Assembly: GCA_020853525.1 (NCBI GenBank)
Contig: JADYYS010000039.1
Coordinates: forward strand, 76,587-140,586
Origin: Ardenticatenales bacterium
GTDB taxonomy: Bacteria; Chloroflexota; Anaerolineae; Epilineales; Epilineaceae
Reading direction: 5' to 3'
Length of the DNA stretch: 64,000 bases
How positions within the stretch are numbered: position 1 is the first letter of the stretch; each line of letters opens with the position of its first letter. The position numbers were made by a program, and so were the translations under genes. Positions 1-64,000 of this stretch are shown here, piece after piece. Below the pieces are notes generated by a model. That model had not been told where the DNA came from and did not search any database. It saw only the letters and a program-made list of their open reading frames with translations.

Positions 1-256
1 AGGGAAACGCGGTTGGATGCTTGGGGTGGGTGGCCATCGGGTGGTTCGACTGCCTATGTTCTGACTCCTATCGCCAAGCATCCTCCCCTCCCCCAGACTT
101 CGGGGAGGGGGTCGAGGGGTGAGGGCCTCGGGCGGCCGGCCAACAATATCACCTTCCGCCGACCCCCGCGACCCCCCTCCAGCGCTTGCGACGCCGCGCC
201 CGCCCCGTTATCCTCCCTCCGCCCGTTCGCCCCCCCGCTCGCCAAGGAGCCCCCGC

Positions 257-1516
257 GTGACCGACCCCTCCGAGGCCGCCCGCCGCCTGATGCGCACCCG
301 CGCCGACATCGACCACGAGGAAGCGACGGTCCTCGCGCCGTACGCCGAGCGGTCGGCGACAAGCCGGGGGCGGCTGCATCCGAGCGAGCCGCATGCGTAC
401 CGGTCCGAGTACCAGAAGGACCGCGACCGGATCGTCCACACGACGGCCTACCGGCGGCTGCAGTACAAGACGCAGGTCTTCGTGAACTATGAGGGCGACT
501 ACTACCGCACGCGGCTCACGCACACCGGCGAGGCGGCGCAGATCGCGCGGACGATCGCGCGGGCGCTGCGGGCGAACGAGGAGCTGGCGGAGGCGGTGAC
601 GCTGGCGCACGACCTCGGGCACAGCCCGTTCGGGCACTCCGGGGAGGTGACGCTCGACCGGCTGATGCTCGAACGGATCGGGCTCGACCCGGCGGACGAG
701 GCGAACAGGGGCAAGGGCTTCAACCACACGCTCCAGAGCCTGCGGGTCGTCGAGAAGCTCGAGAAGCGCTGGCCGGGGTTCGACGGACTGAACCTGACGT
801 GGGAGGCGCGCGAGGGGATCGTCAAGCACGCCACGGAGTACGATGCCGTCGGCCTCGAGTGGATGCAGCCGTACGAGCCTGCTTGGCGATCGTCGCTGGA
901 GGGCCAGATCGTGAACTTCGCCGACGAGCTGACGTACAGCGCGCACGACCTGGACGACGGGCTGCGGAGCGGCATGATCGACATGAACATGCCCGAGCTG
1001 AAGCGCCTGGCGTTCTGGCAGCACGTATCGCACGGCATCGACGATGACGACCCGGAGCTGCGGCGGCACCGGATCATCCGCCGCGTCGTCGACGCGCTGA
1101 TCACGGACGTCGTGACGGCCAGTGCGGAGCGGATCGCGCGCCACGCACCGCAGAGTGCGGACGACGTGCGGCGGGCGGGCGAACCGCTGATGACGCTTTC
1201 GACCGAGATGCAGGCGATGCAGCGCGAGCTGAAGGACTTCCTGTACGCCAACCTCTACCGCCACTGGCGGGTCATCCGGATGTTCCACAAGGCCGTGCAC
1301 GTGCTGGAGACGATGTTCGAGACCTTCGAGCACGACTACCGCCAGCTGCCGGCCTCGACCGCGGCGCGCATCGTGCGCGCCCAACCGGACGTCCGGGCGA
1401 GCCGGCCGCTGGCGCCGGAGAGCTACCGCGTGATCTGCGATTATCTGGCGGGGATGACGGACCGGTACGCCCTGCAGGAGTACCGTCGGCTGGTCGATCC
1501 GTTCGAGCGGGCATAG
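257..1516 (+). CDS. dgt: dGTP triphosphohydrolase-like HD-domain phosphohydrolase
   Basis: Frame of ORF 119..1516. HD-domain signature (...HTTAYRRLQYKTQVF...LAHDLGHSPFGH...). GTG at 257 is preceded by AAGGAG at 244-249 with a 7-nt spacer. The upstream Pro/Arg-rich part of the ORF is judged non-coding. Confidence 0.8.
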   Translation: MTDPSEAARRLMRTRADIDHEEATVLAPYAERSATSRGRLHPSEPHAYRSEYQKDRDRIVHTTAYRRLQYKTQVFVNYEGDYYRTRLTHTGEAAQIARTIARALRANEELAEAVTLAHDLGHSPFGHSGEVTLDRLMLERIGLDPADEANRGKGFNHTLQSLRVVEKLEKRWPGFDGLNLTWEAREGIVKHATEYDAVGLEWMQPYEPAWRSSLEGQIVNFADELTYSAHDLDDGLRSGMIDMNMPELKRLAFWQHVSHGIDDDDPELRRHRIIRRVVDALITDVVTASAERIARHAPQSADDVRRAGEPLMTLSTEMQAMQRELKDFLYANLYRHWRVIRMFHKAVHVLETMFETFEHDYRQLPASTAARIVRAQPDVRASRPLAPESYRVICDYLAGMTDRYALQEYRRLVDPFERA

Positions 1517-1576
1517 GCCGATGAACCGCAGTGAGGGGCGTCGTGCGTTCGGCGCGGTGCGCGCGGTGTCGCGCGC

Positions 1577-2434
1577 ATGACGATCGACATCTGGCAGTCG
1601 ATGTTCATCGGCGCCCTCCAAGGTGCCACCGAGTTCCTCCCGGTTTCGTCCGACGGCCACCTCGTCGTCATCCCGGCGCTCCTCGGCTGGCCGCACCCGA
1701 GCCTGACGTACGACGTCGCCGTCCACATGGGCACGACGCTGGCGGTGCTGCTGTACTTTCGGCGCGACTGGGTCCGGCTCATCGCCGGCGGTTGGCGGGG
1801 CCTGCGCCTCGGGGCGCCGTGGCGGGACGTGGACGGGCGGTTGCTGTGCGTCATCGTCGCCGCGAACGTCCCGGCGGGGCTGGCGGGGATCACGTTCAAG
1901 GACTGGTTCGAGGCGCAGTTCAGCGTGCCGCGGTTGGCGGCGGGGCTGCTCATCGTGAATGCGGTGATTCTGGTGGCGGCCGAATGGATCGCACGGTCGA
2001 GGGCGGGTGCGCAAACGGGCGCCGAAGCCGGTGCGCCGGCGGACGCCGTGCATCGCGTCGGGTTGGCGAGGGGGCTGGCGATGGGCGTCGCGCAGATCGC
2101 GGCGATCCTCCCGGGCATCTCACGATCCGGCACGACGATCGCGACGGGGTTGGCGTTGGGGGTGACGCGGGAGGCGGCGGCGCGGTTCAGCTTTCTGATG
2201 GCGGCGCCGATCATCGTGGCGGCGGGGCTGTTGCAGGCGGTTGAGGTGCTGGGGGACCCGGTGGCGCGGGGGGCGATGGAGCCGGGCGGCATCGTCGCGG
2301 CCGGCTGCGTGGCCGCGTTTCTGGTCGGGATCGCGGCCATCGCGGGGTTGCTGCGGTTCGTGCGGCGGTCGCCGCTCTACGTGTTCGCGGCGTGGTGCGT
2401 GGGGGTCGGGGTGATCGGGTTGTGGCGCCTTTGA
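1577..2434 (+). CDS. uppP: undecaprenyl-diphosphate phosphatase
   Basis: ORF 1577..2434. The EFLPVSSDGH motif and multiple TM segments are typical of the BacA/UppP family. Confidence 0.9.
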   Translation: MTIDIWQSMFIGALQGATEFLPVSSDGHLVVIPALLGWPHPSLTYDVAVHMGTTLAVLLYFRRDWVRLIAGGWRGLRLGAPWRDVDGRLLCVIVAANVPAGLAGITFKDWFEAQFSVPRLAAGLLIVNAVILVAAEWIARSRAGAQTGAEAGAPADAVHRVGLARGLAMGVAQIAAILPGISRSGTTIATGLALGVTREAAARFSFLMAAPIIVAAGLLQAVEVLGDPVARGAMEPGGIVAAGCVAAFLVGIAAIAGLLRFVRRSPLYVFAAWCVGVGVIGLWRL

Positions 2435-3408
2435 TGACCGACGAAGATGCACCCGTGCCGCTGACGTTCGGCGCGCTCGCCCTGTCGTCCATGTGGGCCC
2501 AGCGCTTCCCCAACCCCGACGACCTCCGCCCGTTCTTCGACGCCGGCCGCGCGATGGGCTTCGAGCGCTTCGAGCTCAGCCACACCCACGCGCCCGCGGC
2601 GCTTGCATCGATCCCGCCGGACGTCGTCATCGCCTCCGTCCACCACCCGTGCCCTGCCGGCCCTCCGTTGCGCCCCGGCGACGACGCGACATCGCCCGAC
2701 CCGGCGGCGCGCGCGCGCTGGGCGGACGCGCTGCTGCGGACGATCGACACGGCGCAGCGCTTGTGCGCGACGGCGATCTGCGCCCACCTCGGAAGCGCAC
2801 ACGACGAGCGGGTGCGCAAGCTCTGGTTCGAGCTCCACAGCCGCTATCAGGCCGGGCAGAAAGGTTCGCCGCGCTATGTCGAGGCGCTGGGTGAGCTGCG
2901 CGACCGTCTGGCGGTGGTGGAGCCGGCGGCAGTCGAGCGGGCGGTGGACGTGCTCGCGAGCGTCGTCGGCGATCTGCGGGGAGCGGGAGTGGCGTTGGGG
3001 ATCGAAACCGGGTATCACGCGTGGGAGCTGCCGACGGCGGGGGGGATGCGGCTTCTGCTCGAAGGACTTGAGGCGGCGGAGACGGGGGCGGTCGTGGGGG
3101 AGGCGGCGGTTGTCGGGGCGTGGCTGGATACGGGGCACGTGGGGGTGCAGGTGCACGTGGGGACGGCGATGTTCGACGAATGGTTCGAGGCGGTGGCGCG
3201 CGTCGGCGGTCGGTGGGTGGGGGGGCACCGGCATGACGTCGTCGGCGTACGCGACCACCTGCCGCCGGGCGGTGGGCAATTGGACCTCACATCGATCGCG
3301 CGACGGCTAACGGCCGGTAGAAGCCTTGCGATGGTGTCGACACTTGAGGTCGACTGGTACCTGTCAGCCGACGAGATCGTGCGCGGCGCGCGGATCGTGA
3401 CGGGGTGA
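2434..3408 (+). CDS. sugar phosphate isomerase/epimerase family protein (xylose isomerase-like TIM barrel)
   Basis: ORF 2392..3408. The ATG at 2434 overlaps the uppP stop as ATGA. Composition and motifs (GFERFELSHTHAP...) resemble the TIM-barrel AP-endonuclease/xylose-isomerase-like fold. The family assignment is tentative. Confidence 0.5.
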   Translation: MTDEDAPVPLTFGALALSSMWAQRFPNPDDLRPFFDAGRAMGFERFELSHTHAPAALASIPPDVVIASVHHPCPAGPPLRPGDDATSPDPAARARWADALLRTIDTAQRLCATAICAHLGSAHDERVRKLWFELHSRYQAGQKGSPRYVEALGELRDRLAVVEPAAVERAVDVLASVVGDLRGAGVALGIETGYHAWELPTAGGMRLLLEGLEAAETGAVVGEAAVVGAWLDTGHVGVQVHVGTAMFDEWFEAVARVGGRWVGGHRHDVVGVRDHLPPGGGQLDLTSIARRLTAGRSLAMVSTLEVDWYLSADEIVRGARIVTG

Positions 3409-3482
3409 CGGTCGCGAGATGTGACGGCCACGCCATGCGACGTCGGTTCGAAGCGACGGCCTAACAGATCGACCGGTCCAGC

Positions 3483-5435
3483 CTACCCCCGCCCCCCCAT
3501 CAGCCCCTCCACCACCCCCGGATCCGCCAACGTCGTCACATCCCCCAGCGCGCCGGCGTCCGTCTCCCCTGCCGCAATCTTCCGCAGGATCCGCCGCATG
3601 ATCTTCCCGGATCGGGTCTTCGGCAGCCCGGCCGTGATCTGGATCCTGTCGGGCGTCGCGATCGCGCCGATCGCCTTGCGGACCTGGGCCTTCAGCGACG
3701 CGACGAGCGCATCGCGCGCCTCGTCGTCCGCGGGCTCGTGCTCCGGCTTGACGAGGACGTAGGCGTGGATGCCCTCGCCCTTCAGGTCGTGCGGGAAGCC
3801 GACGACGGCCGCTTCGGCGACGGCCGGGTGGGCCACGAGGGCGCTCTCGATCTCGGCCGTGCCGAGGCGGTGGCCGCTGACGTTGAGGACGTCGTCCACA
3901 CGGCCGGTGATCCAGTAGTCGCCGTCCTCGTCACGCCGACAGCCGTCGCCGGTGAAGTAGAGGCCCGGGAACTGGCTGAAGTACGTGGCCTTGAATCGGG
4001 CGTGGTCGCCATACAGCGTGCGCGCCTGGCCGGGCCACGAGCGCTTCAGGCAAAGGTTGCCGCTGATCCCGTCCCCCAGGATCTCACGCCCCTCGTTGTC
4101 CACGACGACCGGTTCGATGCCGAAAAACGGTCGCATCGCCGCGCCGGGCTTCGGCGCGACGGCCCCGGGGAGCGGCGTGATCAGGATCCCGCCCGTCTCG
4201 GTCTGCCACCACGTGTCCACCACCGCGCACCGGCCACCGCCTACGACGTCGTTGTACCACCACCAGACGTCGGGGTTGATCGGCTCGCCGACCGTTCCGA
4301 GCACGCGCAGCGAGGCGCGCGCGTGGCGGTGGACCCAATCGTCGCCCTCGCGCAGGATCGCCCGGAGCGCGGTCGGTGCGGTGTAGAAGACCGTGATCCC
4401 GAGCTCGTCGACCATCCGCCAGTACCGGCCGGCATCCGGATGGAGCGGCGTCGACTCGAACATCACCGTCGTCGCGCCGTTGGCCAGGGGTCCGTAGACG
4501 ATGTAGCTGTGTCCCGTGATCCAGCCGACATCGGCGGCACAGCAGTAGATGTCGTCGTCCCGCAGGTCGAAGACCGTCTCGTGCGTCAGCGCGGCGTACA
4601 CCAGGTAGCCGCCCGTCGTGTGGACGACGCCCTTCGGCTTGCCGGTCGAGCCCGACGTATAGAGGATGAACAACGGGGCCTCGGCGTCCATCGAGACCGC
4701 AGGGCACGTGCCGCGTTCGCGGTCCATCGCCTCGTCCAGCCAGACGTCGCGGCCGGCGGTCATGCCCACGGCCGCGTGGCTGCGGCGGGCAACGAAGACG
4801 GTCTCCACACACGGCGCTTGCGCCACCGCCTCGTCCACCGTCGCCTTCAGCGGGATCGTCCGCCCGCCGCGCAGCCCCTCGTCGGCCGTGACGACGACGC
4901 GGCAGCCGGCGTCGAGGATCCGGTCGCGGAGCGCGTCGGCCGAGAAGCCGGCGAAGACGATCGAGTGGACGGCGCCGAGGCGGGCGCACGCCAGCATCGT
5001 GTATGCCAGCTCGGGGATCATCGGCAGGTAGAGACAGACGCGGTCGCCGGCGCGGACGCCCGCCGTCCGGAGCGCGTTCGCCGCGCGGCAGACCTCGTGG
5101 CGCAGTTGGCCGTAGCTGATGTGGGCGTAGCGGCCGGGCTCGTCGGCGGCCCAGATGATCGCGGTGCGGTCCGGGTCGCGGGCGGCATGGCGGTCGACGC
5201 AGTTCAGACAGGCGTTCAGCCGACCGCCCTCGTACCACGCGAAGTCGGCCGCGTTGAAGTCCCAGCGTCCGGCGGCGGCGGGGGGCACGTCCCAGTCCAG
5301 GCGGGACGCCTCGGCCAGCCAGAAGCCTTCGGGATCGTCGATGGATCGGCGGTAGCGTTCCTCATAGTCGGCACGCGACGCCACGCGCGGGCGGGCCGTG
5401 ATCGCCGGCTGCAGGGGGCTCATCGTCGCCTCCAA
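3483..5435 (-). CDS. acsA: acetyl-CoA synthetase (AMP-forming)
   Basis: ORF 3483..5435, 650 aa. The [15 protein letters not shown]-binding motif is present and the full-length acs architecture is intact. Confidence 0.9.
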
Positions 5436-5504
5436 TCCATCGGGAATGCCGTCGGGGAAGACGGGTGGCGATTATAACGTGCCCATCCTGCCGAAAACAG
5501 ACTT

Positions 5505-5532
5505 GTCCGGACGAGCGTGGCGCGATATACTC
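5505..5532 (+). promoter_or_regulatory. candidate sigma70-type promoter for nusA operon (TTGTCC-N16-TATACT)
   Basis: Seen in the divergent acs/nusA intergenic region. The -35 and -10 hexamers are near-consensus with correct spacing, about 115 nt upstream of the nusA ATG. Confidence 0.4.
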
Positions 5533-5572
5533 GTGAGCCGCCAACATGCGGGGGCCGATCGTGGGTTGCGAA

Positions 5573-5600
5573 GAGTGGGGCCTCCCCACTTTTCTGTTTG
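5573..5600 (+). terminator. intrinsic-terminator-like hairpin plus U tract in nusA leader (candidate attenuator)
   Basis: GTGGGG-CCT-CCCCAC stem-loop followed by TTTTCTGTTTGTT on the nusA strand, lying between the candidate promoter and the nusA start. Confidence 0.45.
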
Positions 5601-5645
5601 TTGGACGATCGTTCGTTTTCAGAAACGTGTCCGCGGGGAAGTGAA

Positions 5646-7331
5646 ATGGCCGTCGCAGCCGCCACAACCACCAAGTCCGAGCTGATGACCGCCGTGCGCG
5701 GTCTGAGCGCGGCGCGCGAGCTGCCGCCTGAGGTCATCCTCGAGGCGCTCAGGGCCGCGTTGCGGTCGGCGTACGACAAGATCGCCGATCGAACCGCATC
5801 GAGCGTCACCGTCGAGATCTCGGAGACGAGCGGCCAGGCCCGCGTCTTCGGCCACTACGCCGTCACGGAGCCCGAGTTCATCGAGGATCCGCTGTCGGAG
5901 TGGACGCTCGAGCAGGCGCTCGAGGTCAAGCCCGACGCGCGCGTCGGCGATACGATCACCGTCGAGGTCACCCCCAAGGATTTCGGCCGCATCGCGGCGC
6001 AGACGGCCAAGCAAGTGATCCTCCAGCGGATCCGGGAGGCCGAGCGCGAGCAGACGTACCTGACGTACGCCGACCGCGAGGGCGAGATCGTCTACGGCGT
6101 GGTCCAGAGCGCCAACCGGGACTTGATCACCGTCGCGCTCGACCGCGTCGAAGCCGTGCTGACGAAGGCCGGCCAGATCCCGGGCGAGCGTTATCTGCCC
6201 AACCAGCGCATCCGGGTCTACGTCAGCGAGGTCAAGCGCTCGCCCAAGGGTCCGCAGGTCATCGTCAGCCGTACCCACAAGACGATGCTCTCCAAGCTGA
6301 TGGAGCTCGAGATTCCGGAGATCTTCCAGGGGATCGTCGAGATCAAGGCGATCGCCCGCGAGGCCGGCAGCCGATCCAAGGTGGCCGTCTGGTCGCTCCA
6401 ACAGGGCGTCGATCCCGTCGGCGCGTGCGTCGGCATGCGCGGCGTCCGGATCCAGACGCTCGTCAAGGAGCTCGGCGGCGAGAAGATCGATATCGTGGAG
6501 TGGGACCCCGATCCGCGGGTGTTCATCAAGCATGCCCTCTCGCCGGCCAAGGTCATCCACGTCTGGCTGAGCGAGGGTGAGGACGAGGGCTCGCCGGCCC
6601 GCGGCACCGCCAACGTCGTCGTCCCCGACGACCAGCTCAGCCTTGCGATCGGCCGCGAGGGCCAGAATGCCCGGCTCGGCGCCAAGCTCACCGGCTGGCG
6701 GATCGACATCCGCGCCGAGAGCGAGGCCGGCGAGCTGATCGAGCGGATCCGCGTGGACGACGAGCTGCGCTCGCGCGACCGCGCCGCATCCGCCACGGCG
6801 GCAGCCGAAGCGCTGGCGGCGGCGGTTGCCGCTGCGGCCGTCGAGCGCGCGGCGTCCACGGACGCGGAGCCGACCGCCGTGCCCGATGCGGCCGTGCTCG
6901 AAGCGCCGGAAGTCATCGAGCCGGTTGCCGTCGCGGCCGAAACGGCCGTCGAGGTCGCCCCGGCGGCGGTGATCGAAGTGCCCGAGGCGCTCGTCCCGGC
7001 CCCGGAGGGCGTCGCGGAGCCCGTGGCCGCCCCGCAGCCGGCGGCCGTTCCGGCGGCGGGCGACGACACCGCAACGGCCGAACCGACAGGCGACGCGGAC
7101 GAGGAGACGGACGAGGACCTGCTGTTCGAGACGTCCTCCAAGAAGCGCAACCGCGGCAAGCGGCTCGTGCGCGACCCGAAGACCGGCAACCTCGTCGTCC
7201 AGCGGCGGCGCAAGGATTCGCGCGCCAGCTGGAAGGACGACGTCGACGACCGTCTGGCGGGCGAGGAGAACCTGGACGACATGGGCTTCACCGAAGATGA
7301 CTTTATCGCCGGCGGCGATGACGACGAATGA
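5646..7331 (+). CDS. nusA: transcription termination/antitermination factor NusA with long low-complexity C-terminal tail
   Basis: Frame of ORF 5517..7331. The ATG at 5646 is preceded by GGGGAAG. N-terminal domain, S1 and KH regions are recognisable (…[13 protein letters not shown]…[20 protein letters not shown]…[22 protein letters not shown]…). The C-terminal ~200 aa are Ala/Pro/Glu-rich with a basic KKRNRGKR segment and an acidic end. Confidence 0.9.
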
Positions 7332-7346
7332 TCGCGAGCGCGCACG

Positions 7347-7667
7347 ATGACGCCCCGACGCGTGCCGGAACGGATGTGCGCGCTATGCCGCGCCCGGGCG
7401 CCCAAACGCGAGTTCGTGCGGGTGGTCTGGGACGGCGCGGCGGTCTCGCTCGACCCGAGCGGCACGACGGCGGGTCGGGGCGCGTACGTCGGGACATGGC
7501 GCAGCTGCTGGGCCGATCCGGGCCTCGTGCCCAAGCTCGAGCGGGCGCTGAAGGCGAAGTTCGGTGCAGCTGACGCGGCGCGACTGCGCGCACGCGCTCT
7601 CGAACTGGAAGATGACGGCGTGGCCTGCCCAAGACGGGCAGCGCTGACGACGCGGGCTGAACGATGA
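7347..7667 (+). CDS. ylxR: YlxR/RnpM-family (DUF448) RNA-binding protein
   Basis: 106-aa ORF directly downstream of nusA. The [19 protein letters not shown] motif is typical of YlxR, as is the conserved nusA-ylxR-infB context. Confidence 0.7.
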
Positions 7668-7775
7668 CACGGCACGGCTGATCCGACGCCGCGCGCCCCA
7701 ACCTGAGGGCCGCCACGCGCGTCGGCACGCCGCCACAACTGCGACCGGACGAGTGTCCGGCGGGGGAGACGCGCA

Positions 7776-9608
7776 ATGACAGACACCACGAAACAACGCA
7801 CGACGGTCGTGATCCCGGCGACGATCCCGGTCCGGGAGCTCGCCGAGCGGTTGGCGATCAGCCCGATCGAGCTCCTGAAGGCGCTCATCGCCAACGGCAT
7901 CATGGCGGCGATCTCGGAGTCCATCGACTACGAGACCGCCGCGCTCGTCGCCGAGGATCTCGGCTTCGACCTGCTCCTCGAGGGGGCGGAGGTGAAGCCG
8001 GCCAAGGCGGCCGCGCCCGCAGCGCCGGCATCCGAGGAACCCGAGGTTCCGGCCGTGCCGGAAGGACCGGTGGTGCCGTGGTACCTCGTCGACGAACCCG
8101 CCGACAAGCTCGAGACCCGCAGCCCGGTCGTCACGATCATGGGGCACGTCGACCACGGCAAGACGAGCTTGCTCGACAAGATCCGCAACACGCGCGTCGC
8201 GGCGGGCGAGTCGGGCGGGATCACGCAGCACATCGGGGCATACACCGCCGAGCGCAACGGCCAGCCGGTGACGTTCATCGACACGCCGGGCCACGAGGCG
8301 TTCACCGCCATGCGTGCCCGCGGCGCGCAGGCGACGGACATCGCGGTCATCGTCGTGGCGGCGGACGACGGCGTCATGCCGCAGACGAAGGAAGCGGTGG
8401 ACCACGCCAAGGCGGCCGGCGTGCCGATCGTCGTGGCGGTGAACAAGTCCGACTTGCCGGAGGCCAAGCCCGACCGGATCTACGAGCAGATGGCCGAGCT
8501 CGGCGTCGTCCCGGACAGCTGGGGCGGCGACGTGTTCTTCGTCCAGACGTCGGCGTCGACGGGCACGGGCATCGACGAGCTTCTGGACGCGATCCTGTTC
8601 ACCGCCGAGGAGTTCCCGCCCAAGGGCAACCCAAGGCGCCTGGCGCGCGGAACGGTGCTCGAGGGGAAGGTGGACCCGGCGCGCGGTGTGGCGGCGACCG
8701 TCCTCGTGCAGAGCGGCACGTTGAACCGTGGCGATCTCATCGTGGTGGACGACGACTTCAGCAAGGTGCGGGCGATGTTCGACCACACCGGTGCCGAGGT
8801 GAAGACGGCCGGGCCGAGCATGCCGGTCGAGATCCTCGGCCTGAACAAGGTGCCGAGCGCCGGCGCCAGGTTCGAGGTCGTCAAGGACCAGCGCGCCGCC
8901 AAGGGCCGGAGCGGCGACTACTCCGACAGCCACGCCCGCGTCTACAACGTCATCGCGCGCCCGCTGACGCTCGAGGAGCTGTTCGCCCAGGCAGCGGCCG
9001 GCGACGTGAAGGCGCTCAATCTGGTGGTCAAGACGGACGTGCAGGGGATGGTCCAACCGGTCGTCGAGACGCTCGAGAAGCTGTCGGGCGAGGTGAAGGT
9101 GGACATCCTCCACGCTTCGGCCGGCGACATCTCGGAGAGCGACATCAACCTCGCGGCCGCGTCCGGCGCGGTCGTCATCGGCTTCCGGAGCGCCCCGGAC
9201 GGGCGGGCGCGGCGCATGGCGCTCTCCAAGAACGTCGAGATCCGCGAGTACGACATCATCTACAAGCTGTCCGAGGACGTCGAGCTCATGCTCAAGGGCA
9301 TGATCGATCCGGTGTACGAGGACAAGGTGATCGGCACGGCCGAGATCCGGCAGGTCTTCAACATCACCAAGGTCGGCCGCATCGCCGGCTCGCTCGTGAC
9401 CAGCGGCGTCGTCCGGCGCAACGCCAAGTCGCGGCTCCTGCGCGGCGGCGAGCTGATCAGCGAGTCGTCGATCTCGTCCCTCAAGCGCTTCGCCGAGGAT
9501 GTTCGCGAGGTGCGGGAAGGCTTCGAGTGCGGGATCGGCTTGGACGACGGCAGCGTGCTGCAGGTGGGCGACGTCATCGAGGCCTGCATCCGCGAACGGG
9601 TTCGATAA
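7776..9608 (+). CDS. infB: translation initiation factor IF-2
   Basis: ORF 7776..9608. G-domain motifs [25 protein letters not shown] and NKSD are present, with IF-2 C-terminal domains. Confidence 0.95.
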
Positions 9609-10000
9609 TGGCCACGCTCCGACAGCGCCGCATCAACGAGCGGTTGTTCGAGGAGCTCTCGCTCCTGATCCCCGGCCCGGCGGATGAGGACGACGCGCTG
9701 GCCGACGTCGTCGTGACGCGCGTCGAGACGACGCAGGACCTTGCGACGGCCAAGGTCTATTTCCGCGCGCCGACCGAAGATGAAGCAGAGATCCAGGCGA
9801 TCATCGTTGCATTGAAAGCGGCCGAGTTCGGGCTGCGGGCCGAACTGGCGGACGTCGGTCTTCGTCGCCTGCCGCACCTCGTGTTCGCGTTCGACCGCGC
9901 CTTCATCGCCGGCAAGCGCGTCCTCGACCTGCTCGACCACCTGTCCGAGGATCCCGAATGGACCGGTGAGGGCGACGATCCCGGCGCCAAGGCGCCGTGA
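9608..10000 (+). CDS. rbfA: ribosome-binding factor A
   Basis: Its ATG overlaps the infB stop as TAATG. The product [21 protein letters not shown]... is typical of RbfA. Confidence 0.85.
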   Translation: MATLRQRRINERLFEELSLLIPGPADEDDALADVVVTRVETTQDLATAKVYFRAPTEDEAEIQAIIVALKAAEFGLRAELADVGLRRLPHLVFAFDRAFIAGKRVLDLLDHLSEDPEWTGEGDDPGAKAP

Positions 10001-11118
10001 CCGCAGCCGCCGCGCGGGCCGTAGCGCAGGCCGACGAGCGGGCCGCCGCCTTGGCCGTCACCGCTGCCGCCGATGCGCTGCGGCGGGCCGAGCGGGTCTG
10101 GATCGGCACCCACGTCGATCCGGACGGCGACGCGATCGGCAGCGCGCTCGGGCTGGCCCACATCCTGCGCTCTCTCGGCAAGGTGGTAACGGTGGCCTGC
10201 CAGGATGCGCCACCGCGCGACGGGATCTGGCTGCCGGGGGCCCACGACATCGTGGCGTCGGGTCCGGACGGGCATCCGGCCGCACACGGAGGACATGCGA
10301 CCGCGCATGGGAGGCATCCGGCCGCGCACGGGAGGCATCCGACCGCGCACGGCGGACATGCAACGGCCGCCGCTGCGCCGTACGACCTGGCCGTCGCCGT
10401 GGATGCCGGCGACGCCGGTCGCCTCGGGACGCTGCACGCGGCCGACACCTGGGCGGCGCAGCCGACGCTCGTGATCGACCACCACGTCTCCAACACCGGC
10501 TTCGGCGACGTGGACTGCATCGTGCCGAGCGCGTCGTCGACGTGCGAGATCCTGCTCGCGGTGGCCGATGCCTTGGGGGTTCCACTCACCGCGGAGGCCG
10601 CGACGTGCCTCCTGTGCGGCATCGTCACGGACACGATCGGCTTCCGAACGCCGTCGACGTCGGCGGCCACGCTGGCCTCGGCCGGCCGACTCGTCGCCGA
10701 CGGCGCCGACCTGGCCGAGGTGGCGCACCGCGTCTTCCTCAGCCGCCCGCTGGCCGGCCTCCGCCTCGAGGGCCGCGCGCTCGATCGCCTCGTGATGGAC
10801 GGCCCGTTCGCGATCTCGTGGCTGTCCCTGTCCGACTTCGAGGGCCTCGGCGCCGCGCCCGAGGACGGCCGCGGCATCGTCCAGACGCTGGCGACGGCCG
10901 TCGAGCCGTTGGCCGTCGCACTGCTGCGCGAACGCCACGACGGCACGTTCGACGTGAGCCTCCGCGCGAAGAGCGCCGTCGACCTTGTGCCGGCGGCCCG
11001 GGCGCTGGGCGGCGGCGGGCACGCGCTGGCGGCCGGCGGGCGCACGCCCGGGCCGCTGCCGGCGGCGCTCGACGCGGTGCGGCAGGCGCTGGCGAAGCAC
11101 GTGGCGGCGGCGGAATGA
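9997..11118 (+). CDS. nrnA: DHH-family phosphoesterase NrnA-like (oligoribonuclease/pAp phosphatase) with His-rich repeat insertion
   Basis: ORF 9997..11118. DHH motifs HVDPDGDAIGS and LVIDHH are present, with a DHHA1-like C-terminal region. The GTG start overlaps the rbfA stop. It contains a (H-x-A-A-H-G-G/R) heptad repeat. Confidence 0.7.
   Translation: MTAAAARAVAQADERAAALAVTAAADALRRAERVWIGTHVDPDGDAIGSALGLAHILRSLGKVVTVACQDAPPRDGIWLPGAHDIVASGPDGHPAAHGGHATAHGRHPAAHGRHPTAHGGHATAAAAPYDLAVAVDAGDAGRLGTLHAADTWAAQPTLVIDHHVSNTGFGDVDCIVPSASSTCEILLAVADALGVPLTAEAATCLLCGIVTDTIGFRTPSTSAATLASAGRLVADGADLAEVAHRVFLSRPLAGLRLEGRALDRLVMDGPFAISWLSLSDFEGLGAAPEDGRGIVQTLATAVEPLAVALLRERHDGTFDVSLRAKSAVDLVPAARALGGGGHALAAGGRTPGPLPAALDAVRQALAKHVAAAE
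10269..10370 (+). repeat. about 21-nt tandem repeat x4.5 inside nrnA encoding His-rich heptads (GHPAAHG GHATAHG RHPAAHG RHPTAHG)
   Basis: Direct reading of near-identical units GGCATCCGGCCGCGCACGG(G/A)A. Confidence 0.8.
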
Positions 11119-12398
11119 TGATGACCGAGGATCCCGCTGGGCCCATGGAGTCGGTCGAGCCGAGCGACCCGATGGCGGCGCACCGCACGGACGGGGGCGG
11201 CGCAGCGAACGACGTCGCGAGCGGCGGCGACGACGCGGCGGGCGAAGTCGCGGGCGGCGGCGACCCGGCGGACGACGAAGCCGTCATCCCGTCGTGGGCG
11301 ACGCGGATCTACGCCGTGCCGAACGGCATCATGCCCTTGCCCGTGGCCAAGTCGAAGCCGCCGTCGCCCGCGTTGGCGCTTGCCGGCAACGGCCTCGCGC
11401 CCAAGAGCGGGATCCTGAACATCGACAAGCCCGCCGGGCGGACGAGCCACGACGTCGTGCAGGCCGTGCGGCGGGCGTCGGGCGAGCAGCGCGTCGGCCA
11501 TGCCGGGACGCTCGATCCGATGGCCACCGGCGTCCTCGTGGTCTGCCTCGGCTCGGCGACGCGCGTCGTGGACGACGTGCAGGCCTTCGTGAAGGGCTAC
11601 CGCGCCCGGATCACGCTCGGCAGCGCCACGGACACGTACGACGCCATGGGCCAGGTCACGTCCACGGGCGACGCCGGGCAGCTTGCGGCGATCGGGCGCG
11701 CGGACGTCGAGGCGGCGCTCGTGGCGTTCCGCGGCGAGATCGCCCAGGTCCCGCCGATGGTCTCGGCGCTGAAGCACGAGGGCAAGCGGCTGTACGAGCT
11801 GGCCCGCCGGGGCATCGAGGTCGAGCGGGCGGCGCGGAGCGTGACGGTACATGCCCTCGACATCCTGGACTGGTCGCCGCCGGACGTTACCGTCGATCTC
11901 CTGTGCTCCCGCGGTACCTACGTGCGCTCGATCGCGCACGACCTCGGCGCCGTGCTCGGCGTCGGCGGACACCTCTCGGCGCTCGAACGCACGCGGGTCG
12001 GACCGTTCACCGTCGACGACGCGACGTCGCTCGCGCGCGTCGTCGAGGCGTTCATGGAGGGCTGGTACGGGCACATCCTCCACCCGCTCGACACCGCGCT
12101 CGTCGCCTACCCGGCGATCGTGGCCGACGACGCCGTGGCGGCCGACATGCGCGCCGGCCGCCAGTTCGACGCCGCGCCGCCCGCCGACCACCGCCAGCCG
12201 CAGGTCAGGGTCTACCACTCCGGCGGCGCGTTCGTCGGCATGGCGCGCTGGGATGCCGTGACGGAGCGCTGGCAGCCGAGCCGGGTGTTCCCGCCTGCCG
12301 CCAACCAGGCCGCGGACCCGGTCGCCGACCCGGCCGACATCCAGTCCGACAACCAGTCCGACAACATTTCCGGCCATCCGGCCGACAGCAAAGGGTAG
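11115..12398 (+). CDS. truB: tRNA pseudouridine(55) synthase TruB with about 100-aa acidic/Gly-rich N-terminal extension
   Basis: Frame of ORF 9966..12398. ATG triplets at 11115-11123 overlap the nrnA stop as ATGA. The catalytic region ILNIDKPAGRTSHDVV...GHAGTLDP is present. An alternative start at ATG 11331 would remove the extension. Confidence 0.85.
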   Translation: MMMTEDPAGPMESVEPSDPMAAHRTDGGGAANDVASGGDDAAGEVAGGGDPADDEAVIPSWATRIYAVPNGIMPLPVAKSKPPSPALALAGNGLAPKSGILNIDKPAGRTSHDVVQAVRRASGEQRVGHAGTLDPMATGVLVVCLGSATRVVDDVQAFVKGYRARITLGSATDTYDAMGQVTSTGDAGQLAAIGRADVEAALVAFRGEIAQVPPMVSALKHEGKRLYELARRGIEVERAARSVTVHALDILDWSPPDVTVDLLCSRGTYVRSIAHDLGAVLGVGGHLSALERTRVGPFTVDDATSLARVVEAFMEGWYGHILHPLDTALVAYPAIVADDAVAADMRAGRQFDAAPPADHRQPQVRVYHSGGAFVGMARWDAVTERWQPSRVFPPAANQAADPVADPADIQSDNQSDNISGHPADSKG

Positions 12399-12404
12399 GC
12401 GACG

Positions 12405-13322
12405 ATGACGGACGACGGGCTGGGCCTGCCGGTCGCGTTGACGATCGGCAAGTTCGACGGTGTGCACCTCGGGCACCACGCGCTGTCGACGCGCGTGCGT
12501 GCCGTAGCACGCGATCTGGGCGTGAAGGCCGCGGCGGTCGTGCTCCATCCGGACCCGGCGACGGTGCTTGCGGGCCGGCGCGTGCCGGTGTTGACCTCGA
12601 TGATGGACCGGATGCAGCTCCTCATGGCCGACGGGATCGAGGCCGTCCGCTGGCTGACGTTCACGCCCGAGATCGCGGCGCTGTCGCCCGAGGCGTTCCT
12701 CGACGAGCTGGACGAGTGGTACGACGTGCAGGCCGTCGTCGTCGGCCCCGACTTCGCGTTCGGCAAGGACCGCGCCGGCACGCTTGCCGTGCTGCGCGCG
12801 CTCGGCGAGGCGCGCGGCTTCGACGTGCACGTCGTCGCGCCGGTGACCGTGGGCGGCGAGCGGGCGGCGGCCGGGCGGATCCGTGCGCTGCTGGCCGAGG
12901 GCGATGTCGCCCGCGCCGGTGCGCTCATCGGCCGCCCGTTCCGGGTGCGCGGACGTGTCGTCGAGGGCGCCAAGCGCGGCCGCACACTCGGCTTCCCGAC
13001 GGCCAACCTGGCGCTGGACGACGACTATCAGCTGCCGGCGAACGGGATCTACACCGTGCGCGCGCACCTCCAACTGCCGGACGGCCGCGAGCGGACGCTG
13101 GGCGGCGCGGCGAACATCGGCATCCGGCCCCACTTCGACGACGGCGACGCGCACACCGTCGAGGTCCACGTCCTCGATTGGGAAGGCGACCTGTACGGCA
13201 CGCCGATGGCCGTCGACTTCATCGCCTTCCAGCGGCCCGAGGCGCGGTTCGACGACGTGGCGGGGCTGATCGCGCAGATGACCGCGGACGTGGAACGGGC
13301 GCGCGGGGAGTGGGCGGGGTAG
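12405..13322 (+). CDS. ribF: bifunctional riboflavin kinase / FMN adenylyltransferase
   Basis: ORF 12405..13322. The FAD synthetase N-terminus (LTIGKFDGVHLGHHAL) and riboflavin kinase C-terminus (GFPTANL...) are both present. Confidence 0.9.
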   Translation: MTDDGLGLPVALTIGKFDGVHLGHHALSTRVRAVARDLGVKAAAVVLHPDPATVLAGRRVPVLTSMMDRMQLLMADGIEAVRWLTFTPEIAALSPEAFLDELDEWYDVQAVVVGPDFAFGKDRAGTLAVLRALGEARGFDVHVVAPVTVGGERAAAGRIRALLAEGDVARAGALIGRPFRVRGRVVEGAKRGRTLGFPTANLALDDDYQLPANGIYTVRAHLQLPDGRERTLGGAANIGIRPHFDDGDAHTVEVHVLDWEGDLYGTPMAVDFIAFQRPEARFDDVAGLIAQMTADVERARGEWAG

Positions 13323-13446
13323 ACGCGGTCCGCCTGCGGGCGCACCATTACGGAGTTGGACGCGGCGACGTGCGGACGGCACCTTCGGCACGGGTACGGC
13401 TCGCCCGGCGGTGCGACACGCGGCGAAGAGCGAACGGGAGGCCTTG

Positions 13447-14268
13447 GTGAACCCGAGATACGCCGGCTCATGTGCGACGCTCGCGATCGTGATCCTGACG
13501 GTCAGCAGGGTCAACGTTTGGGCCGCTCAAGGGTCATCGAGCGTCAGGCTGGCGGTTACGGCGGTGGACGGCTGGCAGGACACGGCGATCGACCTGGTCG
13601 ACGGCGAGGCGCTGGAGGTCCGCTACATCACGGGCACCTGGACGATCAACACCGCCGGCAACTGGTTCGATGCGGACGGCTATCCGGGCTACTACCCGCG
13701 CGACGTGCAAGGGGCCTGCGCCGAGGCAGCCCTGCCGGACGAGCAGAACGGTGCCCTGATCGGGCGCATCGGCGGCGGTCCGCCGTTCCTGATCGGGAAC
13801 CACAAGTCGACGGTGGCCGACCGTGCCGGTGCGCTCCTGATGCGGATGAACGACGCCGACGCCTGCCGCAGCGACAACGGCGGCAGGGTCGAGGTGCTCG
13901 TCGCCCACGGCGCGACAACCGCCGTGCCGCCGACGGCCTCGTCCGTCGAGACGGCGATGCCTGGGACCGCTGCCCCACGAACGGCCGTGCCCGCGCCGCC
14001 GACGCCGAGCGCCATGGTGCCCGCCCCGCCGCCCGGTGACGCCGTGTCCACCGACCTGCCGGCTCCCCCTGCGGTCGCGGGCACCTCCTCAGCGACGAGG
14101 ACGGCCGAGCAATCGGGCTTGCCGTCGCCCCCGCCCCCCGCGCGACTGCCAAGCACGGGCGGCTCGGACCGGACGCCGCAACAACTGGCACTCGTCGGGC
14201 TGCTGATCATGGTCGGCCTCGGGGCGCGCCGGTGGGAGCGACGACGACCTGCTCAACGCGGCAGTTGA
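13447..14268 (+). CDS. cell-wall-anchored (LPSTG) secreted protein with PA-IL/LecA-like lectin domain
   Basis: Frame of ORF 13411..14268. GTG at 13447 follows GGGAGG. There is a signal peptide (…ATLAIVILTVSRVNVWA|AQG). The domain GTWTINTAGNW…GALIGRIGGGPPFLIGN…GALLMRMNDADACRSDNGGRVEVLV matches the LecA pattern (GALVMKIGNSG…IYNDVPGTYGNNSG). After a Pro-rich stalk comes LPSTG + TM (LALVGLLIMVGLGA) + RRWERRR, a classic sortase sorting signal. Confidence 0.6.
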   Translation: MNPRYAGSCATLAIVILTVSRVNVWAAQGSSSVRLAVTAVDGWQDTAIDLVDGEALEVRYITGTWTINTAGNWFDADGYPGYYPRDVQGACAEAALPDEQNGALIGRIGGGPPFLIGNHKSTVADRAGALLMRMNDADACRSDNGGRVEVLVAHGATTAVPPTASSVETAMPGTAAPRTAVPAPPTPSAMVPAPPPGDAVSTDLPAPPAVAGTSSATRTAEQSGLPSPPPPARLPSTGGSDRTPQQLALVGLLIMVGLGARRWERRRPAQRGS

Positions 14269-14302
14269 CGGCCGGCCCGGAACCGACCTCGTGCGCCCGT
14301 CC

Positions 14303-15385
14303 CTACACAAACCCCATCCGCTTCGTCTCCGCCGCGCTCCGCCGCCAGTCCGGCCGGACGCCGACCTGCAGCTCGAGGTACACCGGCCCTTCGAGCATCT
14401 TCTCGATCTCCTGGCGCGCGCGCGTGCCGATCCCTTTGAGCACGGCCCCGCCCTTGCCGATCACGATCGCCTTGTGCCCCTCGCGCTCCACGAACAGCCG
14501 CGCCCCGATGACCGTCACGCCGTTGTCGCGTACCGCCCACTCCTCGACGATGACCTCGATGCCGTGCGGCACCTCGTCCTCCAAGAGGAAGAGCGCCGCC
14601 TCGCGGACGAGCTCGGCGACGAGCATGCGATCCGTCTGGTCGGAGATCTGATCGGCCGGGTAGTACAGCGGCCCGGGCGGAAGCTGGGCGGCGATGAGCG
14701 CCCACAGGCGATCGAGGTTGTGGCCGCGCGTGGCGATCGTCAGCTCCCACAGCGCGCCGTCGCCGGCGAGCGCCGTGAACGCGGCGACGCGCGCCGCGAC
14801 GTCCTCCGCCGCGAGCCTGTCCGTCTTGTTCAGCGCCAGGATCGTCGGCCGCCCCGCCCGGCGCACCATCGCCCCGACGCGCTCGTCCAACGCGCGCGGC
14901 GGCACCGAGGCGTCGACGACCCAGACGACGACGTCCGCATCCGGGATCGCGTCGCGGGCCACCTTGACCATGTAGCTGCCCAAGGGCGTCCGCGGCCGGT
15001 GGATGCCCGGCGTGTCGACGAAGATCGCCTGCGCCGCGTCCGTCGTGCGGATGCCGAGGATCCGGCGGCGCGTCGTTTGCGGCTTGGGCGACACGATCGC
15101 CACCTTGTCGCCGACGAAGGCGTTCATGATCGTGCTCTTGCCGACGTTCGGCCGGCCGACGACGGCAACGAAGCCGCTGCGGAACACGCCGTCGGACGGC
15201 TCGTCGGCACGACCGAAGATGGATGCGAGGACATCGTCCGCGTCGGCGGGCGCGATCGCCTCGTACAGCTCGGCGAGGTCGGAATGCGCCGCGTCGTCCG
15301 CCTCGTCATCGTCGTCCGACAAGGCGTCGGCTTCGTCGACGACGTCGACGTCGGTTGGGTCATCCATCGAAGGATCATCGGACAT
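14303..15385 (-). CDS. era: GTPase Era with about 70-aa poly-acidic N-terminal extension
   Basis: Frame of ORF 14303..15481. The ATG at 15385 gives MSDDPSMDDPTD.... G1 is VAVVGRPNVGKST and a KH domain lies at the C-terminus. Confidence 0.9.
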   Translation of the reverse strand: MSDDPSMDDPTDVDVVDEADALSDDDDEADDAAHSDLAELYEAIAPADADDVLASIFGRADEPSDGVFRSGFVAVVGRPNVGKSTIMNAFVGDKVAIVSPKPQTTRRRILGIRTTDAAQAIFVDTPGIHRPRTPLGSYMVKVARDAIPDADVVVWVVDASVPPRALDERVGAMVRRAGRPTILALNKTDRLAAEDVAARVAAFTALAGDGALWELTIATRGHNLDRLWALIAAQLPPGPLYYPADQISDQTDRMLVAELVREAALFLLEDEVPHGIEVIVEEWAVRDNGVTVIGARLFVEREGHKAIVIGKGGAVLKGIGTRARQEIEKMLEGPVYLELQVGVRPDWRRSAAETKRMGFV

Positions 15386-15520
15386 GGCGCTGGCCTCGGT
15401 GCTCGTCGGCGGGACGAGAAAGCATAACGGCGGCGAGGGGGGAGACGTTGGAAGTATCCGGTGCGGCGAGAGGGCGGTCAACTGTGGTCGTGCCGCGGAG
15501 GCCGTCGGAGCCCCTCACCC

Positions 15521-15553
15521 CTCGACCTCCTCTCGACCTCCTCTCGACCTCCT
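15521..15553. repeat. perfect 11-nt tandem repeat x3 (CTCGACCTCCT; reverse complement AGGAGGTCGAG) in the era / 15566-gene divergent region
   Basis: Read directly from the sequence. It lies 13 nt upstream of the GGAG RBS of the gene starting at 15566. Confidence 0.8.
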
Positions 15554-15565
15554 GCGGAGCGACAG

Positions 15566-16819
15566 ATGTCCCGACAACCACGCAACGCGCTTGTCGCCAT
15601 GACCGCCGTGGTCCTCGCGACGACGCAGATCGTCACTTCCGCCGGCACCGCCGCCTCCCCCGGCCCGATCGACTACATCCCCGCCGATCTCACGGACTAC
15701 GCTCCCGTCGGCGTGCCGGACTTCTCGGCCTGTCGACCGGAGTGGAGCCGCCCCGCCGCCGAGGCGAACGGGCCCGGACAGTGGACGTTCAGCGCGCCCG
15801 TCGCCCTGGCCGACGCCCTGTGGTGGCTGGACTCGCGCGCCGAGCCGCAGCCCGCCGCGCCTCCCTTCGTACGGGACGGCCACGGCCTCGTCACGGCCTA
15901 CCCCGCCTTCGGGCCGCCCCGCGACGACCACGACACGGCGAACCTCGGGCCGCTCATCGACGACCTCGCCGGCCGGGTCAACACCGACAACCGCGGCGCG
16001 CCCGGCAACGTGCGCGGGACGCGATGGGAGGACTTCGTCGACGGTGTGGAGTCGTACGTGGCGACGCGGCGGCTCAAGCCCGGTTACGCCGTCGCCACGA
16101 CGCTGCGACCGACCGGGCTGTGGCTGCGCGCGCAGGCCGACCGGTCCGCCGGCGTCGTCGTGCTGATCGGCGTCTGGGAGCAGGCGGGCGAGGGGTGGCG
16201 CCGGATCGGCGGGCACTACGCCGCGCTGGCCGGGACGGACGCCGCCGGCGAGGTCGTCGCGCTCGCCGACCCGGTGTACGATCAGGCGGTCCGGCCCGAC
16301 AACGGCGGTCGGTTCGTCCCGACCGACGGTGCCGCGCACTCCTGCCGCAACGCGCCGCGCGCCCACGACGACGCCGGCGCCGTCAGCCACGACCGCTACG
16401 ACCTCTTCCCTCCTTCCGGCATGCCGGACGCCGCGTGGGCGCTGGCCGGCTATTTCCGCCCGGAGACGTTCGGCGAGGGCGCCGCGTTCGCCGGCCAGAA
16501 CCCGGCCGACCACCTGGCCGACGCCAGCGGCACGTGGCAGCGCGGCACCCTCATCGCCGTGCTGGACGCCGCCCTCGCGCTCCAGCCCCGCGGCGGCGGA
16601 TCGTCCGTCCCGACGGCGACGCCACCCGCCGCGACGGCCCCACCGACGCCGACGACGGCGCAGAGCGCCGAGCCGACGGATGCGCCGACCGCCCCACCGA
16701 CGCCGACGACCGGCGCGAGCCCGACCCGCGCGCGCCCGACGCCGGCGCCGATCGGGGGCCGGATCCAATTCGATCGCCTCTGGCTGCCGGCGCTGCGCAA
16801 CCAGAGTCGCAGGCGATAG
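15566..16819 (+). CDS. secreted hypothetical protein, possible papain-fold/C39-like peptidase domain, Pro/Thr-rich linker and C-terminal RLWLPALRN tag
   Basis: Frame of ORF 15461..16819. The ATG at 15566 follows GGAG and starts the signal peptide MSRQPRNALVAMTAVVLATTQIVTSAGTAAS. A candidate Cys (DFSACRPEW) and a GGHYAALAG motif suggest a C39-like fold, but this is a weak guess. The C-terminus reads PTPTTAQSAEPTDAPTAPPTPTT...GGRIQFDRLWLPALRNQSRRR. Confidence 0.55.
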   Translation: MSRQPRNALVAMTAVVLATTQIVTSAGTAASPGPIDYIPADLTDYAPVGVPDFSACRPEWSRPAAEANGPGQWTFSAPVALADALWWLDSRAEPQPAAPPFVRDGHGLVTAYPAFGPPRDDHDTANLGPLIDDLAGRVNTDNRGAPGNVRGTRWEDFVDGVESYVATRRLKPGYAVATTLRPTGLWLRAQADRSAGVVVLIGVWEQAGEGWRRIGGHYAALAGTDAAGEVVALADPVYDQAVRPDNGGRFVPTDGAAHSCRNAPRAHDDAGAVSHDRYDLFPPSGMPDAAWALAGYFRPETFGEGAAFAGQNPADHLADASGTWQRGTLIAVLDAALALQPRGGGSSVPTATPPAATAPPTPTTAQSAEPTDAPTAPPTPTTGASPTRARPTPAPIGGRIQFDRLWLPALRNQSRRR

Positions 16820-16823
16820 ACCG

Positions 16824-16860
16824 GCGAGCGGCGAGTGCGGCGAGTGCGGCGAGTGCGGCG
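16824..16860. repeat. 9-nt tandem repeat (GCGAGTGCG) x3 plus degenerate flanks, immediately after stop of the 15566 gene
   Basis: Read directly from the sequence. Confidence 0.7.
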
Positions 16861-16921
16861 CGATCGACGTGCGCGGCGACCTTAACGAAGGCCTCGCCTG
16901 CCGGATGCTATACTCGCGGCC

Positions 16922-18349
16922 ATGACTGACCTGCTCGCGCAAGCCGTGAATGCGGTGCTCGCCGTCGGCGTTCTGGCGATGACACCCACCCCGCCGCCCG
17001 CGGCCATCCCCGATCCGTCCGTCGTGATCGTCGCGAACGACGGCACGTTCTCGTTCGCCGAGCGCATCGCGTTTCGGCTCGAGGTCCGGTCCGACGCGCC
17101 CGTACAGGACGTCGTCCTGCGCTTCACGATCGGGGACGGCGAGGTGATCAACCGCCGCGTCCCGGCGTTCGAGCCCGGAACGCGCGTCGTGGCGCGGCAC
17201 GAGGAGCCGTCGCCGCGCGGGGCGATCCCGCCGACGAGCGAGATCCGGTGGTGGTGGGACATCGCCGTGGCGGATGGCGGGCGCATCCAAACGGAGCGAC
17301 GCACGCTGCGCTACCTCGATCAACGCTACGCCTGGACCAGCCGCGACGTTGCCGATGTGCGGCTGTGGTCCTACAGCCTCGACGACAAGGACGCCGAGGC
17401 GCTGGCCGCGTCGGCGGTCGCCTCTCTCCGGACGATCCGCGAGCGCGTCGGTCTCGCCGTCGAGCAGCCGGTGCATGTCGTCGCCTACGCCTCGCAGGCC
17501 GATCTGCGACCGTCCCTCCTCGGCCGCGGCGACGTGTACGAGGCCCGCCTGGCGACGCTGGGTGCGCGCGTCGCCGACGACGTCGTGGTCCTCGACGCCG
17601 GCAGCCGCAGCGTGGCGCTCGAGACCGTTCTGCGCCACGAGCTGTCGCACGTCGCCGTCCACCTCCGGATGGACGAGCCCTGGATCGACGTCCCGTCCTG
17701 GCTCGACGAAGGGCTGGCGATGTACCTCGAGGGCGGCTTCGGCACGCTCGAGCGCCGCGCCCTCGACCGCGCGATCCGCGACGACGCGTTGATGAGCCTG
17801 CGCTCGATGACGAGCTTTCCCGGCGATGCCGACCAGGTGACGCTGGCCTACGCGCAGAGCCGCGACGTGATCGCCTACCTGGTGGACACGCACGGCCGCG
17901 CCCAGCTGACCGCGCTGTTCGACACGTTGGCGCCGGGCGACCGGACGATCGACGAGGCGCTGACACAGGTGTACGGCTTCGACCAGCTCGGGCTCTATCA
18001 GGCCTACCGGCAGGAACGCGGACTCTCCCCCGCCGCAACGCCCCCGCCCGACGCCGTGCCGCCCGGCCTCGCCCAGCCCGCGCGCATCCGCCCAGGCCCT
18101 CCATCCGACGACGAACCGACGGTTGCCGCACTTCAACTTCAGCGCACCGGGCGCTGGTGGTGGTTCGTCCTGCCGGCCGCCGCGGCGCTCGTCGCGCTCG
18201 TCGGCCTGGCGCTGGTCGTCGTCCGGCCGCGCCGCCGCCCTGCAGCGATGCGCACGCCGCCGACAGAAGATCCGGGGGCGGCCGAACGATCGCCCACCAC
18301 GCTGCCGCAATCCGAAGATCCGGCATCGATTGAGAGGCCAACCGAATGA
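16922..18349 (+). CDS. membrane-anchored zinc metallopeptidase, peptidase MA-like (HEXXH...E)
   Basis: ORF 16922..18349. HELSH plus a downstream WLDEGLAMYLE third ligand match the Peptidase_MA_2-like pattern. A C-terminal TM helix (WWWFVLPAAAALVALVGLALVVV) and charged tail follow. Confidence 0.6.
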   Translation: MTDLLAQAVNAVLAVGVLAMTPTPPPAAIPDPSVVIVANDGTFSFAERIAFRLEVRSDAPVQDVVLRFTIGDGEVINRRVPAFEPGTRVVARHEEPSPRGAIPPTSEIRWWWDIAVADGGRIQTERRTLRYLDQRYAWTSRDVADVRLWSYSLDDKDAEALAASAVASLRTIRERVGLAVEQPVHVVAYASQADLRPSLLGRGDVYEARLATLGARVADDVVVLDAGSRSVALETVLRHELSHVAVHLRMDEPWIDVPSWLDEGLAMYLEGGFGTLERRALDRAIRDDALMSLRSMTSFPGDADQVTLAYAQSRDVIAYLVDTHGRAQLTALFDTLAPGDRTIDEALTQVYGFDQLGLYQAYRQERGLSPAATPPPDAVPPGLAQPARIRPGPPSDDEPTVAALQLQRTGRWWWFVLPAAAALVALVGLALVVVRPRRRPAAMRTPPTEDPGAAERSPTTLPQSEDPASIERPTE

Positions 18350-19539
18350 CTCCACACGCACCGCTCGGCGCACGGGCGATCGATCGACACCGCATCGGCG
18401 GCCGCCAGTTCGTCGTCGTCGCCGTCGCCGCCGCCGTGGCGTTGGCCGGTTCGAACGCGGCAGCGGCCGCCGGCGGCACGACCCGACTGCCGGTGATCGA
18501 CCGGCCGGCCGTCGAGACGCTGCCCCAGCCGTCCGCCGCCGACCTGCCATCCTCGGCGCATGCGACGAACGCCTTCGCCCTGCCGTACGGGACGACGATG
18601 CTCGACGCGTTCGAGGGCGCTCTCTGGCCCGATCCGACCCGCTGGCTGTACGACACCGACCTCAACCGACCGGGCACCGGGACGCGCTGGTCGCCGTCCA
18701 CTTGCCAGGCAAAGGGCGGGTCGCGGGGTCTGCGAGCCAACGGCGCAACGCCGGTCGGGCCGCCGACATGCGCCGCGCCGTACGAAGGCAGCTTCACCGC
18801 CTCGACCGTCCTTGCCCTCGACCTCTCCAACATGGCCGATGCGGCGTCGGCCGAGCTGGCGTTCGACCTCTGGATGGACGCCGAGCCGAACGAAGGCCTG
18901 ATCGTGGCCTACCTCAGGCCGGAGGCGCCGGAGGGCTACTATGTCCGCCATATCCTGTACTCCGGTACCGGCCGCGTCCGGCGCTGGATCGAGGGCGGCG
19001 TCCGCCTCGATCTGGCCAACGCCCGCGACGTGTACGACGGCGCGTGGCGCGGTGACCTGCGCGGCAAGCAGGTCCTGATCGAGTTCGTCTTCCTCAGCGC
19101 CGACGGCAGCGCGGACGCGCAGGGCGCTTATCTGGACAACGTCGTCGTCCGCGCCGTGCCGCCCGCCGGCCCGACGCCGCCGCCCGGCGCGGTCGAGCGC
19201 ACGACCGCATGCACGGGCGTCCGGGACTGCGGGAGCGTCGGCGTGTTCGCCTATGTCGATGTGGGCTGCGACCGGCGCTTCCGCCGCGGCACGGACGTCC
19301 CGCTGGCGATGCAGCCGCGCGTCGACGTCACGGCTGGTGCGGACGTGCTCGGCGCGCGGCTCGGCAAGAGCGGACGGCTGACCTTTCAGTACCCGCTCGG
19401 CCGCGCCGCCACGTTCGGCCTGTCCGTTCCCGACGGCTACGCGCTGTGCCCGGACAGTCCGAATCCGATCGACGTGCCCGCCTCCGCCTTCAACCGGTTC
19501 CGGCGCACCAGCGTGGAGTTCCGCCTCCAGCGCCCGTGA
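18346..19539 (+). CDS. secreted hypothetical protein with MAM/CBM4_9-like jelly-roll domain (paralog family)
   Basis: ORF 18346..19539. Its start overlaps the upstream stop as ATGA. A signal peptide is present. The domain AFEGALWPDPTRW...GAYLDNVVVRAV is paralogous to domains in the genes at 22487 and 24766. Confidence 0.5.
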   Translation: MTPHAPLGARAIDRHRIGGRQFVVVAVAAAVALAGSNAAAAAGGTTRLPVIDRPAVETLPQPSAADLPSSAHATNAFALPYGTTMLDAFEGALWPDPTRWLYDTDLNRPGTGTRWSPSTCQAKGGSRGLRANGATPVGPPTCAAPYEGSFTASTVLALDLSNMADAASAELAFDLWMDAEPNEGLIVAYLRPEAPEGYYVRHILYSGTGRVRRWIEGGVRLDLANARDVYDGAWRGDLRGKQVLIEFVFLSADGSADAQGAYLDNVVVRAVPPAGPTPPPGAVERTTACTGVRDCGSVGVFAYVDVGCDRRFRRGTDVPLAMQPRVDVTAGADVLGARLGKSGRLTFQYPLGRAATFGLSVPDGYALCPDSPNPIDVPASAFNRFRRTSVEFRLQRP

Positions 19540-19548
19540 CGCGGCGGG

Positions 19549-20589
19549 TCACGACGATCGCTCGACATCTCCCGACAGCATCCGCACGTAGCTGTCGTGC
19601 CGCCGCGCGCTGATCCCGCCGCCGCCGACGGCCGCCCGAACGGCGCAGCCGGGCTCGTGGACGTGGCTGCAGTTCTGGAAGCGGCACTGGTTGAGGTAGG
19701 GACGGAACTCGACGAAGCCCCACTGCAGCTCGGCGCCGTCCATCTCCCACAACGCGAGCTCGCGCAAGCCGGGCGTGTCGGCCACCCGCCCGCCGCCCGT
19801 CAGCGGGTGGAGCTCGCCGACGCGCGTCGTGTGCCGCCCCTTGTGGTGCGTCGTGCTGACCTCCCCGACGCCGAGGGCAAGACCGGGCTCGATCGCGTTC
19901 AACAGGCTTGACTTGCCGACCCCGCTCGGCCCGACGACGGCGCTGACGCGCCCATGCAGCGCCTCTTTCACCGCCGCAAGGCCCGCCTCCGTCCGCACGG
20001 AAACGGGGAGGATCCGGTAGCCGATCCGCTCGTACTCCGCCAGGTCGGCGGCCACCGCCTTTTGGATGCCGAGGTCCACCTTCGTGATGACGATCACGCA
20101 GTCCAGCTCGTCGATCTCGGCCAACGCGAGGAAGCGGTCGATCAGGCGCGGGTTCGGGTCGGGACGCTGACAGCTGAACGTGATCAGCAACAGGTCGATG
20201 TTCGCGATGACGACGTCCTTCGACCAGATACCCTTCGGCCCCGGCGCCCGGCGCACCAAGCTGCTCGTCCGCTCGAGTCGCTCGATGATGACGGCATCAT
20301 AGCCACCCCCGCCCGACGGCGCCGCGGTCCGCTGCACCTTCACGCGGTCGCCAAGTGCGATCAGCCCCTCCCGATCACGATCCCGCTTCAGCCGGCCGCG
20401 CAGCGTGGCCGTCAGGATCACGCCCCCCGTCTCGACGGCATAGAACCCGCTCTGCGTCCGGACGACCCAGCCCTCGAGTACGGCATTCGGGTCATGCGGC
20501 ACAACAGCGTCGTGCGCCACCGCCGCGTCTTGGGAAGCCTCCCGGCCGCCGCCGGCCTCGCCGACGGGCGACTCCCCATCGTGCCGCAC
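19549..20589 (-). CDS. rsgA: ribosome small-subunit biogenesis GTPase RsgA (YjeQ)
   Basis: C-terminal 346 aa of ORF 19549..21948 show the OB fold, a circularly permuted GTPase (VGPSGVGKSSLLNAI, DTPG) and a C-terminal zinc motif (CRFQNCSHVHEPGC). The GTG at 20589 is preceded by GGAGAG. The 450-aa Arg-rich N-terminal extension is rejected. Confidence 0.85.
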   Translation of the reverse strand: MRHDGESPVGEAGGGREASQDAAVAHDAVVPHDPNAVLEGWVVRTQSGFYAVETGGVILTATLRGRLKRDRDREGLIALGDRVKVQRTAAPSGGGGYDAVIIERLERTSSLVRRAPGPKGIWSKDVVIANIDLLLITFSCQRPDPNPRLIDRFLALAEIDELDCVIVITKVDLGIQKAVAADLAEYERIGYRILPVSVRTEAGLAAVKEALHGRVSAVVGPSGVGKSSLLNAIEPGLALGVGEVSTTHHKGRHTTRVGELHPLTGGGRVADTPGLRELALWEMDGAELQWGFVEFRPYLNQCRFQNCSHVHEPGCAVRAAVGGGGISARRHDSYVRMLSGDVERSS

Positions 20590-20630
20590 CCTGTTCTCTC
20601 CGCCCGCCGCAGGCGTGGCAGTGGCCGCGG

Positions 20631-22415
20631 TCAAGCGTTCAACCTCACGGCCACACGCCGTGCGTCCCGGAGGATGGAGGCAGCCAGCCCTGCCGCTGCG
20701 AGCGCCAGCAGCGCCCACCACAGGGTGCGCGGGTCGGCGGGTGGGCCGCTGTCGACGCGGAAGTGGTCGAGGGCGATCTCGCCGCCCGCCGCGCCGGCCG
20801 TCAGCCGCAGCGTGTGCGCACCGCCGTCGAGGCCCTCCACGAGCGTCACGTCGGCCCAGGCCGCCTCGGCGCCGCCGAGCGGGCGCGGCGACTGCGCCTG
20901 GCCGTCGAGCTCGATGGCCAGCGTGCCGGCCTGCCGGCCGGTGGCCAGCCGGGCAACGACCTGGCGTCCGCGGAACGAGAAGACCAGATCGTCGCGGTCG
21001 GCGGCGGCCTGCGCGGCGGTGGACCCGGCCGACTGGGCAATGCCGTCGTCGCCGTCCGCCGAAGCGCCGTGCGCCACGAGCACCTGGCCGTCGGAAGCAC
21101 CCTCGCGCGGCAGCCAGCGCCAGGGGCCGCCCGGGGTCACGCGCACCGGCGCGCTGCGCTCCTGCCAGAAGCCGGGGCCGGCAACGGTCGTCCCGCTTGC
21201 GGCGTCGCGCACGGCGTCGAACAGGCGCGTCGGCGTGAAGTCGGGCATGACGGCGGCGAACCAGTAGTCCGCCCGGTCGGGCGTGATGCCGCCCCACTGC
21301 CGAAAGTACCACAGCCCGAAGACGCCGGCCCACGGCCACTCGGCCTGGGCAAGGCGGACGCCCTCGACGGTCCACTCGGCCTGCGACACGGCCGGCACGT
21401 GGCCCCAGATGTTGTCCTCCAAGCCGACCGGCGCAGCGTTCCAGCCGTACTCCGAGAGCCAGATCGGCGTCCCGTCGTCGCCCGCCTCGCGCATGATCCC
21501 CCGCTGCAGTTCGATTCGCCGGAAGTTCAGGCGGTCCGGCGCCGGCGGGTCGTTCGGCGGCCGGTCCATCCCGAAAGCATTGGCCGCCAGGATGTCGAAG
21601 TGCTCGGCGCCGCCGGCGGCATACATCCCGCGCAAGTAGTCGAGATCGTTCAGATTGTCGCCGTCGGCCAGCGACTCGGTGTTGATCGCCAGCGGTGCGG
21701 CGATGATCACCGCTGCGGGGTCCGCCGCCCGCGCGGCGGCGGCGGCGGCGGCCAGCAGCGCCACGTAGTCCGCCGGGTCGACCGGCCGGTAGCCCCACTC
21801 GCTGGCCAGGTTCGGCTCGTTCCAGATCTGGTAGAACCGGACCCGCCCCTTGAAGTGCGCTGCCGCTTCGCCCACGAAGCGGGCGAACTCCGCCGGGTCG
21901 GCCGGGACGTTGTTCGCGCCCGGGCCGTGGTCGTCGCGCGCCGCCCAAGCGGGCGTCCAGTCGATCCGCCAGATGACCTCGATCCCGCTCGCGTCACAGA
22001 TGTCGACGATCCGATCGTACTTGGCCCAGTCGATTCGCCCCCGTTCGCGCTCGACGTCGGCCCACGGCAGGTGCTGCTTGGCCCAGCGGATCCCGGCGTC
22101 GGCGGCCAGCGCAACGGTCTGTTCCGCCTTCCACACCTCGACCTCCCGCTCGAGGAAGACGTTGGCGCCCCACGGGTGCACGTCGGTGAACGGGATCGTC
22201 GCCAGGCGATGGGCGGCCGCACCGGCCAACCCGGCGCCGGACGGCGGGCGGAGCGCGAGCCACAGGGCCGCGCCGGCGACACCGAGCAGCGCCAAGGCGG
22301 ACAGCCGCAATCGACGCAGAAGCGGTGGTGGGATCACGCGTCGCGCGCGGGCGTGGCGATCACCGCCGGGCGAACGGCGGGCAGGCCGCGCGGTGGGGCG
22401 CAGGTCGGGGCGCAC
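20631..22415 (-). CDS. membrane-anchored glycoside hydrolase, GH5-like (cellulase-family TIM barrel)
   Basis: ORF 20631..22415. An N-terminal TM is followed by a catalytic-type motif RVRFYQIWNEPN (NEP acid/base) and then a C-terminal TM. The exact start is uncertain. Confidence 0.55.
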   Translation of the reverse strand: MRPDLRPTARPARRSPGGDRHARARRVIPPPLLRRLRLSALALLGVAGAALWLALRPPSGAGLAGAAAHRLATIPFTDVHPWGANVFLEREVEVWKAEQTVALAADAGIRWAKQHLPWADVERERGRIDWAKYDRIVDICDASGIEVIWRIDWTPAWAARDDHGPGANNVPADPAEFARFVGEAAAHFKGRVRFYQIWNEPNLASEWGYRPVDPADYVALLAAAAAAARAADPAAVIIAAPLAINTESLADGDNLNDLDYLRGMYAAGGAEHFDILAANAFGMDRPPNDPPAPDRLNFRRIELQRGIMREAGDDGTPIWLSEYGWNAAPVGLEDNIWGHVPAVSQAEWTVEGVRLAQAEWPWAGVFGLWYFRQWGGITPDRADYWFAAVMPDFTPTRLFDAVRDAASGTTVAGPGFWQERSAPVRVTPGGPWRWLPREGASDGQVLVAHGASADGDDGIAQSAGSTAAQAAADRDDLVFSFRGRQVVARLATGRQAGTLAIELDGQAQSPRPLGGAEAAWADVTLVEGLDGGAHTLRLTAGAAGGEIALDHFRVDSGPPADPRTLWWALLALAAAGLAASILRDARRVAVRLNA

Positions 22416-22486
22416 AGCGGTGCGCCCCGACCCGGTTTCCGAACGGATGCGCCGTCATTTGCCCGGGCGCACGGGCCGCCGGGCGG

Positions 22487-24646
22487 TCAACGTCCTGCCG
22501 TTGTGCCGCGGTTCTCGACGATGCCGAACGCTTCGATCCCGCGGAAGGACGGGCCGGTGCGCCGCACGTCGTCCGCCCCGAACGGCCGGGCATTGCGGAG
22601 CGCAGCGGCGAGATGGGCGGCCGACATCCGGGCCGGCGTCCAGCGCACGTCCTGGCGCACGACCTCGCCGGTCGTGCGGCAGTACTCGACCGCGACATTG
22701 TCGAGGCCGAACGCCATCGGGTTGGACCCGTTCGTCGTCGCGCCGAAGAAGATCTGCGCCGAGTTGAACCCATCGCGCTTGGCCCACAGATCCTTGAGGT
22801 CGACCGAGAGCGGCACCCACTGGCCAAGCGGCAGCAGCTGGCCGCCGACGGGCGAGTCCTCGCTCAACCACTGTGCCGCCTGATCCGTGGGCGCGTCGCC
22901 GACGACGCCGAGGAAGAACTTGTCGGCGTTGTCGCCGTTGCCCCGCGTCTCGTTGCCGAGCATGCCGAGCGCCAGCTTGATCTGAACGGACGCGATGTCC
23001 TCGAGCGGCAGCGTCTCGATCTTGCCGGAGTTCACCAAGATGTCCTCGGCGTTGTCGTAACCACCCAGGTCGATCGCGAAGCGGCTCTGGAACCCCGGCG
23101 TGCGGAGCAGCTCATGGCCGTTGAGAGCGCGGCCCGACCAGCCTTCGCCCCCGAGTTCGAAATCGCCGTTGACGACCGGATTCTGGCAATTGGCAGGCAG
23201 CGTCGGCACGGCGCTCGGCGTCGGCCCGGGACCGCTGTTGCCCGTCACCTCGGCCACCTCGTCCGCCCACGCCACCGCCTCGCCCCGCAGGAACACGGCC
23301 ACCCTGAAGCGCCCGGGTTCGAGCGCCGACCCGTCGGCCGCATTCACGCATTCGGACAGGAAGCCTGAGGCGGCCGTGGTCTTCGTCGTCGGGTTGAGGC
23401 GCTCGTTGCCGTCCGGCAGGATGATCTTCTGCCACCTGCCCGCCACGTCCTCGTACCACTGCACGGACATCAGGGTGTCGACGGGCAACCCGGTCCAACG
23501 CTGGGCCGAACACAGCTGAAAGATGCGGCCGAAACGCGTGCCCTGGCCGACGAGCGTGCCGTCGTTCAGGACGTTCGTCCCGAATCCCACCACCACGCCG
23601 CCGGGCAATGCCGTCGGTTGGGACGGTGCCATGATGTCCTTGTCGACGTTGTTCACGGCGATCGGGAGGTACGCGCGCGACGAACCGTCCGGCGTCGCGG
23701 GCGGCGGTGTGGCCTCCGACGCCGGCGTCTCGCCCGGCGCCGGCGTTTCGCGCAGCCGCGTGGCCGAAGGCGTCACACCCGGCTCGAGCGTGGCGGTCGG
23801 CACGGAGGAAGAGAGTCCCTCGATCGTCACGTTGTCGATCAGCGAGCCGGTGTGCGTGCCCGTCGGGGTTGCGTCCTCCACGCGGAAGTAGATCCGCGCC
23901 GCCGGCAGGCCGGCGGCAAACGGGAACTTGAGCGGATCCTGCAGCGAGAGCCAGCGCTTGCGGAGATCCGTGCCGTCCCCCGACCGGTAGTTCAAGGAAT
24001 AGCACCGCAACTCCGTCGGCACCGCGGTGCTGGCACAGACCCTGAACGACAGGACGACCTCGTTCGTGCCGTTGGGCAGGAAGCCGACCGGGCCATCGAG
24101 GTAGAGCAGCAGGTTCACCTGCACGCCGCCGTCGAAGTCCGTCGCGTCGAACGGCCCGTAGACGAGATCGGTGGCCACCGGCTGATCGTAGTTCGAGCCC
24201 GGCGACAGGCTGGCGCCAAGCCGGCCGCCGCCGATCGACCACGGCGCTTTCAGCCCGCCCCCCGGCCGCCCCGGTGCGGGCGCGGCGAGGAGCACGTCCT
24301 GGTTGCCCCAGGTGTAGTTCTCTTGCTGACCTTGCGCCACCCGCAAGTCGTAGGTCGTCCAACCCTCGGGCGGGAAGTCGCCTTCGAAGTCCTCTTCCAC
24401 CACGGGCACGGTGCCCTGTTGGAGGGACTGCGGCCGCACGGCAAGGGGTCGATGATCGACCGACCGGCCGCCGCCGTCCTCGATTGACACGAGCCCCACC
24501 GAAGCCTCTTCGACGATCATTGCCGCGGCCGGTGCCGCCGTGAACACGTCCGACCGATCGGCACGCGCCGCCGGCGCGCCCCCTTGCAGCGCCCACATCC
24601 CCGCGACGACCGCACCGAGCACCGCCGCTCCCTCGCGCATCCTCAT
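22487..24646 (-). CDS. large secreted protein with two jelly-roll (MAM/CBM4_9-like) domains
   Basis: C-terminal 719 aa of ORF 22487..26014. The ATG at 24646 is preceded by GGGGAGGAG and starts the signal peptide MRMREGAAVLGAVVAGMWALQGGAPAARA. Domains are EEDFEGDFPPEGW...GSLIDNVTIEGL and NGDFELGGEGW...GLDNVAVEYC, separated by a Pro/Thr linker. Confidence 0.6.
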   Translation of the reverse strand: MRMREGAAVLGAVVAGMWALQGGAPAARADRSDVFTAAPAAAMIVEEASVGLVSIEDGGGRSVDHRPLAVRPQSLQQGTVPVVEEDFEGDFPPEGWTTYDLRVAQGQQENYTWGNQDVLLAAPAPGRPGGGLKAPWSIGGGRLGASLSPGSNYDQPVATDLVYGPFDATDFDGGVQVNLLLYLDGPVGFLPNGTNEVVLSFRVCASTAVPTELRCYSLNYRSGDGTDLRKRWLSLQDPLKFPFAAGLPAARIYFRVEDATPTGTHTGSLIDNVTIEGLSSSVPTATLEPGVTPSATRLRETPAPGETPASEATPPPATPDGSSRAYLPIAVNNVDKDIMAPSQPTALPGGVVVGFGTNVLNDGTLVGQGTRFGRIFQLCSAQRWTGLPVDTLMSVQWYEDVAGRWQKIILPDGNERLNPTTKTTAASGFLSECVNAADGSALEPGRFRVAVFLRGEAVAWADEVAEVTGNSGPGPTPSAVPTLPANCQNPVVNGDFELGGEGWSGRALNGHELLRTPGFQSRFAIDLGGYDNAEDILVNSGKIETLPLEDIASVQIKLALGMLGNETRGNGDNADKFFLGVVGDAPTDQAAQWLSEDSPVGGQLLPLGQWVPLSVDLKDLWAKRDGFNSAQIFFGATTNGSNPMAFGLDNVAVEYCRTTGEVVRQDVRWTPARMSAAHLAAALRNARPFGADDVRRTGPSFRGIEAFGIVENRGTTAGR

Positions 24647-24765
24647 GACAAGTCTCCTCCCCATCATCCGCGCAAGGCGGCCATGACCAGCGGGCGACAG
24701 TCTAGCACACGCCCTTCGGGCGGCGCCAGCGCTCTGTCGCGGCAGCGAGAAAGCCGAACCGAATC

Positions 24766-25956
24766 TCAGGGGGAGCGGCGCAGGAACCCGTATGGCAGGT
24801 AGATCCGGTGTTCCGGCGTGACGAGAACCGTAGGCGTTGCCGTCGATGTCGTCGGCGTCGCCGTGGTCGGACCGACCGTCGATGTCGGTTCCAACGTTGC
24901 CGTCGGCGCGTCCGTGACGGTGCCGACGACGGTCGGCGGCGGCGGGAGCACGAACGTCCCGGTAGCCGTCGCCGTGGCGGTGGCCGTCCGGCGGTCGGGC
25001 GTGGCCACGGACGTCGGCGGCGTGCTGGGCGGCGAGCCCGTCCGGGTGGGCGTCGCGGTCGGCGGCGCGACGGTGCCGGTCGGGGTGCGCGTCACGGTCG
25101 GCGTGCCGGAAGGCGCTCCGGTCGGTGAACCCGTCGGGCCGGCGGTGGCGGTGGCGGCCGTCGGCATGGGTGTGCCGGTGCGCGTGGCGCTCGGCGACGG
25201 CAACGCCGTGTGGGTTGCGCTGACGGTGGGCGTGGGCGTGGCGGTCGGCGCGGCGGTTGTGGCCGCGCCGGTCGTGGTGGGCGGCGGCGCATCCGACAGG
25301 CCGTGGATGACGACGCGGTCGACGAACGCACCCTGGTGCGGCGTCTCGAAATCGCGGTCGCGGAAGCGGAAGACGACGAACGCCTCCTCTTGCCCGCCGA
25401 CGAGTGGGAACTGGAGCTTCGGCTCGAAGTAGTTCCAGTCGATCTGCAGCACGCCGACTGAGAAGCAATCGATACCGCCGGGTGAGCCGGGGTTGGTGAC
25501 GCAGACCTGGAAGTCCGTCTCGCGGTGCAGGTCGAGCTTGAAGTACGTCGCCACCTGCAGCCCGTCCTCGAACGGTCGGGTGTCGATCGGCCCGAACATC
25601 AGGTCGCTCTCCGACGGGCCGGCGTACGTGCCGCCGCACGCCAGGCCGCCGCCCGCGGTGCCGCCGCCGACCGACCAGACGCTGGCGCTGCCGCCGCCGG
25701 AGGGCGCCGTGCACGTCGTCCGTGCCCATACGTACTGTCCGGGCGGCGTCATGTTGTCCTGGACATACCAGTCCGGCGGCGGGAACGCGCCCTCGAAGCC
25801 TTGGTCCTCGATCAGCGTGGCGATCGTGACGTTGCCGGCGACGTTGCCGCCGGCGCCGTACGCCGCACCGCACGCCAGCACGAGCGCCGCCAGGCCGGCC
25901 AGTGCGGAAGGACGGATGGTGATGGTTGGCCGGAGCGAACCGGATTCGCGCGACAT
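24766..25956 (-). CDS. secreted protein with MAM/CBM4_9-like jelly-roll domain, long Thr/Pro/Ala linker and C-terminal RIYLPYGFLRR tag
   Basis: Frame of ORF 24766..26091. The ATG at 25956 follows GGAGG and starts the signal peptide MSRESGSLRPTITIRPSALAGLAALVLACGAAYGA. The domain EDQGFEGAFPPPDW...GAFVDRVVIHGL is paralogous to those in the 22487 and 18346 genes. Confidence 0.6.
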   Translation of the reverse strand: MSRESGSLRPTITIRPSALAGLAALVLACGAAYGAGGNVAGNVTIATLIEDQGFEGAFPPPDWYVQDNMTPPGQYVWARTTCTAPSGGGSASVWSVGGGTAGGGLACGGTYAGPSESDLMFGPIDTRPFEDGLQVATYFKLDLHRETDFQVCVTNPGSPGGIDCFSVGVLQIDWNYFEPKLQFPLVGGQEEAFVVFRFRDRDFETPHQGAFVDRVVIHGLSDAPPPTTTGAATTAAPTATPTPTVSATHTALPSPSATRTGTPMPTAATATAGPTGSPTGAPSGTPTVTRTPTGTVAPPTATPTRTGSPPSTPPTSVATPDRRTATATATATGTFVLPPPPTVVGTVTDAPTATLEPTSTVGPTTATPTTSTATPTVLVTPEHRIYLPYGFLRRSP

Positions 25957-26056
25957 CGAAGCCTCCAATCGTTCGGTTAACATTCGCCACGGCCCGAGCC
26001 GTGCGACGTGGCACGGTTCGGGTGGCACGGTTCGGGCGGCACTGCGGTCCGGCGCG

Positions 26057-27481
26057 TCATCGCTGGCCGCCGGTCGGCAGGACGATCTCATACTTGAGCG
26101 GCCGGAGGTAGGTCTGACGCAACGGCTCGCCGCTCAGCCGCTGGCCGCCGACGAGCACGAGCTGCTGCCGCGCGAGCACCGCCAGCCCGGCGCCTCGGTC
26201 CGGCGTGTAGCCGCGGACGACCGCGAACTCGGACCACATGCCGCGCTCGAGGTCGTAGGCCAGCGTACCGATGTCGAGGTGGGTGCTCCAGCCGCCGCCA
26301 ACGACGTACAACCGCTCGCCCGACACGTTGGCGACGGCAAGCGCGTGGCCCGCGCGCGCGTCGGGCAGCGGCGCGGCGGTCTCATCCCATCGATCGGCGC
26401 TCGGCTCGAACGGGCGGAACACCCAGTGGTTGTTCTCCGGCTTGCCGCCGGGGCTCCGGCCGCCGACCACGTGGATCCGCCCTTCGAAGGCCGCTGCCGC
26501 CAGGTCGGCCCGCGGCCGCAGCAGCCGATCGGGCTCGACGGTCCAGGCGTCCGTACTCCAGTCGTAGCGCAGGATCGCATCCGTCGCGCTGGATGGATCG
26601 TCGTCGGTGCGGCCGCCGAAGAGGTAGACCTGACCGTCGAGCATCGCCAGACCGTAGCCGCAGACGGCGCGGCCGGCCGGCAGCGGCGCGGCGGTCCGCC
26701 ATGTGTCGGTGCGCGGATCGAAGATCTCGACGACGCCGGTCGCCCGCCCATCGGCCGCGCAGCCGCCCGGCACGATGATCTTGCCCTGTACGGCCACCCC
26801 CGCCACGTCGCGCACCGCAGTCGGTTTCGAGGCGCGCACCCGCCAGTCGAGCCCGCCGCCGCCGGCATACTGCAGCGTCGTGCTCACCAGGCGGCCGCCG
26901 TCCGTCGCCCCGGCGATGACGAACAGGTCGGCGCCCGCGGCAACGGCCGCCAGCCCGGTGCGTGCCTCGGGCAGCTGTCGGCCGAGGACCCAGTCCTGTG
27001 GCGCCGGCGCCGGCGCGGTCGGCGGAGGGGTCGGGGTCGCGGTGCCGTGTGTCAGACGCCACGTGGCGGCGCCGAGGATGGCCAGCACGGTCAGCGCTGC
27101 GCCGCCGAGCGTGAGCATGACGGTCCGCCGCGCCCGCTGACGGGTGCGCGAGAGCTCCTCGGCCAGACGCGCCGCCGCACCGCCGTCGCTGCGGCGCACG
27201 TCTTCGTCGCCGCCGCCGCCATCCGGGCTGCCGTCGCTTGGGTCGCCGAGCGCGATCAGCCCGGTGTCGAGAGCCCGCCGCATCGCCTCGGTCCGGTTGG
27301 CCGTACCGAGCTTGGCGTTGATGTTCGTCAGGTGCTTCTTGACCGTCGCCTCGGAGATCGTGCGGGCGTGCGCGATCTCGCGGTTCGTCGCGCCGGTGGC
27401 GACGAGCCGGAGGATCTCGAGCTCGGTATCCGATAGGGCGGCCGCCGGCGAGGCGGCGGTCGGCGCTTGGGGGTCGGCCAT
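26057..27481 (-). CDS. one-component membrane regulator: N-terminal LuxR/FixJ-type HTH, single TM, extracytoplasmic Kelch-repeat beta-propeller
   Basis: C-terminal 474 aa of ORF 26057..28060, with ATG at 27481. The HTH is LSDTELEILRLVATGATNREIAHARTISEATVKKHLTNINAKLG. The TM is VMLTLGGAALTVLAILGAATW. Repeated Kelch-like blades follow (…LFVIAG…KIIVPGG…VYLFGG…IHVVGG…LYVVGG…LVLVGG). Confidence 0.6.
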   Translation of the reverse strand: MADPQAPTAASPAAALSDTELEILRLVATGATNREIAHARTISEATVKKHLTNINAKLGTANRTEAMRRALDTGLIALGDPSDGSPDGGGGDEDVRRSDGGAAARLAEELSRTRQRARRTVMLTLGGAALTVLAILGAATWRLTHGTATPTPPPTAPAPAPQDWVLGRQLPEARTGLAAVAAGADLFVIAGATDGGRLVSTTLQYAGGGGLDWRVRASKPTAVRDVAGVAVQGKIIVPGGCAADGRATGVVEIFDPRTDTWRTAAPLPAGRAVCGYGLAMLDGQVYLFGGRTDDDPSSATDAILRYDWSTDAWTVEPDRLLRPRADLAAAAFEGRIHVVGGRSPGGKPENNHWVFRPFEPSADRWDETAAPLPDARAGHALAVANVSGERLYVVGGGWSTHLDIGTLAYDLERGMWSEFAVVRGYTPDRGAGLAVLARQQLVLVGGQRLSGEPLRQTYLRPLKYEIVLPTGGQR

Positions 27482-27488
27482 CCGGCGA

Positions 27489-28604
27489 TTATAGCATCCG
27501 GGTCCGACCGCTCTCTCTGCCGCGGTCGTGTCGATCGCCGATGCGCGCGCCGCGCTTCGTGCCGATGGACACCGCGAACCGTGCCGGCGCCCGTCGGCCG
27601 CGCAGCCGCGCCGTGAGCGGCCGCAGCGCCCACCGGACGTCGACGTACGGCCGCGCGTGCCGAAAGTCCAGCCCGATGGTCGCGCCGATCCGCTCGAGCT
27701 CGCCGGCGACGAGGAACTCGCGGCTGCCCTGCGCGGTGGATGGATAGCCGTAGCGCGCCGCGAACGCCGCGGCGCGCTCGGCCACCATCTGCACCCCGCT
27801 CGCGTGCCGCGCGTAGATCGGGCTGTCGACGACGACGACCCGGCCACCGGGCCGCACGGCACGGGCCGCCTCGGCCAGCGTCGCCGCCGGATCGACGGCG
27901 TAGTGCAGGCTGGCGCTGAAGACGACGAGATCCGCGGCGCCGTCCGCGACGGGCAGGCGGTCGGCATGGGCGACGGCGCGGACGAATCGTCGACCCAGGC
28001 CGCGCGCGACGAGATCGGCCGCGTACGGTTCGCCCGCCCCCAGCCCGTCGCCCGCATCATCGCTCACGTCGACGGCCAGCACGGCAGCGCCGCCAACCGC
28101 AAGCCGCCACGCCAGCCAGCCCGTGCCGGCACCGACGTCGATGACCCGCCCGGGCATGCCGCCGGCCAGCACCGCGCGGCAGAACGTGCGGTAGCTTGCG
28201 GCGCGGATCCGCCACTGCCAGGCCAGCGGCGTCGTCGACAGCGCGTCGGGCAGCGCGAACCGCTCCGCGGCCGTCATCGCTGCACGGCCCTCGGCGCGCC
28301 GCACGCCGGTGTACTCGGCCAGGAAGTCCGCGAGCAGGGCCGCATCCGTGTCGCAGAGGAAGCGCCAGATGCCGTCCCGACACGGCCACCGCGCGCCGCA
28401 TGCGGCGCAGCGGACCGCGGCGACGGCACCGGAGGCGGAATGGGCGTCGGCAAGGGCATCGGCATCCGCGTCATCCGGGTCCGATTCCACGGAGGCCGTG
28501 GACTCCGGCAATTTGCCGAGCGGGTGCCCGCAGGCCGGACAGCGCATCGCCCAGCCGACCGCATCCATGCCGGCCGCCGGTCCGTGCGCGTCCGCCGACG
28601 TCAT
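27489..28604 (-). CDS. class I SAM-dependent methyltransferase with N-terminal zinc-ribbon (CPACG...CAACG)
   Basis: C-terminal 371 aa of ORF 27489..29702. The ATG at 28604 overlaps the upstream gene stop as ATGA. SAM motif I is VIDVGAGTGWLA. Confidence 0.75.
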   Translation of the reverse strand: MTSADAHGPAAGMDAVGWAMRCPACGHPLGKLPESTASVESDPDDADADALADAHSASGAVAAVRCAACGARWPCRDGIWRFLCDTDAALLADFLAEYTGVRRAEGRAAMTAAERFALPDALSTTPLAWQWRIRAASYRTFCRAVLAGGMPGRVIDVGAGTGWLAWRLAVGGAAVLAVDVSDDAGDGLGAGEPYAADLVARGLGRRFVRAVAHADRLPVADGAADLVVFSASLHYAVDPAATLAEAARAVRPGGRVVVVDSPIYARHASGVQMVAERAAAFAARYGYPSTAQGSREFLVAGELERIGATIGLDFRHARPYVDVRWALRPLTARLRGRRAPARFAVSIGTKRGARIGDRHDRGRESGRTRML

Positions 28605-29584
28605 CGCGCGCGCCGCAGCACGACGGCGACGTGGTCGGCCCACAGCGCCGCCGTCGGCAGCCGGCTGGCTGCGGCTTCGGCGGTCGCCCAGGCGCGCCAG
28701 AGCCACGGTCGATCGAATGTCCCGCCCCGCGGCACGGCCCAGCTGGGCGGGACGACCACGCCGATCGGCACGACGCGGACGAGCTTCCACGCCGGGCCGA
28801 GACCGCCGGCCACGGCGCGTGGCGAGCGATACCAGACCGGCCAGCGCCCGGTGCCGAGATCGGCCGAAGCAAGGCCGCGCCAGCGCCGCGTCGCCCGCCG
28901 GACGTCCCCGCGCGCCAGGCCGAGGATGGTCTCCCAGGCGCAGCCGGGGGGCATCACGACGGCGACGAAGCACCCGCCCGGTCGTACGAGGGCCGCCAGC
29001 GCCGCTCCGAGCGGGGCGAGGTCGCCGATACAGTTCAGCACGCCGAAGTCGGCCAGGGCGCCGGCGTAGGGCGAACGATCGGCCGGGCGACGGTTCGCCG
29101 GCGGATCGGGCCGCGAGACGCCCACCGGCCACGTCGACGGATCTCCGACGTCGGCGACGTGGACGGCGACGCTGCCGACGCCGTTGTCGGTCATGGCCGC
29201 TGCGACGGCAGCGGCGTCGCGCGCCACGGCCACCATCTGCGGCGCAACGTCGAGCGCCACGACGTCGATTCCGCGGGCGGCCAGGTGGAGGGCGTCGACG
29301 CCGGTGCCGCAGCCGAGGTCGAGGACGCGGTCGGCGCCGGCGAAGACCTCGTCGGCGACGCGCCATACGGCTTGCCGGACGATCCGGCCGGACGGGTGGT
29401 CCGAGAACACCTCGTCGTAGCGGGACGCGAGAACGTCGAAGGCGGCCGCCAAGGGCGATCCCGACGGCAATGGGGCCGTCGGCCGCTCGTCCGTCACCAC
29501 CGCCGCGCTCACGGCCGGCGCGCCCCGTCGACCGGCCGGTCGTTCCAGCGCATACCCCAGCGGCTCCACTCGGCCCTGAGCCAT
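28601..29584 (-). CDS. class I SAM-dependent methyltransferase (paralog of preceding gene)
   Basis: ORF 28601..29584. Motif I is VLDLGCGTGVDALHLA. The more probable start is GTG at 29512, forming a GTGA overlap with the stop of the upstream radical SAM gene. Confidence 0.75.
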   Translation of the reverse strand: MAQGRVEPLGYALERPAGRRGAPAVSAAVVTDERPTAPLPSGSPLAAAFDVLASRYDEVFSDHPSGRIVRQAVWRVADEVFAGADRVLDLGCGTGVDALHLAARGIDVVALDVAPQMVAVARDAAAVAAAMTDNGVGSVAVHVADVGDPSTWPVGVSRPDPPANRRPADRSPYAGALADFGVLNCIGDLAPLGAALAALVRPGGCFVAVVMPPGCAWETILGLARGDVRRATRRWRGLASADLGTGRWPVWYRSPRAVAGGLGPAWKLVRVVPIGVVVPPSWAVPRGGTFDRPWLWRAWATAEAAASRLPTAALWADHVAVVLRRAR

Positions 29585-31089
29585 GCGCGGGCGATCGGGA
29601 GGAGGGCGTGCGGGCGGTCGCGGCGCAGACGCGCGAGCGCGACGGCATGGCGCAGGCGGCGGGTGGCGTGGCGGTAGTAGCGCGGGCCGGGGCGGCCGGC
29701 AACGTGGTGGTCGCGGTCCGTGGCGGCCGCCCAGTCGGCGGGCGGCGTCACGCGGTCGGCGACGGCGTCGAAGTACGGCGTGCCCTTGATCGGGTAGGCG
29801 ACGGTCGTGAGGAAGATGTCGGGGTCCGTCCGGCGCACGAAGTCGACGGTGGCCTCGATGTCGGCCGTCGTCTCGCCGTCATAGCCCCACATCAGGAACA
29901 TCCCGACCGCGATGCCTGCCGCCTTGAGCCAGGCGGTGGCCTGCGCCACCTCGGCCACGGAAACGCCGCGCTCCATCGCGTCCAGCACGCGCTGTGAGCC
30001 GCTCTCGCTGCCGATCCAGATTCGAAAGGCGCCCATCTCCCGCAGGACCTCGACGGCGGCGGGCGACAGTCGGTCGGCGCGGGTGATGCACTCGAACGGG
30101 CGCTTCAAGCCGCGCCGGCCGAGCTCGGCGCCGTACTCGGACAGCCAGCGCGGGTGGATCGTGAAGACGTCGTCGGCATACCAGAGCATGTCCGGGTTCC
30201 AGCGCTCGATCAGGTGGGCCACCTCGTCGGCCACATCCGCGGGCGAGCGGCGGGCGTGGTGGTGGCCGAAGACGCTGTGGCTGCACCAGCGGCACTTGTA
30301 CGGGCACCCGCGGGCGCAGATCAGGTTCAGCGAGCCGGCACCGTGGTGCGTCCGCCAGCACGTGAGGTAGGCATCGATGTCGATCGCCTCGCGGTCCGGC
30401 CACGGCACGCCGTCGAGGGCGGTGAGCAATGGGCGCGGCGGAGTGCGCACGACCGCGCCGGCCTCGTCGCGGAAGGCGATGCCGGCGATGTCGTGCAGGC
30501 GGTGCGGACCGTGGCGGGCGAGTGCGGGCAGCAGCTCGGCCATCGTCACCTCGCCCTCGCCGATGACGATCACGTCGGCGCCGTTGGCCAGGTAGGCCTC
30601 CGGCCAGTTCGCGCTCTCCGGCCCGCCCAGCACGACGGTGAAGCCATGCGCCTTGGCATGGCGCGTCAGGTCGAGCACGCTCGCACGGGTCGTAAGGTTG
30701 GTGTACAGCCCGAGCACGGGCGCTTCGCGGGCCGCCAGACGGGCATGGGCCGTCGCGCGCGTGGCGAACGTCGTGTCCTGCACGCCGACGGTGAATCCGG
30801 CGCGCTTGAGGTACGCGCTGACATAGAGCAGGCCGAGCGGCGCGTACGGCTTCATCACGTGCTGCTCGTGCGCGTCCTCGCCCAGGAAGTAGCTGTGCGA
30901 CAGGAGGACGTCCAACCGGCGGGCCTCCGGAATTGCGGCGGCCGGCCATGGCACGAGCGATGTTCGGAGCGTGTCGGCCGGGGCGAGTGTGGGAATGGTA
31001 GCGCAACGCGGGGTCCGGGTCCGCTCGGTCGCGGACGGATCGGACCACGGGTTCAGCCGTCGTGCGATCGACTGACCACGGGGCGGCAC
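29509..31089 (-). CDS. B12-binding domain-containing radical SAM protein (class B rSAM)
   Basis: ORF 29509..31089 with a GTG start. An N-terminal cobalamin-binding Rossmann-like region precedes CPYKCRWC (CxxxCxxC) and IWIGSESGSQRVLDAM. Confidence 0.8.
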   Translation of the reverse strand: MPPRGQSIARRLNPWSDPSATERTRTPRCATIPTLAPADTLRTSLVPWPAAAIPEARRLDVLLSHSYFLGEDAHEQHVMKPYAPLGLLYVSAYLKRAGFTVGVQDTTFATRATAHARLAAREAPVLGLYTNLTTRASVLDLTRHAKAHGFTVVLGGPESANWPEAYLANGADVIVIGEGEVTMAELLPALARHGPHRLHDIAGIAFRDEAGAVVRTPPRPLLTALDGVPWPDREAIDIDAYLTCWRTHHGAGSLNLICARGCPYKCRWCSHSVFGHHHARRSPADVADEVAHLIERWNPDMLWYADDVFTIHPRWLSEYGAELGRRGLKRPFECITRADRLSPAAVEVLREMGAFRIWIGSESGSQRVLDAMERGVSVAEVAQATAWLKAAGIAVGMFLMWGYDGETTADIEATVDFVRRTDPDIFLTTVAYPIKGTPYFDAVADRVTPPADWAAATDRDHHVAGRPGPRYYRHATRRLRHAVALARLRRDRPHALLPIARAWLRAEWSRWGMRWNDRPVDGARRP

Positions 31090-31105
31090 GACGTCTCGGC
31101 CTCCG

Positions 31106-32692
31106 TCACCCCGCCGACGCCGTCAGATCCGGCGGCGCGGAGGGCGGCCGCACCGTCGGCCGTGTCGGCGCCGCGTTGCGGGCGACCGCGGCCTCGGCGG
31201 CGAGAACGTCCCACGCGGCCATCGCCGCGTCCAGCTCGGCGTGCGCGACGGCACGGGCGGACGGCGCGGCCGCATCGCCGGCCGCGTCGGCGCGGGCGAC
31301 GGAGTGGCGCGCGTCGAGTTCGCGGTGCAGCTGGGCGTGCAGTGTGCGATAGAACCGGGTCGTGAACGTGCCTTGGAAGAGCATCGCCAGGTCCATGCTG
31401 TCCTGCCAGTGGCCATCGCCGGCCAGCTCGTCCGCCACGCGGTGGTGGAAGGGCGTGCCGGGCAGCGGGTAGCTGACCGAGACGCCGATCGCGTCGGGCA
31501 CGACGGCGCGCACGAGGGCGGCGGTGGCCTCGACGTCGGCCCACTCCTCGCCGGGATAGCCGAGCTGAAGGAAGAAGGCGACGCGGATGCCGCGGGCGCG
31601 CAGGCGCGCGGCGGCGGCCGGAACGTCGGCGGCGCGGATGCCCTTGTCCATCGCGTCCAGCACGGGCTGGGAGCCGCTTTCGACGCCGAGCCAGACCTCG
31701 ACGCAGCCGGCGCGCGCCAGGCCGTCGGCGGCGGCATCGCTGATCAGGTCGACGCGGCTTTGGATCGTGAACGGCAGGTCGGCGCCGCGCGCGGCGACGG
31801 CCTCGCCGAAGGCCGCCGTCCATTCGGGGCGCAGGCCGAAGATGTCGTCGGCGAACCAGACGTGGTCCGGCGCGTGCTCGCGCTTGAGCGCCGCCAGCTC
31901 GTCGGCGACGGCGTCCGGCGTGCGCATCGCGTAGCGCTGGCCCCAGATCGGTTTGGCGCACCAGTTGCAGTGGAACGGGCAGCCGCGCGTGCTGGCGGCG
32001 TTGAGAGACCAGTGGCCGTGCGCCGCTCGCCAGACGGCGCGGTAGGCGTCGAGGTCGACGAGATCGCGGGCCGGCGGCGGAAAGCGGTCGGGGATGCGTT
32101 CCGTCGGGCGGGGCGGGGTGCGGGCGATGCCGCCGCCGACGCCGGCGAGCACGAGGCCGGGCACGGCGGACAGGTCCGGGCGAACGGCGTCGTGCCGCGT
32201 GGACCGGCGATCGACTTCGGGCGCCGTCGGATCGGTGTGGCCGAGGAGCACGCGCACCGCTTCGACGATCGTCCAGTCGGCCTCACCGTAGGCCACCGCC
32301 GCCGCGCCGGCGTCGAGAAAGCGCTGCGGTGCGTCGCTGGCGTCGGAGCCGGCGACGAGCGTCGGCAGGCCGCGGTCCGCCGCCAGGGCGACCATCCGGA
32401 GCGCGGCATCGCGCATGACGGCCAGGCACATCTTGGAATAGAAGTTGAAGCTGTCCTCGAACAGGACGACGAGCCGCGGGCGATGGGCGTCCAGCGCGTC
32501 CTCGAACACTTCCGGGCCCGGGGCGATCATCGCATCGAACAGCGCGACGCTCCACCCCGCGTCCCGGACGGCTGCCGCGGCGTACAGCGTGCCGAGGGGC
32601 GGGTACGGACGCCGGAGCGCGGCCTGCTTGGGGTCGAGCGCCATGAACAGCGCGTGCCCGAACAGGACATCGACGCCGCCGGCGGTGTTCAT
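31106..32692 (-). CDS. B12-binding domain-containing radical SAM protein (paralog)
   Basis: ORF 31106..32692. Contains CPFHCNWC and VWLGVESGSQPVLDAM. It is the same architecture as the adjacent gene, with a 16-nt gap between them. Confidence 0.8.
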   Translation of the reverse strand: MNTAGGVDVLFGHALFMALDPKQAALRRPYPPLGTLYAAAAVRDAGWSVALFDAMIAPGPEVFEDALDAHRPRLVVLFEDSFNFYSKMCLAVMRDAALRMVALAADRGLPTLVAGSDASDAPQRFLDAGAAAVAYGEADWTIVEAVRVLLGHTDPTAPEVDRRSTRHDAVRPDLSAVPGLVLAGVGGGIARTPPRPTERIPDRFPPPARDLVDLDAYRAVWRAAHGHWSLNAASTRGCPFHCNWCAKPIWGQRYAMRTPDAVADELAALKREHAPDHVWFADDIFGLRPEWTAAFGEAVAARGADLPFTIQSRVDLISDAAADGLARAGCVEVWLGVESGSQPVLDAMDKGIRAADVPAAAARLRARGIRVAFFLQLGYPGEEWADVEATAALVRAVVPDAIGVSVSYPLPGTPFHHRVADELAGDGHWQDSMDLAMLFQGTFTTRFYRTLHAQLHRELDARHSVARADAAGDAAAPSARAVAHAELDAAMAAWDVLAAEAAVARNAAPTRPTVRPPSAPPDLTASAG

Positions 32693-32716
32693 CGCGTCGG
32701 CCGGCGCCCCGCGGGC

Positions 32717-34045
32717 CTACGGTGCGGCACGGACATCGGCATTGCGAAGCGAGACGGGCAGGAAGACCCGCCCGCCCTCGGTGGACGGCGTCGTCGGCGA
32801 CGGGACGGGGGTGGCGGAGGACGGCGTCGGCACGGCGGTCGTGGCCGTCGGGCCGGGCGGGGTGACGGTCGGCGCCGTGTCGGGCGAGAGGTCGACCGCG
32901 AAGCCGTCGGACAGGTACCGCACGCCGTTGCCCTCGAGGCGCAGGCCGCCGTACACGAGGACGCGATCGCCCGCCGCATCCCACACCGCGCTCTGACCGC
33001 TGCGCGCGCTCGGCGCCGTGCCGGCCGGCGTGATCGCCCGCCAGCGCGGGGCGGTCGGGTCGCGATAGTCGAGCGCCCAGACGTCGGACATCTCGCCGAG
33101 GACGGGCGAGTAGCCGCCGTACAGGATCGCCCAGCCGGTGGATCCGGCGAACGTCAGCGTTGCGCCGCTCCGGGCGCTCGGGCCGGCGCCGGCCTGCGCC
33201 GCGATGTCCGACCACGCACCGGGCGCATCGATCGCCGCGAGGTCGGCGCGCCAGAGATGGGTGGTGGGCGTGGCGTCCGGCCCCTGTCCGCCGAACGCGA
33301 CGAGGTGGCCGGAGCGGGGGTCGCGGTCGGCGGCCTGGAAGAGGAGCTGGAACGGCACGGCCGGCACGGACCGCCACTGGGCCGCGTTCAGGTCGTTCAC
33401 GTCCAGCGCCCACGTCGCGGTCATGATATCGCCCGAGCCGCTGAACTCGCCGCCGGCGGCGATGACGCGCCGGCGCGGCGCGTCGAAGGCCAGGAGCCCG
33501 TTCGCCAGCGGGAGGGACTGCACGTCGGCGATGCGCCGCCACGTGACCGCACCGCCGGTCGCCGGCCAAACGGCGCCGTACGTGGTGGCGCCCGTGCAGT
33601 GGCAGATCAGCAGCGCCGACGTCTCCGCGGCCCCGTCATCGGAGATGCGCACGGCGCGCGCGCCGACGAGACCCCGGCCGGACAGTCCGGACACGGGCCG
33701 GTCGCCGCTCTCGGCCAACGTCGTCCAGGCCTGCGCCGGCGCGAGCGCAAGCGACCGCAGCGCGTCCGGCGGCTGGAAATCGCCCTGCTCGCCGCCGATG
33801 AGCGTCATCGAACGGCCGTCGATCACCGCGCCGTGGCCGCCGAGGGCGCGATCGCCCGGGAGCGCCTGCCATGACACGCCGGCGAGGTCGTCGGTCTGCG
33901 CCTGAGCCGTGCCGACCGGGCGAGCGGCTACGAGGGCGACGATGACGGCGACGGCCAGCGCGAGCGCCTTGGCGAGGGGCGCGGCCGTCGAACGGGACGG
34001 GCGGCGGACGCGGGGCGACTGCGCAATGGGATGCGGATCGATCAC
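32717..34045 (-). CDS. secreted Kelch-repeat beta-propeller protein with Pro/Thr linker and C-terminal RVFLPVSLRN tag
   Basis: C-terminal 442 aa of ORF 32717..34801. The GTG at 34045 is preceded by GGAGG with a 6-nt spacer and starts the signal peptide ...LAKALALAVAVIVALVAARPVGTAQAQT. Repeated propeller blades are present (…LIGGE…, …IAAGGE…, …VAFGGQ…, …ILYGGY…, …LVYGGL…). The stop lies 25 nt before the start of the downstream rSAM gene. Confidence 0.55.
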   Translation of the reverse strand: MIDPHPIAQSPRVRRPSRSTAAPLAKALALAVAVIVALVAARPVGTAQAQTDDLAGVSWQALPGDRALGGHGAVIDGRSMTLIGGEQGDFQPPDALRSLALAPAQAWTTLAESGDRPVSGLSGRGLVGARAVRISDDGAAETSALLICHCTGATTYGAVWPATGGAVTWRRIADVQSLPLANGLLAFDAPRRRVIAAGGEFSGSGDIMTATWALDVNDLNAAQWRSVPAVPFQLLFQAADRDPRSGHLVAFGGQGPDATPTTHLWRADLAAIDAPGAWSDIAAQAGAGPSARSGATLTFAGSTGWAILYGGYSPVLGEMSDVWALDYRDPTAPRWRAITPAGTAPSARSGQSAVWDAAGDRVLVYGGLRLEGNGVRYLSDGFAVDLSPDTAPTVTPPGPTATTAVPTPSSATPVPSPTTPSTEGGRVFLPVSLRNADVRAAP

Positions 34046-34294
34046 GAACGGCCTCCGGACATCGTGGCGCGGCGGGTGTGCCGGGCGCGGCGCATCCGGG
34101 CTGTCCCGGGCGCGGCGGTGGGGTTGCGGGGAGCCGCCACGCACCCGCAGGCGCATGTCGGGCCGGGGGCGGCGGGCGCGTCGATTGTAGGCGACGGGCC
34201 AGCCGGGTCGCAAGGGCGAACGCGGGCGGGAGGTGCGGCGGACCGCGCGGCGCGACATGGCGCTCGGGTGGGTCGGCGATGCGGGCGACCCATT

Positions 34295-34321
34295 GACGCC
34301 CGGCCCCAACGCCATACAATG
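34295..34321 (+). promoter_or_regulatory. candidate sigma70-type promoter (TTGACG-N15-TACAAT) upstream of CAP-domain gene
   Basis: Seen in the 445-nt divergent intergenic region. The hexamers are near-consensus. Confidence 0.45.
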
Positions 34322-34490
34322 GGCCGCGTTGTCGCCCCGGAAACGCGGCGGCCGGCCGCTCGGTAGGCAATCGGCGGTCGGCCAGACGGCTCCGCGATGG
34401 AGTTCGTCGGGAACGGGTGCGCGGTCCGCTTGGACGCGCCGCACCCTGGCCGCGTGGATGGGCAGCGATGCTTGCAGAGGAGCTGTGTTC

Positions 34491-35306
34491 ATGCGAAGCC
34501 GCATCCGGGCATGCGCTGCTTGCGTGCCGATGTTGAAGGTGTCCGCCGTCGCCGCCGTGTTCGCGTTCGCCGTCGCCGCCCCCCCCACCGCTCGCGCCGA
34601 CGAAGCGCCCGTCGAAGCGCCCGTCGAGTCGCCCGCTCCGGCAGCCGTCGACCCCGCCGCCGTCGAAGCCCCGTCCGCCGAGTCGCGGGCCGCCGCGGAC
34701 GCCCTATCCCCCGCCGCCGAATCCGCCCCCGCGCCCGAGCTCGCGCAGCCGGCGCCACCGGCCGAATGGACCGCGCCCGACCTCGGCGCCGTCCTGGCCA
34801 ACCCGGACTACGACGACCGCACGCGGCTCGAACTCGAGATCCTCCAGCGGGTGAACGGCGTGCGCGCCGAGCGCGGCCTCGGCCCGCTGCAGCTCGACGA
34901 CCGCCTCGTGGCGGCCGCTCGCCAGCACGCCGTCGACATGGCCTACCGCAACTTCTGCCGCCACCGCGGCTCGGACGGCTCGCTGGCCCGTGACCGGCTG
35001 CGCCGCAACGGGTATCCGTACAACAACTGGGCGGGCGAGAACATCCTGTGCGCGCGGCGCACGGCCGACGCCGCGCTGAAGTGGTGGATGAACTCGGCCC
35101 CGCACCGCGCCAACATCCTGCACGGGCACTTCACGCACATCGGCGTCGGGGTGAGCATGCTCGGCACGTACGGGCCGGACATGGTGCTCACGTTCGCGGC
35201 CGGCGACGGGCACACCGCCCTGCCCGGGGTGTTCGCGGCGCTGCGCGACGGCAACGTCGCCGGCTGGATCGCCTCGACGCGCGAGCCGGAGCAGCGGCCA
35301 CGTTAA
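34491..35306 (+). CDS. secreted CAP (SCP/PR-1-like) domain protein with Ala/Pro-rich N-terminal region
   Basis: Frame of ORF 34233..35306. The ATG at 34491 follows GAGGAG and starts the signal peptide MRSRIRACAACVPMLKVSAVAAVFAFAVAAPPTARA. CAP motifs are RVNGVRAERGLGPL...GENI...HRANILHGHFTHIGVGV. Confidence 0.75.
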   Translation: MRSRIRACAACVPMLKVSAVAAVFAFAVAAPPTARADEAPVEAPVESPAPAAVDPAAVEAPSAESRAAADALSPAAESAPAPELAQPAPPAEWTAPDLGAVLANPDYDDRTRLELEILQRVNGVRAERGLGPLQLDDRLVAAARQHAVDMAYRNFCRHRGSDGSLARDRLRRNGYPYNNWAGENILCARRTADAALKWWMNSAPHRANILHGHFTHIGVGVSMLGTYGPDMVLTFAAGDGHTALPGVFAALRDGNVAGWIASTREPEQRPR

Positions 35307-35311
35307 GGGCA

Positions 35312-36763
35312 GTGCTCGCCCGAGCCCATCGCACCGCCGCCATCGCCGTAGCGATGCCGGCCGTCGCCTTGGCCGTCGCCGTCGTCGGCGGCTCGGTCAT
35401 CGGCTGCGCGGCCGTCCGTCAACGCGCCATGCCCGCCGCTCCGACGCCGCGCGCACCCGGAACGGTCGGCTCCCCCGGCGAACGGCGCGACGTCGGGGGC
35501 ACAGACGACGTACGGACGACCGACGAGGTGCGGACGGCGGACGTGGCGGCGACGTCGGCCATGACGGCGTTGCTCCAGCCGACGGACGCAGCGACGGCCA
35601 TGGCCGTGGCGGCGGCAACCCGCACCCAATGGACGCCGTTCGATCCCGACGAGACCCATGTTTCGCTCGAAACGATCGCCACGGGCCTTGACGAGCCGGT
35701 GCACGCCACAGGCGACGGCGTCGATGGGCAGCGGTTGTACGTCGTCGAGAAGGCAGGGACGATCGAGATCGTCGACCTCGCGAGCGGCACCTTGGCGGAC
35801 CCGCCGTTCGTCGACCTGTCGGACCGAGTGAACAGCCGCGCGTCCGAGCAAGGTCTGCTGTCGGTGGCGTTCCATCCGGACTATGCCGCCAACGGACGTC
35901 TGTTCGTGAACTACACGCGCCGCGACGGCGCGACGGTGGTCAGCGAGCTGACCGCAGATGCCGACCGGCGGCGGGCCGATCCGGCCGGCGAGCGCGAGAT
36001 CCTCGTCGTCGACCAGCCGGCCGCGAATCACAACGGCGGCCAGAACGCGTTCGGGCCGGACGGCTACCTGTACGTCGGGATGGGCGATGGAGGCGGGAGC
36101 GGCGCCGGGAAGAATGCCCATGACCCGGCGTCGCTGCTGGGCAAGGTGCTGCGGCTCGACGTCGACGGCCCGCCGGGGGGCTACCGGGTGCCGGCCGACA
36201 ACCCGTTCGTCGCCGGCGACCACCTGCCCGAGGTCTGGGCGGTCGGCCTGCGGAACCCGTGGCGGCTCAGCTTCGACCGCGCCACGGGCGATCTGTTCAT
36301 CGCCGACGTCGGCGACAGCACGTACGAAGAGGTGAACTGGCAGCCGGCGGCGAGCCGCGGCGGCGAGGACTACGGCTGGCCGGACGTCGAGGGCGACCAC
36401 TGCCACAACGCCGCCGACGGCGCCGACGGCGCCGACGGCAGCCTGGCCGCCTGCGACCCCGACGGCCGCACGACTCGGCCGGTGGCCGAGTACCGCCACG
36501 ACGACGGCAACTGCTCGATCTCCGGCGGTCACGTCTACCGCGGCCGGCGCTACCCGGCGCTGGACGGCGTCTACATCTATGCCGACTACTGCAGCGGTCG
36601 CATCTGGGGCGCCTGGCGCGACGATCGTGGCCGGTGGCACGATGCGATGCTGACGGACAGCGACGCCGCGATCAGCGCGTTCGGGCTGGACGACGCGGGC
36701 GAGGTGTACGCATTGGATATGGCGGGGGGGGCCGTGCTGCGGGTGGTGGCGGACGGGCGGTAG
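35312..36763 (+). CDS. PQQ-dependent sugar dehydrogenase (soluble glucose/sorbosone dehydrogenase family), probable lipoprotein
   Basis: Frame of ORF 35048..36763 with GTG at 35312. A lipobox-like VIGC lies in the N-terminal hydrophobic segment. The family fold is VAFHPDYAANGRLFVNY...HNGG...DGYLYVGMGDGG. Confidence 0.65.
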   Translation: MLARAHRTAAIAVAMPAVALAVAVVGGSVIGCAAVRQRAMPAAPTPRAPGTVGSPGERRDVGGTDDVRTTDEVRTADVAATSAMTALLQPTDAATAMAVAAATRTQWTPFDPDETHVSLETIATGLDEPVHATGDGVDGQRLYVVEKAGTIEIVDLASGTLADPPFVDLSDRVNSRASEQGLLSVAFHPDYAANGRLFVNYTRRDGATVVSELTADADRRRADPAGEREILVVDQPAANHNGGQNAFGPDGYLYVGMGDGGGSGAGKNAHDPASLLGKVLRLDVDGPPGGYRVPADNPFVAGDHLPEVWAVGLRNPWRLSFDRATGDLFIADVGDSTYEEVNWQPAASRGGEDYGWPDVEGDHCHNAADGADGADGSLAACDPDGRTTRPVAEYRHDDGNCSISGGHVYRGRRYPALDGVYIYADYCSGRIWGAWRDDRGRWHDAMLTDSDAAISAFGLDDAGEVYALDMAGGAVLRVVADGR

Positions 36764-36773
36764 GGTCGGCGGT

Positions 36774-38003
36774 CTATCGCCCTTCGTCCGGATCCACCCC
36801 CGCCTCGATCAGCGCCCGCCGCCCGAGCAGCACGTGCACCGCGTCGTCGCTCGGCGGGTGGAACAGCCCGGCCTGTACGTCGCGCCAATACCGCTCGATC
36901 GGCAGCGCACGCCCCATCGCGGCGCCGCCGACCACGCGCACGGCCGCATCGACGACGCTGCGGGCGTGGTTCGTGACGACGACCTTGGCGGCGACGATGT
37001 CGTCGCCGACGCCCGCCGCGTCGCCCGCCCCGGCCGCGTCGTCCCACGCGCGCGCGGCGGTCTTGAGGACGGTCGACGCCGTCCGGCGGGCCAGCTCGGC
37101 CTCGCCCAAACGCCGCTGGACCCCCTCGACGGTCGCCAGCGGCCGACCGAGGGCGGTTGGGACTCGCGCGCCGGCATAGCGGGCGGCGAAGTTGATCGCA
37201 GCGTCGGCGATGCCGAGGTAGACGGACGAGAGCAGGAGCGTGAACCAGGCGTTCGCGTTCGAGGCGTTCGGATCGGGCGCCAGCGCGCTCTGGCGATAGA
37301 GCAGCGCGTCCTCGGGCACGACGACGCTTTCGAGGACGATATCGTCGCTGCCGGTGCCGCGCATGCCGAGCGGATCCCATGTGGCCTCGATGCGCACACC
37401 GCGGCCGCGGGGCACGAGAAACCGGCCGATGCCCTCGGACGCGTCGGCGCCTTCGACGGCCGCCGGGATCACGAACGCGTCGAGCGCCGGCGACAGGCTG
37501 GCGAACGTCTTGCGCCCGTCGATCCGCCAGCCGTCCGCCACCCGCCGCGCCGTCGTCCTGGGGAGTCCGCCGCGGCTTGGGCTGCCGAGCTCGGGCTCGG
37601 AGGCGCACGCGTTCACCCACGCGCCGCGTCCGACGACGTCCGCGCACAACCGCGCGAACGCGTCGCCGGCCCAGTGTCCGCCGGCCGCCGCGGCACCGAT
37701 CGTCTGGGTATGCATCGCCACCGCCAGCGCGGTCGACGCATCGCCGGCCGCCAGCCGCCGATGCGCATCGACGGACGCGCCGAGGCCGGCGCCGAGGCCG
37801 CCGAGGGCCGCCGGCACGGCCAGGCGCGGCCAGCCGATCGCGCGGAGCGCCGCGACGTGGTCGGCGGCGAACGTGCCGGCGCGGTCGTGGGCGGCCGCGC
37901 CGGCGGCGAAGCGGTCGGCGAGGGCGGCGGCGAGGGCGGGCGCGCTGCCCAGGGTGAGTGCGGGCAGGTCGGCGACGAGGGCCGACGGGGTGGTGGCGTT
38001 CAC
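36774..38003 (-). CDS. acyl-CoA dehydrogenase family protein
   Basis: Frame of ORF 36774..38189. The acyl-CoA dehydrogenase fold is present, with a C-terminal helical domain ...YAGARVPTALGRPLATVEGVQRRLGEAE.... GTG at 38003 is the likely start but has no clear SD. The upstream 11-mer repeat array argues against the TTG at 38189. Confidence 0.7.
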   Translation of the reverse strand: MNATTPSALVADLPALTLGSAPALAAALADRFAAGAAAHDRAGTFAADHVAALRAIGWPRLAVPAALGGLGAGLGASVDAHRRLAAGDASTALAVAMHTQTIGAAAAGGHWAGDAFARLCADVVGRGAWVNACASEPELGSPSRGGLPRTTARRVADGWRIDGRKTFASLSPALDAFVIPAAVEGADASEGIGRFLVPRGRGVRIEATWDPLGMRGTGSDDIVLESVVVPEDALLYRQSALAPDPNASNANAWFTLLLSSVYLGIADAAINFAARYAGARVPTALGRPLATVEGVQRRLGEAELARRTASTVLKTAARAWDDAAGAGDAAGVGDDIVAAKVVVTNHARSVVDAAVRVVGGAAMGRALPIERYWRDVQAGLFHPPSDDAVHVLLGRRALIEAGVDPDEGR

Positions 38004-38029
38004 GCGAAGGAGTGTAGCGTGACTGCGTG

Positions 38030-38084
38030 CGGTGGAGCGGCGTTCGTGCGGCGTTGGAGCGGCGTTGGGGCGGCGTTGGAGCGG
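38030..38084. repeat. 11-nt tandem repeat array, about 5 copies (CGTTGGAGCGG and variants), in ACAD / cytochrome c divergent region
   Basis: Read directly from the sequence. The periodicity is one helical turn. Confidence 0.75.
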
Positions 38085-38288
38085 CCGGCGGCGGCGCGGT
38101 CGGGTTCGCGTCGCCGGCACGACCGCATCGCCAGCCTTGATCGACCCTCGTCCGCCGGATAAAGTGTGTTCGCCGCACATGGCATGCAATCGTATGCACC
38201 GGGATCGCCTCGCCCGACGCCGCTGCGTGCAGCCGGACGTGACCTCGCGTCGCCGGACATCCGATCACCCCCTTCCCCGGGAGCCCGC

Positions 38289-38975
38289 ATGCGCCCCACA
38301 CGCCTGATCGCCCTCGTCCTGACCACCGTCCTCCTCATCGTCGGCATCGCCGTCCTGCTCCGAAGCCGGGCGAACGTCGACGCGCCGCGCGACGATCCGA
38401 AGGTCCTGGCGGCGGCCGCCGTAGATTACGTCAAGTTCTGCGCCGTCTGCCACGGCGTGGACGGGCGCACCGTTGCGGGCAGCATCGCGCCGAATCTGGC
38501 CAGCGACGACCTGTTGGCGCTCGCCGGCGACGACTTCCTGCGCGCGGCGATCGTCTTCGGTCGCCCGGGCCGAGAGGGGATCGGGGCGAAAGGCGTGAAG
38601 ATGCAGGCCTACGGCAACGGCGCCACCCCGCTCGACGACGCCCGGATCGACGGCATCGTACGGCACCTGCGCACCTGGCAGAAGGCCGAGCCCGTGGCGC
38701 TCGACGATGCGTACCGGGCGGCCGGCGACGTGGCCGCCGGCGAGGCCGTCTACGCCCGCGCGTGCGCATCGTGCCACGGCGCCGGCGGCTGGACGGACGG
38801 GGCGCCACGCCTGGCCGGCGCCGTCTTCCAGACCACCGCGTCGGACGACTTCATCCGCCAGACGATCCGGCGCGGCCGCGCCGGCACCCCCATGCGCCCG
38901 ATCGCCCTTTCGGCCGCGGACGAGGACGCCGTCATCGCCTACATCCGCACGTTCTCCCCGATCCCACCGAAGTAG
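38289..38975 (+). CDS. membrane-anchored diheme c-type cytochrome
   Basis: Frame of ORF 38166..38975. The ATG at 38289 follows GGGAG. An N-terminal TM is present and there are two CxxCH motifs (CAVCHG, CASCHG). Confidence 0.7.
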   Translation: MRPTRLIALVLTTVLLIVGIAVLLRSRANVDAPRDDPKVLAAAAVDYVKFCAVCHGVDGRTVAGSIAPNLASDDLLALAGDDFLRAAIVFGRPGREGIGAKGVKMQAYGNGATPLDDARIDGIVRHLRTWQKAEPVALDDAYRAAGDVAAGEAVYARACASCHGAGGWTDGAPRLAGAVFQTTASDDFIRQTIRRGRAGTPMRPIALSAADEDAVIAYIRTFSPIPPK

Positions 38976-38979
38976 CGTG

Positions 38980-40002
38980 ATGAATCCGACGCCGCCGCTC
39001 CCGCTCCGCGGCGTCCTCGCCGCACTCCCGACGCCGTTCGACGCCGCCGGATCCCTCGCCCACGCCGCCGTCACCCCGCTCCTGGACCTGGTCGCCGGTA
39101 GCGGCTGCCACGGGGCGCTCCTCGCCGGCTCGACCGGCGAAGGCCCGTCGCTGACGCTCGACGAGCGGACCGCGCTCGTGGCCGCCGCCGGCGCCTGGCG
39201 CGCCGCCCGTCCGATCGACGCGCCGCCGTTCCTGATCCTTTGCGGCACCGGCCACCCTGCCTGGCCCGACGCCGCACACGCGACGGCCGCCGCCGTCGCG
39301 GCCGGGGCCGACGCGGCCGTCGTCGTCCCGCCCTACTACTTCAAGGGCGTGAGCGATGGCGGGCTGATCGACTGGTATCGGCGGGTGATCGACGGTGCGG
39401 GCGATCGGCTCGCGCACGGCCCCGCATCCCCGCGGTCCGGCGGCAACGGGGCCGAAGCGCCGCGCGCACCGACGCTGCGCATCCTCCTGTACGACATCCC
39501 CCGCCATACCGGTGTCCCGATCCCGAACGCCGTCCTGGCCGCCCTTGTCGACGACTACGGCCCGCACGGACCGATCGTCGGCCTCAAGGACTCGACCGCC
39601 GACCGGACCGCGACGGTGGATCGGATCCGCGCGCTGCCGGAGCTGGCGATCTTCTCCGGCACGGACACCGACCTGTCCGCAGTGCTGGCGGCCGGCGGGG
39701 CCGGAGCGATCACGGCCCTGGCGTCCGTTCGAGGCGACCTCCTGCGCCACGTCTGGGACCGCGCTGCGACAACGGCCGACGATGCGCGGACGGCGCAAGC
39801 GGCGCTCGACACGGCGCGCGCCGTCCTCGACGCACGGCCGGCCGTCGCCGCCCTGAAGGCCGACATCGCCCAGCGGCTCGGCGGCGACACGTGGCATGTC
39901 CGTCCGCCGCTCGTGGATCTACCTGCGGCCGACGGACGGGCGTTCAGCCAGGCACTGGCGCGGATCGGCGCCGCGGCGGGCAGGAACGCGAGGCGGGGGT
40001 AG
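38980..40002 (+). CDS. dihydrodipicolinate synthase / N-acetylneuraminate lyase family (DapA-like) aldolase
   Basis: Frame of ORF 38707..40002, with ATG 4 nt after the cytochrome stop. The family Schiff-base Lys context is IVGLKDSTAD, in the (beta/alpha)8 class I aldolase pattern. An unusual Gly/Pro-rich insertion is present. Confidence 0.6.
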   Translation: MNPTPPLPLRGVLAALPTPFDAAGSLAHAAVTPLLDLVAGSGCHGALLAGSTGEGPSLTLDERTALVAAAGAWRAARPIDAPPFLILCGTGHPAWPDAAHATAAAVAAGADAAVVVPPYYFKGVSDGGLIDWYRRVIDGAGDRLAHGPASPRSGGNGAEAPRAPTLRILLYDIPRHTGVPIPNAVLAALVDDYGPHGPIVGLKDSTADRTATVDRIRALPELAIFSGTDTDLSAVLAAGGAGAITALASVRGDLLRHVWDRAATTADDARTAQAALDTARAVLDARPAVAALKADIAQRLGGDTWHVRPPLVDLPAADGRAFSQALARIGAAAGRNARRG

Positions 40003-40006
40003 GGCG

Positions 40007-41995
40007 ATGGCAGAGCGGCGAAACGGGACGATCGGACGATGGTCCGCGCAGCGGTCCGCGCGGGTGGCGACCGTCGCGTTGGCGATCGGGCTCGTCGGCC
40101 TCGGCGCCGCGCGTGCTGCCGCCGAGGCCGGTACGGGTGCCGATGCCGATGCCGTCGGTGTTGCCCATGCCGAACCGATTGCCGATTCGGCCGCCGATTC
40201 CGACGCGGCGGCGGTGTGGGCCGTCGTGGACACCGTTCGCCCGGGCTTCCTGCCGCCGCCCGGCGGTGTCGTTCGTCCGGTCGATTTGGCGGTGCTGCCC
40301 GACGGCGGCTTCCTGGTCGTGGACGATACGCTACAGCGTGCCGAACGGTTCGACGCTGCCGGCGGCGTGGTGGTCGGCTACGGCGGCGTGCCGGGCGACG
40401 GGGCGTTCATCGAGGCGCCGATCGGGGTGGCGGTGGATCCGGCGCGGTCGCGGGCGTACATCTCGGACGCCGTCGGGCGCAAGGTACTGGCGTTCGATCT
40501 CGGCGGTGGGCTGCAGGCCGCGTGGGCCGGGTTCGCCCAGCCCGAGGCGGCGACGGTCGGGCAGGACGGGCGGTTGTATGTCTACGATCGGCCGAAGGCG
40601 GCGCTGGCCGTCCGTCGCCCGGACGGGACGGCCGAAGCGGAGATCACGGTCCAGCGGGCGCTCTCGTTCTCCTCCGAGCTGCCGAGCGGCCTGGCGACGA
40701 GCGGGCGCGGGACGCTGTTCTTCGCGGCCGAGAACCCGGTGGCGAATGCCGCCAACGTGCTCTACGAGTTCTCTGCCGACGGCGCGGTCATCCCGCCGCG
40801 AACGCAGCTCCGGTGGCGGATGCGGGACATCAGCTTCGACGCGGCCGGCGAGATGTTCGTCCTGGACTGGACGAACCGCCGGATCGTCAGCCGCCTCGAT
40901 CGGCAGCGAGGCGAGATCGGCCGCGCCTGGCCCGTGGCCGGCTTCCCGGTGGCGATGGCCGCTCGCGCCGCCGACGAGGTCTTCCTCCTGTACGGCGCCT
41001 CGCCTGCCGCTCCGGCGGCCGTGGCCGTCGTCGAGGGCGGGCGTGAGGTGCGCCGGCTGCCGCTGCCCCGCCCGGCCGGCCGCTGGTTCGGCCCGCCGCT
41101 GCGCCTGCAGGTCGATGCGACCGGCCGCCTGTGGGTCGTCGACGAGCTCGAGCGCGCCGTGCGGCTGACGCCCGATGGCCGGGAGGGCGACACCCAGTTC
41201 ACGCTCCACGGCCTGCAGGAGATCGTGCCCCTCGGCGACGGATCGACGGCCGTCGTCATCCGCACGCGCAGCTCGTCGTCCAACGACGCCCCCGACGACC
41301 GCGACGCACCGCCGCCGGGCATCCGCCGGGTGAGCTTCGAGCGCTACAGCGTGCGACCGGGCGCCGACCCGGGCATCGACCTGACCACTGTCGTCACCCG
41401 CACGTTCGTCACGGACGTCACCGCGTCGGACACGATCGTCGCCGCCGCCAGCGCCCCCGACGCCGACGGCCGCGGTGCCTGGGTGCTCGACCGCGGCTCA
41501 TCCCGGCTGCACCACATCGTTCAAGGCATCTCGAACACGATCGACGTGGCGACGACGCCGTTGCCCGAGGCGAGCAGCGCACTGGAGTACCGCGACGTCG
41601 TGGCGCTCCAGGGCGGCCGGATCGGCGTGCTCCACGGCCCGACGAGACGATTGCTGGTCGTCCGTCCGGACGGGGGCGCGCCGGACGCCGTGGCGCTGGA
41701 CGTGGAGAGCGCCCTGCGCATCGCGGCGCTGCCGGACGGTCGGTTGGCCGTGCTCACGAGCGGCGACGACGTCGCGATCCTGGCCGCCGACGGCCGCCGC
41801 CAGGCCGTCGTGCCGCTGCCCCGCCCCGCGGGAGCGGGCAACGAGCCGGCCAGCGACATCGCCGCCGGGCCGGACGGGACGGTGTACGTGGCGGACCGGC
41901 TGGACCGGGCGGTGTACCTGTTGCGGGCGGGGACAGGGCAGCCGAGCCGGACGGGGGTGTACTTGCCGTGGGTGGGGAATGAGGCGGCGCGGTAG
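40007..41995 (+). CDS. secreted NHL-repeat-like beta-propeller protein with C-terminal GVYLPWVGN tag
   Basis: Frame of ORF 39896..41995. The ATG at 40007 starts the signal peptide MAERRNGTIGRWSAQRSARVATVALAIGLVGLGAARAAAEA. Repeated FxLDxxxRL / VYVADRLDRAV blades resemble NHL repeats. Confidence 0.5.
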   Translation: MAERRNGTIGRWSAQRSARVATVALAIGLVGLGAARAAAEAGTGADADAVGVAHAEPIADSAADSDAAAVWAVVDTVRPGFLPPPGGVVRPVDLAVLPDGGFLVVDDTLQRAERFDAAGGVVVGYGGVPGDGAFIEAPIGVAVDPARSRAYISDAVGRKVLAFDLGGGLQAAWAGFAQPEAATVGQDGRLYVYDRPKAALAVRRPDGTAEAEITVQRALSFSSELPSGLATSGRGTLFFAAENPVANAANVLYEFSADGAVIPPRTQLRWRMRDISFDAAGEMFVLDWTNRRIVSRLDRQRGEIGRAWPVAGFPVAMAARAADEVFLLYGASPAAPAAVAVVEGGREVRRLPLPRPAGRWFGPPLRLQVDATGRLWVVDELERAVRLTPDGREGDTQFTLHGLQEIVPLGDGSTAVVIRTRSSSSNDAPDDRDAPPPGIRRVSFERYSVRPGADPGIDLTTVVTRTFVTDVTASDTIVAAASAPDADGRGAWVLDRGSSRLHHIVQGISNTIDVATTPLPEASSALEYRDVVALQGGRIGVLHGPTRRLLVVRPDGGAPDAVALDVESALRIAALPDGRLAVLTSGDDVAILAADGRRQAVVPLPRPAGAGNEPASDIAAGPDGTVYVADRLDRAVYLLRAGTGQPSRTGVYLPWVGNEAAR

Positions 41996-42117
41996 GGGTG
42001 AGGGATCGGGCGCCGAGTCGTTGGACGATCGGGGAGAGAGGCTTGCGTGAGCGCGTCTATAATCGTCCCGAGAACGCCCCGCCGTTCCGAACGATTCCCC
42101 TCCCAGGAGCCCTCGCC

Positions 42118-42708
42118 ATGACGGACAGCGCCACGGCAACGCACGATGCGGTCGCCACGCCGGGCATCGCCGATCAGCTCGACAGCGCGATTCGGCGCTA
42201 CGGACTGCACGCCGCGCTCGTCGTCGCGCTCACTGCGCTTATCGGCAGCCTCTACTTCAGCAACATCCGAGGCTACACGCCGTGCGTGCTGTGCTGGTAC
42301 CAGCGCATCTTCATGTACCCGCTGGCCTTCATCCTGGCGATCGGGATCGGCGTCCGCGACCGGTCCGTCGCGCGTTATGTCATCCCGTCGGCCCTCGTCG
42401 GGACGGCCGTCGCCGTGTACCACGTGCTGCTCCAGAAGACGAACTGGCTGCCCGAGACGCCGGCCTGCAAGGTATCGGTCCCGTGCAGTTCGGACTACAT
42501 CTACTGGCTCGGCTTCATCACGATCCCGGTCCTGTCCCTGACCGCGTTCGTGCTGATCCTGATCTTCGTCTCGTCCACGCTCACGCAGGCGGCGGAGTTC
42601 GAGCCGGCGTGGGGAGCGCGGCCGTGGCGGCGGGTGGCGTTGATCGTCATCGGGACGGTGATCGTGTTCGGTGTGCTCTGGGCGGTGGACGGCAAGGCGG
42701 TGGTGTAA
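42118..42708 (+). CDS. dsbB: disulfide bond formation protein B (BdbC/DsbB family)
   Basis: Frame of ORF 41998..42708. The ATG at 42118 follows AGGAG. There are four TM segments, a first Cys pair (CVLCWYQR) and a second pair (PACKVSVPC). Confidence 0.75.
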   Translation: MTDSATATHDAVATPGIADQLDSAIRRYGLHAALVVALTALIGSLYFSNIRGYTPCVLCWYQRIFMYPLAFILAIGIGVRDRSVARYVIPSALVGTAVAVYHVLLQKTNWLPETPACKVSVPCSSDYIYWLGFITIPVLSLTAFVLILIFVSSTLTQAAEFEPAWGARPWRRVALIVIGTVIVFGVLWAVDGKAVV

Positions 42709-42888
42709 CCGGGCGGGACGTGTGTCGGATGCGCCGGGCGGCATGACCGGTGCCGCCCGCGACGGCCCCCGCCTTGGCCCCACCCGACCTTCGCACTACA
42801 CTCACCCCCGGACAGGGGGGAGACGACCGACGTGCGGGTGGCTCCCTCGCCTCGTTTCGCATGACCCAACACCTTAGGAGGACCACCC

Positions 42889-43296
42889 GTGAAGCGACCT
42901 TCGCTCGCGGCCGCGGCCGTCGGCGTGGCCGCCGTGCTGGCCATGGCCAGCCTGAACGGCCCGCCCGCCACCCAGGCCGCCGGCACCGCGCCGTTCCAGG
43001 CCACGCTGCCCCCGCCCGCGCCCACCGCCACCAACGTCGGCATGCCGCCGGCGCCGACCGAGGTGCCGCAGACAGGCCAGGTCTGTCAGTTCATCTTGAA
43101 CAAGGTGCCGGCCCAGGTCATCGCCAGCGCGCTGGCCAACCCGGATGCGGTGTACGGCTTCAACCGGCCGCGCAATCCGAACGTGGCGGTGAGCTATCCG
43201 CTGAACCCGCGGCGGGTGTACCTGAGCCTGTGGAACCCGCACGTGCACTTCCACCCGATGTTCAACTCGTTGAAGTGGGTGGCGGGCTGCCCGTAG
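42889..43296 (+). CDS. small secreted protein with two Cys and HxHxH motif (hypothetical)
   Basis: ORF 42889..43296. The GTG start is preceded by a strong TAGGAGGA RBS. A signal peptide (MKRPSLAAAAVGVAAVLAMA) is present, with Cys residues (QVCQF, AGCP) and the motif HVHFHPMF. Confidence 0.6.
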   Translation: MKRPSLAAAAVGVAAVLAMASLNGPPATQAAGTAPFQATLPPPAPTATNVGMPPAPTEVPQTGQVCQFILNKVPAQVIASALANPDAVYGFNRPRNPNVAVSYPLNPRRVYLSLWNPHVHFHPMFNSLKWVAGCP

Positions 43297-43378
43297 GGCG
43301 GGCGTTGAAGGCCGCCGGGACCGCGGTTCGGCCCATGATGTTCGACCCGCCAGCGGGTACGCGATCGTCGTGAAGACA

Positions 43379-43398
43379 GGGCACGGCATGCCGTGCCC
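43379..43398. terminator. perfect 20-nt palindrome GGGCACGGCATGCCGTGCCC (hairpin) between convergent genes
   Basis: Read directly from the sequence. Confidence 0.35.
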
Positions 43399-43449
43399 CT
43401 ACGTGTGCCTGGGTGGGTTGGGGCGATCGGAAGCTTAAGAACGTGCGAA

Positions 43450-43480
43450 GGGGCGGGTCTGAGACCCGCCCCTTCATGTT
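43450..43480. terminator. candidate bidirectional intrinsic terminator GGGGCGGGTC-TGA-GACCCGCCCC with U-rich flanks
   Basis: A perfect 10-bp stem with 3-nt loop lies between the convergent 42889 gene (+) and korB (-). Confidence 0.5.
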
Positions 43481-43577
43481 GGTGAATCGGGTAGATGTTG
43501 GTGAATGGGTGACCGTCGACGTATTGGCTGGTGGCCGTCGGCGGTGGAAGATCCTCGGCACGCGTTTCCAGGCGGCC

Positions 43578-44621
43578 CTAGTGCAGGCCGTTGCGGGCGG
43601 AGACCACCCAGCTCTCGTTCGACGCCACCAGGTCCTCGAGGCTGCCGGGTCCCATCTTTGCCGCCGCGTCGCGGCCTTGCTGGATGACCTGGTGCTCGTA
43701 GACCGGCTTGTCGACGGAGCGCAGGACGCCGAGCGGCACCGGGTACTCCGGCAACGTCATCCGGCTGATGAGGTAGTGATAGCTCACCTGCGCCCGCTCG
43801 TCGTGCGTCAGGAGCGCGTCGGCGGGCACGTCGGCGACGTTCACGACCTCGGGCTGGAAGCCGTTCAGGCGGATGCCCTTGTCGCGCGCCGCGCCGAAGA
43901 TCATGGGCTGGCCGTGGACGAGCTCGAGCGTGTGCTCGGCGCGGGTCTTGGCGTTGGCCACGTCCTCCCAGGCGCCGTCGTTGAAGATGTTGCAGTTCTG
44001 GAACACCTCGACGAACGACGTCCCCTTGTGCTCGACAGCGCGCTTGATCACTTCGCCCAGGTGCTTCGTGTGGACGTCGATCGAGCGCGCGACGAACGTC
44101 GCCTCGGCGGCCAGCGCCACGGACAGGGGGTTGAAGCCCTGCTCGACCGATCCCATGGGGGAGGACTTCGTCTTGTGGCCGGGCAGGGAGGTCGGGGAGT
44201 ACTGGCCCTTCGTCAGGCCGTAGATCCGGTTGTTGAAGAGGATGATGTTCAGGTCCACGTTCCGCCGCAGCGTGTGGATCAGGTGGTTGCCGCCGATCGA
44301 GAGGCCGTCGCCGTCGCCGGTGATGACGAAGACCGTCAGGTCGGGGTTGGCCAGCTTGAGGCCGGTGGCCAGCGTCGGGGCACGACCGTGGATGCTGTGA
44401 ATGCCGTACGTGTTCATGTAGTACGGGAACCGGCTCGAGCAGCCGATGCCCGACACGAACACGACGTTCTCACGCGGGATGCCGCACTCGGGCAGGACCT
44501 TCTGCATCGTCGCCAGGATCGCGTAGTCACCGCAACCGGGGCACCACCGGACTGCCTGGTCGGTGACCAGGTCGGCCTTCGTCATGGGCACGGGCTGAAG
44601 CGGAATCGTTTCGGTCGTCAT
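43578..44621 (-). CDS. korB: 2-oxoglutarate/2-oxoacid:ferredoxin oxidoreductase beta subunit (TPP-binding)
   Basis: ORF 43578..44621. TPP motifs are WCPGCGDY and VITGDGDGLSIGGNH. Confidence 0.85.
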   Translation of the reverse strand: MTTETIPLQPVPMTKADLVTDQAVRWCPGCGDYAILATMQKVLPECGIPRENVVFVSGIGCSSRFPYYMNTYGIHSIHGRAPTLATGLKLANPDLTVFVITGDGDGLSIGGNHLIHTLRRNVDLNIILFNNRIYGLTKGQYSPTSLPGHKTKSSPMGSVEQGFNPLSVALAAEATFVARSIDVHTKHLGEVIKRAVEHKGTSFVEVFQNCNIFNDGAWEDVANAKTRAEHTLELVHGQPMIFGAARDKGIRLNGFQPEVVNVADVPADALLTHDERAQVSYHYLISRMTLPEYPVPLGVLRSVDKPVYEHQVIQQGRDAAAKMGPGSLEDLVASNESWVVSARNGLH

Positions 44622-44637
44622 GTCGAACCTCCTAGTA

Positions 44638-44706
44638 CTCTGTCACTGCAGAGTCTGCGGATAGCTACCTCTGTCGGATATCCGAAGCGTGTTCAGTGAC
44701 AGAGTA
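44638..44706. repeat. 13-bp perfect inverted repeat (TACTCTGTCACTG / CAGTGACAGAGTA) flanking a 44-nt AT-richer spacer between korA and korB, with inner palindrome CGGATATCCG
   Basis: Read directly from the sequence. The distal arm overlaps the korA stop codon. Confidence 0.6.
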
Positions 44707-46614
44707 TTAGCCCAGGATCTCGTCGATCTTGGCGCGGATCTCGGAAATGCGGAACGGCTGGCCCTGCAGCTTCTCGAGCTGGATCACCGGCTTCAGGAAG
44801 CGGCCCTGGATGAGGAGCGCCAGCTGGCCGCCGTTCAGCTCGGGCACGAGCACCTGCTTGTAGCGGCCGAGCACGGCTGCCAGGTTGCGCGGGAACGGGT
44901 TCAGGTAGCGAACGTGCGCGTGGGCGACGGATCTGCCCTGTGCGTTCGCCTGGATGACCGCCTGGCGCAGCGCGCCGAACGTGCCGCCCCAGCCGAGGAC
45001 CAGCAGGTCGCCGGACTCGGGACCGTATACGTCCTGCTCGGGCAGGTAATCCGCCAGGCCCGCCACCTTCGCCCGCCGCTCGTCGTTCATCTGCTGGGTA
45101 TGCGTCGGGTCGTAGCTGACGTTGCCCGTGCCGGGCTCCTTGGACAGGCCGCCGATGCGGTGCTCGAGTCCCGGCGTGCCGGGCAGCGCCCACGGCCGCG
45201 CCATCGTCTCGGCGTCGCGCGCGAACGGCAGGTAGCCCGTGCCGTTCAGGCCGATCGCGGTCGGATGGCCGATCTGGATCGGCGCCATCGCGCCCACGTC
45301 GGGAATCCGCCACGGCTCCGCGCTGTTGGCCAGGTAGCCGTCGGAGAGCACGACGACGGGCGACATGATCCGCGCCGCCAGCCGAAACGCCAGGACGGTG
45401 ATGTCGAAGCACTCGCCGGGCGTCGCCGGGGCGAGGATCGGCAGCGGGCTCTCGCCGTTGCGGCCGAACATCGCCTGCAGGAGGTCGGACTGCTCGGTCT
45501 TCGTCGGCGAGCCCGTGCTCGGACCGCCGCGCTGGACGTCGACAATGACCATCGGCAGCTCGAGGACGAGCGCCAGGTTCATCGCCTCGCTCTTGAGCGC
45601 CAGGCCCGGCCCGCTGGTGCCCGTCACGGCGAACGCGCCGCCGAACGCCGCGCCGATCGCCGCACCCATCGCCGCGATCTCGTCCTCGGCCTGGAACGTG
45701 CGGACGTCGTAGTTCTTCAGGGCGGCCAGGCTGTGGAGGATGTCGCTGGCCGGCGTGATCGGATAGCTGCAGTAGACGAGCGACTTGTCGGCCAGCACCG
45801 CCGCCGCGACGAGGCCGATGGCGACCGCCTCGTTGCCGGTGATCTTGCGGTACTGTCCCGCCGCCAGGTTGGCGGGGGGGATGTGGAAGCGGCGCTGGAA
45901 CGCTTCGGTCGTCTCGCCGAAGTGGTAGCCGGCCATGAGCGCGCGGCGGTTCGCCTCGAAGATCGCCGGCTTCTTGCCGAATTTCTCCTCGATCCAGTGC
46001 AGCGTGTTGTCCAGCGGCCGGTCGTAGATCCAGAACGACAGGCCGAGCGCGAAGAGGTTCTTCGAGCGGTCCATGTCCTTGGTCGTGAGGCCTTCGATGT
46101 CCTTGAGCGCGTCCCGGTTCAGCCGGGTGAGCGGGACGGGATGGATCTTGTAGCCCTTCAGGCTGCCGTCCTCGAGCGGGTTGGTGGCGTACGCCGCCTT
46201 CTTCAGGTTGGAGGCGTTGAACTCGTCCGTGTTGACGATGATCGTGCCGCCCGGGACGAGCTCGGACAGCGCGCTCTTCAGCGCCGCGGGGTTCATCGCC
46301 ACCAGGACCTGCGCGGCATCGCCCGGCGTCAGGATGTCGAGGCTGCTGAAGTGGACCTGGAAGCCCGAGACGCCGGCCAGCGTGCCGGCCGGCGCCCGGA
46401 TCTCGGCCGGGAAGTCGGGCATCGTGCTGATGTCGTTGCCGACGACGGCGGCCGTGTTCGTGAACTGGGTGCCGGTCAGCTGCATGCCGTCGCCGGAATC
46501 GCCGGCGAAGCGGATGATGACGGACTCGACCTCATCGACGTTCGGCGCGCCGACGGCCGGGGCCTCGGCCACGGCGCTGGCGGCCGCCCCATTCGGGGCA
46601 TGCGGATCGGACAT
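44707..46614 (-). CDS. korA: 2-oxoglutarate/2-oxoacid:ferredoxin oxidoreductase alpha subunit
   Basis: Frame of ORF 44707..46674. The ATG at about 46614 (MSDPHAPNG...) follows AGGAG. The fold matches a pyruvate-flavodoxin/ferredoxin oxidoreductase-like alpha subunit (...[12 protein letters not shown]...). Confidence 0.85.
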
Positions 46615-46756
46615 GTGCTTACCACTCCTGGCGGCGACGGACGAGGCGAACGGCGCCGCCGGCGAAGGCCACACGCAAAGGCCGCGCCGCGCCCGTCGTC
46701 GGGCGGGTCACGGCCAAGAAGGAGGCGCGTGGTCGCGAATGTAGGTGTTGCAGGCC

Positions 46757-46762
46757 ATTATA
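46757..46762 (-). promoter_or_regulatory. consensus TATAAT -10 hexamer on minus strand about 140 nt upstream of korA (candidate promoter, weak -35)
   Basis: Read directly from the sequence. The -35 (TCGCCC) is poor. Confidence 0.25.
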
Positions 46763-46836
46763 GGCCACGCCTGCGCGCGGGGCGATTCTCGGGCGCCCGC
46801 GCTACCATACCCGCTCGACCTGCCGCGGAGCGCGCC

Positions 46837-48201
46837 ATGCCGACTCATCCCAGCCAACCGAACGCCGCCCGTCCGACGGCGGACGCCGGGACAAACCCGA
46901 TCCCTCCCGGCCGCTACGACATCGTCATCCTCGGCGCTGACCGCGCCGCGCGCTGGGCGGCATGCGAGGCCGCCTCCCTCGGCGCCCGCGTGGCATGGCT
47001 CGTCGGCGACGCGGACGGTCCCCCACCCGCCGGCGTCGCGGCCGCCACCATCGACGTCTACCGCGGCGCACCGCACTTCATCGCCTCCGACGCCCTTCAC
47101 CTCGCCGGGCGCCGGCTCCACTTCGTGCGCGCGCTGATCGCCACCGGCGCGACGCCGATCGTGCCGCCTGACTCGGACATCGAGGCCGTGCCCCGCCTGG
47201 ACGCCGCCTCGCCGGCCGACCTCGCGTCGCCGCCCGGCCGCGTCGCCGTGATCGGCGCCGGCGCCACCGGCTGCGCGGCTGCGCAAGGGCTGGCGCGCCG
47301 GGGCGGTCGGGTCACGCTCTTCGAGGCCGAAGGGCGCGTGCTGCCCCGCGAGGCTCCGGAGGCCGCGGCGGCGATCCATGCCGCGCTCACGGCGGACGGC
47401 GTGCACGTGCGCACCGACCACCGCGTGACGACAGCCGTCGCTCAGGCCGGCAGCTGGGCATTCCGCGGCAGCGCGATGGACGGTGAAGCGACGAGCGACG
47501 CCGGCCCCTTCGACAAGGTGATCCTGGCCGCCGGACGCCGGTCGGACTTGCGCGCGCTCGACCTCCCCGCCGCCGCCGTCGAGACGGACGGCGCCCGCCT
47601 CCGCCTGGACGAGCGGCTGCGCACGACGAACCACCGGGTGTACGCCGCGGGAGATGCCGCGCTCGACCATCCGTCGCCGCACGGCGCAATGGCCTGCACG
47701 CGCGTGGCGCTGCGCAACGCGCTGCTGGACGGCCGCCGCCGGGCGGATGTGCTGACGATCCCGCGCGTCGTGTTCACCGTACCGCAGCTGGCCTCCGTCG
47801 GGCTCCTGGCGCATGAGCCGGAGGCCGCCGACGTGCCGCTCGACACCTTCGTCCACCGCGCCGAGGCAACGGCAGCGCCGCCGAACGTGTCCCATGCCAG
47901 CGATGAAGTCGGCGTCGTCGCCTTCCACCTGGCCGCCGGAACGGACGTCCTGCTCGGCGCAACGCTCGTCGGGTCGGACGCCGCCGCGGCCATCGGCGAG
48001 CTGGCGCACGCGATCGACGCCGGCATCACGCTGGCCGAGCTTGGCCGTGCGATCCGCCCGCCGGGCGTGTTCGCCGATGCGGTGCGCGCCGCGGCGGACG
48101 AAGCGCACCACCGCCGGCGCTCGCCGGGCAACCGCGCGCTCGCAACCCGCTGGCTGGCGGCCCGCCGCGCCTGGGCCGATCGCACCGCCGCACGAGGCTG
48201 A
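46837..48201 (+). CDS. FAD-dependent pyridine nucleotide-disulfide oxidoreductase family protein (lacks canonical CxxxxC redox disulfide)
   Basis: C-terminal 454 aa of ORF 44689..48201, starting at ATG 46837. FAD-binding GxGxxG-like (DIVILGADRAARWAA) and NAD-binding (VAVIGAGATGCAAAQ) motifs are present. Confidence 0.55.
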   Translation: MPTHPSQPNAARPTADAGTNPIPPGRYDIVILGADRAARWAACEAASLGARVAWLVGDADGPPPAGVAAATIDVYRGAPHFIASDALHLAGRRLHFVRALIATGATPIVPPDSDIEAVPRLDAASPADLASPPGRVAVIGAGATGCAAAQGLARRGGRVTLFEAEGRVLPREAPEAAAAIHAALTADGVHVRTDHRVTTAVAQAGSWAFRGSAMDGEATSDAGPFDKVILAAGRRSDLRALDLPAAAVETDGARLRLDERLRTTNHRVYAAGDAALDHPSPHGAMACTRVALRNALLDGRRRADVLTIPRVVFTVPQLASVGLLAHEPEAADVPLDTFVHRAEATAAPPNVSHASDEVGVVAFHLAAGTDVLLGATLVGSDAAAAIGELAHAIDAGITLAELGRAIRPPGVFADAVRAAADEAHHRRRSPGNRALATRWLAARRAWADRTAARG

Positions 48202-48205
48202 AGCC

Positions 48206-49741
48206 ATGAACCCGATCCCTTCCGACCGACCGACACCGGCCACGCGAACGTGCCCGTCGCCTCGCGCAACCGGAATTGCGCATGCACCGATCGTCATCAC
48301 CGTCGCCGCGCTCGTGCTCGCGCTCGCCGGCTGCACCGCCGTGCCGACGCCTGCCCCGACGCTGCCGGGCGGCCTGCGGATAGCCGGACCGGACGGCAAG
48401 TCCGTGACGGCGGACGCCCGCATGCTGACCGCCGTCGCGGCATTCCCGACGACGAACCCGGCCGACCCCGGTACGTTCGCCGAGCGCGGCGAGTTCCCGC
48501 TGCCGGACAGCACCCGCCCGGCCGGCTTCGAAACGTACAGCTGGCAGCATCTCCTGGACGACGCGTCCGGCACGACCGTCCGCTTCGCGCTGCGCGACGG
48601 CGACCCGCCGCGGGCGTGGGTGGACGACTGGGTGGTCGACGTGGCGGCGGGGCGATATGGAATCGAGGTCGCGCCGATCTACGTGGAGGCGCCGGGCGAC
48701 GTCGCGGCGCAGTTGGCGGCCGAGAAGGCGGCCGGCGTCGCCGCATCGGAGGAGACGACGGGCACGATCGACCTGCTGTGGATCGACGACGCGAGCTTCG
48801 GTGCGCTCGCCGACGGCGGCCTGCTCTACGGCCCGTGGACGGGCTACACGCCCAGCCGGCGCTACCTCGATCCGAAGGATGGTTGGCTGAAGCGCACGTT
48901 CGGCCGGGACGTCGGCGAGAACGCCCTTGCCTGGGGCCGGACGCACTTCGTCCTGCTGCACGACCCGACGCGACTGCCGGCGCCCCCGCCGTCCTGGCCT
49001 GCGCTCTGGTCGTGGATCGAGGCGAACCCCGGCCGCTTCACGTACGCCGCGCCGCCCGACCCGGTCGGCAGCGCGTTCGTCCGACAGGCGTGCATCGCCC
49101 TCGCCGCCGACGCGTCCATCTTCAGCCAGCCGTACGACGCCGCGACGGCAGAGGCCGCGCTCGCGCCGTGCTGGACCCAACTCGAAGCCATCGCGCCCAT
49201 GCTTCGGCAGCAGGGCAGGCCGTACCCACAGGCGCAGGCCGAGGTGGACGATCTGTTCGCGGCGTCAGAAACCGACATCACGATGCGCTATGGACCGCCG
49301 CCGCGCCCGGTCGACGGCGGCGGCGACGCATCGCCCGAGGGTCGCGCAGCCGTCGAACGCGCCGCCGCGCTCGCCGGTGCCCACGCGTTCGCGCTCGAGG
49401 GCGGCATGCTGTCCCGGGTCCACTTCCTGGCGATTCCATTCAACGCGCCGAACAAGCAAGGGGCCATCGTGTTGGCGAATTTCCTCCAAGATCCCGAAGC
49501 CCAGTTCGCCAAGCTCGGTCCGGAGAACTGGGGCGATCCGACGGTCATCGGACCGCACCTCATCCCCGAGACCTGGCAGGCGACGTACGCCGAGGTCGCA
49601 ACCCCGCCGAACGCCCTCGCCGAAGACGTCGTGGCCGCGCAGCGCGTGGCCGAGCCTTCGCCGGCCTGGGTGGAGGCCATCGACGCCGGTTGGGCGCGGT
49701 TCGTCGGCGGCGGCGCGGCCGGATCGGACGGTGCGCCGTGA
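48206..49741 (+). CDS. ABC-transporter-type substrate-binding lipoprotein (orphan; no permease/ATPase adjacent)
   Basis: Frame of ORF 47813..49741, starting at ATG 48206. The lipobox is VAALVLALAGC. The size and composition fit the periplasmic solute-binding protein fold. Confidence 0.5.
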   Translation: MNPIPSDRPTPATRTCPSPRATGIAHAPIVITVAALVLALAGCTAVPTPAPTLPGGLRIAGPDGKSVTADARMLTAVAAFPTTNPADPGTFAERGEFPLPDSTRPAGFETYSWQHLLDDASGTTVRFALRDGDPPRAWVDDWVVDVAAGRYGIEVAPIYVEAPGDVAAQLAAEKAAGVAASEETTGTIDLLWIDDASFGALADGGLLYGPWTGYTPSRRYLDPKDGWLKRTFGRDVGENALAWGRTHFVLLHDPTRLPAPPPSWPALWSWIEANPGRFTYAAPPDPVGSAFVRQACIALAADASIFSQPYDAATAEAALAPCWTQLEAIAPMLRQQGRPYPQAQAEVDDLFAASETDITMRYGPPPRPVDGGGDASPEGRAAVERAAALAGAHAFALEGGMLSRVHFLAIPFNAPNKQGAIVLANFLQDPEAQFAKLGPENWGDPTVIGPHLIPETWQATYAEVATPPNALAEDVVAAQRVAEPSPAWVEAIDAGWARFVGGGAAGSDGAP

Positions 49742-51549
49742 GCGTGCGCGGACCGGCGCCGCGCAACCTGGCGGACCAGCTCGGCCACGCCGCCGTCTTC
49801 GGCGCTTGGCAGCTCGATCAGCTCCGTCGCTGGCGTGAGCCGGCGCCCGACTGGGTGCTGGCGTTCGTCGAAGACCAGATGGCCCCGCTGCCGCCGCCCG
49901 GCCCGCTCTGGCAGCGCCTCGTGCCGCAGGCGCCTACGATCCGCGACCTCGTGACGCTGCTGCGCGACGTGGCGCGCGACCCGCGGCCAAAGGGCGTCGT
50001 CCTCCACATCCGACCGCTGGCGATGCCTGCGCCGTCCATCGAGACGCTCCGTGCCGCGGTCGCCGAGGTGCGCGCGGCGGGCAAGCGCGTCGTGGCGTAC
50101 GCGCCGCACTACACCTTCGGCGGCTACTACCTGGCGTGCGCGTGCGACGAGATCATCGTCCAGAAGGGAGGCCACGTCGGGCCGCTCAGCCTGCAGCGCG
50201 GCTACTTTCACATCGCCGACGGCCTCGAGCGCGCCGGGCTGCGGTTCGACGCCGTCCAGATCGCGCCGCACAAGACGGCCGCCGACACGTTCACCCGCCG
50301 GGAGATGTCCGCCGCGGCGCGGGAGATGGGCGAGTGGCTCCTCGAGGGCACATGGCAGGAGATGAAGTCTTCGATCGCCGACGGCCGCGGCCTGACCGCC
50401 GAAGCCGTCGACGCGCTGCTCGCCGACGGCTTCTTCACGGATGTCGAGGCGCGGGCGGCCGGCATCGTCGACCACGTCGCCGGTGAGGAGGACCTCCCGA
50501 CGCACCTCGCCGACACCGGTCCCGCGCCTGCCGGACGACCCGCCGCGCCGCCGGCGGTCATCGTCCATGAGCGGCAGGCGCGGCGGTCGTTGATCAACGA
50601 ACCGCCGCCGCGGCCCGGCCCGTACATCGCCGTGCTCCGCATCGAGGGGGCGATCGTCGACGGCGAGACCGCCGCGCCGCCGGGGCCGTTGCCGGTGCCG
50701 GTCGTCGGGGACGGGCGTTCGGGCGATCGGACGGTCGTCCAGCAGGCGCGCCGCATCCTGGCCGACGACAACGCCGTGGCGCTCGTGCTGTCCATCGACT
50801 CGCCCGGCGGGTCGGCGACGGCCAGCGAGGCGATGGCGGCGGCGATCGAGCGCGTGGCCGCCCGGAAGCCGGTCGTGGCGCACATGGGCGGCGTGGCGGC
50901 GTCGGGCGGCTACTACGTGGCCACACCCGCCCGCTGGATCGTGGCCCACCCGGGCACGATCACGGGCTCGATCGGCGTCCTCAGCGGCAAGCTCGTGCTC
51001 GGCGGGCTCTGGGAAAAGCTCACCTTCAACCACGAGACCCTCTCGCGCGGCGGCGCCGCAGGCCTGTTCGACAGCGCCACGGCGTTCAGCGACGCCGAAC
51101 GCGACACGATGCTCGGCCATATCCGCCGCGTGTACGACGTCTTCCTGGCCCGCGTCGCCACGAGCCGCAACCTGCCGCTGGAGGCGCTCGACGCCGTCGC
51201 CGGCGGGCGCGTCTGGACGGGCCGGCAAGCCTTCGAGCGCGGCCTCGTCGATGCGCTCGGCACGTTGGACGACGCGCTGGCCAAGGCGCGCGAGCTGGCG
51301 GGCGTCGGGCCGGGCGTGCCGGCGCGGGAGGTGCGGGCGGGGCGGAAGCGGCGCGGGCCGGCGGCGCCTCCGTCAGGCGCCGCGTGGGACGGGGCGGATC
51401 GCGCGGTCGCGACGGCGCGCACGCTGGCGTCGTCCGTTCTTCCCGGACTGGCGACGCTCGCCGCGGCTCAGGATGCGCTGCAGACCGTTCGCCTGCTGAA
51501 CGGGGCGACGGCGCTGTGCCTCTGCCCGCTCATCGTCGGCGACGATTGA
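49738..51549 (+). CDS. sppA: signal peptide peptidase SppA (67K type, tandem S49 domains)
   Basis: Frame of ORF 48250..51549. The GTG at 49738 overlaps the substrate-binding lipoprotein (SBP) gene stop as GTGA. S49 motifs are LSIDSPGGSATASEAMAAAI and GGYYVA. Confidence 0.8.
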   Translation: MSVRGPAPRNLADQLGHAAVFGAWQLDQLRRWREPAPDWVLAFVEDQMAPLPPPGPLWQRLVPQAPTIRDLVTLLRDVARDPRPKGVVLHIRPLAMPAPSIETLRAAVAEVRAAGKRVVAYAPHYTFGGYYLACACDEIIVQKGGHVGPLSLQRGYFHIADGLERAGLRFDAVQIAPHKTAADTFTRREMSAAAREMGEWLLEGTWQEMKSSIADGRGLTAEAVDALLADGFFTDVEARAAGIVDHVAGEEDLPTHLADTGPAPAGRPAAPPAVIVHERQARRSLINEPPPRPGPYIAVLRIEGAIVDGETAAPPGPLPVPVVGDGRSGDRTVVQQARRILADDNAVALVLSIDSPGGSATASEAMAAAIERVAARKPVVAHMGGVAASGGYYVATPARWIVAHPGTITGSIGVLSGKLVLGGLWEKLTFNHETLSRGGAAGLFDSATAFSDAERDTMLGHIRRVYDVFLARVATSRNLPLEALDAVAGGRVWTGRQAFERGLVDALGTLDDALAKARELAGVGPGVPAREVRAGRKRRGPAAPPSGAAWDGADRAVATARTLASSVLPGLATLAAAQDALQTVRLLNGATALCLCPLIVGDD

Positions 51550-51564
51550 TCGGAGGGACGACAC

Positions 51565-52071
51565 ATGGACGTCCGGCAGGTCCTGCGCTCACAGTTCGGC
51601 GCCGCCCTCGACATGCTCGAGCACGCCGTGCGAGGCTGCCCGGACGGAATGTGGGACGACCCGGCCGACACGAACCGCTTCTGGCACGTGGCCTACCATG
51701 TCCTGTTCTACACCGACCTCTATCTCAGCGAGCGCGAGGCGTCGTTCGTTCCTTGGGCGCTTCACCGCGAGAATCATCAGTTCTTCGGCACGCTACCGTG
51801 GCCGCCGCATTCGATCGTTGCGATCGGCGCCCCGTACACGCGCGAGGAAGTGCTGGCCTACCTCAAGATATGTCGCGACCGCGTCGACGCGCAGCTCGGC
51901 GCGATCGACCTCGACGGCCCGTCGGGGTTCGAGTGGCTCCCGTTCGGCAAGCTCGAGCTCCAGCTCTACAACCTGCGCCACATCCAGCAGCACACGGGCG
52001 AGCTCATGGAGCGGCTGGGGGCGCGGGCGGGGGTGGATGTGCCGTGGGTCGGGATGGGTGCGAAGGGGTAG
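51565..52071 (+). CDS. DinB/YfiT-like (DinB_2 family) protein
   Basis: ORF 51565..52071, preceded by GGAGGG. The helical-bundle DinB-like pattern is present (…FWHVAYHVLFYTD…HIQQHTGEL). Confidence 0.5.
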   Translation: MDVRQVLRSQFGAALDMLEHAVRGCPDGMWDDPADTNRFWHVAYHVLFYTDLYLSEREASFVPWALHRENHQFFGTLPWPPHSIVAIGAPYTREEVLAYLKICRDRVDAQLGAIDLDGPSGFEWLPFGKLELQLYNLRHIQQHTGELMERLGARAGVDVPWVGMGAKG

Positions 52072-52154
52072 GACGAGGCGGGCGGCGACGCGGGAGTTGT
52101 TTGGGCGGGGGAGAGCGGTTGGCGGATGGCATGCGGGCGAGGCATGCATCGCCC

Positions 52155-52234
52155 CTTCGTGGGCATCGGCGAATCCATCGGGCGGCCGAGGGCATTACGT
52201 GGGCAGCGACGGATCCATCGGACGGCCGAGGGCG
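52155..52234. repeat. about 40-nt imperfect tandem duplication spanning the 3-prime end/stop of the GNAT gene
   Basis: Copy in the coding sequence: gccctcggccgtccgatggatccgtcgctgcccacgtaa. Downstream copy: gccctcggccgcccgatggattcgccgatgcccacgaag. There are about 5 mismatches; the stop codon TAA aligns with GAA in the second copy. Confidence 0.7.
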
Positions 52235-52848
52235 TCGCATGCCCGCACCTCGACCGCCGCGGCCGGGCTCGCGGCGAAAGCCTCGGCGAACATCGTCCAG
52301 ATCATCGTGTCCCGCCACGTGCCGTCCGGGCGCTGCAGCCGGGCGGTCAGCGTCGCCTCGTGGCGGTAGCCGAGCTTCTCGGCGACGCGCGCACTGGCGA
52401 CGTTTTGCGGGTCGCAGTGGATCTCGACACGGTGGACCCGGTGGAAGGCGAAGGCGGCGCGGGTGAGGGCGGCGACGAATTCCGTGGCCAGGCCGCGGCC
52501 GGCGTGGTCGACGTGCATCCAGTAGCCGATCTCCAGCGCGTCGGCGCCGATGCGCGGGTGGAGGCCGCAGCCGCCGATGACGGTCTGCCCGCTCGGACTC
52601 CACACGCCGTACGTGAAGTCGCGGTCCGCGTCGAACTCGGCGCGCAGGTGGCGCAGCCGGGCGACGGTGGCCTCGACGTCCGGGCGCTCCTGCGCCCAGC
52701 CCAGCCACGGTCGAAGATGGGTCAAGCTCTCGGCGACCGCCGCGACGAGCGCCGACGCGTCCTCGGGGGCCCACGGTCGCAGCAGTGTCCGCGGCGTCGT
52801 CAGGCGGTAGGCCGGGCCGGGCGGCGGCGGCGAGTGCGGACGGCTCAC
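52195..52848 (-). CDS. GNAT family N-acetyltransferase (RimJ/RimL-like)
   Basis: Frame of ORF 52195..53424. The GTG at 52848 forms a GTGA overlap with the folK stop. GNAT motifs are ...LRPWAPED...EIGYWMHVDHAGRGLATE.... Confidence 0.7.
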   Translation of the reverse strand: MSRPHSPPPPGPAYRLTTPRTLLRPWAPEDASALVAAVAESLTHLRPWLGWAQERPDVEATVARLRHLRAEFDADRDFTYGVWSPSGQTVIGGCGLHPRIGADALEIGYWMHVDHAGRGLATEFVAALTRAAFAFHRVHRVEIHCDPQNVASARVAEKLGYRHEATLTARLQRPDGTWRDTMIWTMFAEAFAASPAAAVEVRACDALGRPMDPSLPT

Positions 52849-53402
52849 CGGGGCACGGTCACAGTGGACAGGTCGAGGCCGCGGACGACGTGCGGCGCGG
52901 CGCGGCCGGCAGCGGCGGCCGCGGCGATGCATGCGGCGGCGACGTCCCGCAGCCGTCGCCCGTCGCCGGGCAGCCGCAGATCGCCCGCGATGTCGGCCAG
53001 CGGCATGGCCACGTGGGCATAGCGGCCGACGTCCGGGTCGGGCAGGCGGAGGCGTCCCCCATGGCCGTCCGCGCGGTTCACGACGGCGTCGCCGAACAGC
53101 GCCAGGTCGAGATCGATCGTCCGCGGCGCGTTCCGATTCCCGGTGCGAACGCGGCCGAGCTCCGCTTCGATCCTGCGCAGCAAGGAGAACTTGAACGCGG
53201 CGGCATCCAACGGAGTCGCGATCGCGACGGCGGCATTCAGGAATGCAGGCCCTTCGCCGCCGACGGCGCCGGAGCGCCACGCGCGCGAGACCGCGCGCAC
53301 GTCGCTCCGCTCGGCGAGCAGGGCGACCGCACGCCGTAGGTTGGCGGATGCGTCGATGTTGCTGCCGAGGCTGACGAGCGCAAGCGTCGTGCCCTCCATC
53401 AC
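52845..53402 (-). CDS. folK: 2-amino-4-hydroxy-6-hydroxymethyldihydropteridine diphosphokinase
   Basis: ORF 52845..53402. HPPK motifs are LALVSLGSNI...FLNAAVAI...RTIDLDL. Confidence 0.85.
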   Translation of the reverse strand: MMEGTTLALVSLGSNIDASANLRRAVALLAERSDVRAVSRAWRSGAVGGEGPAFLNAAVAIATPLDAAAFKFSLLRRIEAELGRVRTGNRNAPRTIDLDLALFGDAVVNRADGHGGRLRLPDPDVGRYAHVAMPLADIAGDLRLPGDGRRLRDVAAACIAAAAAAGRAAPHVVRGLDLSTVTVPR

Positions 53403-53812
53403 GGGCCGCCTTCGGCGTCACCACCCGAGTCGTCGCCGTCGAAGTCGCCGCGAGAGCGCGTGATCTCGACGCCGACGCTCTTCGCGAACCGAACGGCGCC
53501 GGGCTTCTCGACGCACACTGTCACGTGCTCCGCCCCGCGCGCCAGACAGATCCGCGCCACGTCGGCCGCAAGGCGCTCGACGAGGAGCGGCGCGTGCTCG
53601 GCCACGTGGGCGAGGACGGCCTTCGTCACCGCCTTGTAGTCCAGGATGTGCGCCGGATCGTCCGTCCTGCCCGCGGCACGCGTGTCCACGAACAGCGTGA
53701 GGTTGATGAGGATGTCTTGCTCGACAGTGCGCTCCCAGTCGTTCAGGCCGATGACGCCTCGGACGAGGAGGTCGCGGATGATCACCTTGTCGAGCCGATC
53801 GTCGTCGATCAT
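53399..53812 (-). CDS. folB: dihydroneopterin aldolase
   Basis: ORF 53399..53812. The FolB fold is MIDDDRLDKVIIRDLLVRGVIGLNDWER.... The stop overlaps the folK start as ATGA. Confidence 0.8.
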   Translation of the reverse strand: MIDDDRLDKVIIRDLLVRGVIGLNDWERTVEQDILINLTLFVDTRAAGRTDDPAHILDYKAVTKAVLAHVAEHAPLLVERLAADVARICLARGAEHVTVCVEKPGAVRFAKSVGVEITRSRGDFDGDDSGGDAEGGP

Positions 53813-53881
53813 GGGGTGTTTATGCTCCTCATCAGCTGGTGCGCGTCACGACGTCGAGCCGCCCCGCGGAAATCCTGCACG

Positions 53882-54658
53882 TTATCGTCCGATCGGCCCG
53901 ATCAGGCTCTCACCGCCGTCCACGTGGAGAACGGCACCGGTGACGAACGGGCTCTGGACGAGGTAGAGCACGGTGCGCACGACATCCGCCGGCTCGCCGA
54001 CACGCTGCAGCGGCACCCGCTTCTTCGTCAGCCGGCCCCAGTCTTCGCCTTCGGCCGCGTCCGGCGGCGGGAGGATGGCGCCCGGAACGATCGCATTCAC
54101 GCGGATGTCGGGCGCAAGGGCGCGGGCGAGGACGCGGGTCACATGGACGACGCCGGCCTTGCTCACGCCGTGCTGGATGTGCTCGCTCCACGCCTGGACA
54201 CCCGAAAGATCGGCCATGTTCACGATGAGCGCGCCCTCGCCCTCCGGCCGCGACGCGGCCCGCAGGTGCGGCGCCGCGGCCTGGGCGCACAGGAACGGTG
54301 CGCGGAGGTTCACATCCAGCGAAGCATCCCAGTCGGCCGCCGTGATGCTGCCGATCGCCTGCCGGTCAAACCGCGCGGCGTTGTTCACGAGGACGTCGAG
54401 CCGTCCGAATGCGGCCGCAGCGGCGTCGACGAGGCCCGGAATCGCCGCCGCGTCGGCCAGGTCGGCCGACAGCGCGATCGCCCGGACGCCCAGCGCCTCG
54501 GCGTCGCGGACGGTGCCGAGCGCGTCGTCGCGCGATCCGCCGTAGTGGATGACCACATCTGCGCCCGCGCCGGCGAGCCCGAGCGCGATTGCACGTCCGA
54601 GGCGGACGGCGGCGCCGGTGACGAGCGCCGTGCGGCCGGCGAGCGGGCGGGCGGGCAT
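53882..54658 (-). CDS. SDR-family oxidoreductase, pteridine reductase (PTR1/FolM)-like
   Basis: Frame of ORF 53882..54820, starting at ATG 54658. Motifs are TALVTGAAVRLGRAIALGLAGAGADVVIHY... and the catalytic YxxxK region (HGVSKAGV). It is embedded in the fol operon. Confidence 0.65.
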   Translation of the reverse strand: MPARPLAGRTALVTGAAVRLGRAIALGLAGAGADVVIHYGGSRDDALGTVRDAEALGVRAIALSADLADAAAIPGLVDAAAAAFGRLDVLVNNAARFDRQAIGSITAADWDASLDVNLRAPFLCAQAAAPHLRAASRPEGEGALIVNMADLSGVQAWSEHIQHGVSKAGVVHVTRVLARALAPDIRVNAIVPGAILPPPDAAEGEDWGRLTKKRVPLQRVGEPADVVRTVLYLVQSPFVTGAVLHVDGGESLIGPIGR

Positions 54659-54699
54659 CGTGTGTTCTCTCAGCGTGCGTTCTCTCAGTGTGCGTTCTC

Positions 54700-55311
54700 T
54701 CAGCGGCCGATCAGGCGGTAAAACTCGTCGCGCAGCGTCGGATCGTGCTTGAAGGCGCCGCGGCGGGCGGTGGTGATCATGTTCACGCCGTGCTTCTTCA
54801 CCCCGCGCAGGCTGGCGCACGTGTGCTCGCCGTCGAGGACGACCATCACCCCGACCGGATCGAGCGCCGCGACCATGCTGTCGGCGATCTCGTTCGTCAG
54901 GCGCTCCTGGATCTGGAGCCGGCGGGCGAACATGTCCACCAGGCGCGGGATCTTGGACAGCCCGACGACCCTGTCGCGTGGGATGTACGCCACGTGCGCC
55001 CGCCCGGTGAACGGCAGCATGTGGTGCTCACACATGGATTGGTAACCGATGTCGGCGACGACGATCATCTCGCCGTCGCCGTAGGCCACCTCGAACAACG
55101 CGCCGTTCAGAATCGTCTCGATGTCCTGGCCGTAACCGGAGAGCATCTCGCGATACATCTTGGCGACGCGGTGCGGCGTCTTCTGCAGGCCATCGCGCGC
55201 AGCATCCTCGCCGAGGAGCGAGAGCAGGCGGGCGACGAGCGACTCGATCTCGGCGGCGCTCCCGGTCGGGAGGCGCACCGGTTCGCGGCCGTTCGCCGCG
55301 GGGAGTGCCAT
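54700..55311 (-). CDS. folE: GTP cyclohydrolase I
   Basis: Frame of ORF 54700..55386. Motifs are ...VADIGYQSMCEHHMLPF...VVLDGEHTCASLRGV.... The start is ATG 55311 or 55386. Confidence 0.85.
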   Translation of the reverse strand: MALPAANGREPVRLPTGSAAEIESLVARLLSLLGEDAARDGLQKTPHRVAKMYREMLSGYGQDIETILNGALFEVAYGDGEMIVVADIGYQSMCEHHMLPFTGRAHVAYIPRDRVVGLSKIPRLVDMFARRLQIQERLTNEIADSMVAALDPVGVMVVLDGEHTCASLRGVKKHGVNMITTARRGAFKHDPTLRDEFYRLIGR

Positions 55312-55575
55312 CGGCGCAGATCGGGCCGGGGCAAGATCGTTCGCAAACAGTGAATCCGGGGCAGCGTTCGTTGCGCCGAGCGACATGATGTCCGTCCTTT
55401 GGGGGCCAATGACAACCGAATCACCACGGCGCGCGACATTCCCGCCTCCGCAGCCCCATACGGTCGCACGCTGCGGCGCGTACGTTACAGCCGCCGGATG
55501 GTTCGGGCGACGGACGGATCGGTTGCTGGACGGATCGGTTGCCGATCCGATCCGGCGCGGATCGGATCGGGCCGC

Positions 55576-58500
55576 TCAGCGGTCGATCACACCGCTTGCC
55601 CGCGCCGCCGAGGTCCGACAGACGTACGGGAAGTCCATCCCGCAGCGCGTCGACCGGCTGGCCGCCGCACGCGGGTCGCTGCCCGCGCGCGCCTCGCAGC
55701 CGTCGCCCGCCCCGTCGCCGTCCGTGTCGGGCGCCAGGGCGAACGTCCCGGCGCGCCACTCGGCCGCGTCGTCGAGGCCGTCGTCGTCCGAGTCGGCATC
55801 GTCGGGCCACGAGAGCGTGCGCAGGACCTCTTCGCCGTTCGGCAGGCCGTCGCCGTCGTCGTCCGCCTTCGGTGCGACGAGCACATACGTCCACGTCTGC
55901 GGCGGGCTGAGGGGAGTTGCGGGGGCGGATGCTGTCGCGTCGGCACGGGCGATCGCGTTGCGGTCGAGGGCCACTTCGAGGGGGCCGAGGGCGGGTGGGG
56001 CGAAGCCGGTGAAGACGTATGGGCCGGCGCCGGCGCCGGAGAGCGACGTCGCCGGAGAGCCGTTCACCGTCAGCATGGCCGGCCGGACGCCGACGACCTC
56101 GGCGTCGAACGTTACGGCGTACGAAGGGAGCGACACGACGTACGGATGGAGGTGGAACGGCGTCTGGTAGACGACGTGCGGGGGTTCGAGACCGGGTCGG
56201 TCGCCCGACGCCGCGGCGTCGCCCGTCCGTCCTCCCGACTGCAGGATCTGTCGGTCGCGGTTCACGGTGTCCACCCAGCGGTGCCAACGCCAGAAGATGG
56301 GATCCCGCGGCGCGCTCGGCGGGTTCAACATGTCGCCGCCGATGAGGAGGTGAATCGTGTTGTGCCATGGTTCGGTGACGGCGCAGCCGAGCAGTCGCCG
56401 GTCGGCCGGGTAGTCCGACAGGCGGGACTGGCCGCCGCCGGTGACGTCGCACGGCATCCCGTTCCAGCCGCGGACGCCGCCGCCGTTGGCCGTGAACGAT
56501 GCCGGCTTGGCGAACGGTCGATAGAACGCGTTGCGCGATGCGTGGTCGATGTCCGGCCCCCGCGGGATCGGCTGGGCGGAGTCCCATGTCCCGATCTCGG
56601 GATAGCCGAACTCGTGCCGCCAGCGGTTGAAGCGGTCCATGAACTGGACGTGGAAGTCGAAGAACAACGCCCCGTCGTAGAAGGGCTGCTCGAACGCGTA
56701 CCGCTGGTGCCACAGCGCGTGCTCGCGCTGGACGAACTGGGTGTGGTTCGTCGTATAGAAGTCCTCCGCCTGCCGGGTGCTGTTGGCCGCATTGCGCTCG
56801 ACGCTGAGCGTGACGACGTCCGTGCACTGGCCGACGCCGTCGCGCACCGTCACCCAGACGCGTCGGGCCACCGGGCCGGCGTTGTTCGGGTGGCGCTGGC
56901 TCAGCGCCGGCTTCCAATAGAGGGCGAACGTCGAAGCGCGCATGTCGGTCGCGCGGAGCGGTGTCGTCCGCCACACGCCGGCCGTGCTTTCGCTGTAATC
57001 GGCGATCGCGTCGCCGTCGTAGCCCCAGCTGTACGTGAAGTTGCCGCGCGTCGGGGTCATCGCCGCCCGGAACGCGACGCGCTGGCCGACGTTGGCGGTG
57101 CCGGTGCGGGGCGTGATCGACACGCGGCACGTCGTCGGGATCGTCGCCGTCGGGATGGGCGTCGGCGGGGCCGGGGTGGCGGTCGGGCCGACGAGCGTCG
57201 GGAGCGCGGCCGCCGGGGTCGGGACGGCCGTCGGGGCACCGTCGGCGCGCGCGGCGCTGAAACGCAGCCCGGCGATTTCCTCGCCCGCGAAGCCGCGCAC
57301 CCACACGGCCTGCGCCGGTGCGCCGGACGGCGCATACGCTTCCGGCGGCTCCACCGTCACGCCGTACCGGCCCGGCTGGGCGACGGCGACGCGGAATGTT
57401 CCGTCCGCGCCGGTGAGCACGGTCTGCGCCTCCGGGCCGGCCACGGTCACGCGCGCGCCGGCGAGCGGCACCGGCGCCGGCCCGCCGACGTCGTCGACGG
57501 TACCGGCGATGTCCGTCAGGCCGGCGGCGACGAGCCAGTCGCACTGGCCGTAGGCGTAGCGCGCCCCGCCGCCCGTGCTGGCCGACAGCCGCGCGCCCCC
57601 GCCCGTCGGCGAACGGCGCGCCCGCACCGTCCGCCGCCACGGGACGGCGGGTGCCGCGCCGCTGAAGATCACGGCGGTCTCGCCGCTGGGGCCGATGTCC
57701 TCGAGCACCGCCTGCACCGCCTCGCCGCCGCCCGAGACGACGTTGAGCGTCAAGTCCACCGCCTCGCCGGCGACGAAGAGCGGCCCGCTGTCGCCCATCA
57801 CGCAGCCGCGGTCGGTGGCCACGGCCGCAGCCAGGCGCGGCACGCCGCTCGTCTCGCCGCTCAGGCCGATCGTCACGAGGGGTGCGTGGTCGTCGTCCGT
57901 GCGGACGAGGAGAAAGTCCTGCCAGGCGCCCTCCGCTTTCGGGGTGAAGCGGACGGTCACGCCGCGCTCCTCACCCGGCATGAGGAGCGTATTGGCGCTC
58001 CACGGTGCCGGCAGGGCGAACGGCGACGTGCCGGCTTCGCTCTGCAGCGCCAGGCCGAACACCGTGAGCGGCGCGCCCCCCACGTTGCGAACGGTCAGGA
58101 TGCGATCGGACGTGCCGCCGGCGGCGATGCGGTCGAACGCGAGGCGATCGGGCCGCACCGTGACCGCGGGTCCAACCGGTGCGACGACCTCGAACGCACA
58201 GGCGCCCTCGGCTGTCGGCTGGGCATCGCCCGCGGCACGGAAGGCGCGCCACAGGACGCGGCGCGTGCCGAGCGCGGCGCCGATCGGCACCGCAACGCCA
58301 TATGCCTGCCCGCCGTCGACGGCCCGCCTGTCGGCCAGGCTGCGGACGGCGCCGTCCGGCGCGATGTCCTGGACGGAGAGCCAGGCACTTGCGGCGCCGC
58401 GCACCCGGAAGCGCAGCACGGCGTGGTCGCCGACGACGGCGGAAGCCGCCGGCTGGGCAACCGAAACGCCCGGGCCGGCCCGGCAGCCCGTCGAGGCGTC

Positions 58501-59175
58501 GACATCCACCGCGAGGGGCAGCGCGGCACCGGCGCGGCGCAGGCCGAACTGCAACGGCGCGCCGAGGGCACCGGCCGCGCTGTTCGGCGCGGCGTCGAAC
58601 CGCAGGTGCGCCTCGCTTGCGCGCGTGGCTACCCAACCGGCCGGGACGGCGAGCGTTGCCGTGTACGCGCCGGCGGCCGTGACGCCGAACGCGAATGCGC
58701 CGGTGCTGTCCGAGGTCGCAGCGCCGGCCGCACCGGTCGGACCGGCCAGGGCGATCGGCCGACCGGCCAGCGCGCCTTCGCCGCTGCCGCGCAGCCCGTC
58801 GCCGTCCGCATCCTCGAACACCGTGCCGACGATCGCCCGCTCCGGCGTGACGAGGTGTGTGCCGCCGCCCGCGGACAACACCTCGGCGGCCTGCGCGGCA
58901 CGGGCCGGCGCGGGCGTCCCGAACGCACCGTGGTCGGTGGTGGCCCAGAGCGGCAGCGTGGCGGCCAGGAGGGGCGCGACGCGGCGGAGGGTGCGGCGGA
59001 GGGTGCTGCGGAGGGGGCTGCGGGAGGTGTTCCGGAGGGGGATGGGGTGGGACGTTCGCACGGATGGGCTCCAGGGGACGCGGGGAAGGAAGCCCGCACC
59101 CCCGACCGTCTCCCTCAAGGCTGGGGGAGGGGGAGGATGCGGGGTCGGGCGCGCGCATTGTGACCGGCGGATCAT
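55576..59175 (-). CDS. large secreted multidomain protein with tyrosinase-like dicopper centre, Cna-B/SdrD-B-like and Ca-binding (TSP3-like DxDxDG) repeats
   Basis: ORF 55576..59175; the start is uncertain. A signal-like region is RRVAPLLAATLPLWA. The CuA-like motif is HALWHQRYAFE...FFDFHVQFMDRFNRWRHE. The CuB-like motif is WHNTIHLLIGGDM...DPIFWRWHRWVD, matching the tyrosinase signature D-P-x-F-x(3)-H-x(3)-D. The C-terminus has DDDGDGLPNGEE...DSDDDGLDD...DTDGDGAGDGCE. Confidence 0.55.
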   Translation of the reverse strand: MIRRSQCARPTPHPPPPPALRETVGGAGFLPRVPWSPSVRTSHPIPLRNTSRSPLRSTLRRTLRRVAPLLAATLPLWATTDHGAFGTPAPARAAQAAEVLSAGGGTHLVTPERAIVGTVFEDADGDGLRGSGEGALAGRPIALAGPTGAAGAATSDSTGAFAFGVTAAGAYTATLAVPAGWVATRASEAHLRFDAAPNSAAGALGAPLQFGLRRAGAALPLAVDVDASTGCRAGPGVSVAQPAASAVVGDHAVLRFRVRGAASAWLSVQDIAPDGAVRSLADRRAVDGGQAYGVAVPIGAALGTRRVLWRAFRAAGDAQPTAEGACAFEVVAPVGPAVTVRPDRLAFDRIAAGGTSDRILTVRNVGGAPLTVFGLALQSEAGTSPFALPAPWSANTLLMPGEERGVTVRFTPKAEGAWQDFLLVRTDDDHAPLVTIGLSGETSGVPRLAAAVATDRGCVMGDSGPLFVAGEAVDLTLNVVSGGGEAVQAVLEDIGPSGETAVIFSGAAPAVPWRRTVRARRSPTGGGARLSASTGGGARYAYGQCDWLVAAGLTDIAGTVDDVGGPAPVPLAGARVTVAGPEAQTVLTGADGTFRVAVAQPGRYGVTVEPPEAYAPSGAPAQAVWVRGFAGEEIAGLRFSAARADGAPTAVPTPAAALPTLVGPTATPAPPTPIPTATIPTTCRVSITPRTGTANVGQRVAFRAAMTPTRGNFTYSWGYDGDAIADYSESTAGVWRTTPLRATDMRASTFALYWKPALSQRHPNNAGPVARRVWVTVRDGVGQCTDVVTLSVERNAANSTRQAEDFYTTNHTQFVQREHALWHQRYAFEQPFYDGALFFDFHVQFMDRFNRWRHEFGYPEIGTWDSAQPIPRGPDIDHASRNAFYRPFAKPASFTANGGGVRGWNGMPCDVTGGGQSRLSDYPADRRLLGCAVTEPWHNTIHLLIGGDMLNPPSAPRDPIFWRWHRWVDTVNRDRQILQSGGRTGDAAASGDRPGLEPPHVVYQTPFHLHPYVVSLPSYAVTFDAEVVGVRPAMLTVNGSPATSLSGAGAGPYVFTGFAPPALGPLEVALDRNAIARADATASAPATPLSPPQTWTYVLVAPKADDDGDGLPNGEEVLRTLSWPDDADSDDDGLDDAAEWRAGTFALAPDTDGDGAGDGCEARAGSDPRAAASRSTRCGMDFPYVCRTSAARASGVIDR

Positions 59176-59229
59176 CGTGGGTCGCCGGCAAAGTCGACGA
59201 TGGTTGACAACGCCGAATGGGGCGGACGG

Positions 59230-59994
59230 TTACGCCGCCTCGGAGGCCGCCAGGAGCCAGTCGAGCACGCGGTCCCCGTCGCCCAGATCCTCGAACACGA
59301 CGTCCGCGCCGGTGGCGGTCAGCGCGTCGAAATCATAGTCGCCCGTGGCGACGGCGACGGCGCGGAAGCCGTTCACGCGGGCGGCGGCGACGTCCAACGG
59401 GGTGTCGCCGATGACGAAGACCCCGGCGGGCCGGGCGAGGGCAGCTGGGCCGCCGACGACCGAGGCGGCGTGGGCGACGAGCTGGCCGCGGTCCTCGTGC
59501 GTGTCGGCGAAGCCGCCGTCGTCGAGGGGAGGGCCGAAGCCGTAGTGGGCGAGCTTCATGAGGCCCGTGCGTCGGAAGTTGCCGGTGGCGATGCCGACCT
59601 GCGCGCCGGGCACGGCCGCGAGGCGCTCGACGAGAGCGTGCGTACCGGGGAGGGCGCGGCCGGCCGTCTCGTGAAGGGCGTCGCCAAGGTGTTCGGCGTA
59701 CACGGACGCGAACCGGTCGAGCCATCCCTCGAAGCCGCCGTCGAGGCGGTCCGGGTCGACAGCGCCGCGCGACAGGAGGTCGCGGGCGATCGCACGGTCC
59801 GTGCGGCCGGCATACGACACGCCGGCCATGCCGTCCGGGATGCCGAGGAGATCGTGGACGGCGCGGCCCATCGCCAGCACGCCGGCACCGCCGGTGGCGA
59901 GGAGGGTCATGTCGATGTCGAAGAGGTACGTGGCCAATGGCTGCTCCGGTCGAACGCGGCGGGACGGGCGAGGCGGTCGGCCCGTCCGCCCCAT
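59230..59994 (-). CDS. HAD-superfamily hydrolase
   Basis: ORF 59230..59994. Motif I is FDIDMTL (DxDxT). The Rossmannoid HAD core with a C-terminal DD motif region (VIGDTPLDV) is present. Confidence 0.65.
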   Translation of the reverse strand: MGRTGRPPRPSRRVRPEQPLATYLFDIDMTLLATGGAGVLAMGRAVHDLLGIPDGMAGVSYAGRTDRAIARDLLSRGAVDPDRLDGGFEGWLDRFASVYAEHLGDALHETAGRALPGTHALVERLAAVPGAQVGIATGNFRRTGLMKLAHYGFGPPLDDGGFADTHEDRGQLVAHAASVVGGPAALARPAGVFVIGDTPLDVAAARVNGFRAVAVATGDYDFDALTATGADVVFEDLGDGDRVLDWLLAASEAA

Positions 59995-59995
59995 T

Positions 59996-61618
59996 CTACC
60001 GCCAGAGCGCGTACGGACTGTCCAGGATCAACGCCACCAGCTCGCGGATCCGCGGCCGCTGGGCCGCGCTCAGCGTGTCGAACTCGGTTCCGCCGGCCGT
60101 CACGTAGTCCACCAGTACGGCGCGGTCGGCGGCGAGCATCGGTCGGCTGAGGATGCGGTCGATCCAGTAGTCCACCACGGCGCCGGCCGTCTTGCGGTCG
60201 GCCGGCGTCTGGTCGATGACATTCAGCGGGCTCTCGACGCCCCCGCCGACCGGCCGGTCGCCGGCGCCCCGGTCGACGCTGCCGACGAGGTCGAGGGCGT
60301 AGTTCCACCGGGCCAGCAGGCCGGACGAGCTTGCCCAGGCCACCTTGACGTCCGGGTAGCCGTCCGGCGTGGACCAGTAGAACGGGAGGTGGCCGGCGAG
60401 GGCGAGCATCCCGGCGCCGGTCCGGCCACGGCGCGACGTCGTGAAGGCGGACAGGGCATCGAAGTCCTTGGGCTGGGCGCCGAGGGCGCGGGCGGCGCGG
60501 GCGGCGTAGTCCAGCGGGCGGCTGTAGCGTCCGCCGAAGCGGCCGAACGCGGCGGTGAACTCGGCGGAGGTGAGAATCGTGCGGACGACCGCCTTGATGT
60601 CCCCGTCCTTGGTCTTGAAGACGCCTGCGACGCGGTCGACGAGACCGGGCACATCCGCTTCGGGATCGTCGCACACGAAGCGGCGGATGAGCTTAGTGGC
60701 GATGAAACGCGGCGTCGCGTCGTGCCGGCAGAGCATGTCGATGACCTGCACGCCGTCCTGCTCGCCCTGGCGGGCCGGGATCGCCCGGCCGAGGACGCGC
60801 TTGGCGTTCTGGTCGTGGATCCCGTCGCGATACTGGAAGTCGCCGACGACGCCGCCGCGCGCGCCGGCACCCTGGCGGACCCAGTTCCAGCCGGTGAAGC
60901 AGCGTGCGACCTCCTTGATGTCGTCCTCGGTGTACGGCACGCCGTCGACGGCAACGCCGAGGGTGTGGAGTTCCATGATCTCGCGGGCGTAGTTCTCATT
61001 GATCTTGCGCGCCTGGTTCGAGTCGTTGTCCAGGAACATCAGCATCGCCGGCGAGTGGGCGGAGGCCGTGAGGATGTCCTTGAACGTCCCGAGGGCGTGC
61101 GTCCGGGCGACGGTGCGGTCGTCGATGATCCGCACCCGCCCGGCATCCGCCTGGCCGACGAAGACCGTGAAGTGATCGTTCCAGAAGTCGACCATGACCT
61201 CGTAGAGCTGGCGCGGGCTGAACCACTGGCGGATGAGTGTGCCGTTGACGAGGTGCTGCGCCGGGTTGCCGTTGTTGCCCGCCAGGAGCTCGGCCGCCGT
61301 CAGACCATAGGACGTCAGCCCAAGCGCGACGAGCGCCGCGTCGGTGTACGGATCCGGCAACGTGCCGTGGTCCAGCTGCGACTCGATCCAGGCCTCGGCA
61401 CCCTTCTGTCGCGCCGCGGCCACGTCGCCCGGCCGCGCGCCGAAGGCGGCTCGCTGCCACAACAGGGCGACGGCGTCCGGCTCGGGCATGTCGGCCGCGC
61501 TGCGTGCGGCCCAGCGCACGGCGGGCCGCTGGTCGCGGACGAGGGCGGCGGGGGCGAGCGCTGCTCCGGCGAGGGCGGCGCTGCCCCGGCCGAGAAACGT
61601 GCGGCGGGTGACGGCCAT
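59996..61618 (-). CDS. DUF1800-family protein with twin-arginine (Tat) signal
   Basis: Frame of ORF 59996..61690. The ATG at 61618 gives MAVTRRTFLGRGSAALAGAALA. The DUF1800 signature is NENYAREIMELHTLGV. Confidence 0.7.
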   Translation of the reverse strand: MAVTRRTFLGRGSAALAGAALAPAALVRDQRPAVRWAARSAADMPEPDAVALLWQRAAFGARPGDVAAARQKGAEAWIESQLDHGTLPDPYTDAALVALGLTSYGLTAAELLAGNNGNPAQHLVNGTLIRQWFSPRQLYEVMVDFWNDHFTVFVGQADAGRVRIIDDRTVARTHALGTFKDILTASAHSPAMLMFLDNDSNQARKINENYAREIMELHTLGVAVDGVPYTEDDIKEVARCFTGWNWVRQGAGARGGVVGDFQYRDGIHDQNAKRVLGRAIPARQGEQDGVQVIDMLCRHDATPRFIATKLIRRFVCDDPEADVPGLVDRVAGVFKTKDGDIKAVVRTILTSAEFTAAFGRFGGRYSRPLDYAARAARALGAQPKDFDALSAFTTSRRGRTGAGMLALAGHLPFYWSTPDGYPDVKVAWASSSGLLARWNYALDLVGSVDRGAGDRPVGGGVESPLNVIDQTPADRKTAGAVVDYWIDRILSRPMLAADRAVLVDYVTAGGTEFDTLSAAQRPRIRELVALILDSPYALWR

Positions 61619-61858
61619 CGGGCACCTCCTGGGGGTGGGTGCGTTGCGGTCGGTGTGGCGGGCGCGCGGCATGGCGCGCCGCCGGGACAAACGCGCGGAC
61701 GGGCGGGGGCGTTAGACCGATGCGCGGCGTACGCGGGCGTCGGATCGGCGACAGCGTTCGGTCGTCGAGGGCATCGGAGGCGCACGGGCGATAGAATAGC
61801 GCCGTTGGCGACCGCAGATGCGCACGCGCCAGCCCACGAACAAGGATGAATCGAACCG

Positions 61859-62332
61859 ATGACCCTCCAGATCGGCGACCCCGCCCCCGAATTCGCGCTG
61901 CCCGACCAGGACGGCCGCACCGTGCGCCTCGGCGATTTGCGCGGCCGGACCGTCATCCTCTTCTTCTACCCCAAGGACGACACGAGCGGCTGCACCGCTC
62001 AGGCGTGCGGCTTCCAGGCCGAGCTGCCGACGGTCGACGCCGCGGGCGCGATGGTCATCGGCATCAGCCCGGACGGCCAGGCGTCGCACGTCGCCTTCCG
62101 CGACAAGTACGGGCTGGCGTTCCCCCTCCTCGTGGACGCCGACCACGCCGTCGCCGCGGCGTACGGAGCATGGGGCGAGAAGTCGATGTACGGCCGGAAG
62201 TACGACGGGATCCTGCGCAGCCACTTCGTCATCGGCCCGGACGGCCGACTCGTCGACGTCCAGGTGAAGGTCAGCCCGGCCGACAGCGTCCGGCTGGCCG
62301 TGGCGGCGGTGGGGGCGATGGCGGGGGGCTGA
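61859..62332 (+). CDS. bcp: thioredoxin-dependent peroxiredoxin (Bcp-type)
   Basis: ORF 61859..62332. The Bcp motif is ILFFYPKDDTSGCT. Confidence 0.85.
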   Translation: MTLQIGDPAPEFALPDQDGRTVRLGDLRGRTVILFFYPKDDTSGCTAQACGFQAELPTVDAAGAMVIGISPDGQASHVAFRDKYGLAFPLLVDADHAVAAAYGAWGEKSMYGRKYDGILRSHFVIGPDGRLVDVQVKVSPADSVRLAVAAVGAMAGG

Positions 62333-62398
62333 GCGTTGCTGGTGGACGACGCTGACGGCGCGGTTGCCAGCCCGGATGCCTGTGCGGATGCCGGCGCG

Positions 62399-62788
62399 AT
62401 GATCACCGGCCTCGACCACGTCCAGCTGGCGATTCCCGCCGGCGGCGAGGACGCGGCGCGGGCGTTCTACGGCGGGTTGCTCGGAATGCGCGAGGTCGCC
62501 AAGCCGGCAGCGCTCGCCGGGCGGGGCGGCGTCTGGTTCGCGCTCGACGACGGGCGGCAGGTGCACCTCGGCGTCGAAGCGGGCTTCGTCGCGGCGGCGA
62601 AGGCGCATCCGGCGTTCGTCGCAAACGACATCGACGCGGTGGCGGATGCGCTGCGGGCGGCGGGGTATGGGGTGGCGTGGGACGACGGGCTGGCGCCGCG
62701 GCGGCGGTTGTATGTGGGGGATCCGTTCGGGAACCGGGTGGAGGTCGTATCCGCGGCGTACGAGGAATCGTCATCGCCAGCGGATTGA
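62399..62788 (+). CDS. VOC-family (glyoxalase/bleomycin-resistance fold) protein
   Basis: Frame of ORF 62336..62788. The fold signature is MITGLDHVQLAIP...GDPFGNRVEVV. Confidence 0.6.
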   Translation: MITGLDHVQLAIPAGGEDAARAFYGGLLGMREVAKPAALAGRGGVWFALDDGRQVHLGVEAGFVAAAKAHPAFVANDIDAVADALRAAGYGVAWDDGLAPRRRLYVGDPFGNRVEVVSAAYEESSSPAD

Positions 62789-62830
62789 CAGGCGCGACAT
62801 CGCAAGCGAACCACCGCAAGGAGTTGGACC

Positions 62831-64000
62831 GTGGCCAGGCAGGGACGCCGGATCGTGGCGGCACTTGCCGTCTCACTGAGCCTGCTCACCGCGTTCTCGG
62901 CCACTCCGGCCGTGGCTCGGCCAACGTCCGCGACCAGGCCTGCTGCCCTGCTCGGCGGTGCGATCGTCGATGCGCGGACGGTCGGCGGCCGGGTGTATGT
63001 CGCCTATGGCAACCGAGCGGCCGTGTACACCGAGGACCTGACGGAACTCGTGGCCGAGGTCACGCTCAGTGACTACCCAACCGCACTCGCCGTCGACGGC
63101 GTGACGATGGCGGTTCTACTCGCGAACGGCGAGATCGAGCTCGTCGATCTGCGGGACTTCGCCACGGCGCTGTTGCCGGCGGCGCTGAGGGCTGCGATTG
63201 GGGACGTGACGAGAATCGCCCTCGCGGACGGCGTGCTGGCCAGCTCGACGGCGGCGGGGGCGGTCGCACTGCTGGACGTGAGGGACGTTCGAGCGACAGA
63301 GCTCATGGGCGCGCTGCCATTGGATGCCGTGCTCCCCGGCGAGTGGTGGGCCATGGACATGACGGCGCACCACGGTGCGTTCTACGTCTTACTGGACGCC
63401 AGCGACTTTACCGACGACCGGGGGTCCGTTGTCGCCATCCGACGCGACGCCGATAGCGATTGGGGCGGATCACGGCTTGCCGATTTCACGGGCCAGCAGG
63501 CGCGCCAGATAGAGGTCAACGATACGGCCCTCGTCGTCCTGACGGCGAACGCGATCTTGCTGTTTGACCCGCTGTTGCCCACAACCGTGCCCACCACGCT
63601 CGCACTCAACTCTGGGAGTTGGCCGCCCTCCATCGCATTGACGGACGCACGACTCTTTGCGCTCGAGTGGGATGAGTCTTCGTTCGATCTGAGCGGTATG
63701 TCGCTGGCCACCTATGACATCGCAGGCCGCGACGGCACGCCGGAGCGGACCGCGGTGGCGCTTGCGCCGGACGAGCGGCGCAACTTGCGGTTGCGCGCCT
63801 CCCCGTCGCATGTCTTCACGTTTGGACGGGACGAACTCATCGCGTATGACACCCGCTCAGGCCCGTTGCCGATCGATACGGCTCGACACATCGTCACAGT
63901 TGCAGCGAGTTCGGCCGTACCGTTGGCCGACGACCGATTCCTGGCCGCACGAGAACGTGGCGGGGTCTGCGCGATCGATCGAACATCTGGCCGAAGCGTT
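62831..64000 (+). CDS. secreted repeat (beta-propeller-like, LVIVD-like) protein, 3-prime partial (runs off window)
   Basis: An ORF that is absent from the supplied track because it never hits a stop within the window. GTG at about 62831 is preceded by AAGGAG. The signal peptide is VARQGRRIVAALAVSLSLLTAFSATPAVA. Repeated motifs include ALVVLTANAILLFD, GEIELVDLRD and AVALLDVRD. Confidence 0.5.
   Translation, partial: MARQGRRIVAALAVSLSLLTAFSATPAVARPTSATRPAALLGGAIVDARTVGGRVYVAYGNRAAVYTEDLTELVAEVTLSDYPTALAVDGVTMAVLLANGEIELVDLRDFATALLPAALRAAIGDVTRIALADGVLASSTAAGAVALLDVRDVRATELMGALPLDAVLPGEWWAMDMTAHHGAFYVLLDASDFTDDRGSVVAIRRDADSDWGGSRLADFTGQQARQIEVNDTALVVLTANAILLFDPLLPTTVPTTLALNSGSWPPSIALTDARLFALEWDESSFDLSGMSLATYDIAGRDGTPERTAVALAPDERRNLRLRASPSHVFTFGRDELIAYDTRSGPLPIDTARHIVTVAASSAVPLADDRFLAARERGGVCAIDRTSGRSV

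Follow-up and report, generated by a model that had tools for sequence, protein, structure and literature searches.

The 64-kb stretch of Ardenticatenales DNA analyzed here (the window) carries a reverse-strand gene whose product combines a LuxR-type helix-turn-helix (HTH) with a Kelch propeller. The locus raises the question of whether one polypeptide can read the cell surface with a propeller and act on DNA from the membrane, and how this propeller is related to a secreted Kelch protein encoded nearby.

Domain layout and predicted topology of the regulator

The following features were assigned to the regulator, with the supporting evidence in parentheses.

26057..27481, reverse strand: coding sequence of the LuxR-HTH/TM/Kelch regulator, 474 aa; stop codon 26057..26059
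27266..27439, reverse strand: LuxR/GerE four-helix HTH, aa 15-72 (Pfam, NCBIfam, alignment, AF2)
27185..27265, reverse strand: cytoplasmic linker, aa 73-99, disordered, acidic and Gly-rich (pLDDT <50; length and sequence vary among homologues)
27047..27184, reverse strand: single long helix, aa 100-145, with the charged juxtamembrane segment LAEELSRTRQRARR followed by the transmembrane (TM) core (hydropathy, AF2)
27059..27127, reverse strand: TM core, aa 119-141 (hydropathy, AF2)
26987..27046, reverse strand: extracytoplasmic linker, aa 146-165, rich in Pro, Thr and Ala (sequence, alignment)
26096..26986, reverse strand: Keap1/KLHL-type Kelch beta-propeller with six blades, aa 166-462 (Pfam, AF2, Foldseek, phmmer)
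26060..26095, reverse strand: conserved C-terminal tail ending in YEIVLPTGGQR (alignment; P469 at least 90% conserved)

The HTH matched the Pfam GerE/LuxR family PF00196 at aa 15-70 with 59.9 bits against a cut-off of 23.5, and its helices (18-28, 33-40, 44-58, and 63-72) were modeled by AF2 with a pLDDT of ~95. In an alignment of 40 homologues this was the best conserved region of the protein, and T46, V47, K48, H50, and N53 of the recognition helix were invariant. Kelch repeats were found by Pfam at about aa 170-450 (PF24681, E 3.7e-30, 105 bits versus a cut-off of 50; Kelch_1, E 2.8e-23, 81.5 bits versus a cut-off of 20.1). The complete AF2 model had a mean pLDDT of 88 and consisted of the four-helix HTH, a disordered stretch at 73-99, the helix at 100-145, and a propeller of six four-stranded blades with pLDDT >95. 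The HTH-TM-Kelch architecture proposed in the initial annotation was thus confirmed by Pfam, hydropathy, and AF2.

The protein contains one hydrophobic segment, aa 119-141, with a Kyte-Doolittle 19-residue mean of 2.12, and a single segment at the equivalent position was present in all 40 aligned homologues. Counted within 15 residues of the TM segment, Lys/Arg in these homologues averaged 4.6 on the HTH side and 1.3 on the Kelch side. On the basis of hydropathy, charge bias, and AF2, an N-in/C-out topology with a cytoplasmic HTH and an extracytoplasmic propeller is strongly predicted. With its positive-inside bias and one TM segment, this predicted layout is the one expected of the one-component transmembrane design that had been suggested for the protein. 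Across the family, Cys241 and Cys274 co-vary: of the 40 homologues, 24 have both and 14 have neither. The 23 closest members have no other cysteine save one extra in P0002. The co-variation and the near-absence of other cysteines fit a disulfide in an oxidizing compartment.

ToxR, TcpP, CadC, and VtrA share with the regulator an N-terminal cytoplasmic DNA-binding domain, a flexible linker, one TM segment, and a C-terminal extracytoplasmic sensor, the N-in/single-TM/C-out arrangement of ToxR-like receptors. The DNA-binding domains of these receptors are, however, OmpR/PhoB-type winged helices (Trans_reg_C), whereas the regulator has a tetrahelical LuxR/GerE HTH, and no Trans_reg_C match was obtained with Pfam at E <= 0.1. 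Their sensors are small alpha/beta folds that often have a partner (ToxS, TcpH, VtrC), in contrast to the Kelch propeller of the regulator. By analogy, the regulator most likely resembles a ToxR-type receptor in its mode of working and is not a member of that family. Other LuxR-type classes were also considered. The autoinducer-binding domain PF03472 of quorum-sensing LuxR proteins gave no match, and the NCBIfam models for SdiA and PA1136 matched the HTH only, far under their cut-offs. No Response_reg receiver domain of the NarL/FixJ type was found by Pfam in the regulator, whose HTH begins at residue 15.

In a census of transmembrane transcription regulators (TTRs), defined as proteins that combine a DNA-binding domain with one or more TM regions, GerE ranked third in frequency among the DNA-binding domains (Demey et al. 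2023; PMC10269533). The regulator carries both elements in one polypeptide. The census also lists Rcas_0145 of Roseiflexus castenholzii (WP_011997685.1; 454 aa; one TM; GerE, Kelch_1 x3, and Kelch_5) as a supplementary-table row with no function assigned (PMC10269533). This protein has the same domain string as the 474-aa window protein, and Roseiflexus homologues (loci L013 and L017) aligned to the latter over nearly the full length with 32-35% identity. Unlike Rcas_0145, the window protein falls in an Ardenticatenales/Caldilineae-like subclade with at least 43% identity, in which both the Cys241/Cys274 pair and a gene neighborhood of its own are conserved. The GerE-TM-Kelch architecture was found in >200 database proteins and in at least 80 Chloroflexota species genomes; judged by these sequences, it is not rare, and the family is large and common in Chloroflexota. 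A literature search for functional studies of family members returned none.

We consider it probable that the protein is a one-component transcription regulator that spans the membrane once and works from there via its LuxR-type HTH. There is experimental precedent in Eggerthella lenta, where the membrane-embedded LuxR-type activators DadR, HcdR, and CadR were shown to switch on transcription in response to a small molecule (PMC9734109). Because they work at the membrane, a GerE domain can function while tethered. These activators use 10-12 N-terminal TM helices as sensor and carry the HTH at the C terminus (PMC9734109), whereas the regulator has an N-terminal HTH, one TM segment, and a soluble propeller ectodomain as sensor. 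The polytopic N-terminal membrane domain and C-terminal HTH that define the DadR family are therefore not those of the regulator.

Alternatively, the tethered form could be inactive, with a signal at the Kelch domain leading to site-1/site-2 cleavage and release of the LuxR HTH into the cytoplasm, in the manner of anti-sigma or RIP-type pathways and of a recent proposal for CadC; cleavage-dependent activation of CadC is described in PMC11484849. The domain order and lone TM helix are compatible with such a release, the disordered cytoplasmic linker could be cleaved, and the conserved surroundings include a Peptidase_MA_2 gene, a few genes from the regulator and oppositely oriented. However, Peptidase_MA_2 is not a known RIP protease, and no gene for a site-2 or dedicated protease is adjacent. 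Nothing in the sequence separates release from DNA binding at the membrane, and we regard proteolytic release as possible but unlikely.

Relationships of the propeller and the surrounding gene cluster

Besides the regulator, the cluster comprises the following features.

34184..34213: promoter-like TTGCGA-18-TACAAT ahead of the secreted Kelch gene
32717..34045, reverse strand: secreted Kelch protein with signal peptide, propeller, P/T linker, and C-terminal RVFLP; GTG start and GGAGG Shine-Dalgarno sequence
27489..32692, reverse strand: cassette with two genes each for B12-binding radical SAM proteins and class I methyltransferases (9/12 related lineages)
24766..25956, reverse strand: downstream gene 1, secreted protein of 396 aa, function unassigned; GGAGG Shine-Dalgarno sequence, P/T-rich linker, and C-terminal RIYLP
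22487..24646, reverse strand: downstream gene 2, secreted all-beta protein of 719 aa (homologue after the regulator in 12/12 related lineages)
20631..22415 (exact start uncertain), reverse strand: PslG-like glycosidase (GH39/clan GH-A), anchored by TM segments at both termini (12/12 related lineages)
19549..20520, reverse strand: RsgA GTPase (12/12 related lineages)

The cassette separates the secreted Kelch gene from the regulator. Its genes showed generic similarity to class B radical SAM and class I methyltransferase models of NCBIfam, in all cases far under the cut-offs. A 45-aa ORF between the radical SAM genes of locus L089 was rejected as a RiPP precursor; its sequence matches the N terminus of a radical SAM enzyme, so it represents a split gene. 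The P/T-rich stalk of the regulator resembles the stalks of the neighboring secreted proteins.

Downstream of the regulator, the products of genes 1 and 2 have an N-terminal domain in common. For the ~700-aa protein, seven homologues were retrieved, and its AF2 model (pLDDT 60) gave weak Foldseek matches to lectins, CBMs, and RbmA; from this model the protein is tentatively lectin/CBM-like. The PslG-like protein was similar to PDB entry 4zn2 (E 1.1e-13), and its gene is also a direct neighbor of the regulator gene in two distant loci, L005 and L010. Together, the secreted beta-sandwich proteins and the PslG-like membrane glycosidase point to an envelope, matrix, or exopolysaccharide module.

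The nearest relatives of the sensor propeller were the eukaryotic Keap1/KLHL propellers. Human KLHL20, NS1-BP, and Keap1 scored 70-90 bits with phmmer, and the propeller model matched Keap1/KLHL structures in Foldseek with E ~1e-20 and target-normalized TM-scores of 0.8-0.87. Both are six-bladed and built from Kelch_1 repeats. The eukaryotic proteins carry BTB/BACK domains and serve as substrate adaptors in the cytosol, whereas the sensor propeller is predicted to lie outside the cytoplasm, fused to a TM segment and an HTH.

The initial annotation had considered the sensor to be paralogous to the secreted Kelch protein encoded at 32717..34045. This relationship was not supported, as BLASTP gave 27% identity over 209 aa (E 7e-6), phmmer with the sensor domain gave 4.2 bits, and the family propeller profile did not detect the secreted protein in the window at E <= 0.01. 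The remote similarity places both proteins in one fold superfamily and indicates that they have no recent common origin. A six-frame translation of the window revealed no second GerE domain and no further Kelch domain of the sensor subtype.

The two propellers had also been suggested to form a ligand/sensor or decoy pair. The secreted Kelch gene was clustered with the regulator in 9 of the 12 related lineages and lay directly upstream of it where the cassette was missing (L087, probably L001); both proteins are predicted to be extracytoplasmic, and their C termini carry a related hydrophobic-LP motif. Against a pairing stand the remote relationship of the propellers and the family-specific motifs of the sensor, such as KPTAVRD, which were absent from the secreted protein and thereby argue against a decoy of equal specificity. 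The secreted Kelch gene was also absent from L085/L086 and L089, was not recognized in L093, and was missing near almost all distant family members. Its linkage with the regulator is recurrent but not obligatory, and a functional pair appears improbable.

Some family members are named "N-acetylneuraminic acid mutarotase" by JGI, and weak NanM-type matches were obtained with NCBIfam and Pfam. The protein could accordingly be read as a Kelch protein anchored in the envelope whose main role is structural or enzymatic, e.g., mutarotase-like, and whose HTH is not a transcription factor responding to signals; the C-terminal tail motif in common with the secreted neighbors is compatible with this. 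However, the NanM/YjhT models scored far under their cut-offs (TIGR03548, 33 versus 243 bits; PRK14131, 30 versus 416 bits; TIGR03547, 23.5 versus 256 bits), and the nearest relatives by both sequence and fold are protein-binding propellers. The strong conservation of the HTH with its invariant DNA-contact positions is hard to explain without a DNA-binding function. We rate this reading as very improbable.

Translation start, promoter-like element, and operon structure

The reading frame of the regulator is uninterrupted over a 667-aa ORF (26057..28060) with an Arg/Ser-rich N terminus, and the initial annotation had judged its first 193 codons to be probably untranslated. This was borne out by coding phase, homologue lengths, the upstream gene, and a promoter-like element. 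GC contents by codon position were 0.745/0.579/0.903 in the regulator coding sequence and 0.585/0.881/0.803 in the extension, which is out of phase; read in the frame of the upstream methyltransferase, the extension DNA gave 0.806/0.581/0.880. The methyltransferase ORF ends at 27489, 7 nt before the ATG at 27481. Homologues are 430-500 aa long, and all 40 that were aligned begin at the equivalent Met. The full ORF was therefore rejected, and there is practically no chance that it represents the real protein with another architecture, since its extension is out of phase, lies within the methyltransferase gene, and is carried by none of the homologues, and since a conserved promoter-like element stands directly before the ATG.

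27488..27496, reverse strand: promoter-like element TGcTATAAT of the extended -10 type, its hexamer ending 6 nt ahead of the start codon

The window and the orthologous loci L081, L083, L085, and L001 all have TGnTATAAT ahead of the ATG, at a distance of 6-8 nt. In 29 of 86 family loci, a perfect TATAAT preceded an in-frame start by 5-10 nt, compared with 11 of 404 neighboring genes. No Shine-Dalgarno sequence was found ahead of the ATG. The distance of 6 nt between hexamer and ATG and the missing Shine-Dalgarno sequence lead to the prediction of a leaderless mRNA, and the sequence suggests transcription from a promoter belonging to the gene itself.

The secreted Kelch gene and the regulator had been placed in one putative operon. 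The single strand and the conserved cluster agree with this, but the regulator has its own promoter-like element and the secreted Kelch gene was present in only 9 of 12 lineages. In orthologous loci the regulator stop overlaps the downstream gene by 4 nt (L092) or is separated from it by 5 nt (L088), the spacing in L083 is also tight, and the RsgA start overlaps the end of the PslG-like gene. The own promoter-like element, the lack of a Shine-Dalgarno sequence, and the overlapping or abutting stop group the regulator with its downstream genes. The conserved order includes the housekeeping gene for RsgA and the flanking Peptidase_MA_2 gene, so part of the synteny may be due to vertical inheritance and not to co-regulation. 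When 80 distant loci were clustered by neighbors, no universal partner gene was found, and the majority of the distant family members had other neighbors; among these were GT4, Wzt-like ABC, and PMT_2-type glycosyltransferase genes and genes for secreted proteins.

Searches for a common palindrome or operator compared three regions across orthologous loci, namely those preceding the regulator and the secreted Kelch gene and the gap downstream of the regulator; they yielded promoter elements only. A tandem 14-nt repeat with an inverted copy at 25993..26036 occurred in 5 copies in the window (at most 2 mismatches) versus 1.55 expected. It was rejected as a regulatory element because it was not conserved in orthologues and its RNA fold was no better than that of shuffled sequences (z -0.02). 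The ~130-nt leader of the secreted Kelch/B12-radical SAM operon was screened for riboswitches and other known RNAs, and Rfam gave nothing relevant in the 19-37 kb region.

Proposed signaling mechanism and wider significance

For a regulator that acts at the membrane, we propose the following mechanism. Transcription would start at the A of the ATG, for which the extended -10 box is suitably positioned. The cytoplasmic LuxR/GerE HTH would be joined to the TM segment by a flexible linker of ~45 residues and the charged juxtamembrane helix, and the Keap1-like propeller would be held outside the membrane on the Pro/Thr-rich stalk. There it may bind an extracellular or envelope-associated ligand, either protein or glycan. 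Binding would alter the oligomeric state or stability of the regulator, and the altered state would control dimerization of the HTH and hence DNA binding at membrane-near promoters. The most probable targets would be the regulator's own downstream genes.

A broader, speculative reading, which we hold to be quite unlikely as a whole, is a Chloroflexota-wide system. In it, a Keap1-like surface propeller would read the cell's own envelope or matrix, as protein or glycan from neighboring genes, and directly control an operon that encodes lectin-like secreted proteins together with a PslG-like glycosidase; the regulator itself would be translated from a leaderless mRNA. The P/T linker and C-terminal R-h-Y/F-L-P motif common to the sensor and its secreted neighbors would then be an undescribed surface-attachment or sorting signal. 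Such a system, if true, would give a Kelch propeller its first functional role as an input to bacterial transmembrane signaling.

For the 64-kb window, the value of the analysis lies mainly in annotation, namely the correct start, topology, promoter, and operon context. Knowledge of transmembrane one-component regulators comes almost wholly from a few proteobacterial proteins of the ToxR/CadC type. A LuxR-type version with a large, well-folded propeller ectodomain, found in hundreds of Chloroflexota of which some are in culture, would offer a second model that is tractable. Work on it could help to show how a signal passes across the membrane to a DNA-binding domain, and might reveal what filamentous Chloroflexota sense at their surface.

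Start codon, domains and topology of the regulator

The regulator lies within a minus-strand ORF of 667 codons (26057..28060). The first 193 codons had been regarded as probably untranslated, and the ATG at 27481, which yields 474 residues, proved to be the right start on concordant evidence. The methyltransferase ORF upstream ends at 27489, 7 nt 5′ of this ATG, and the alignment of orthologous methyltransferases runs to that stop. GC content by codon position was 0.745/0.579/0.903 in the 474 codons of the CDS, and the 193-codon extension was out of phase (0.585/0.881/0.803). Read in the methyltransferase frame, the DNA of the extension gave 0.806/0.581/0.880. The aligned start Met is common to all 40 aligned homologues, and homologues among the best 120 of 210 protein search matches are 430–500 aa long.

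Pfam searches placed a LuxR/GerE HTH at residues 15–70 (59.9 bits, cut-off 23.5) and Kelch repeats at about residues 170–450 (PF24681, E 3.7e-30; Kelch_1, E 2.8e-23). Between them lies a single hydrophobic stretch, VMLTLGGAALTVLAILGAA, with RTRQRARR on its N-terminal side and a segment rich in Pro, Thr and Ala on its C-terminal side. All 40 aligned family members have just one strongly hydrophobic region, and its position is invariably between HTH and propeller. The 15 residues next to this region contain, on average, 4.6 Lys/Arg towards the HTH and 1.3 towards the Kelch domain; from this bias, an N-in/C-out topology is predicted. The AF2 model from the 40-sequence alignment (mean pLDDT 88) showed a four-helix HTH (residues 18–72), a disordered acidic/Gly linker (73–99), one unbroken helix spanning the juxtamembrane part and the TM segment (100–145) and, after a short linker, a six-bladed propeller (166–462) with pLDDT above 95. 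Domains, hydrophobic region and model together confirmed the HTH-TM-Kelch architecture described in the initial annotation. Of the 40 family sequences, 24 have both Cys241 and Cys274 and 14 have neither; the 23 closest members have no further Cys, except for one in the aligned protein P0002. This pattern would fit a disulfide in an extracytoplasmic domain.

Relatives of the regulator and its propeller

Nearly all of the best 120 protein matches were of the GerE plus Kelch type. The few named by organism came from Caldilineae, Ardenticatenia or Anaerolineae MAGs, and many carried the JGI label 'CsgD family transcriptional regulator / N-acetylneuraminic acid mutarotase'. Scanning the species-representative genomes gave at least 561 confirmed stretches. 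The best 80 were all from Chloroflexota, including Longilinea arvoryzae KOME-1, Anaerolinea thermophila, Roseiflexus, Oscillochloris, Ardenticatenales, Caldilineaceae, Promineifilaceae and Thermoflexales. Recognition-helix residues T46, V47, K48, H50 and N53 were invariant in the 40 aligned homologues.

With NCBIfam, the regulator gave HTH-only matches (PedR, MadR, EpsA, CsgD and others) and, for the Kelch part, weak mutarotase-type matches, all far under the cut-offs; assignment as a NanM mutarotase was therefore rejected. The Pfam and NCBIfam domain searches likewise led us to reject a quorum-sensing LuxR or a response regulator. Sequence and model comparison assign the propeller to the Keap1/KLHL type: in Foldseek, E values were about 1e-20 and target-normalised TM-scores 0.8–0.87 against Keap1/KLHL, the family profile matched Keap1 with E 1e-60, and the single sequence scored 70–90 bits against human KLHL20, NS1-BP and Keap1 in phmmer. 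HTH, TM helix and Kelch domain occur together in none of the solved structures.

Promoter-like element, neighbouring genes and the secreted Kelch protein

The following features surround the regulator gene:
20631..22415, minus strand, PslG-like glycosidase with N-terminal and C-terminal TM anchors
27488..27496, minus strand, TGcTATAAT promoter-like element, its last nucleotide 6 nt before the regulator ATG
27489..32692, minus strand, cassette of two B12-binding radical SAM and two class I methyltransferase genes
32717..34045, minus strand, secreted Kelch gene with GTG start and GGAGG Shine-Dalgarno sequence

No Shine-Dalgarno sequence precedes the regulator ATG; neighbouring genes have GGAGG. 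TGnTATAAT also lies 6–8 nt 5′ of the ATG in loci from other genomes whose family members are 69% (L081), 48% (L083), 47% (L085) and 48% (L001) identical to the regulator, and L085 keeps it despite a different gene upstream. A perfect TATAAT 5–10 nt before an in-frame start was found in 29 of 86 family loci versus 11 of 404 neighbouring genes under identical scoring. The geometry suggests a leaderless mRNA from the gene's own promoter; the family shows a strong enrichment for such geometry (TATAAT 5–10 nt 5′ of the start and a missing Shine-Dalgarno sequence).

The neighbourhood was compared across 12 lineages with at least 43% identity to the regulator. The downstream secreted ~700-aa protein and PslG-like protein, with RsgA nearby, occurred in 12/12; the two B12-radical SAM and two methyltransferase genes directly upstream in 9/12; the secreted Kelch gene within the cluster in 9/12. 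The cassette showed generic family similarity only; in some lineages it is joined by genes for a SPASM radical SAM protein and an amidohydrolase. A 45-aa ORF between radical SAM genes in L089 (5554..5691) matches a radical SAM enzyme N-terminus; it was rejected as a precursor peptide and ascribed to a split or frameshifted gene in this MAG. Neighbours vary in most of the distant family members (GT4, Wzt-like ABC ATPase, PMT_2-type glycosyltransferases, secreted proteins). Because the end of the regulator gene shares 4 nt with the next gene in L092 and is 5 nt away from it in L088, the regulator is probably co-transcribed with the downstream genes. In the window, two perfect tandem CCCGAACCGTGCCA copies and an inverted copy with 2 mismatches (25993..26036) sit between the regulator stop and the next gene; the repeats were unconserved in orthologues, and their predicted RNA fold was not better than that of shuffled sequence.

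The PslG-like protein has a conserved IPPPLLRR motif in its N-terminal anchor and matched Pfam GH10 and GH5 marginally. Among solved structures, P. aeruginosa PslG was its best match (E 1.1e-13), and several homologues bear the JGI name PslG. The protein collection held more than 400 homologues, and those named by organism were Chloroflexota. One of them, 94% identical, is from an Ardenticatenales MAG, which points to this order as the source of the window. The gene also lies directly 3′ of the regulator in the distant loci L005 and L010. The downstream secreted proteins matched nothing in Pfam, NCBIfam or, by sequence, the PDB; in a low-confidence AF2 model of one (pLDDT 60), three beta-sandwich domains were seen, weakly resembling lectins, CBMs and RbmA.

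A motif, (G)R-h-[Y/F/W]-L-P-h-h-h, recurs after Pro/Thr-rich linkers:
32767, minus strand, extreme C-terminus of the secreted Kelch protein
24804, minus strand, extreme C-terminus of downstream protein 1
23674, minus strand, mid-protein in the ~700-aa protein
16778, plus strand, extreme C-terminus of the protein of ORF 15461..16819

It also occurs in orthologues in L081, L083, L087 and L088, and in L087 at the extreme C-terminus of a Peptidase_S8. The regulator C-terminus, YEIVLPTGGQR with conserved P469, resembles it. The motif falls outside all Pfam and NCBIfam models and may serve as a signal for sorting, attachment or processing in Chloroflexota.

The secreted Kelch protein has a signal peptide, a Kelch-type propeller (PF24681, E 1.3e-19) and a P/T linker before its C-terminal RVFLP. 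A promoter-like site, TTGCGA-18-TACAAT, lies about 130 nt 5′ of the gene and is kept in L081; no Rfam match was found in this ~130-nt leader. It is the minus-strand member of the divergent promoter-like sites at 34184..34320, between a CAP-domain gene (plus strand) and the secreted Kelch gene. The proposed paralogy with the regulator's sensor propeller was not borne out: BLASTP gave 27% identity over 209 aa (E 7e-6), phmmer 4.2 bits, and the family propeller profile failed to detect the secreted Kelch protein in the six-frame translation of the window. Where the cassette is missing, the secreted Kelch gene is clearly directly upstream of the regulator in L087, and in L001 it is seen upstream as a fragment at the contig edge only. 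Recurrent linkage weakly suggests a ligand or decoy pair.

Proposed signalling model and known systems

The best-supported reading of the sequence evidence is a transmembrane transcription regulator whose Kelch propeller would serve as extracytoplasmic input, which supports the one-component design proposed earlier. Proteolytic release of the HTH from the regulator would be a less likely alternative. DNA binding by LuxR-type HTH domains normally involves dimers, as established for GerE and NarL, so the simplest model is ligand-controlled dimerisation, which the juxtamembrane/TM helix would transmit; owing to the ~45-residue linker, DNA would be within reach of the membrane-tethered HTH. The most plausible targets of the regulator are the downstream envelope/matrix-type genes.

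ToxR and CadC have the topology predicted here, but the regulator is built on a LuxR-type HTH; since it lacks Trans_reg_C, membership in the ToxR family was rejected. In a census of transmembrane transcription regulators, GerE was the third commonest DNA-binding domain (4,943 proteins, 9.8%), and Kelch_1 occurred in 9 of 50,302 (PMC10269533). Membrane-embedded LuxR-type activators have been proven genetically in Eggerthella lenta; unlike the regulator, they have 12 TM helices and a C-terminal HTH (PMC9734109). Our literature search turned up no publication on GerE-TM-Kelch proteins as such. The class is known, and the family is already catalogued but uncharacterised. None of these findings overturns current understanding, but the family would be a sensible choice for experiments, given its predicted leaderless promoter, an ectodomain resembling Keap1 and a conserved operon of envelope type.
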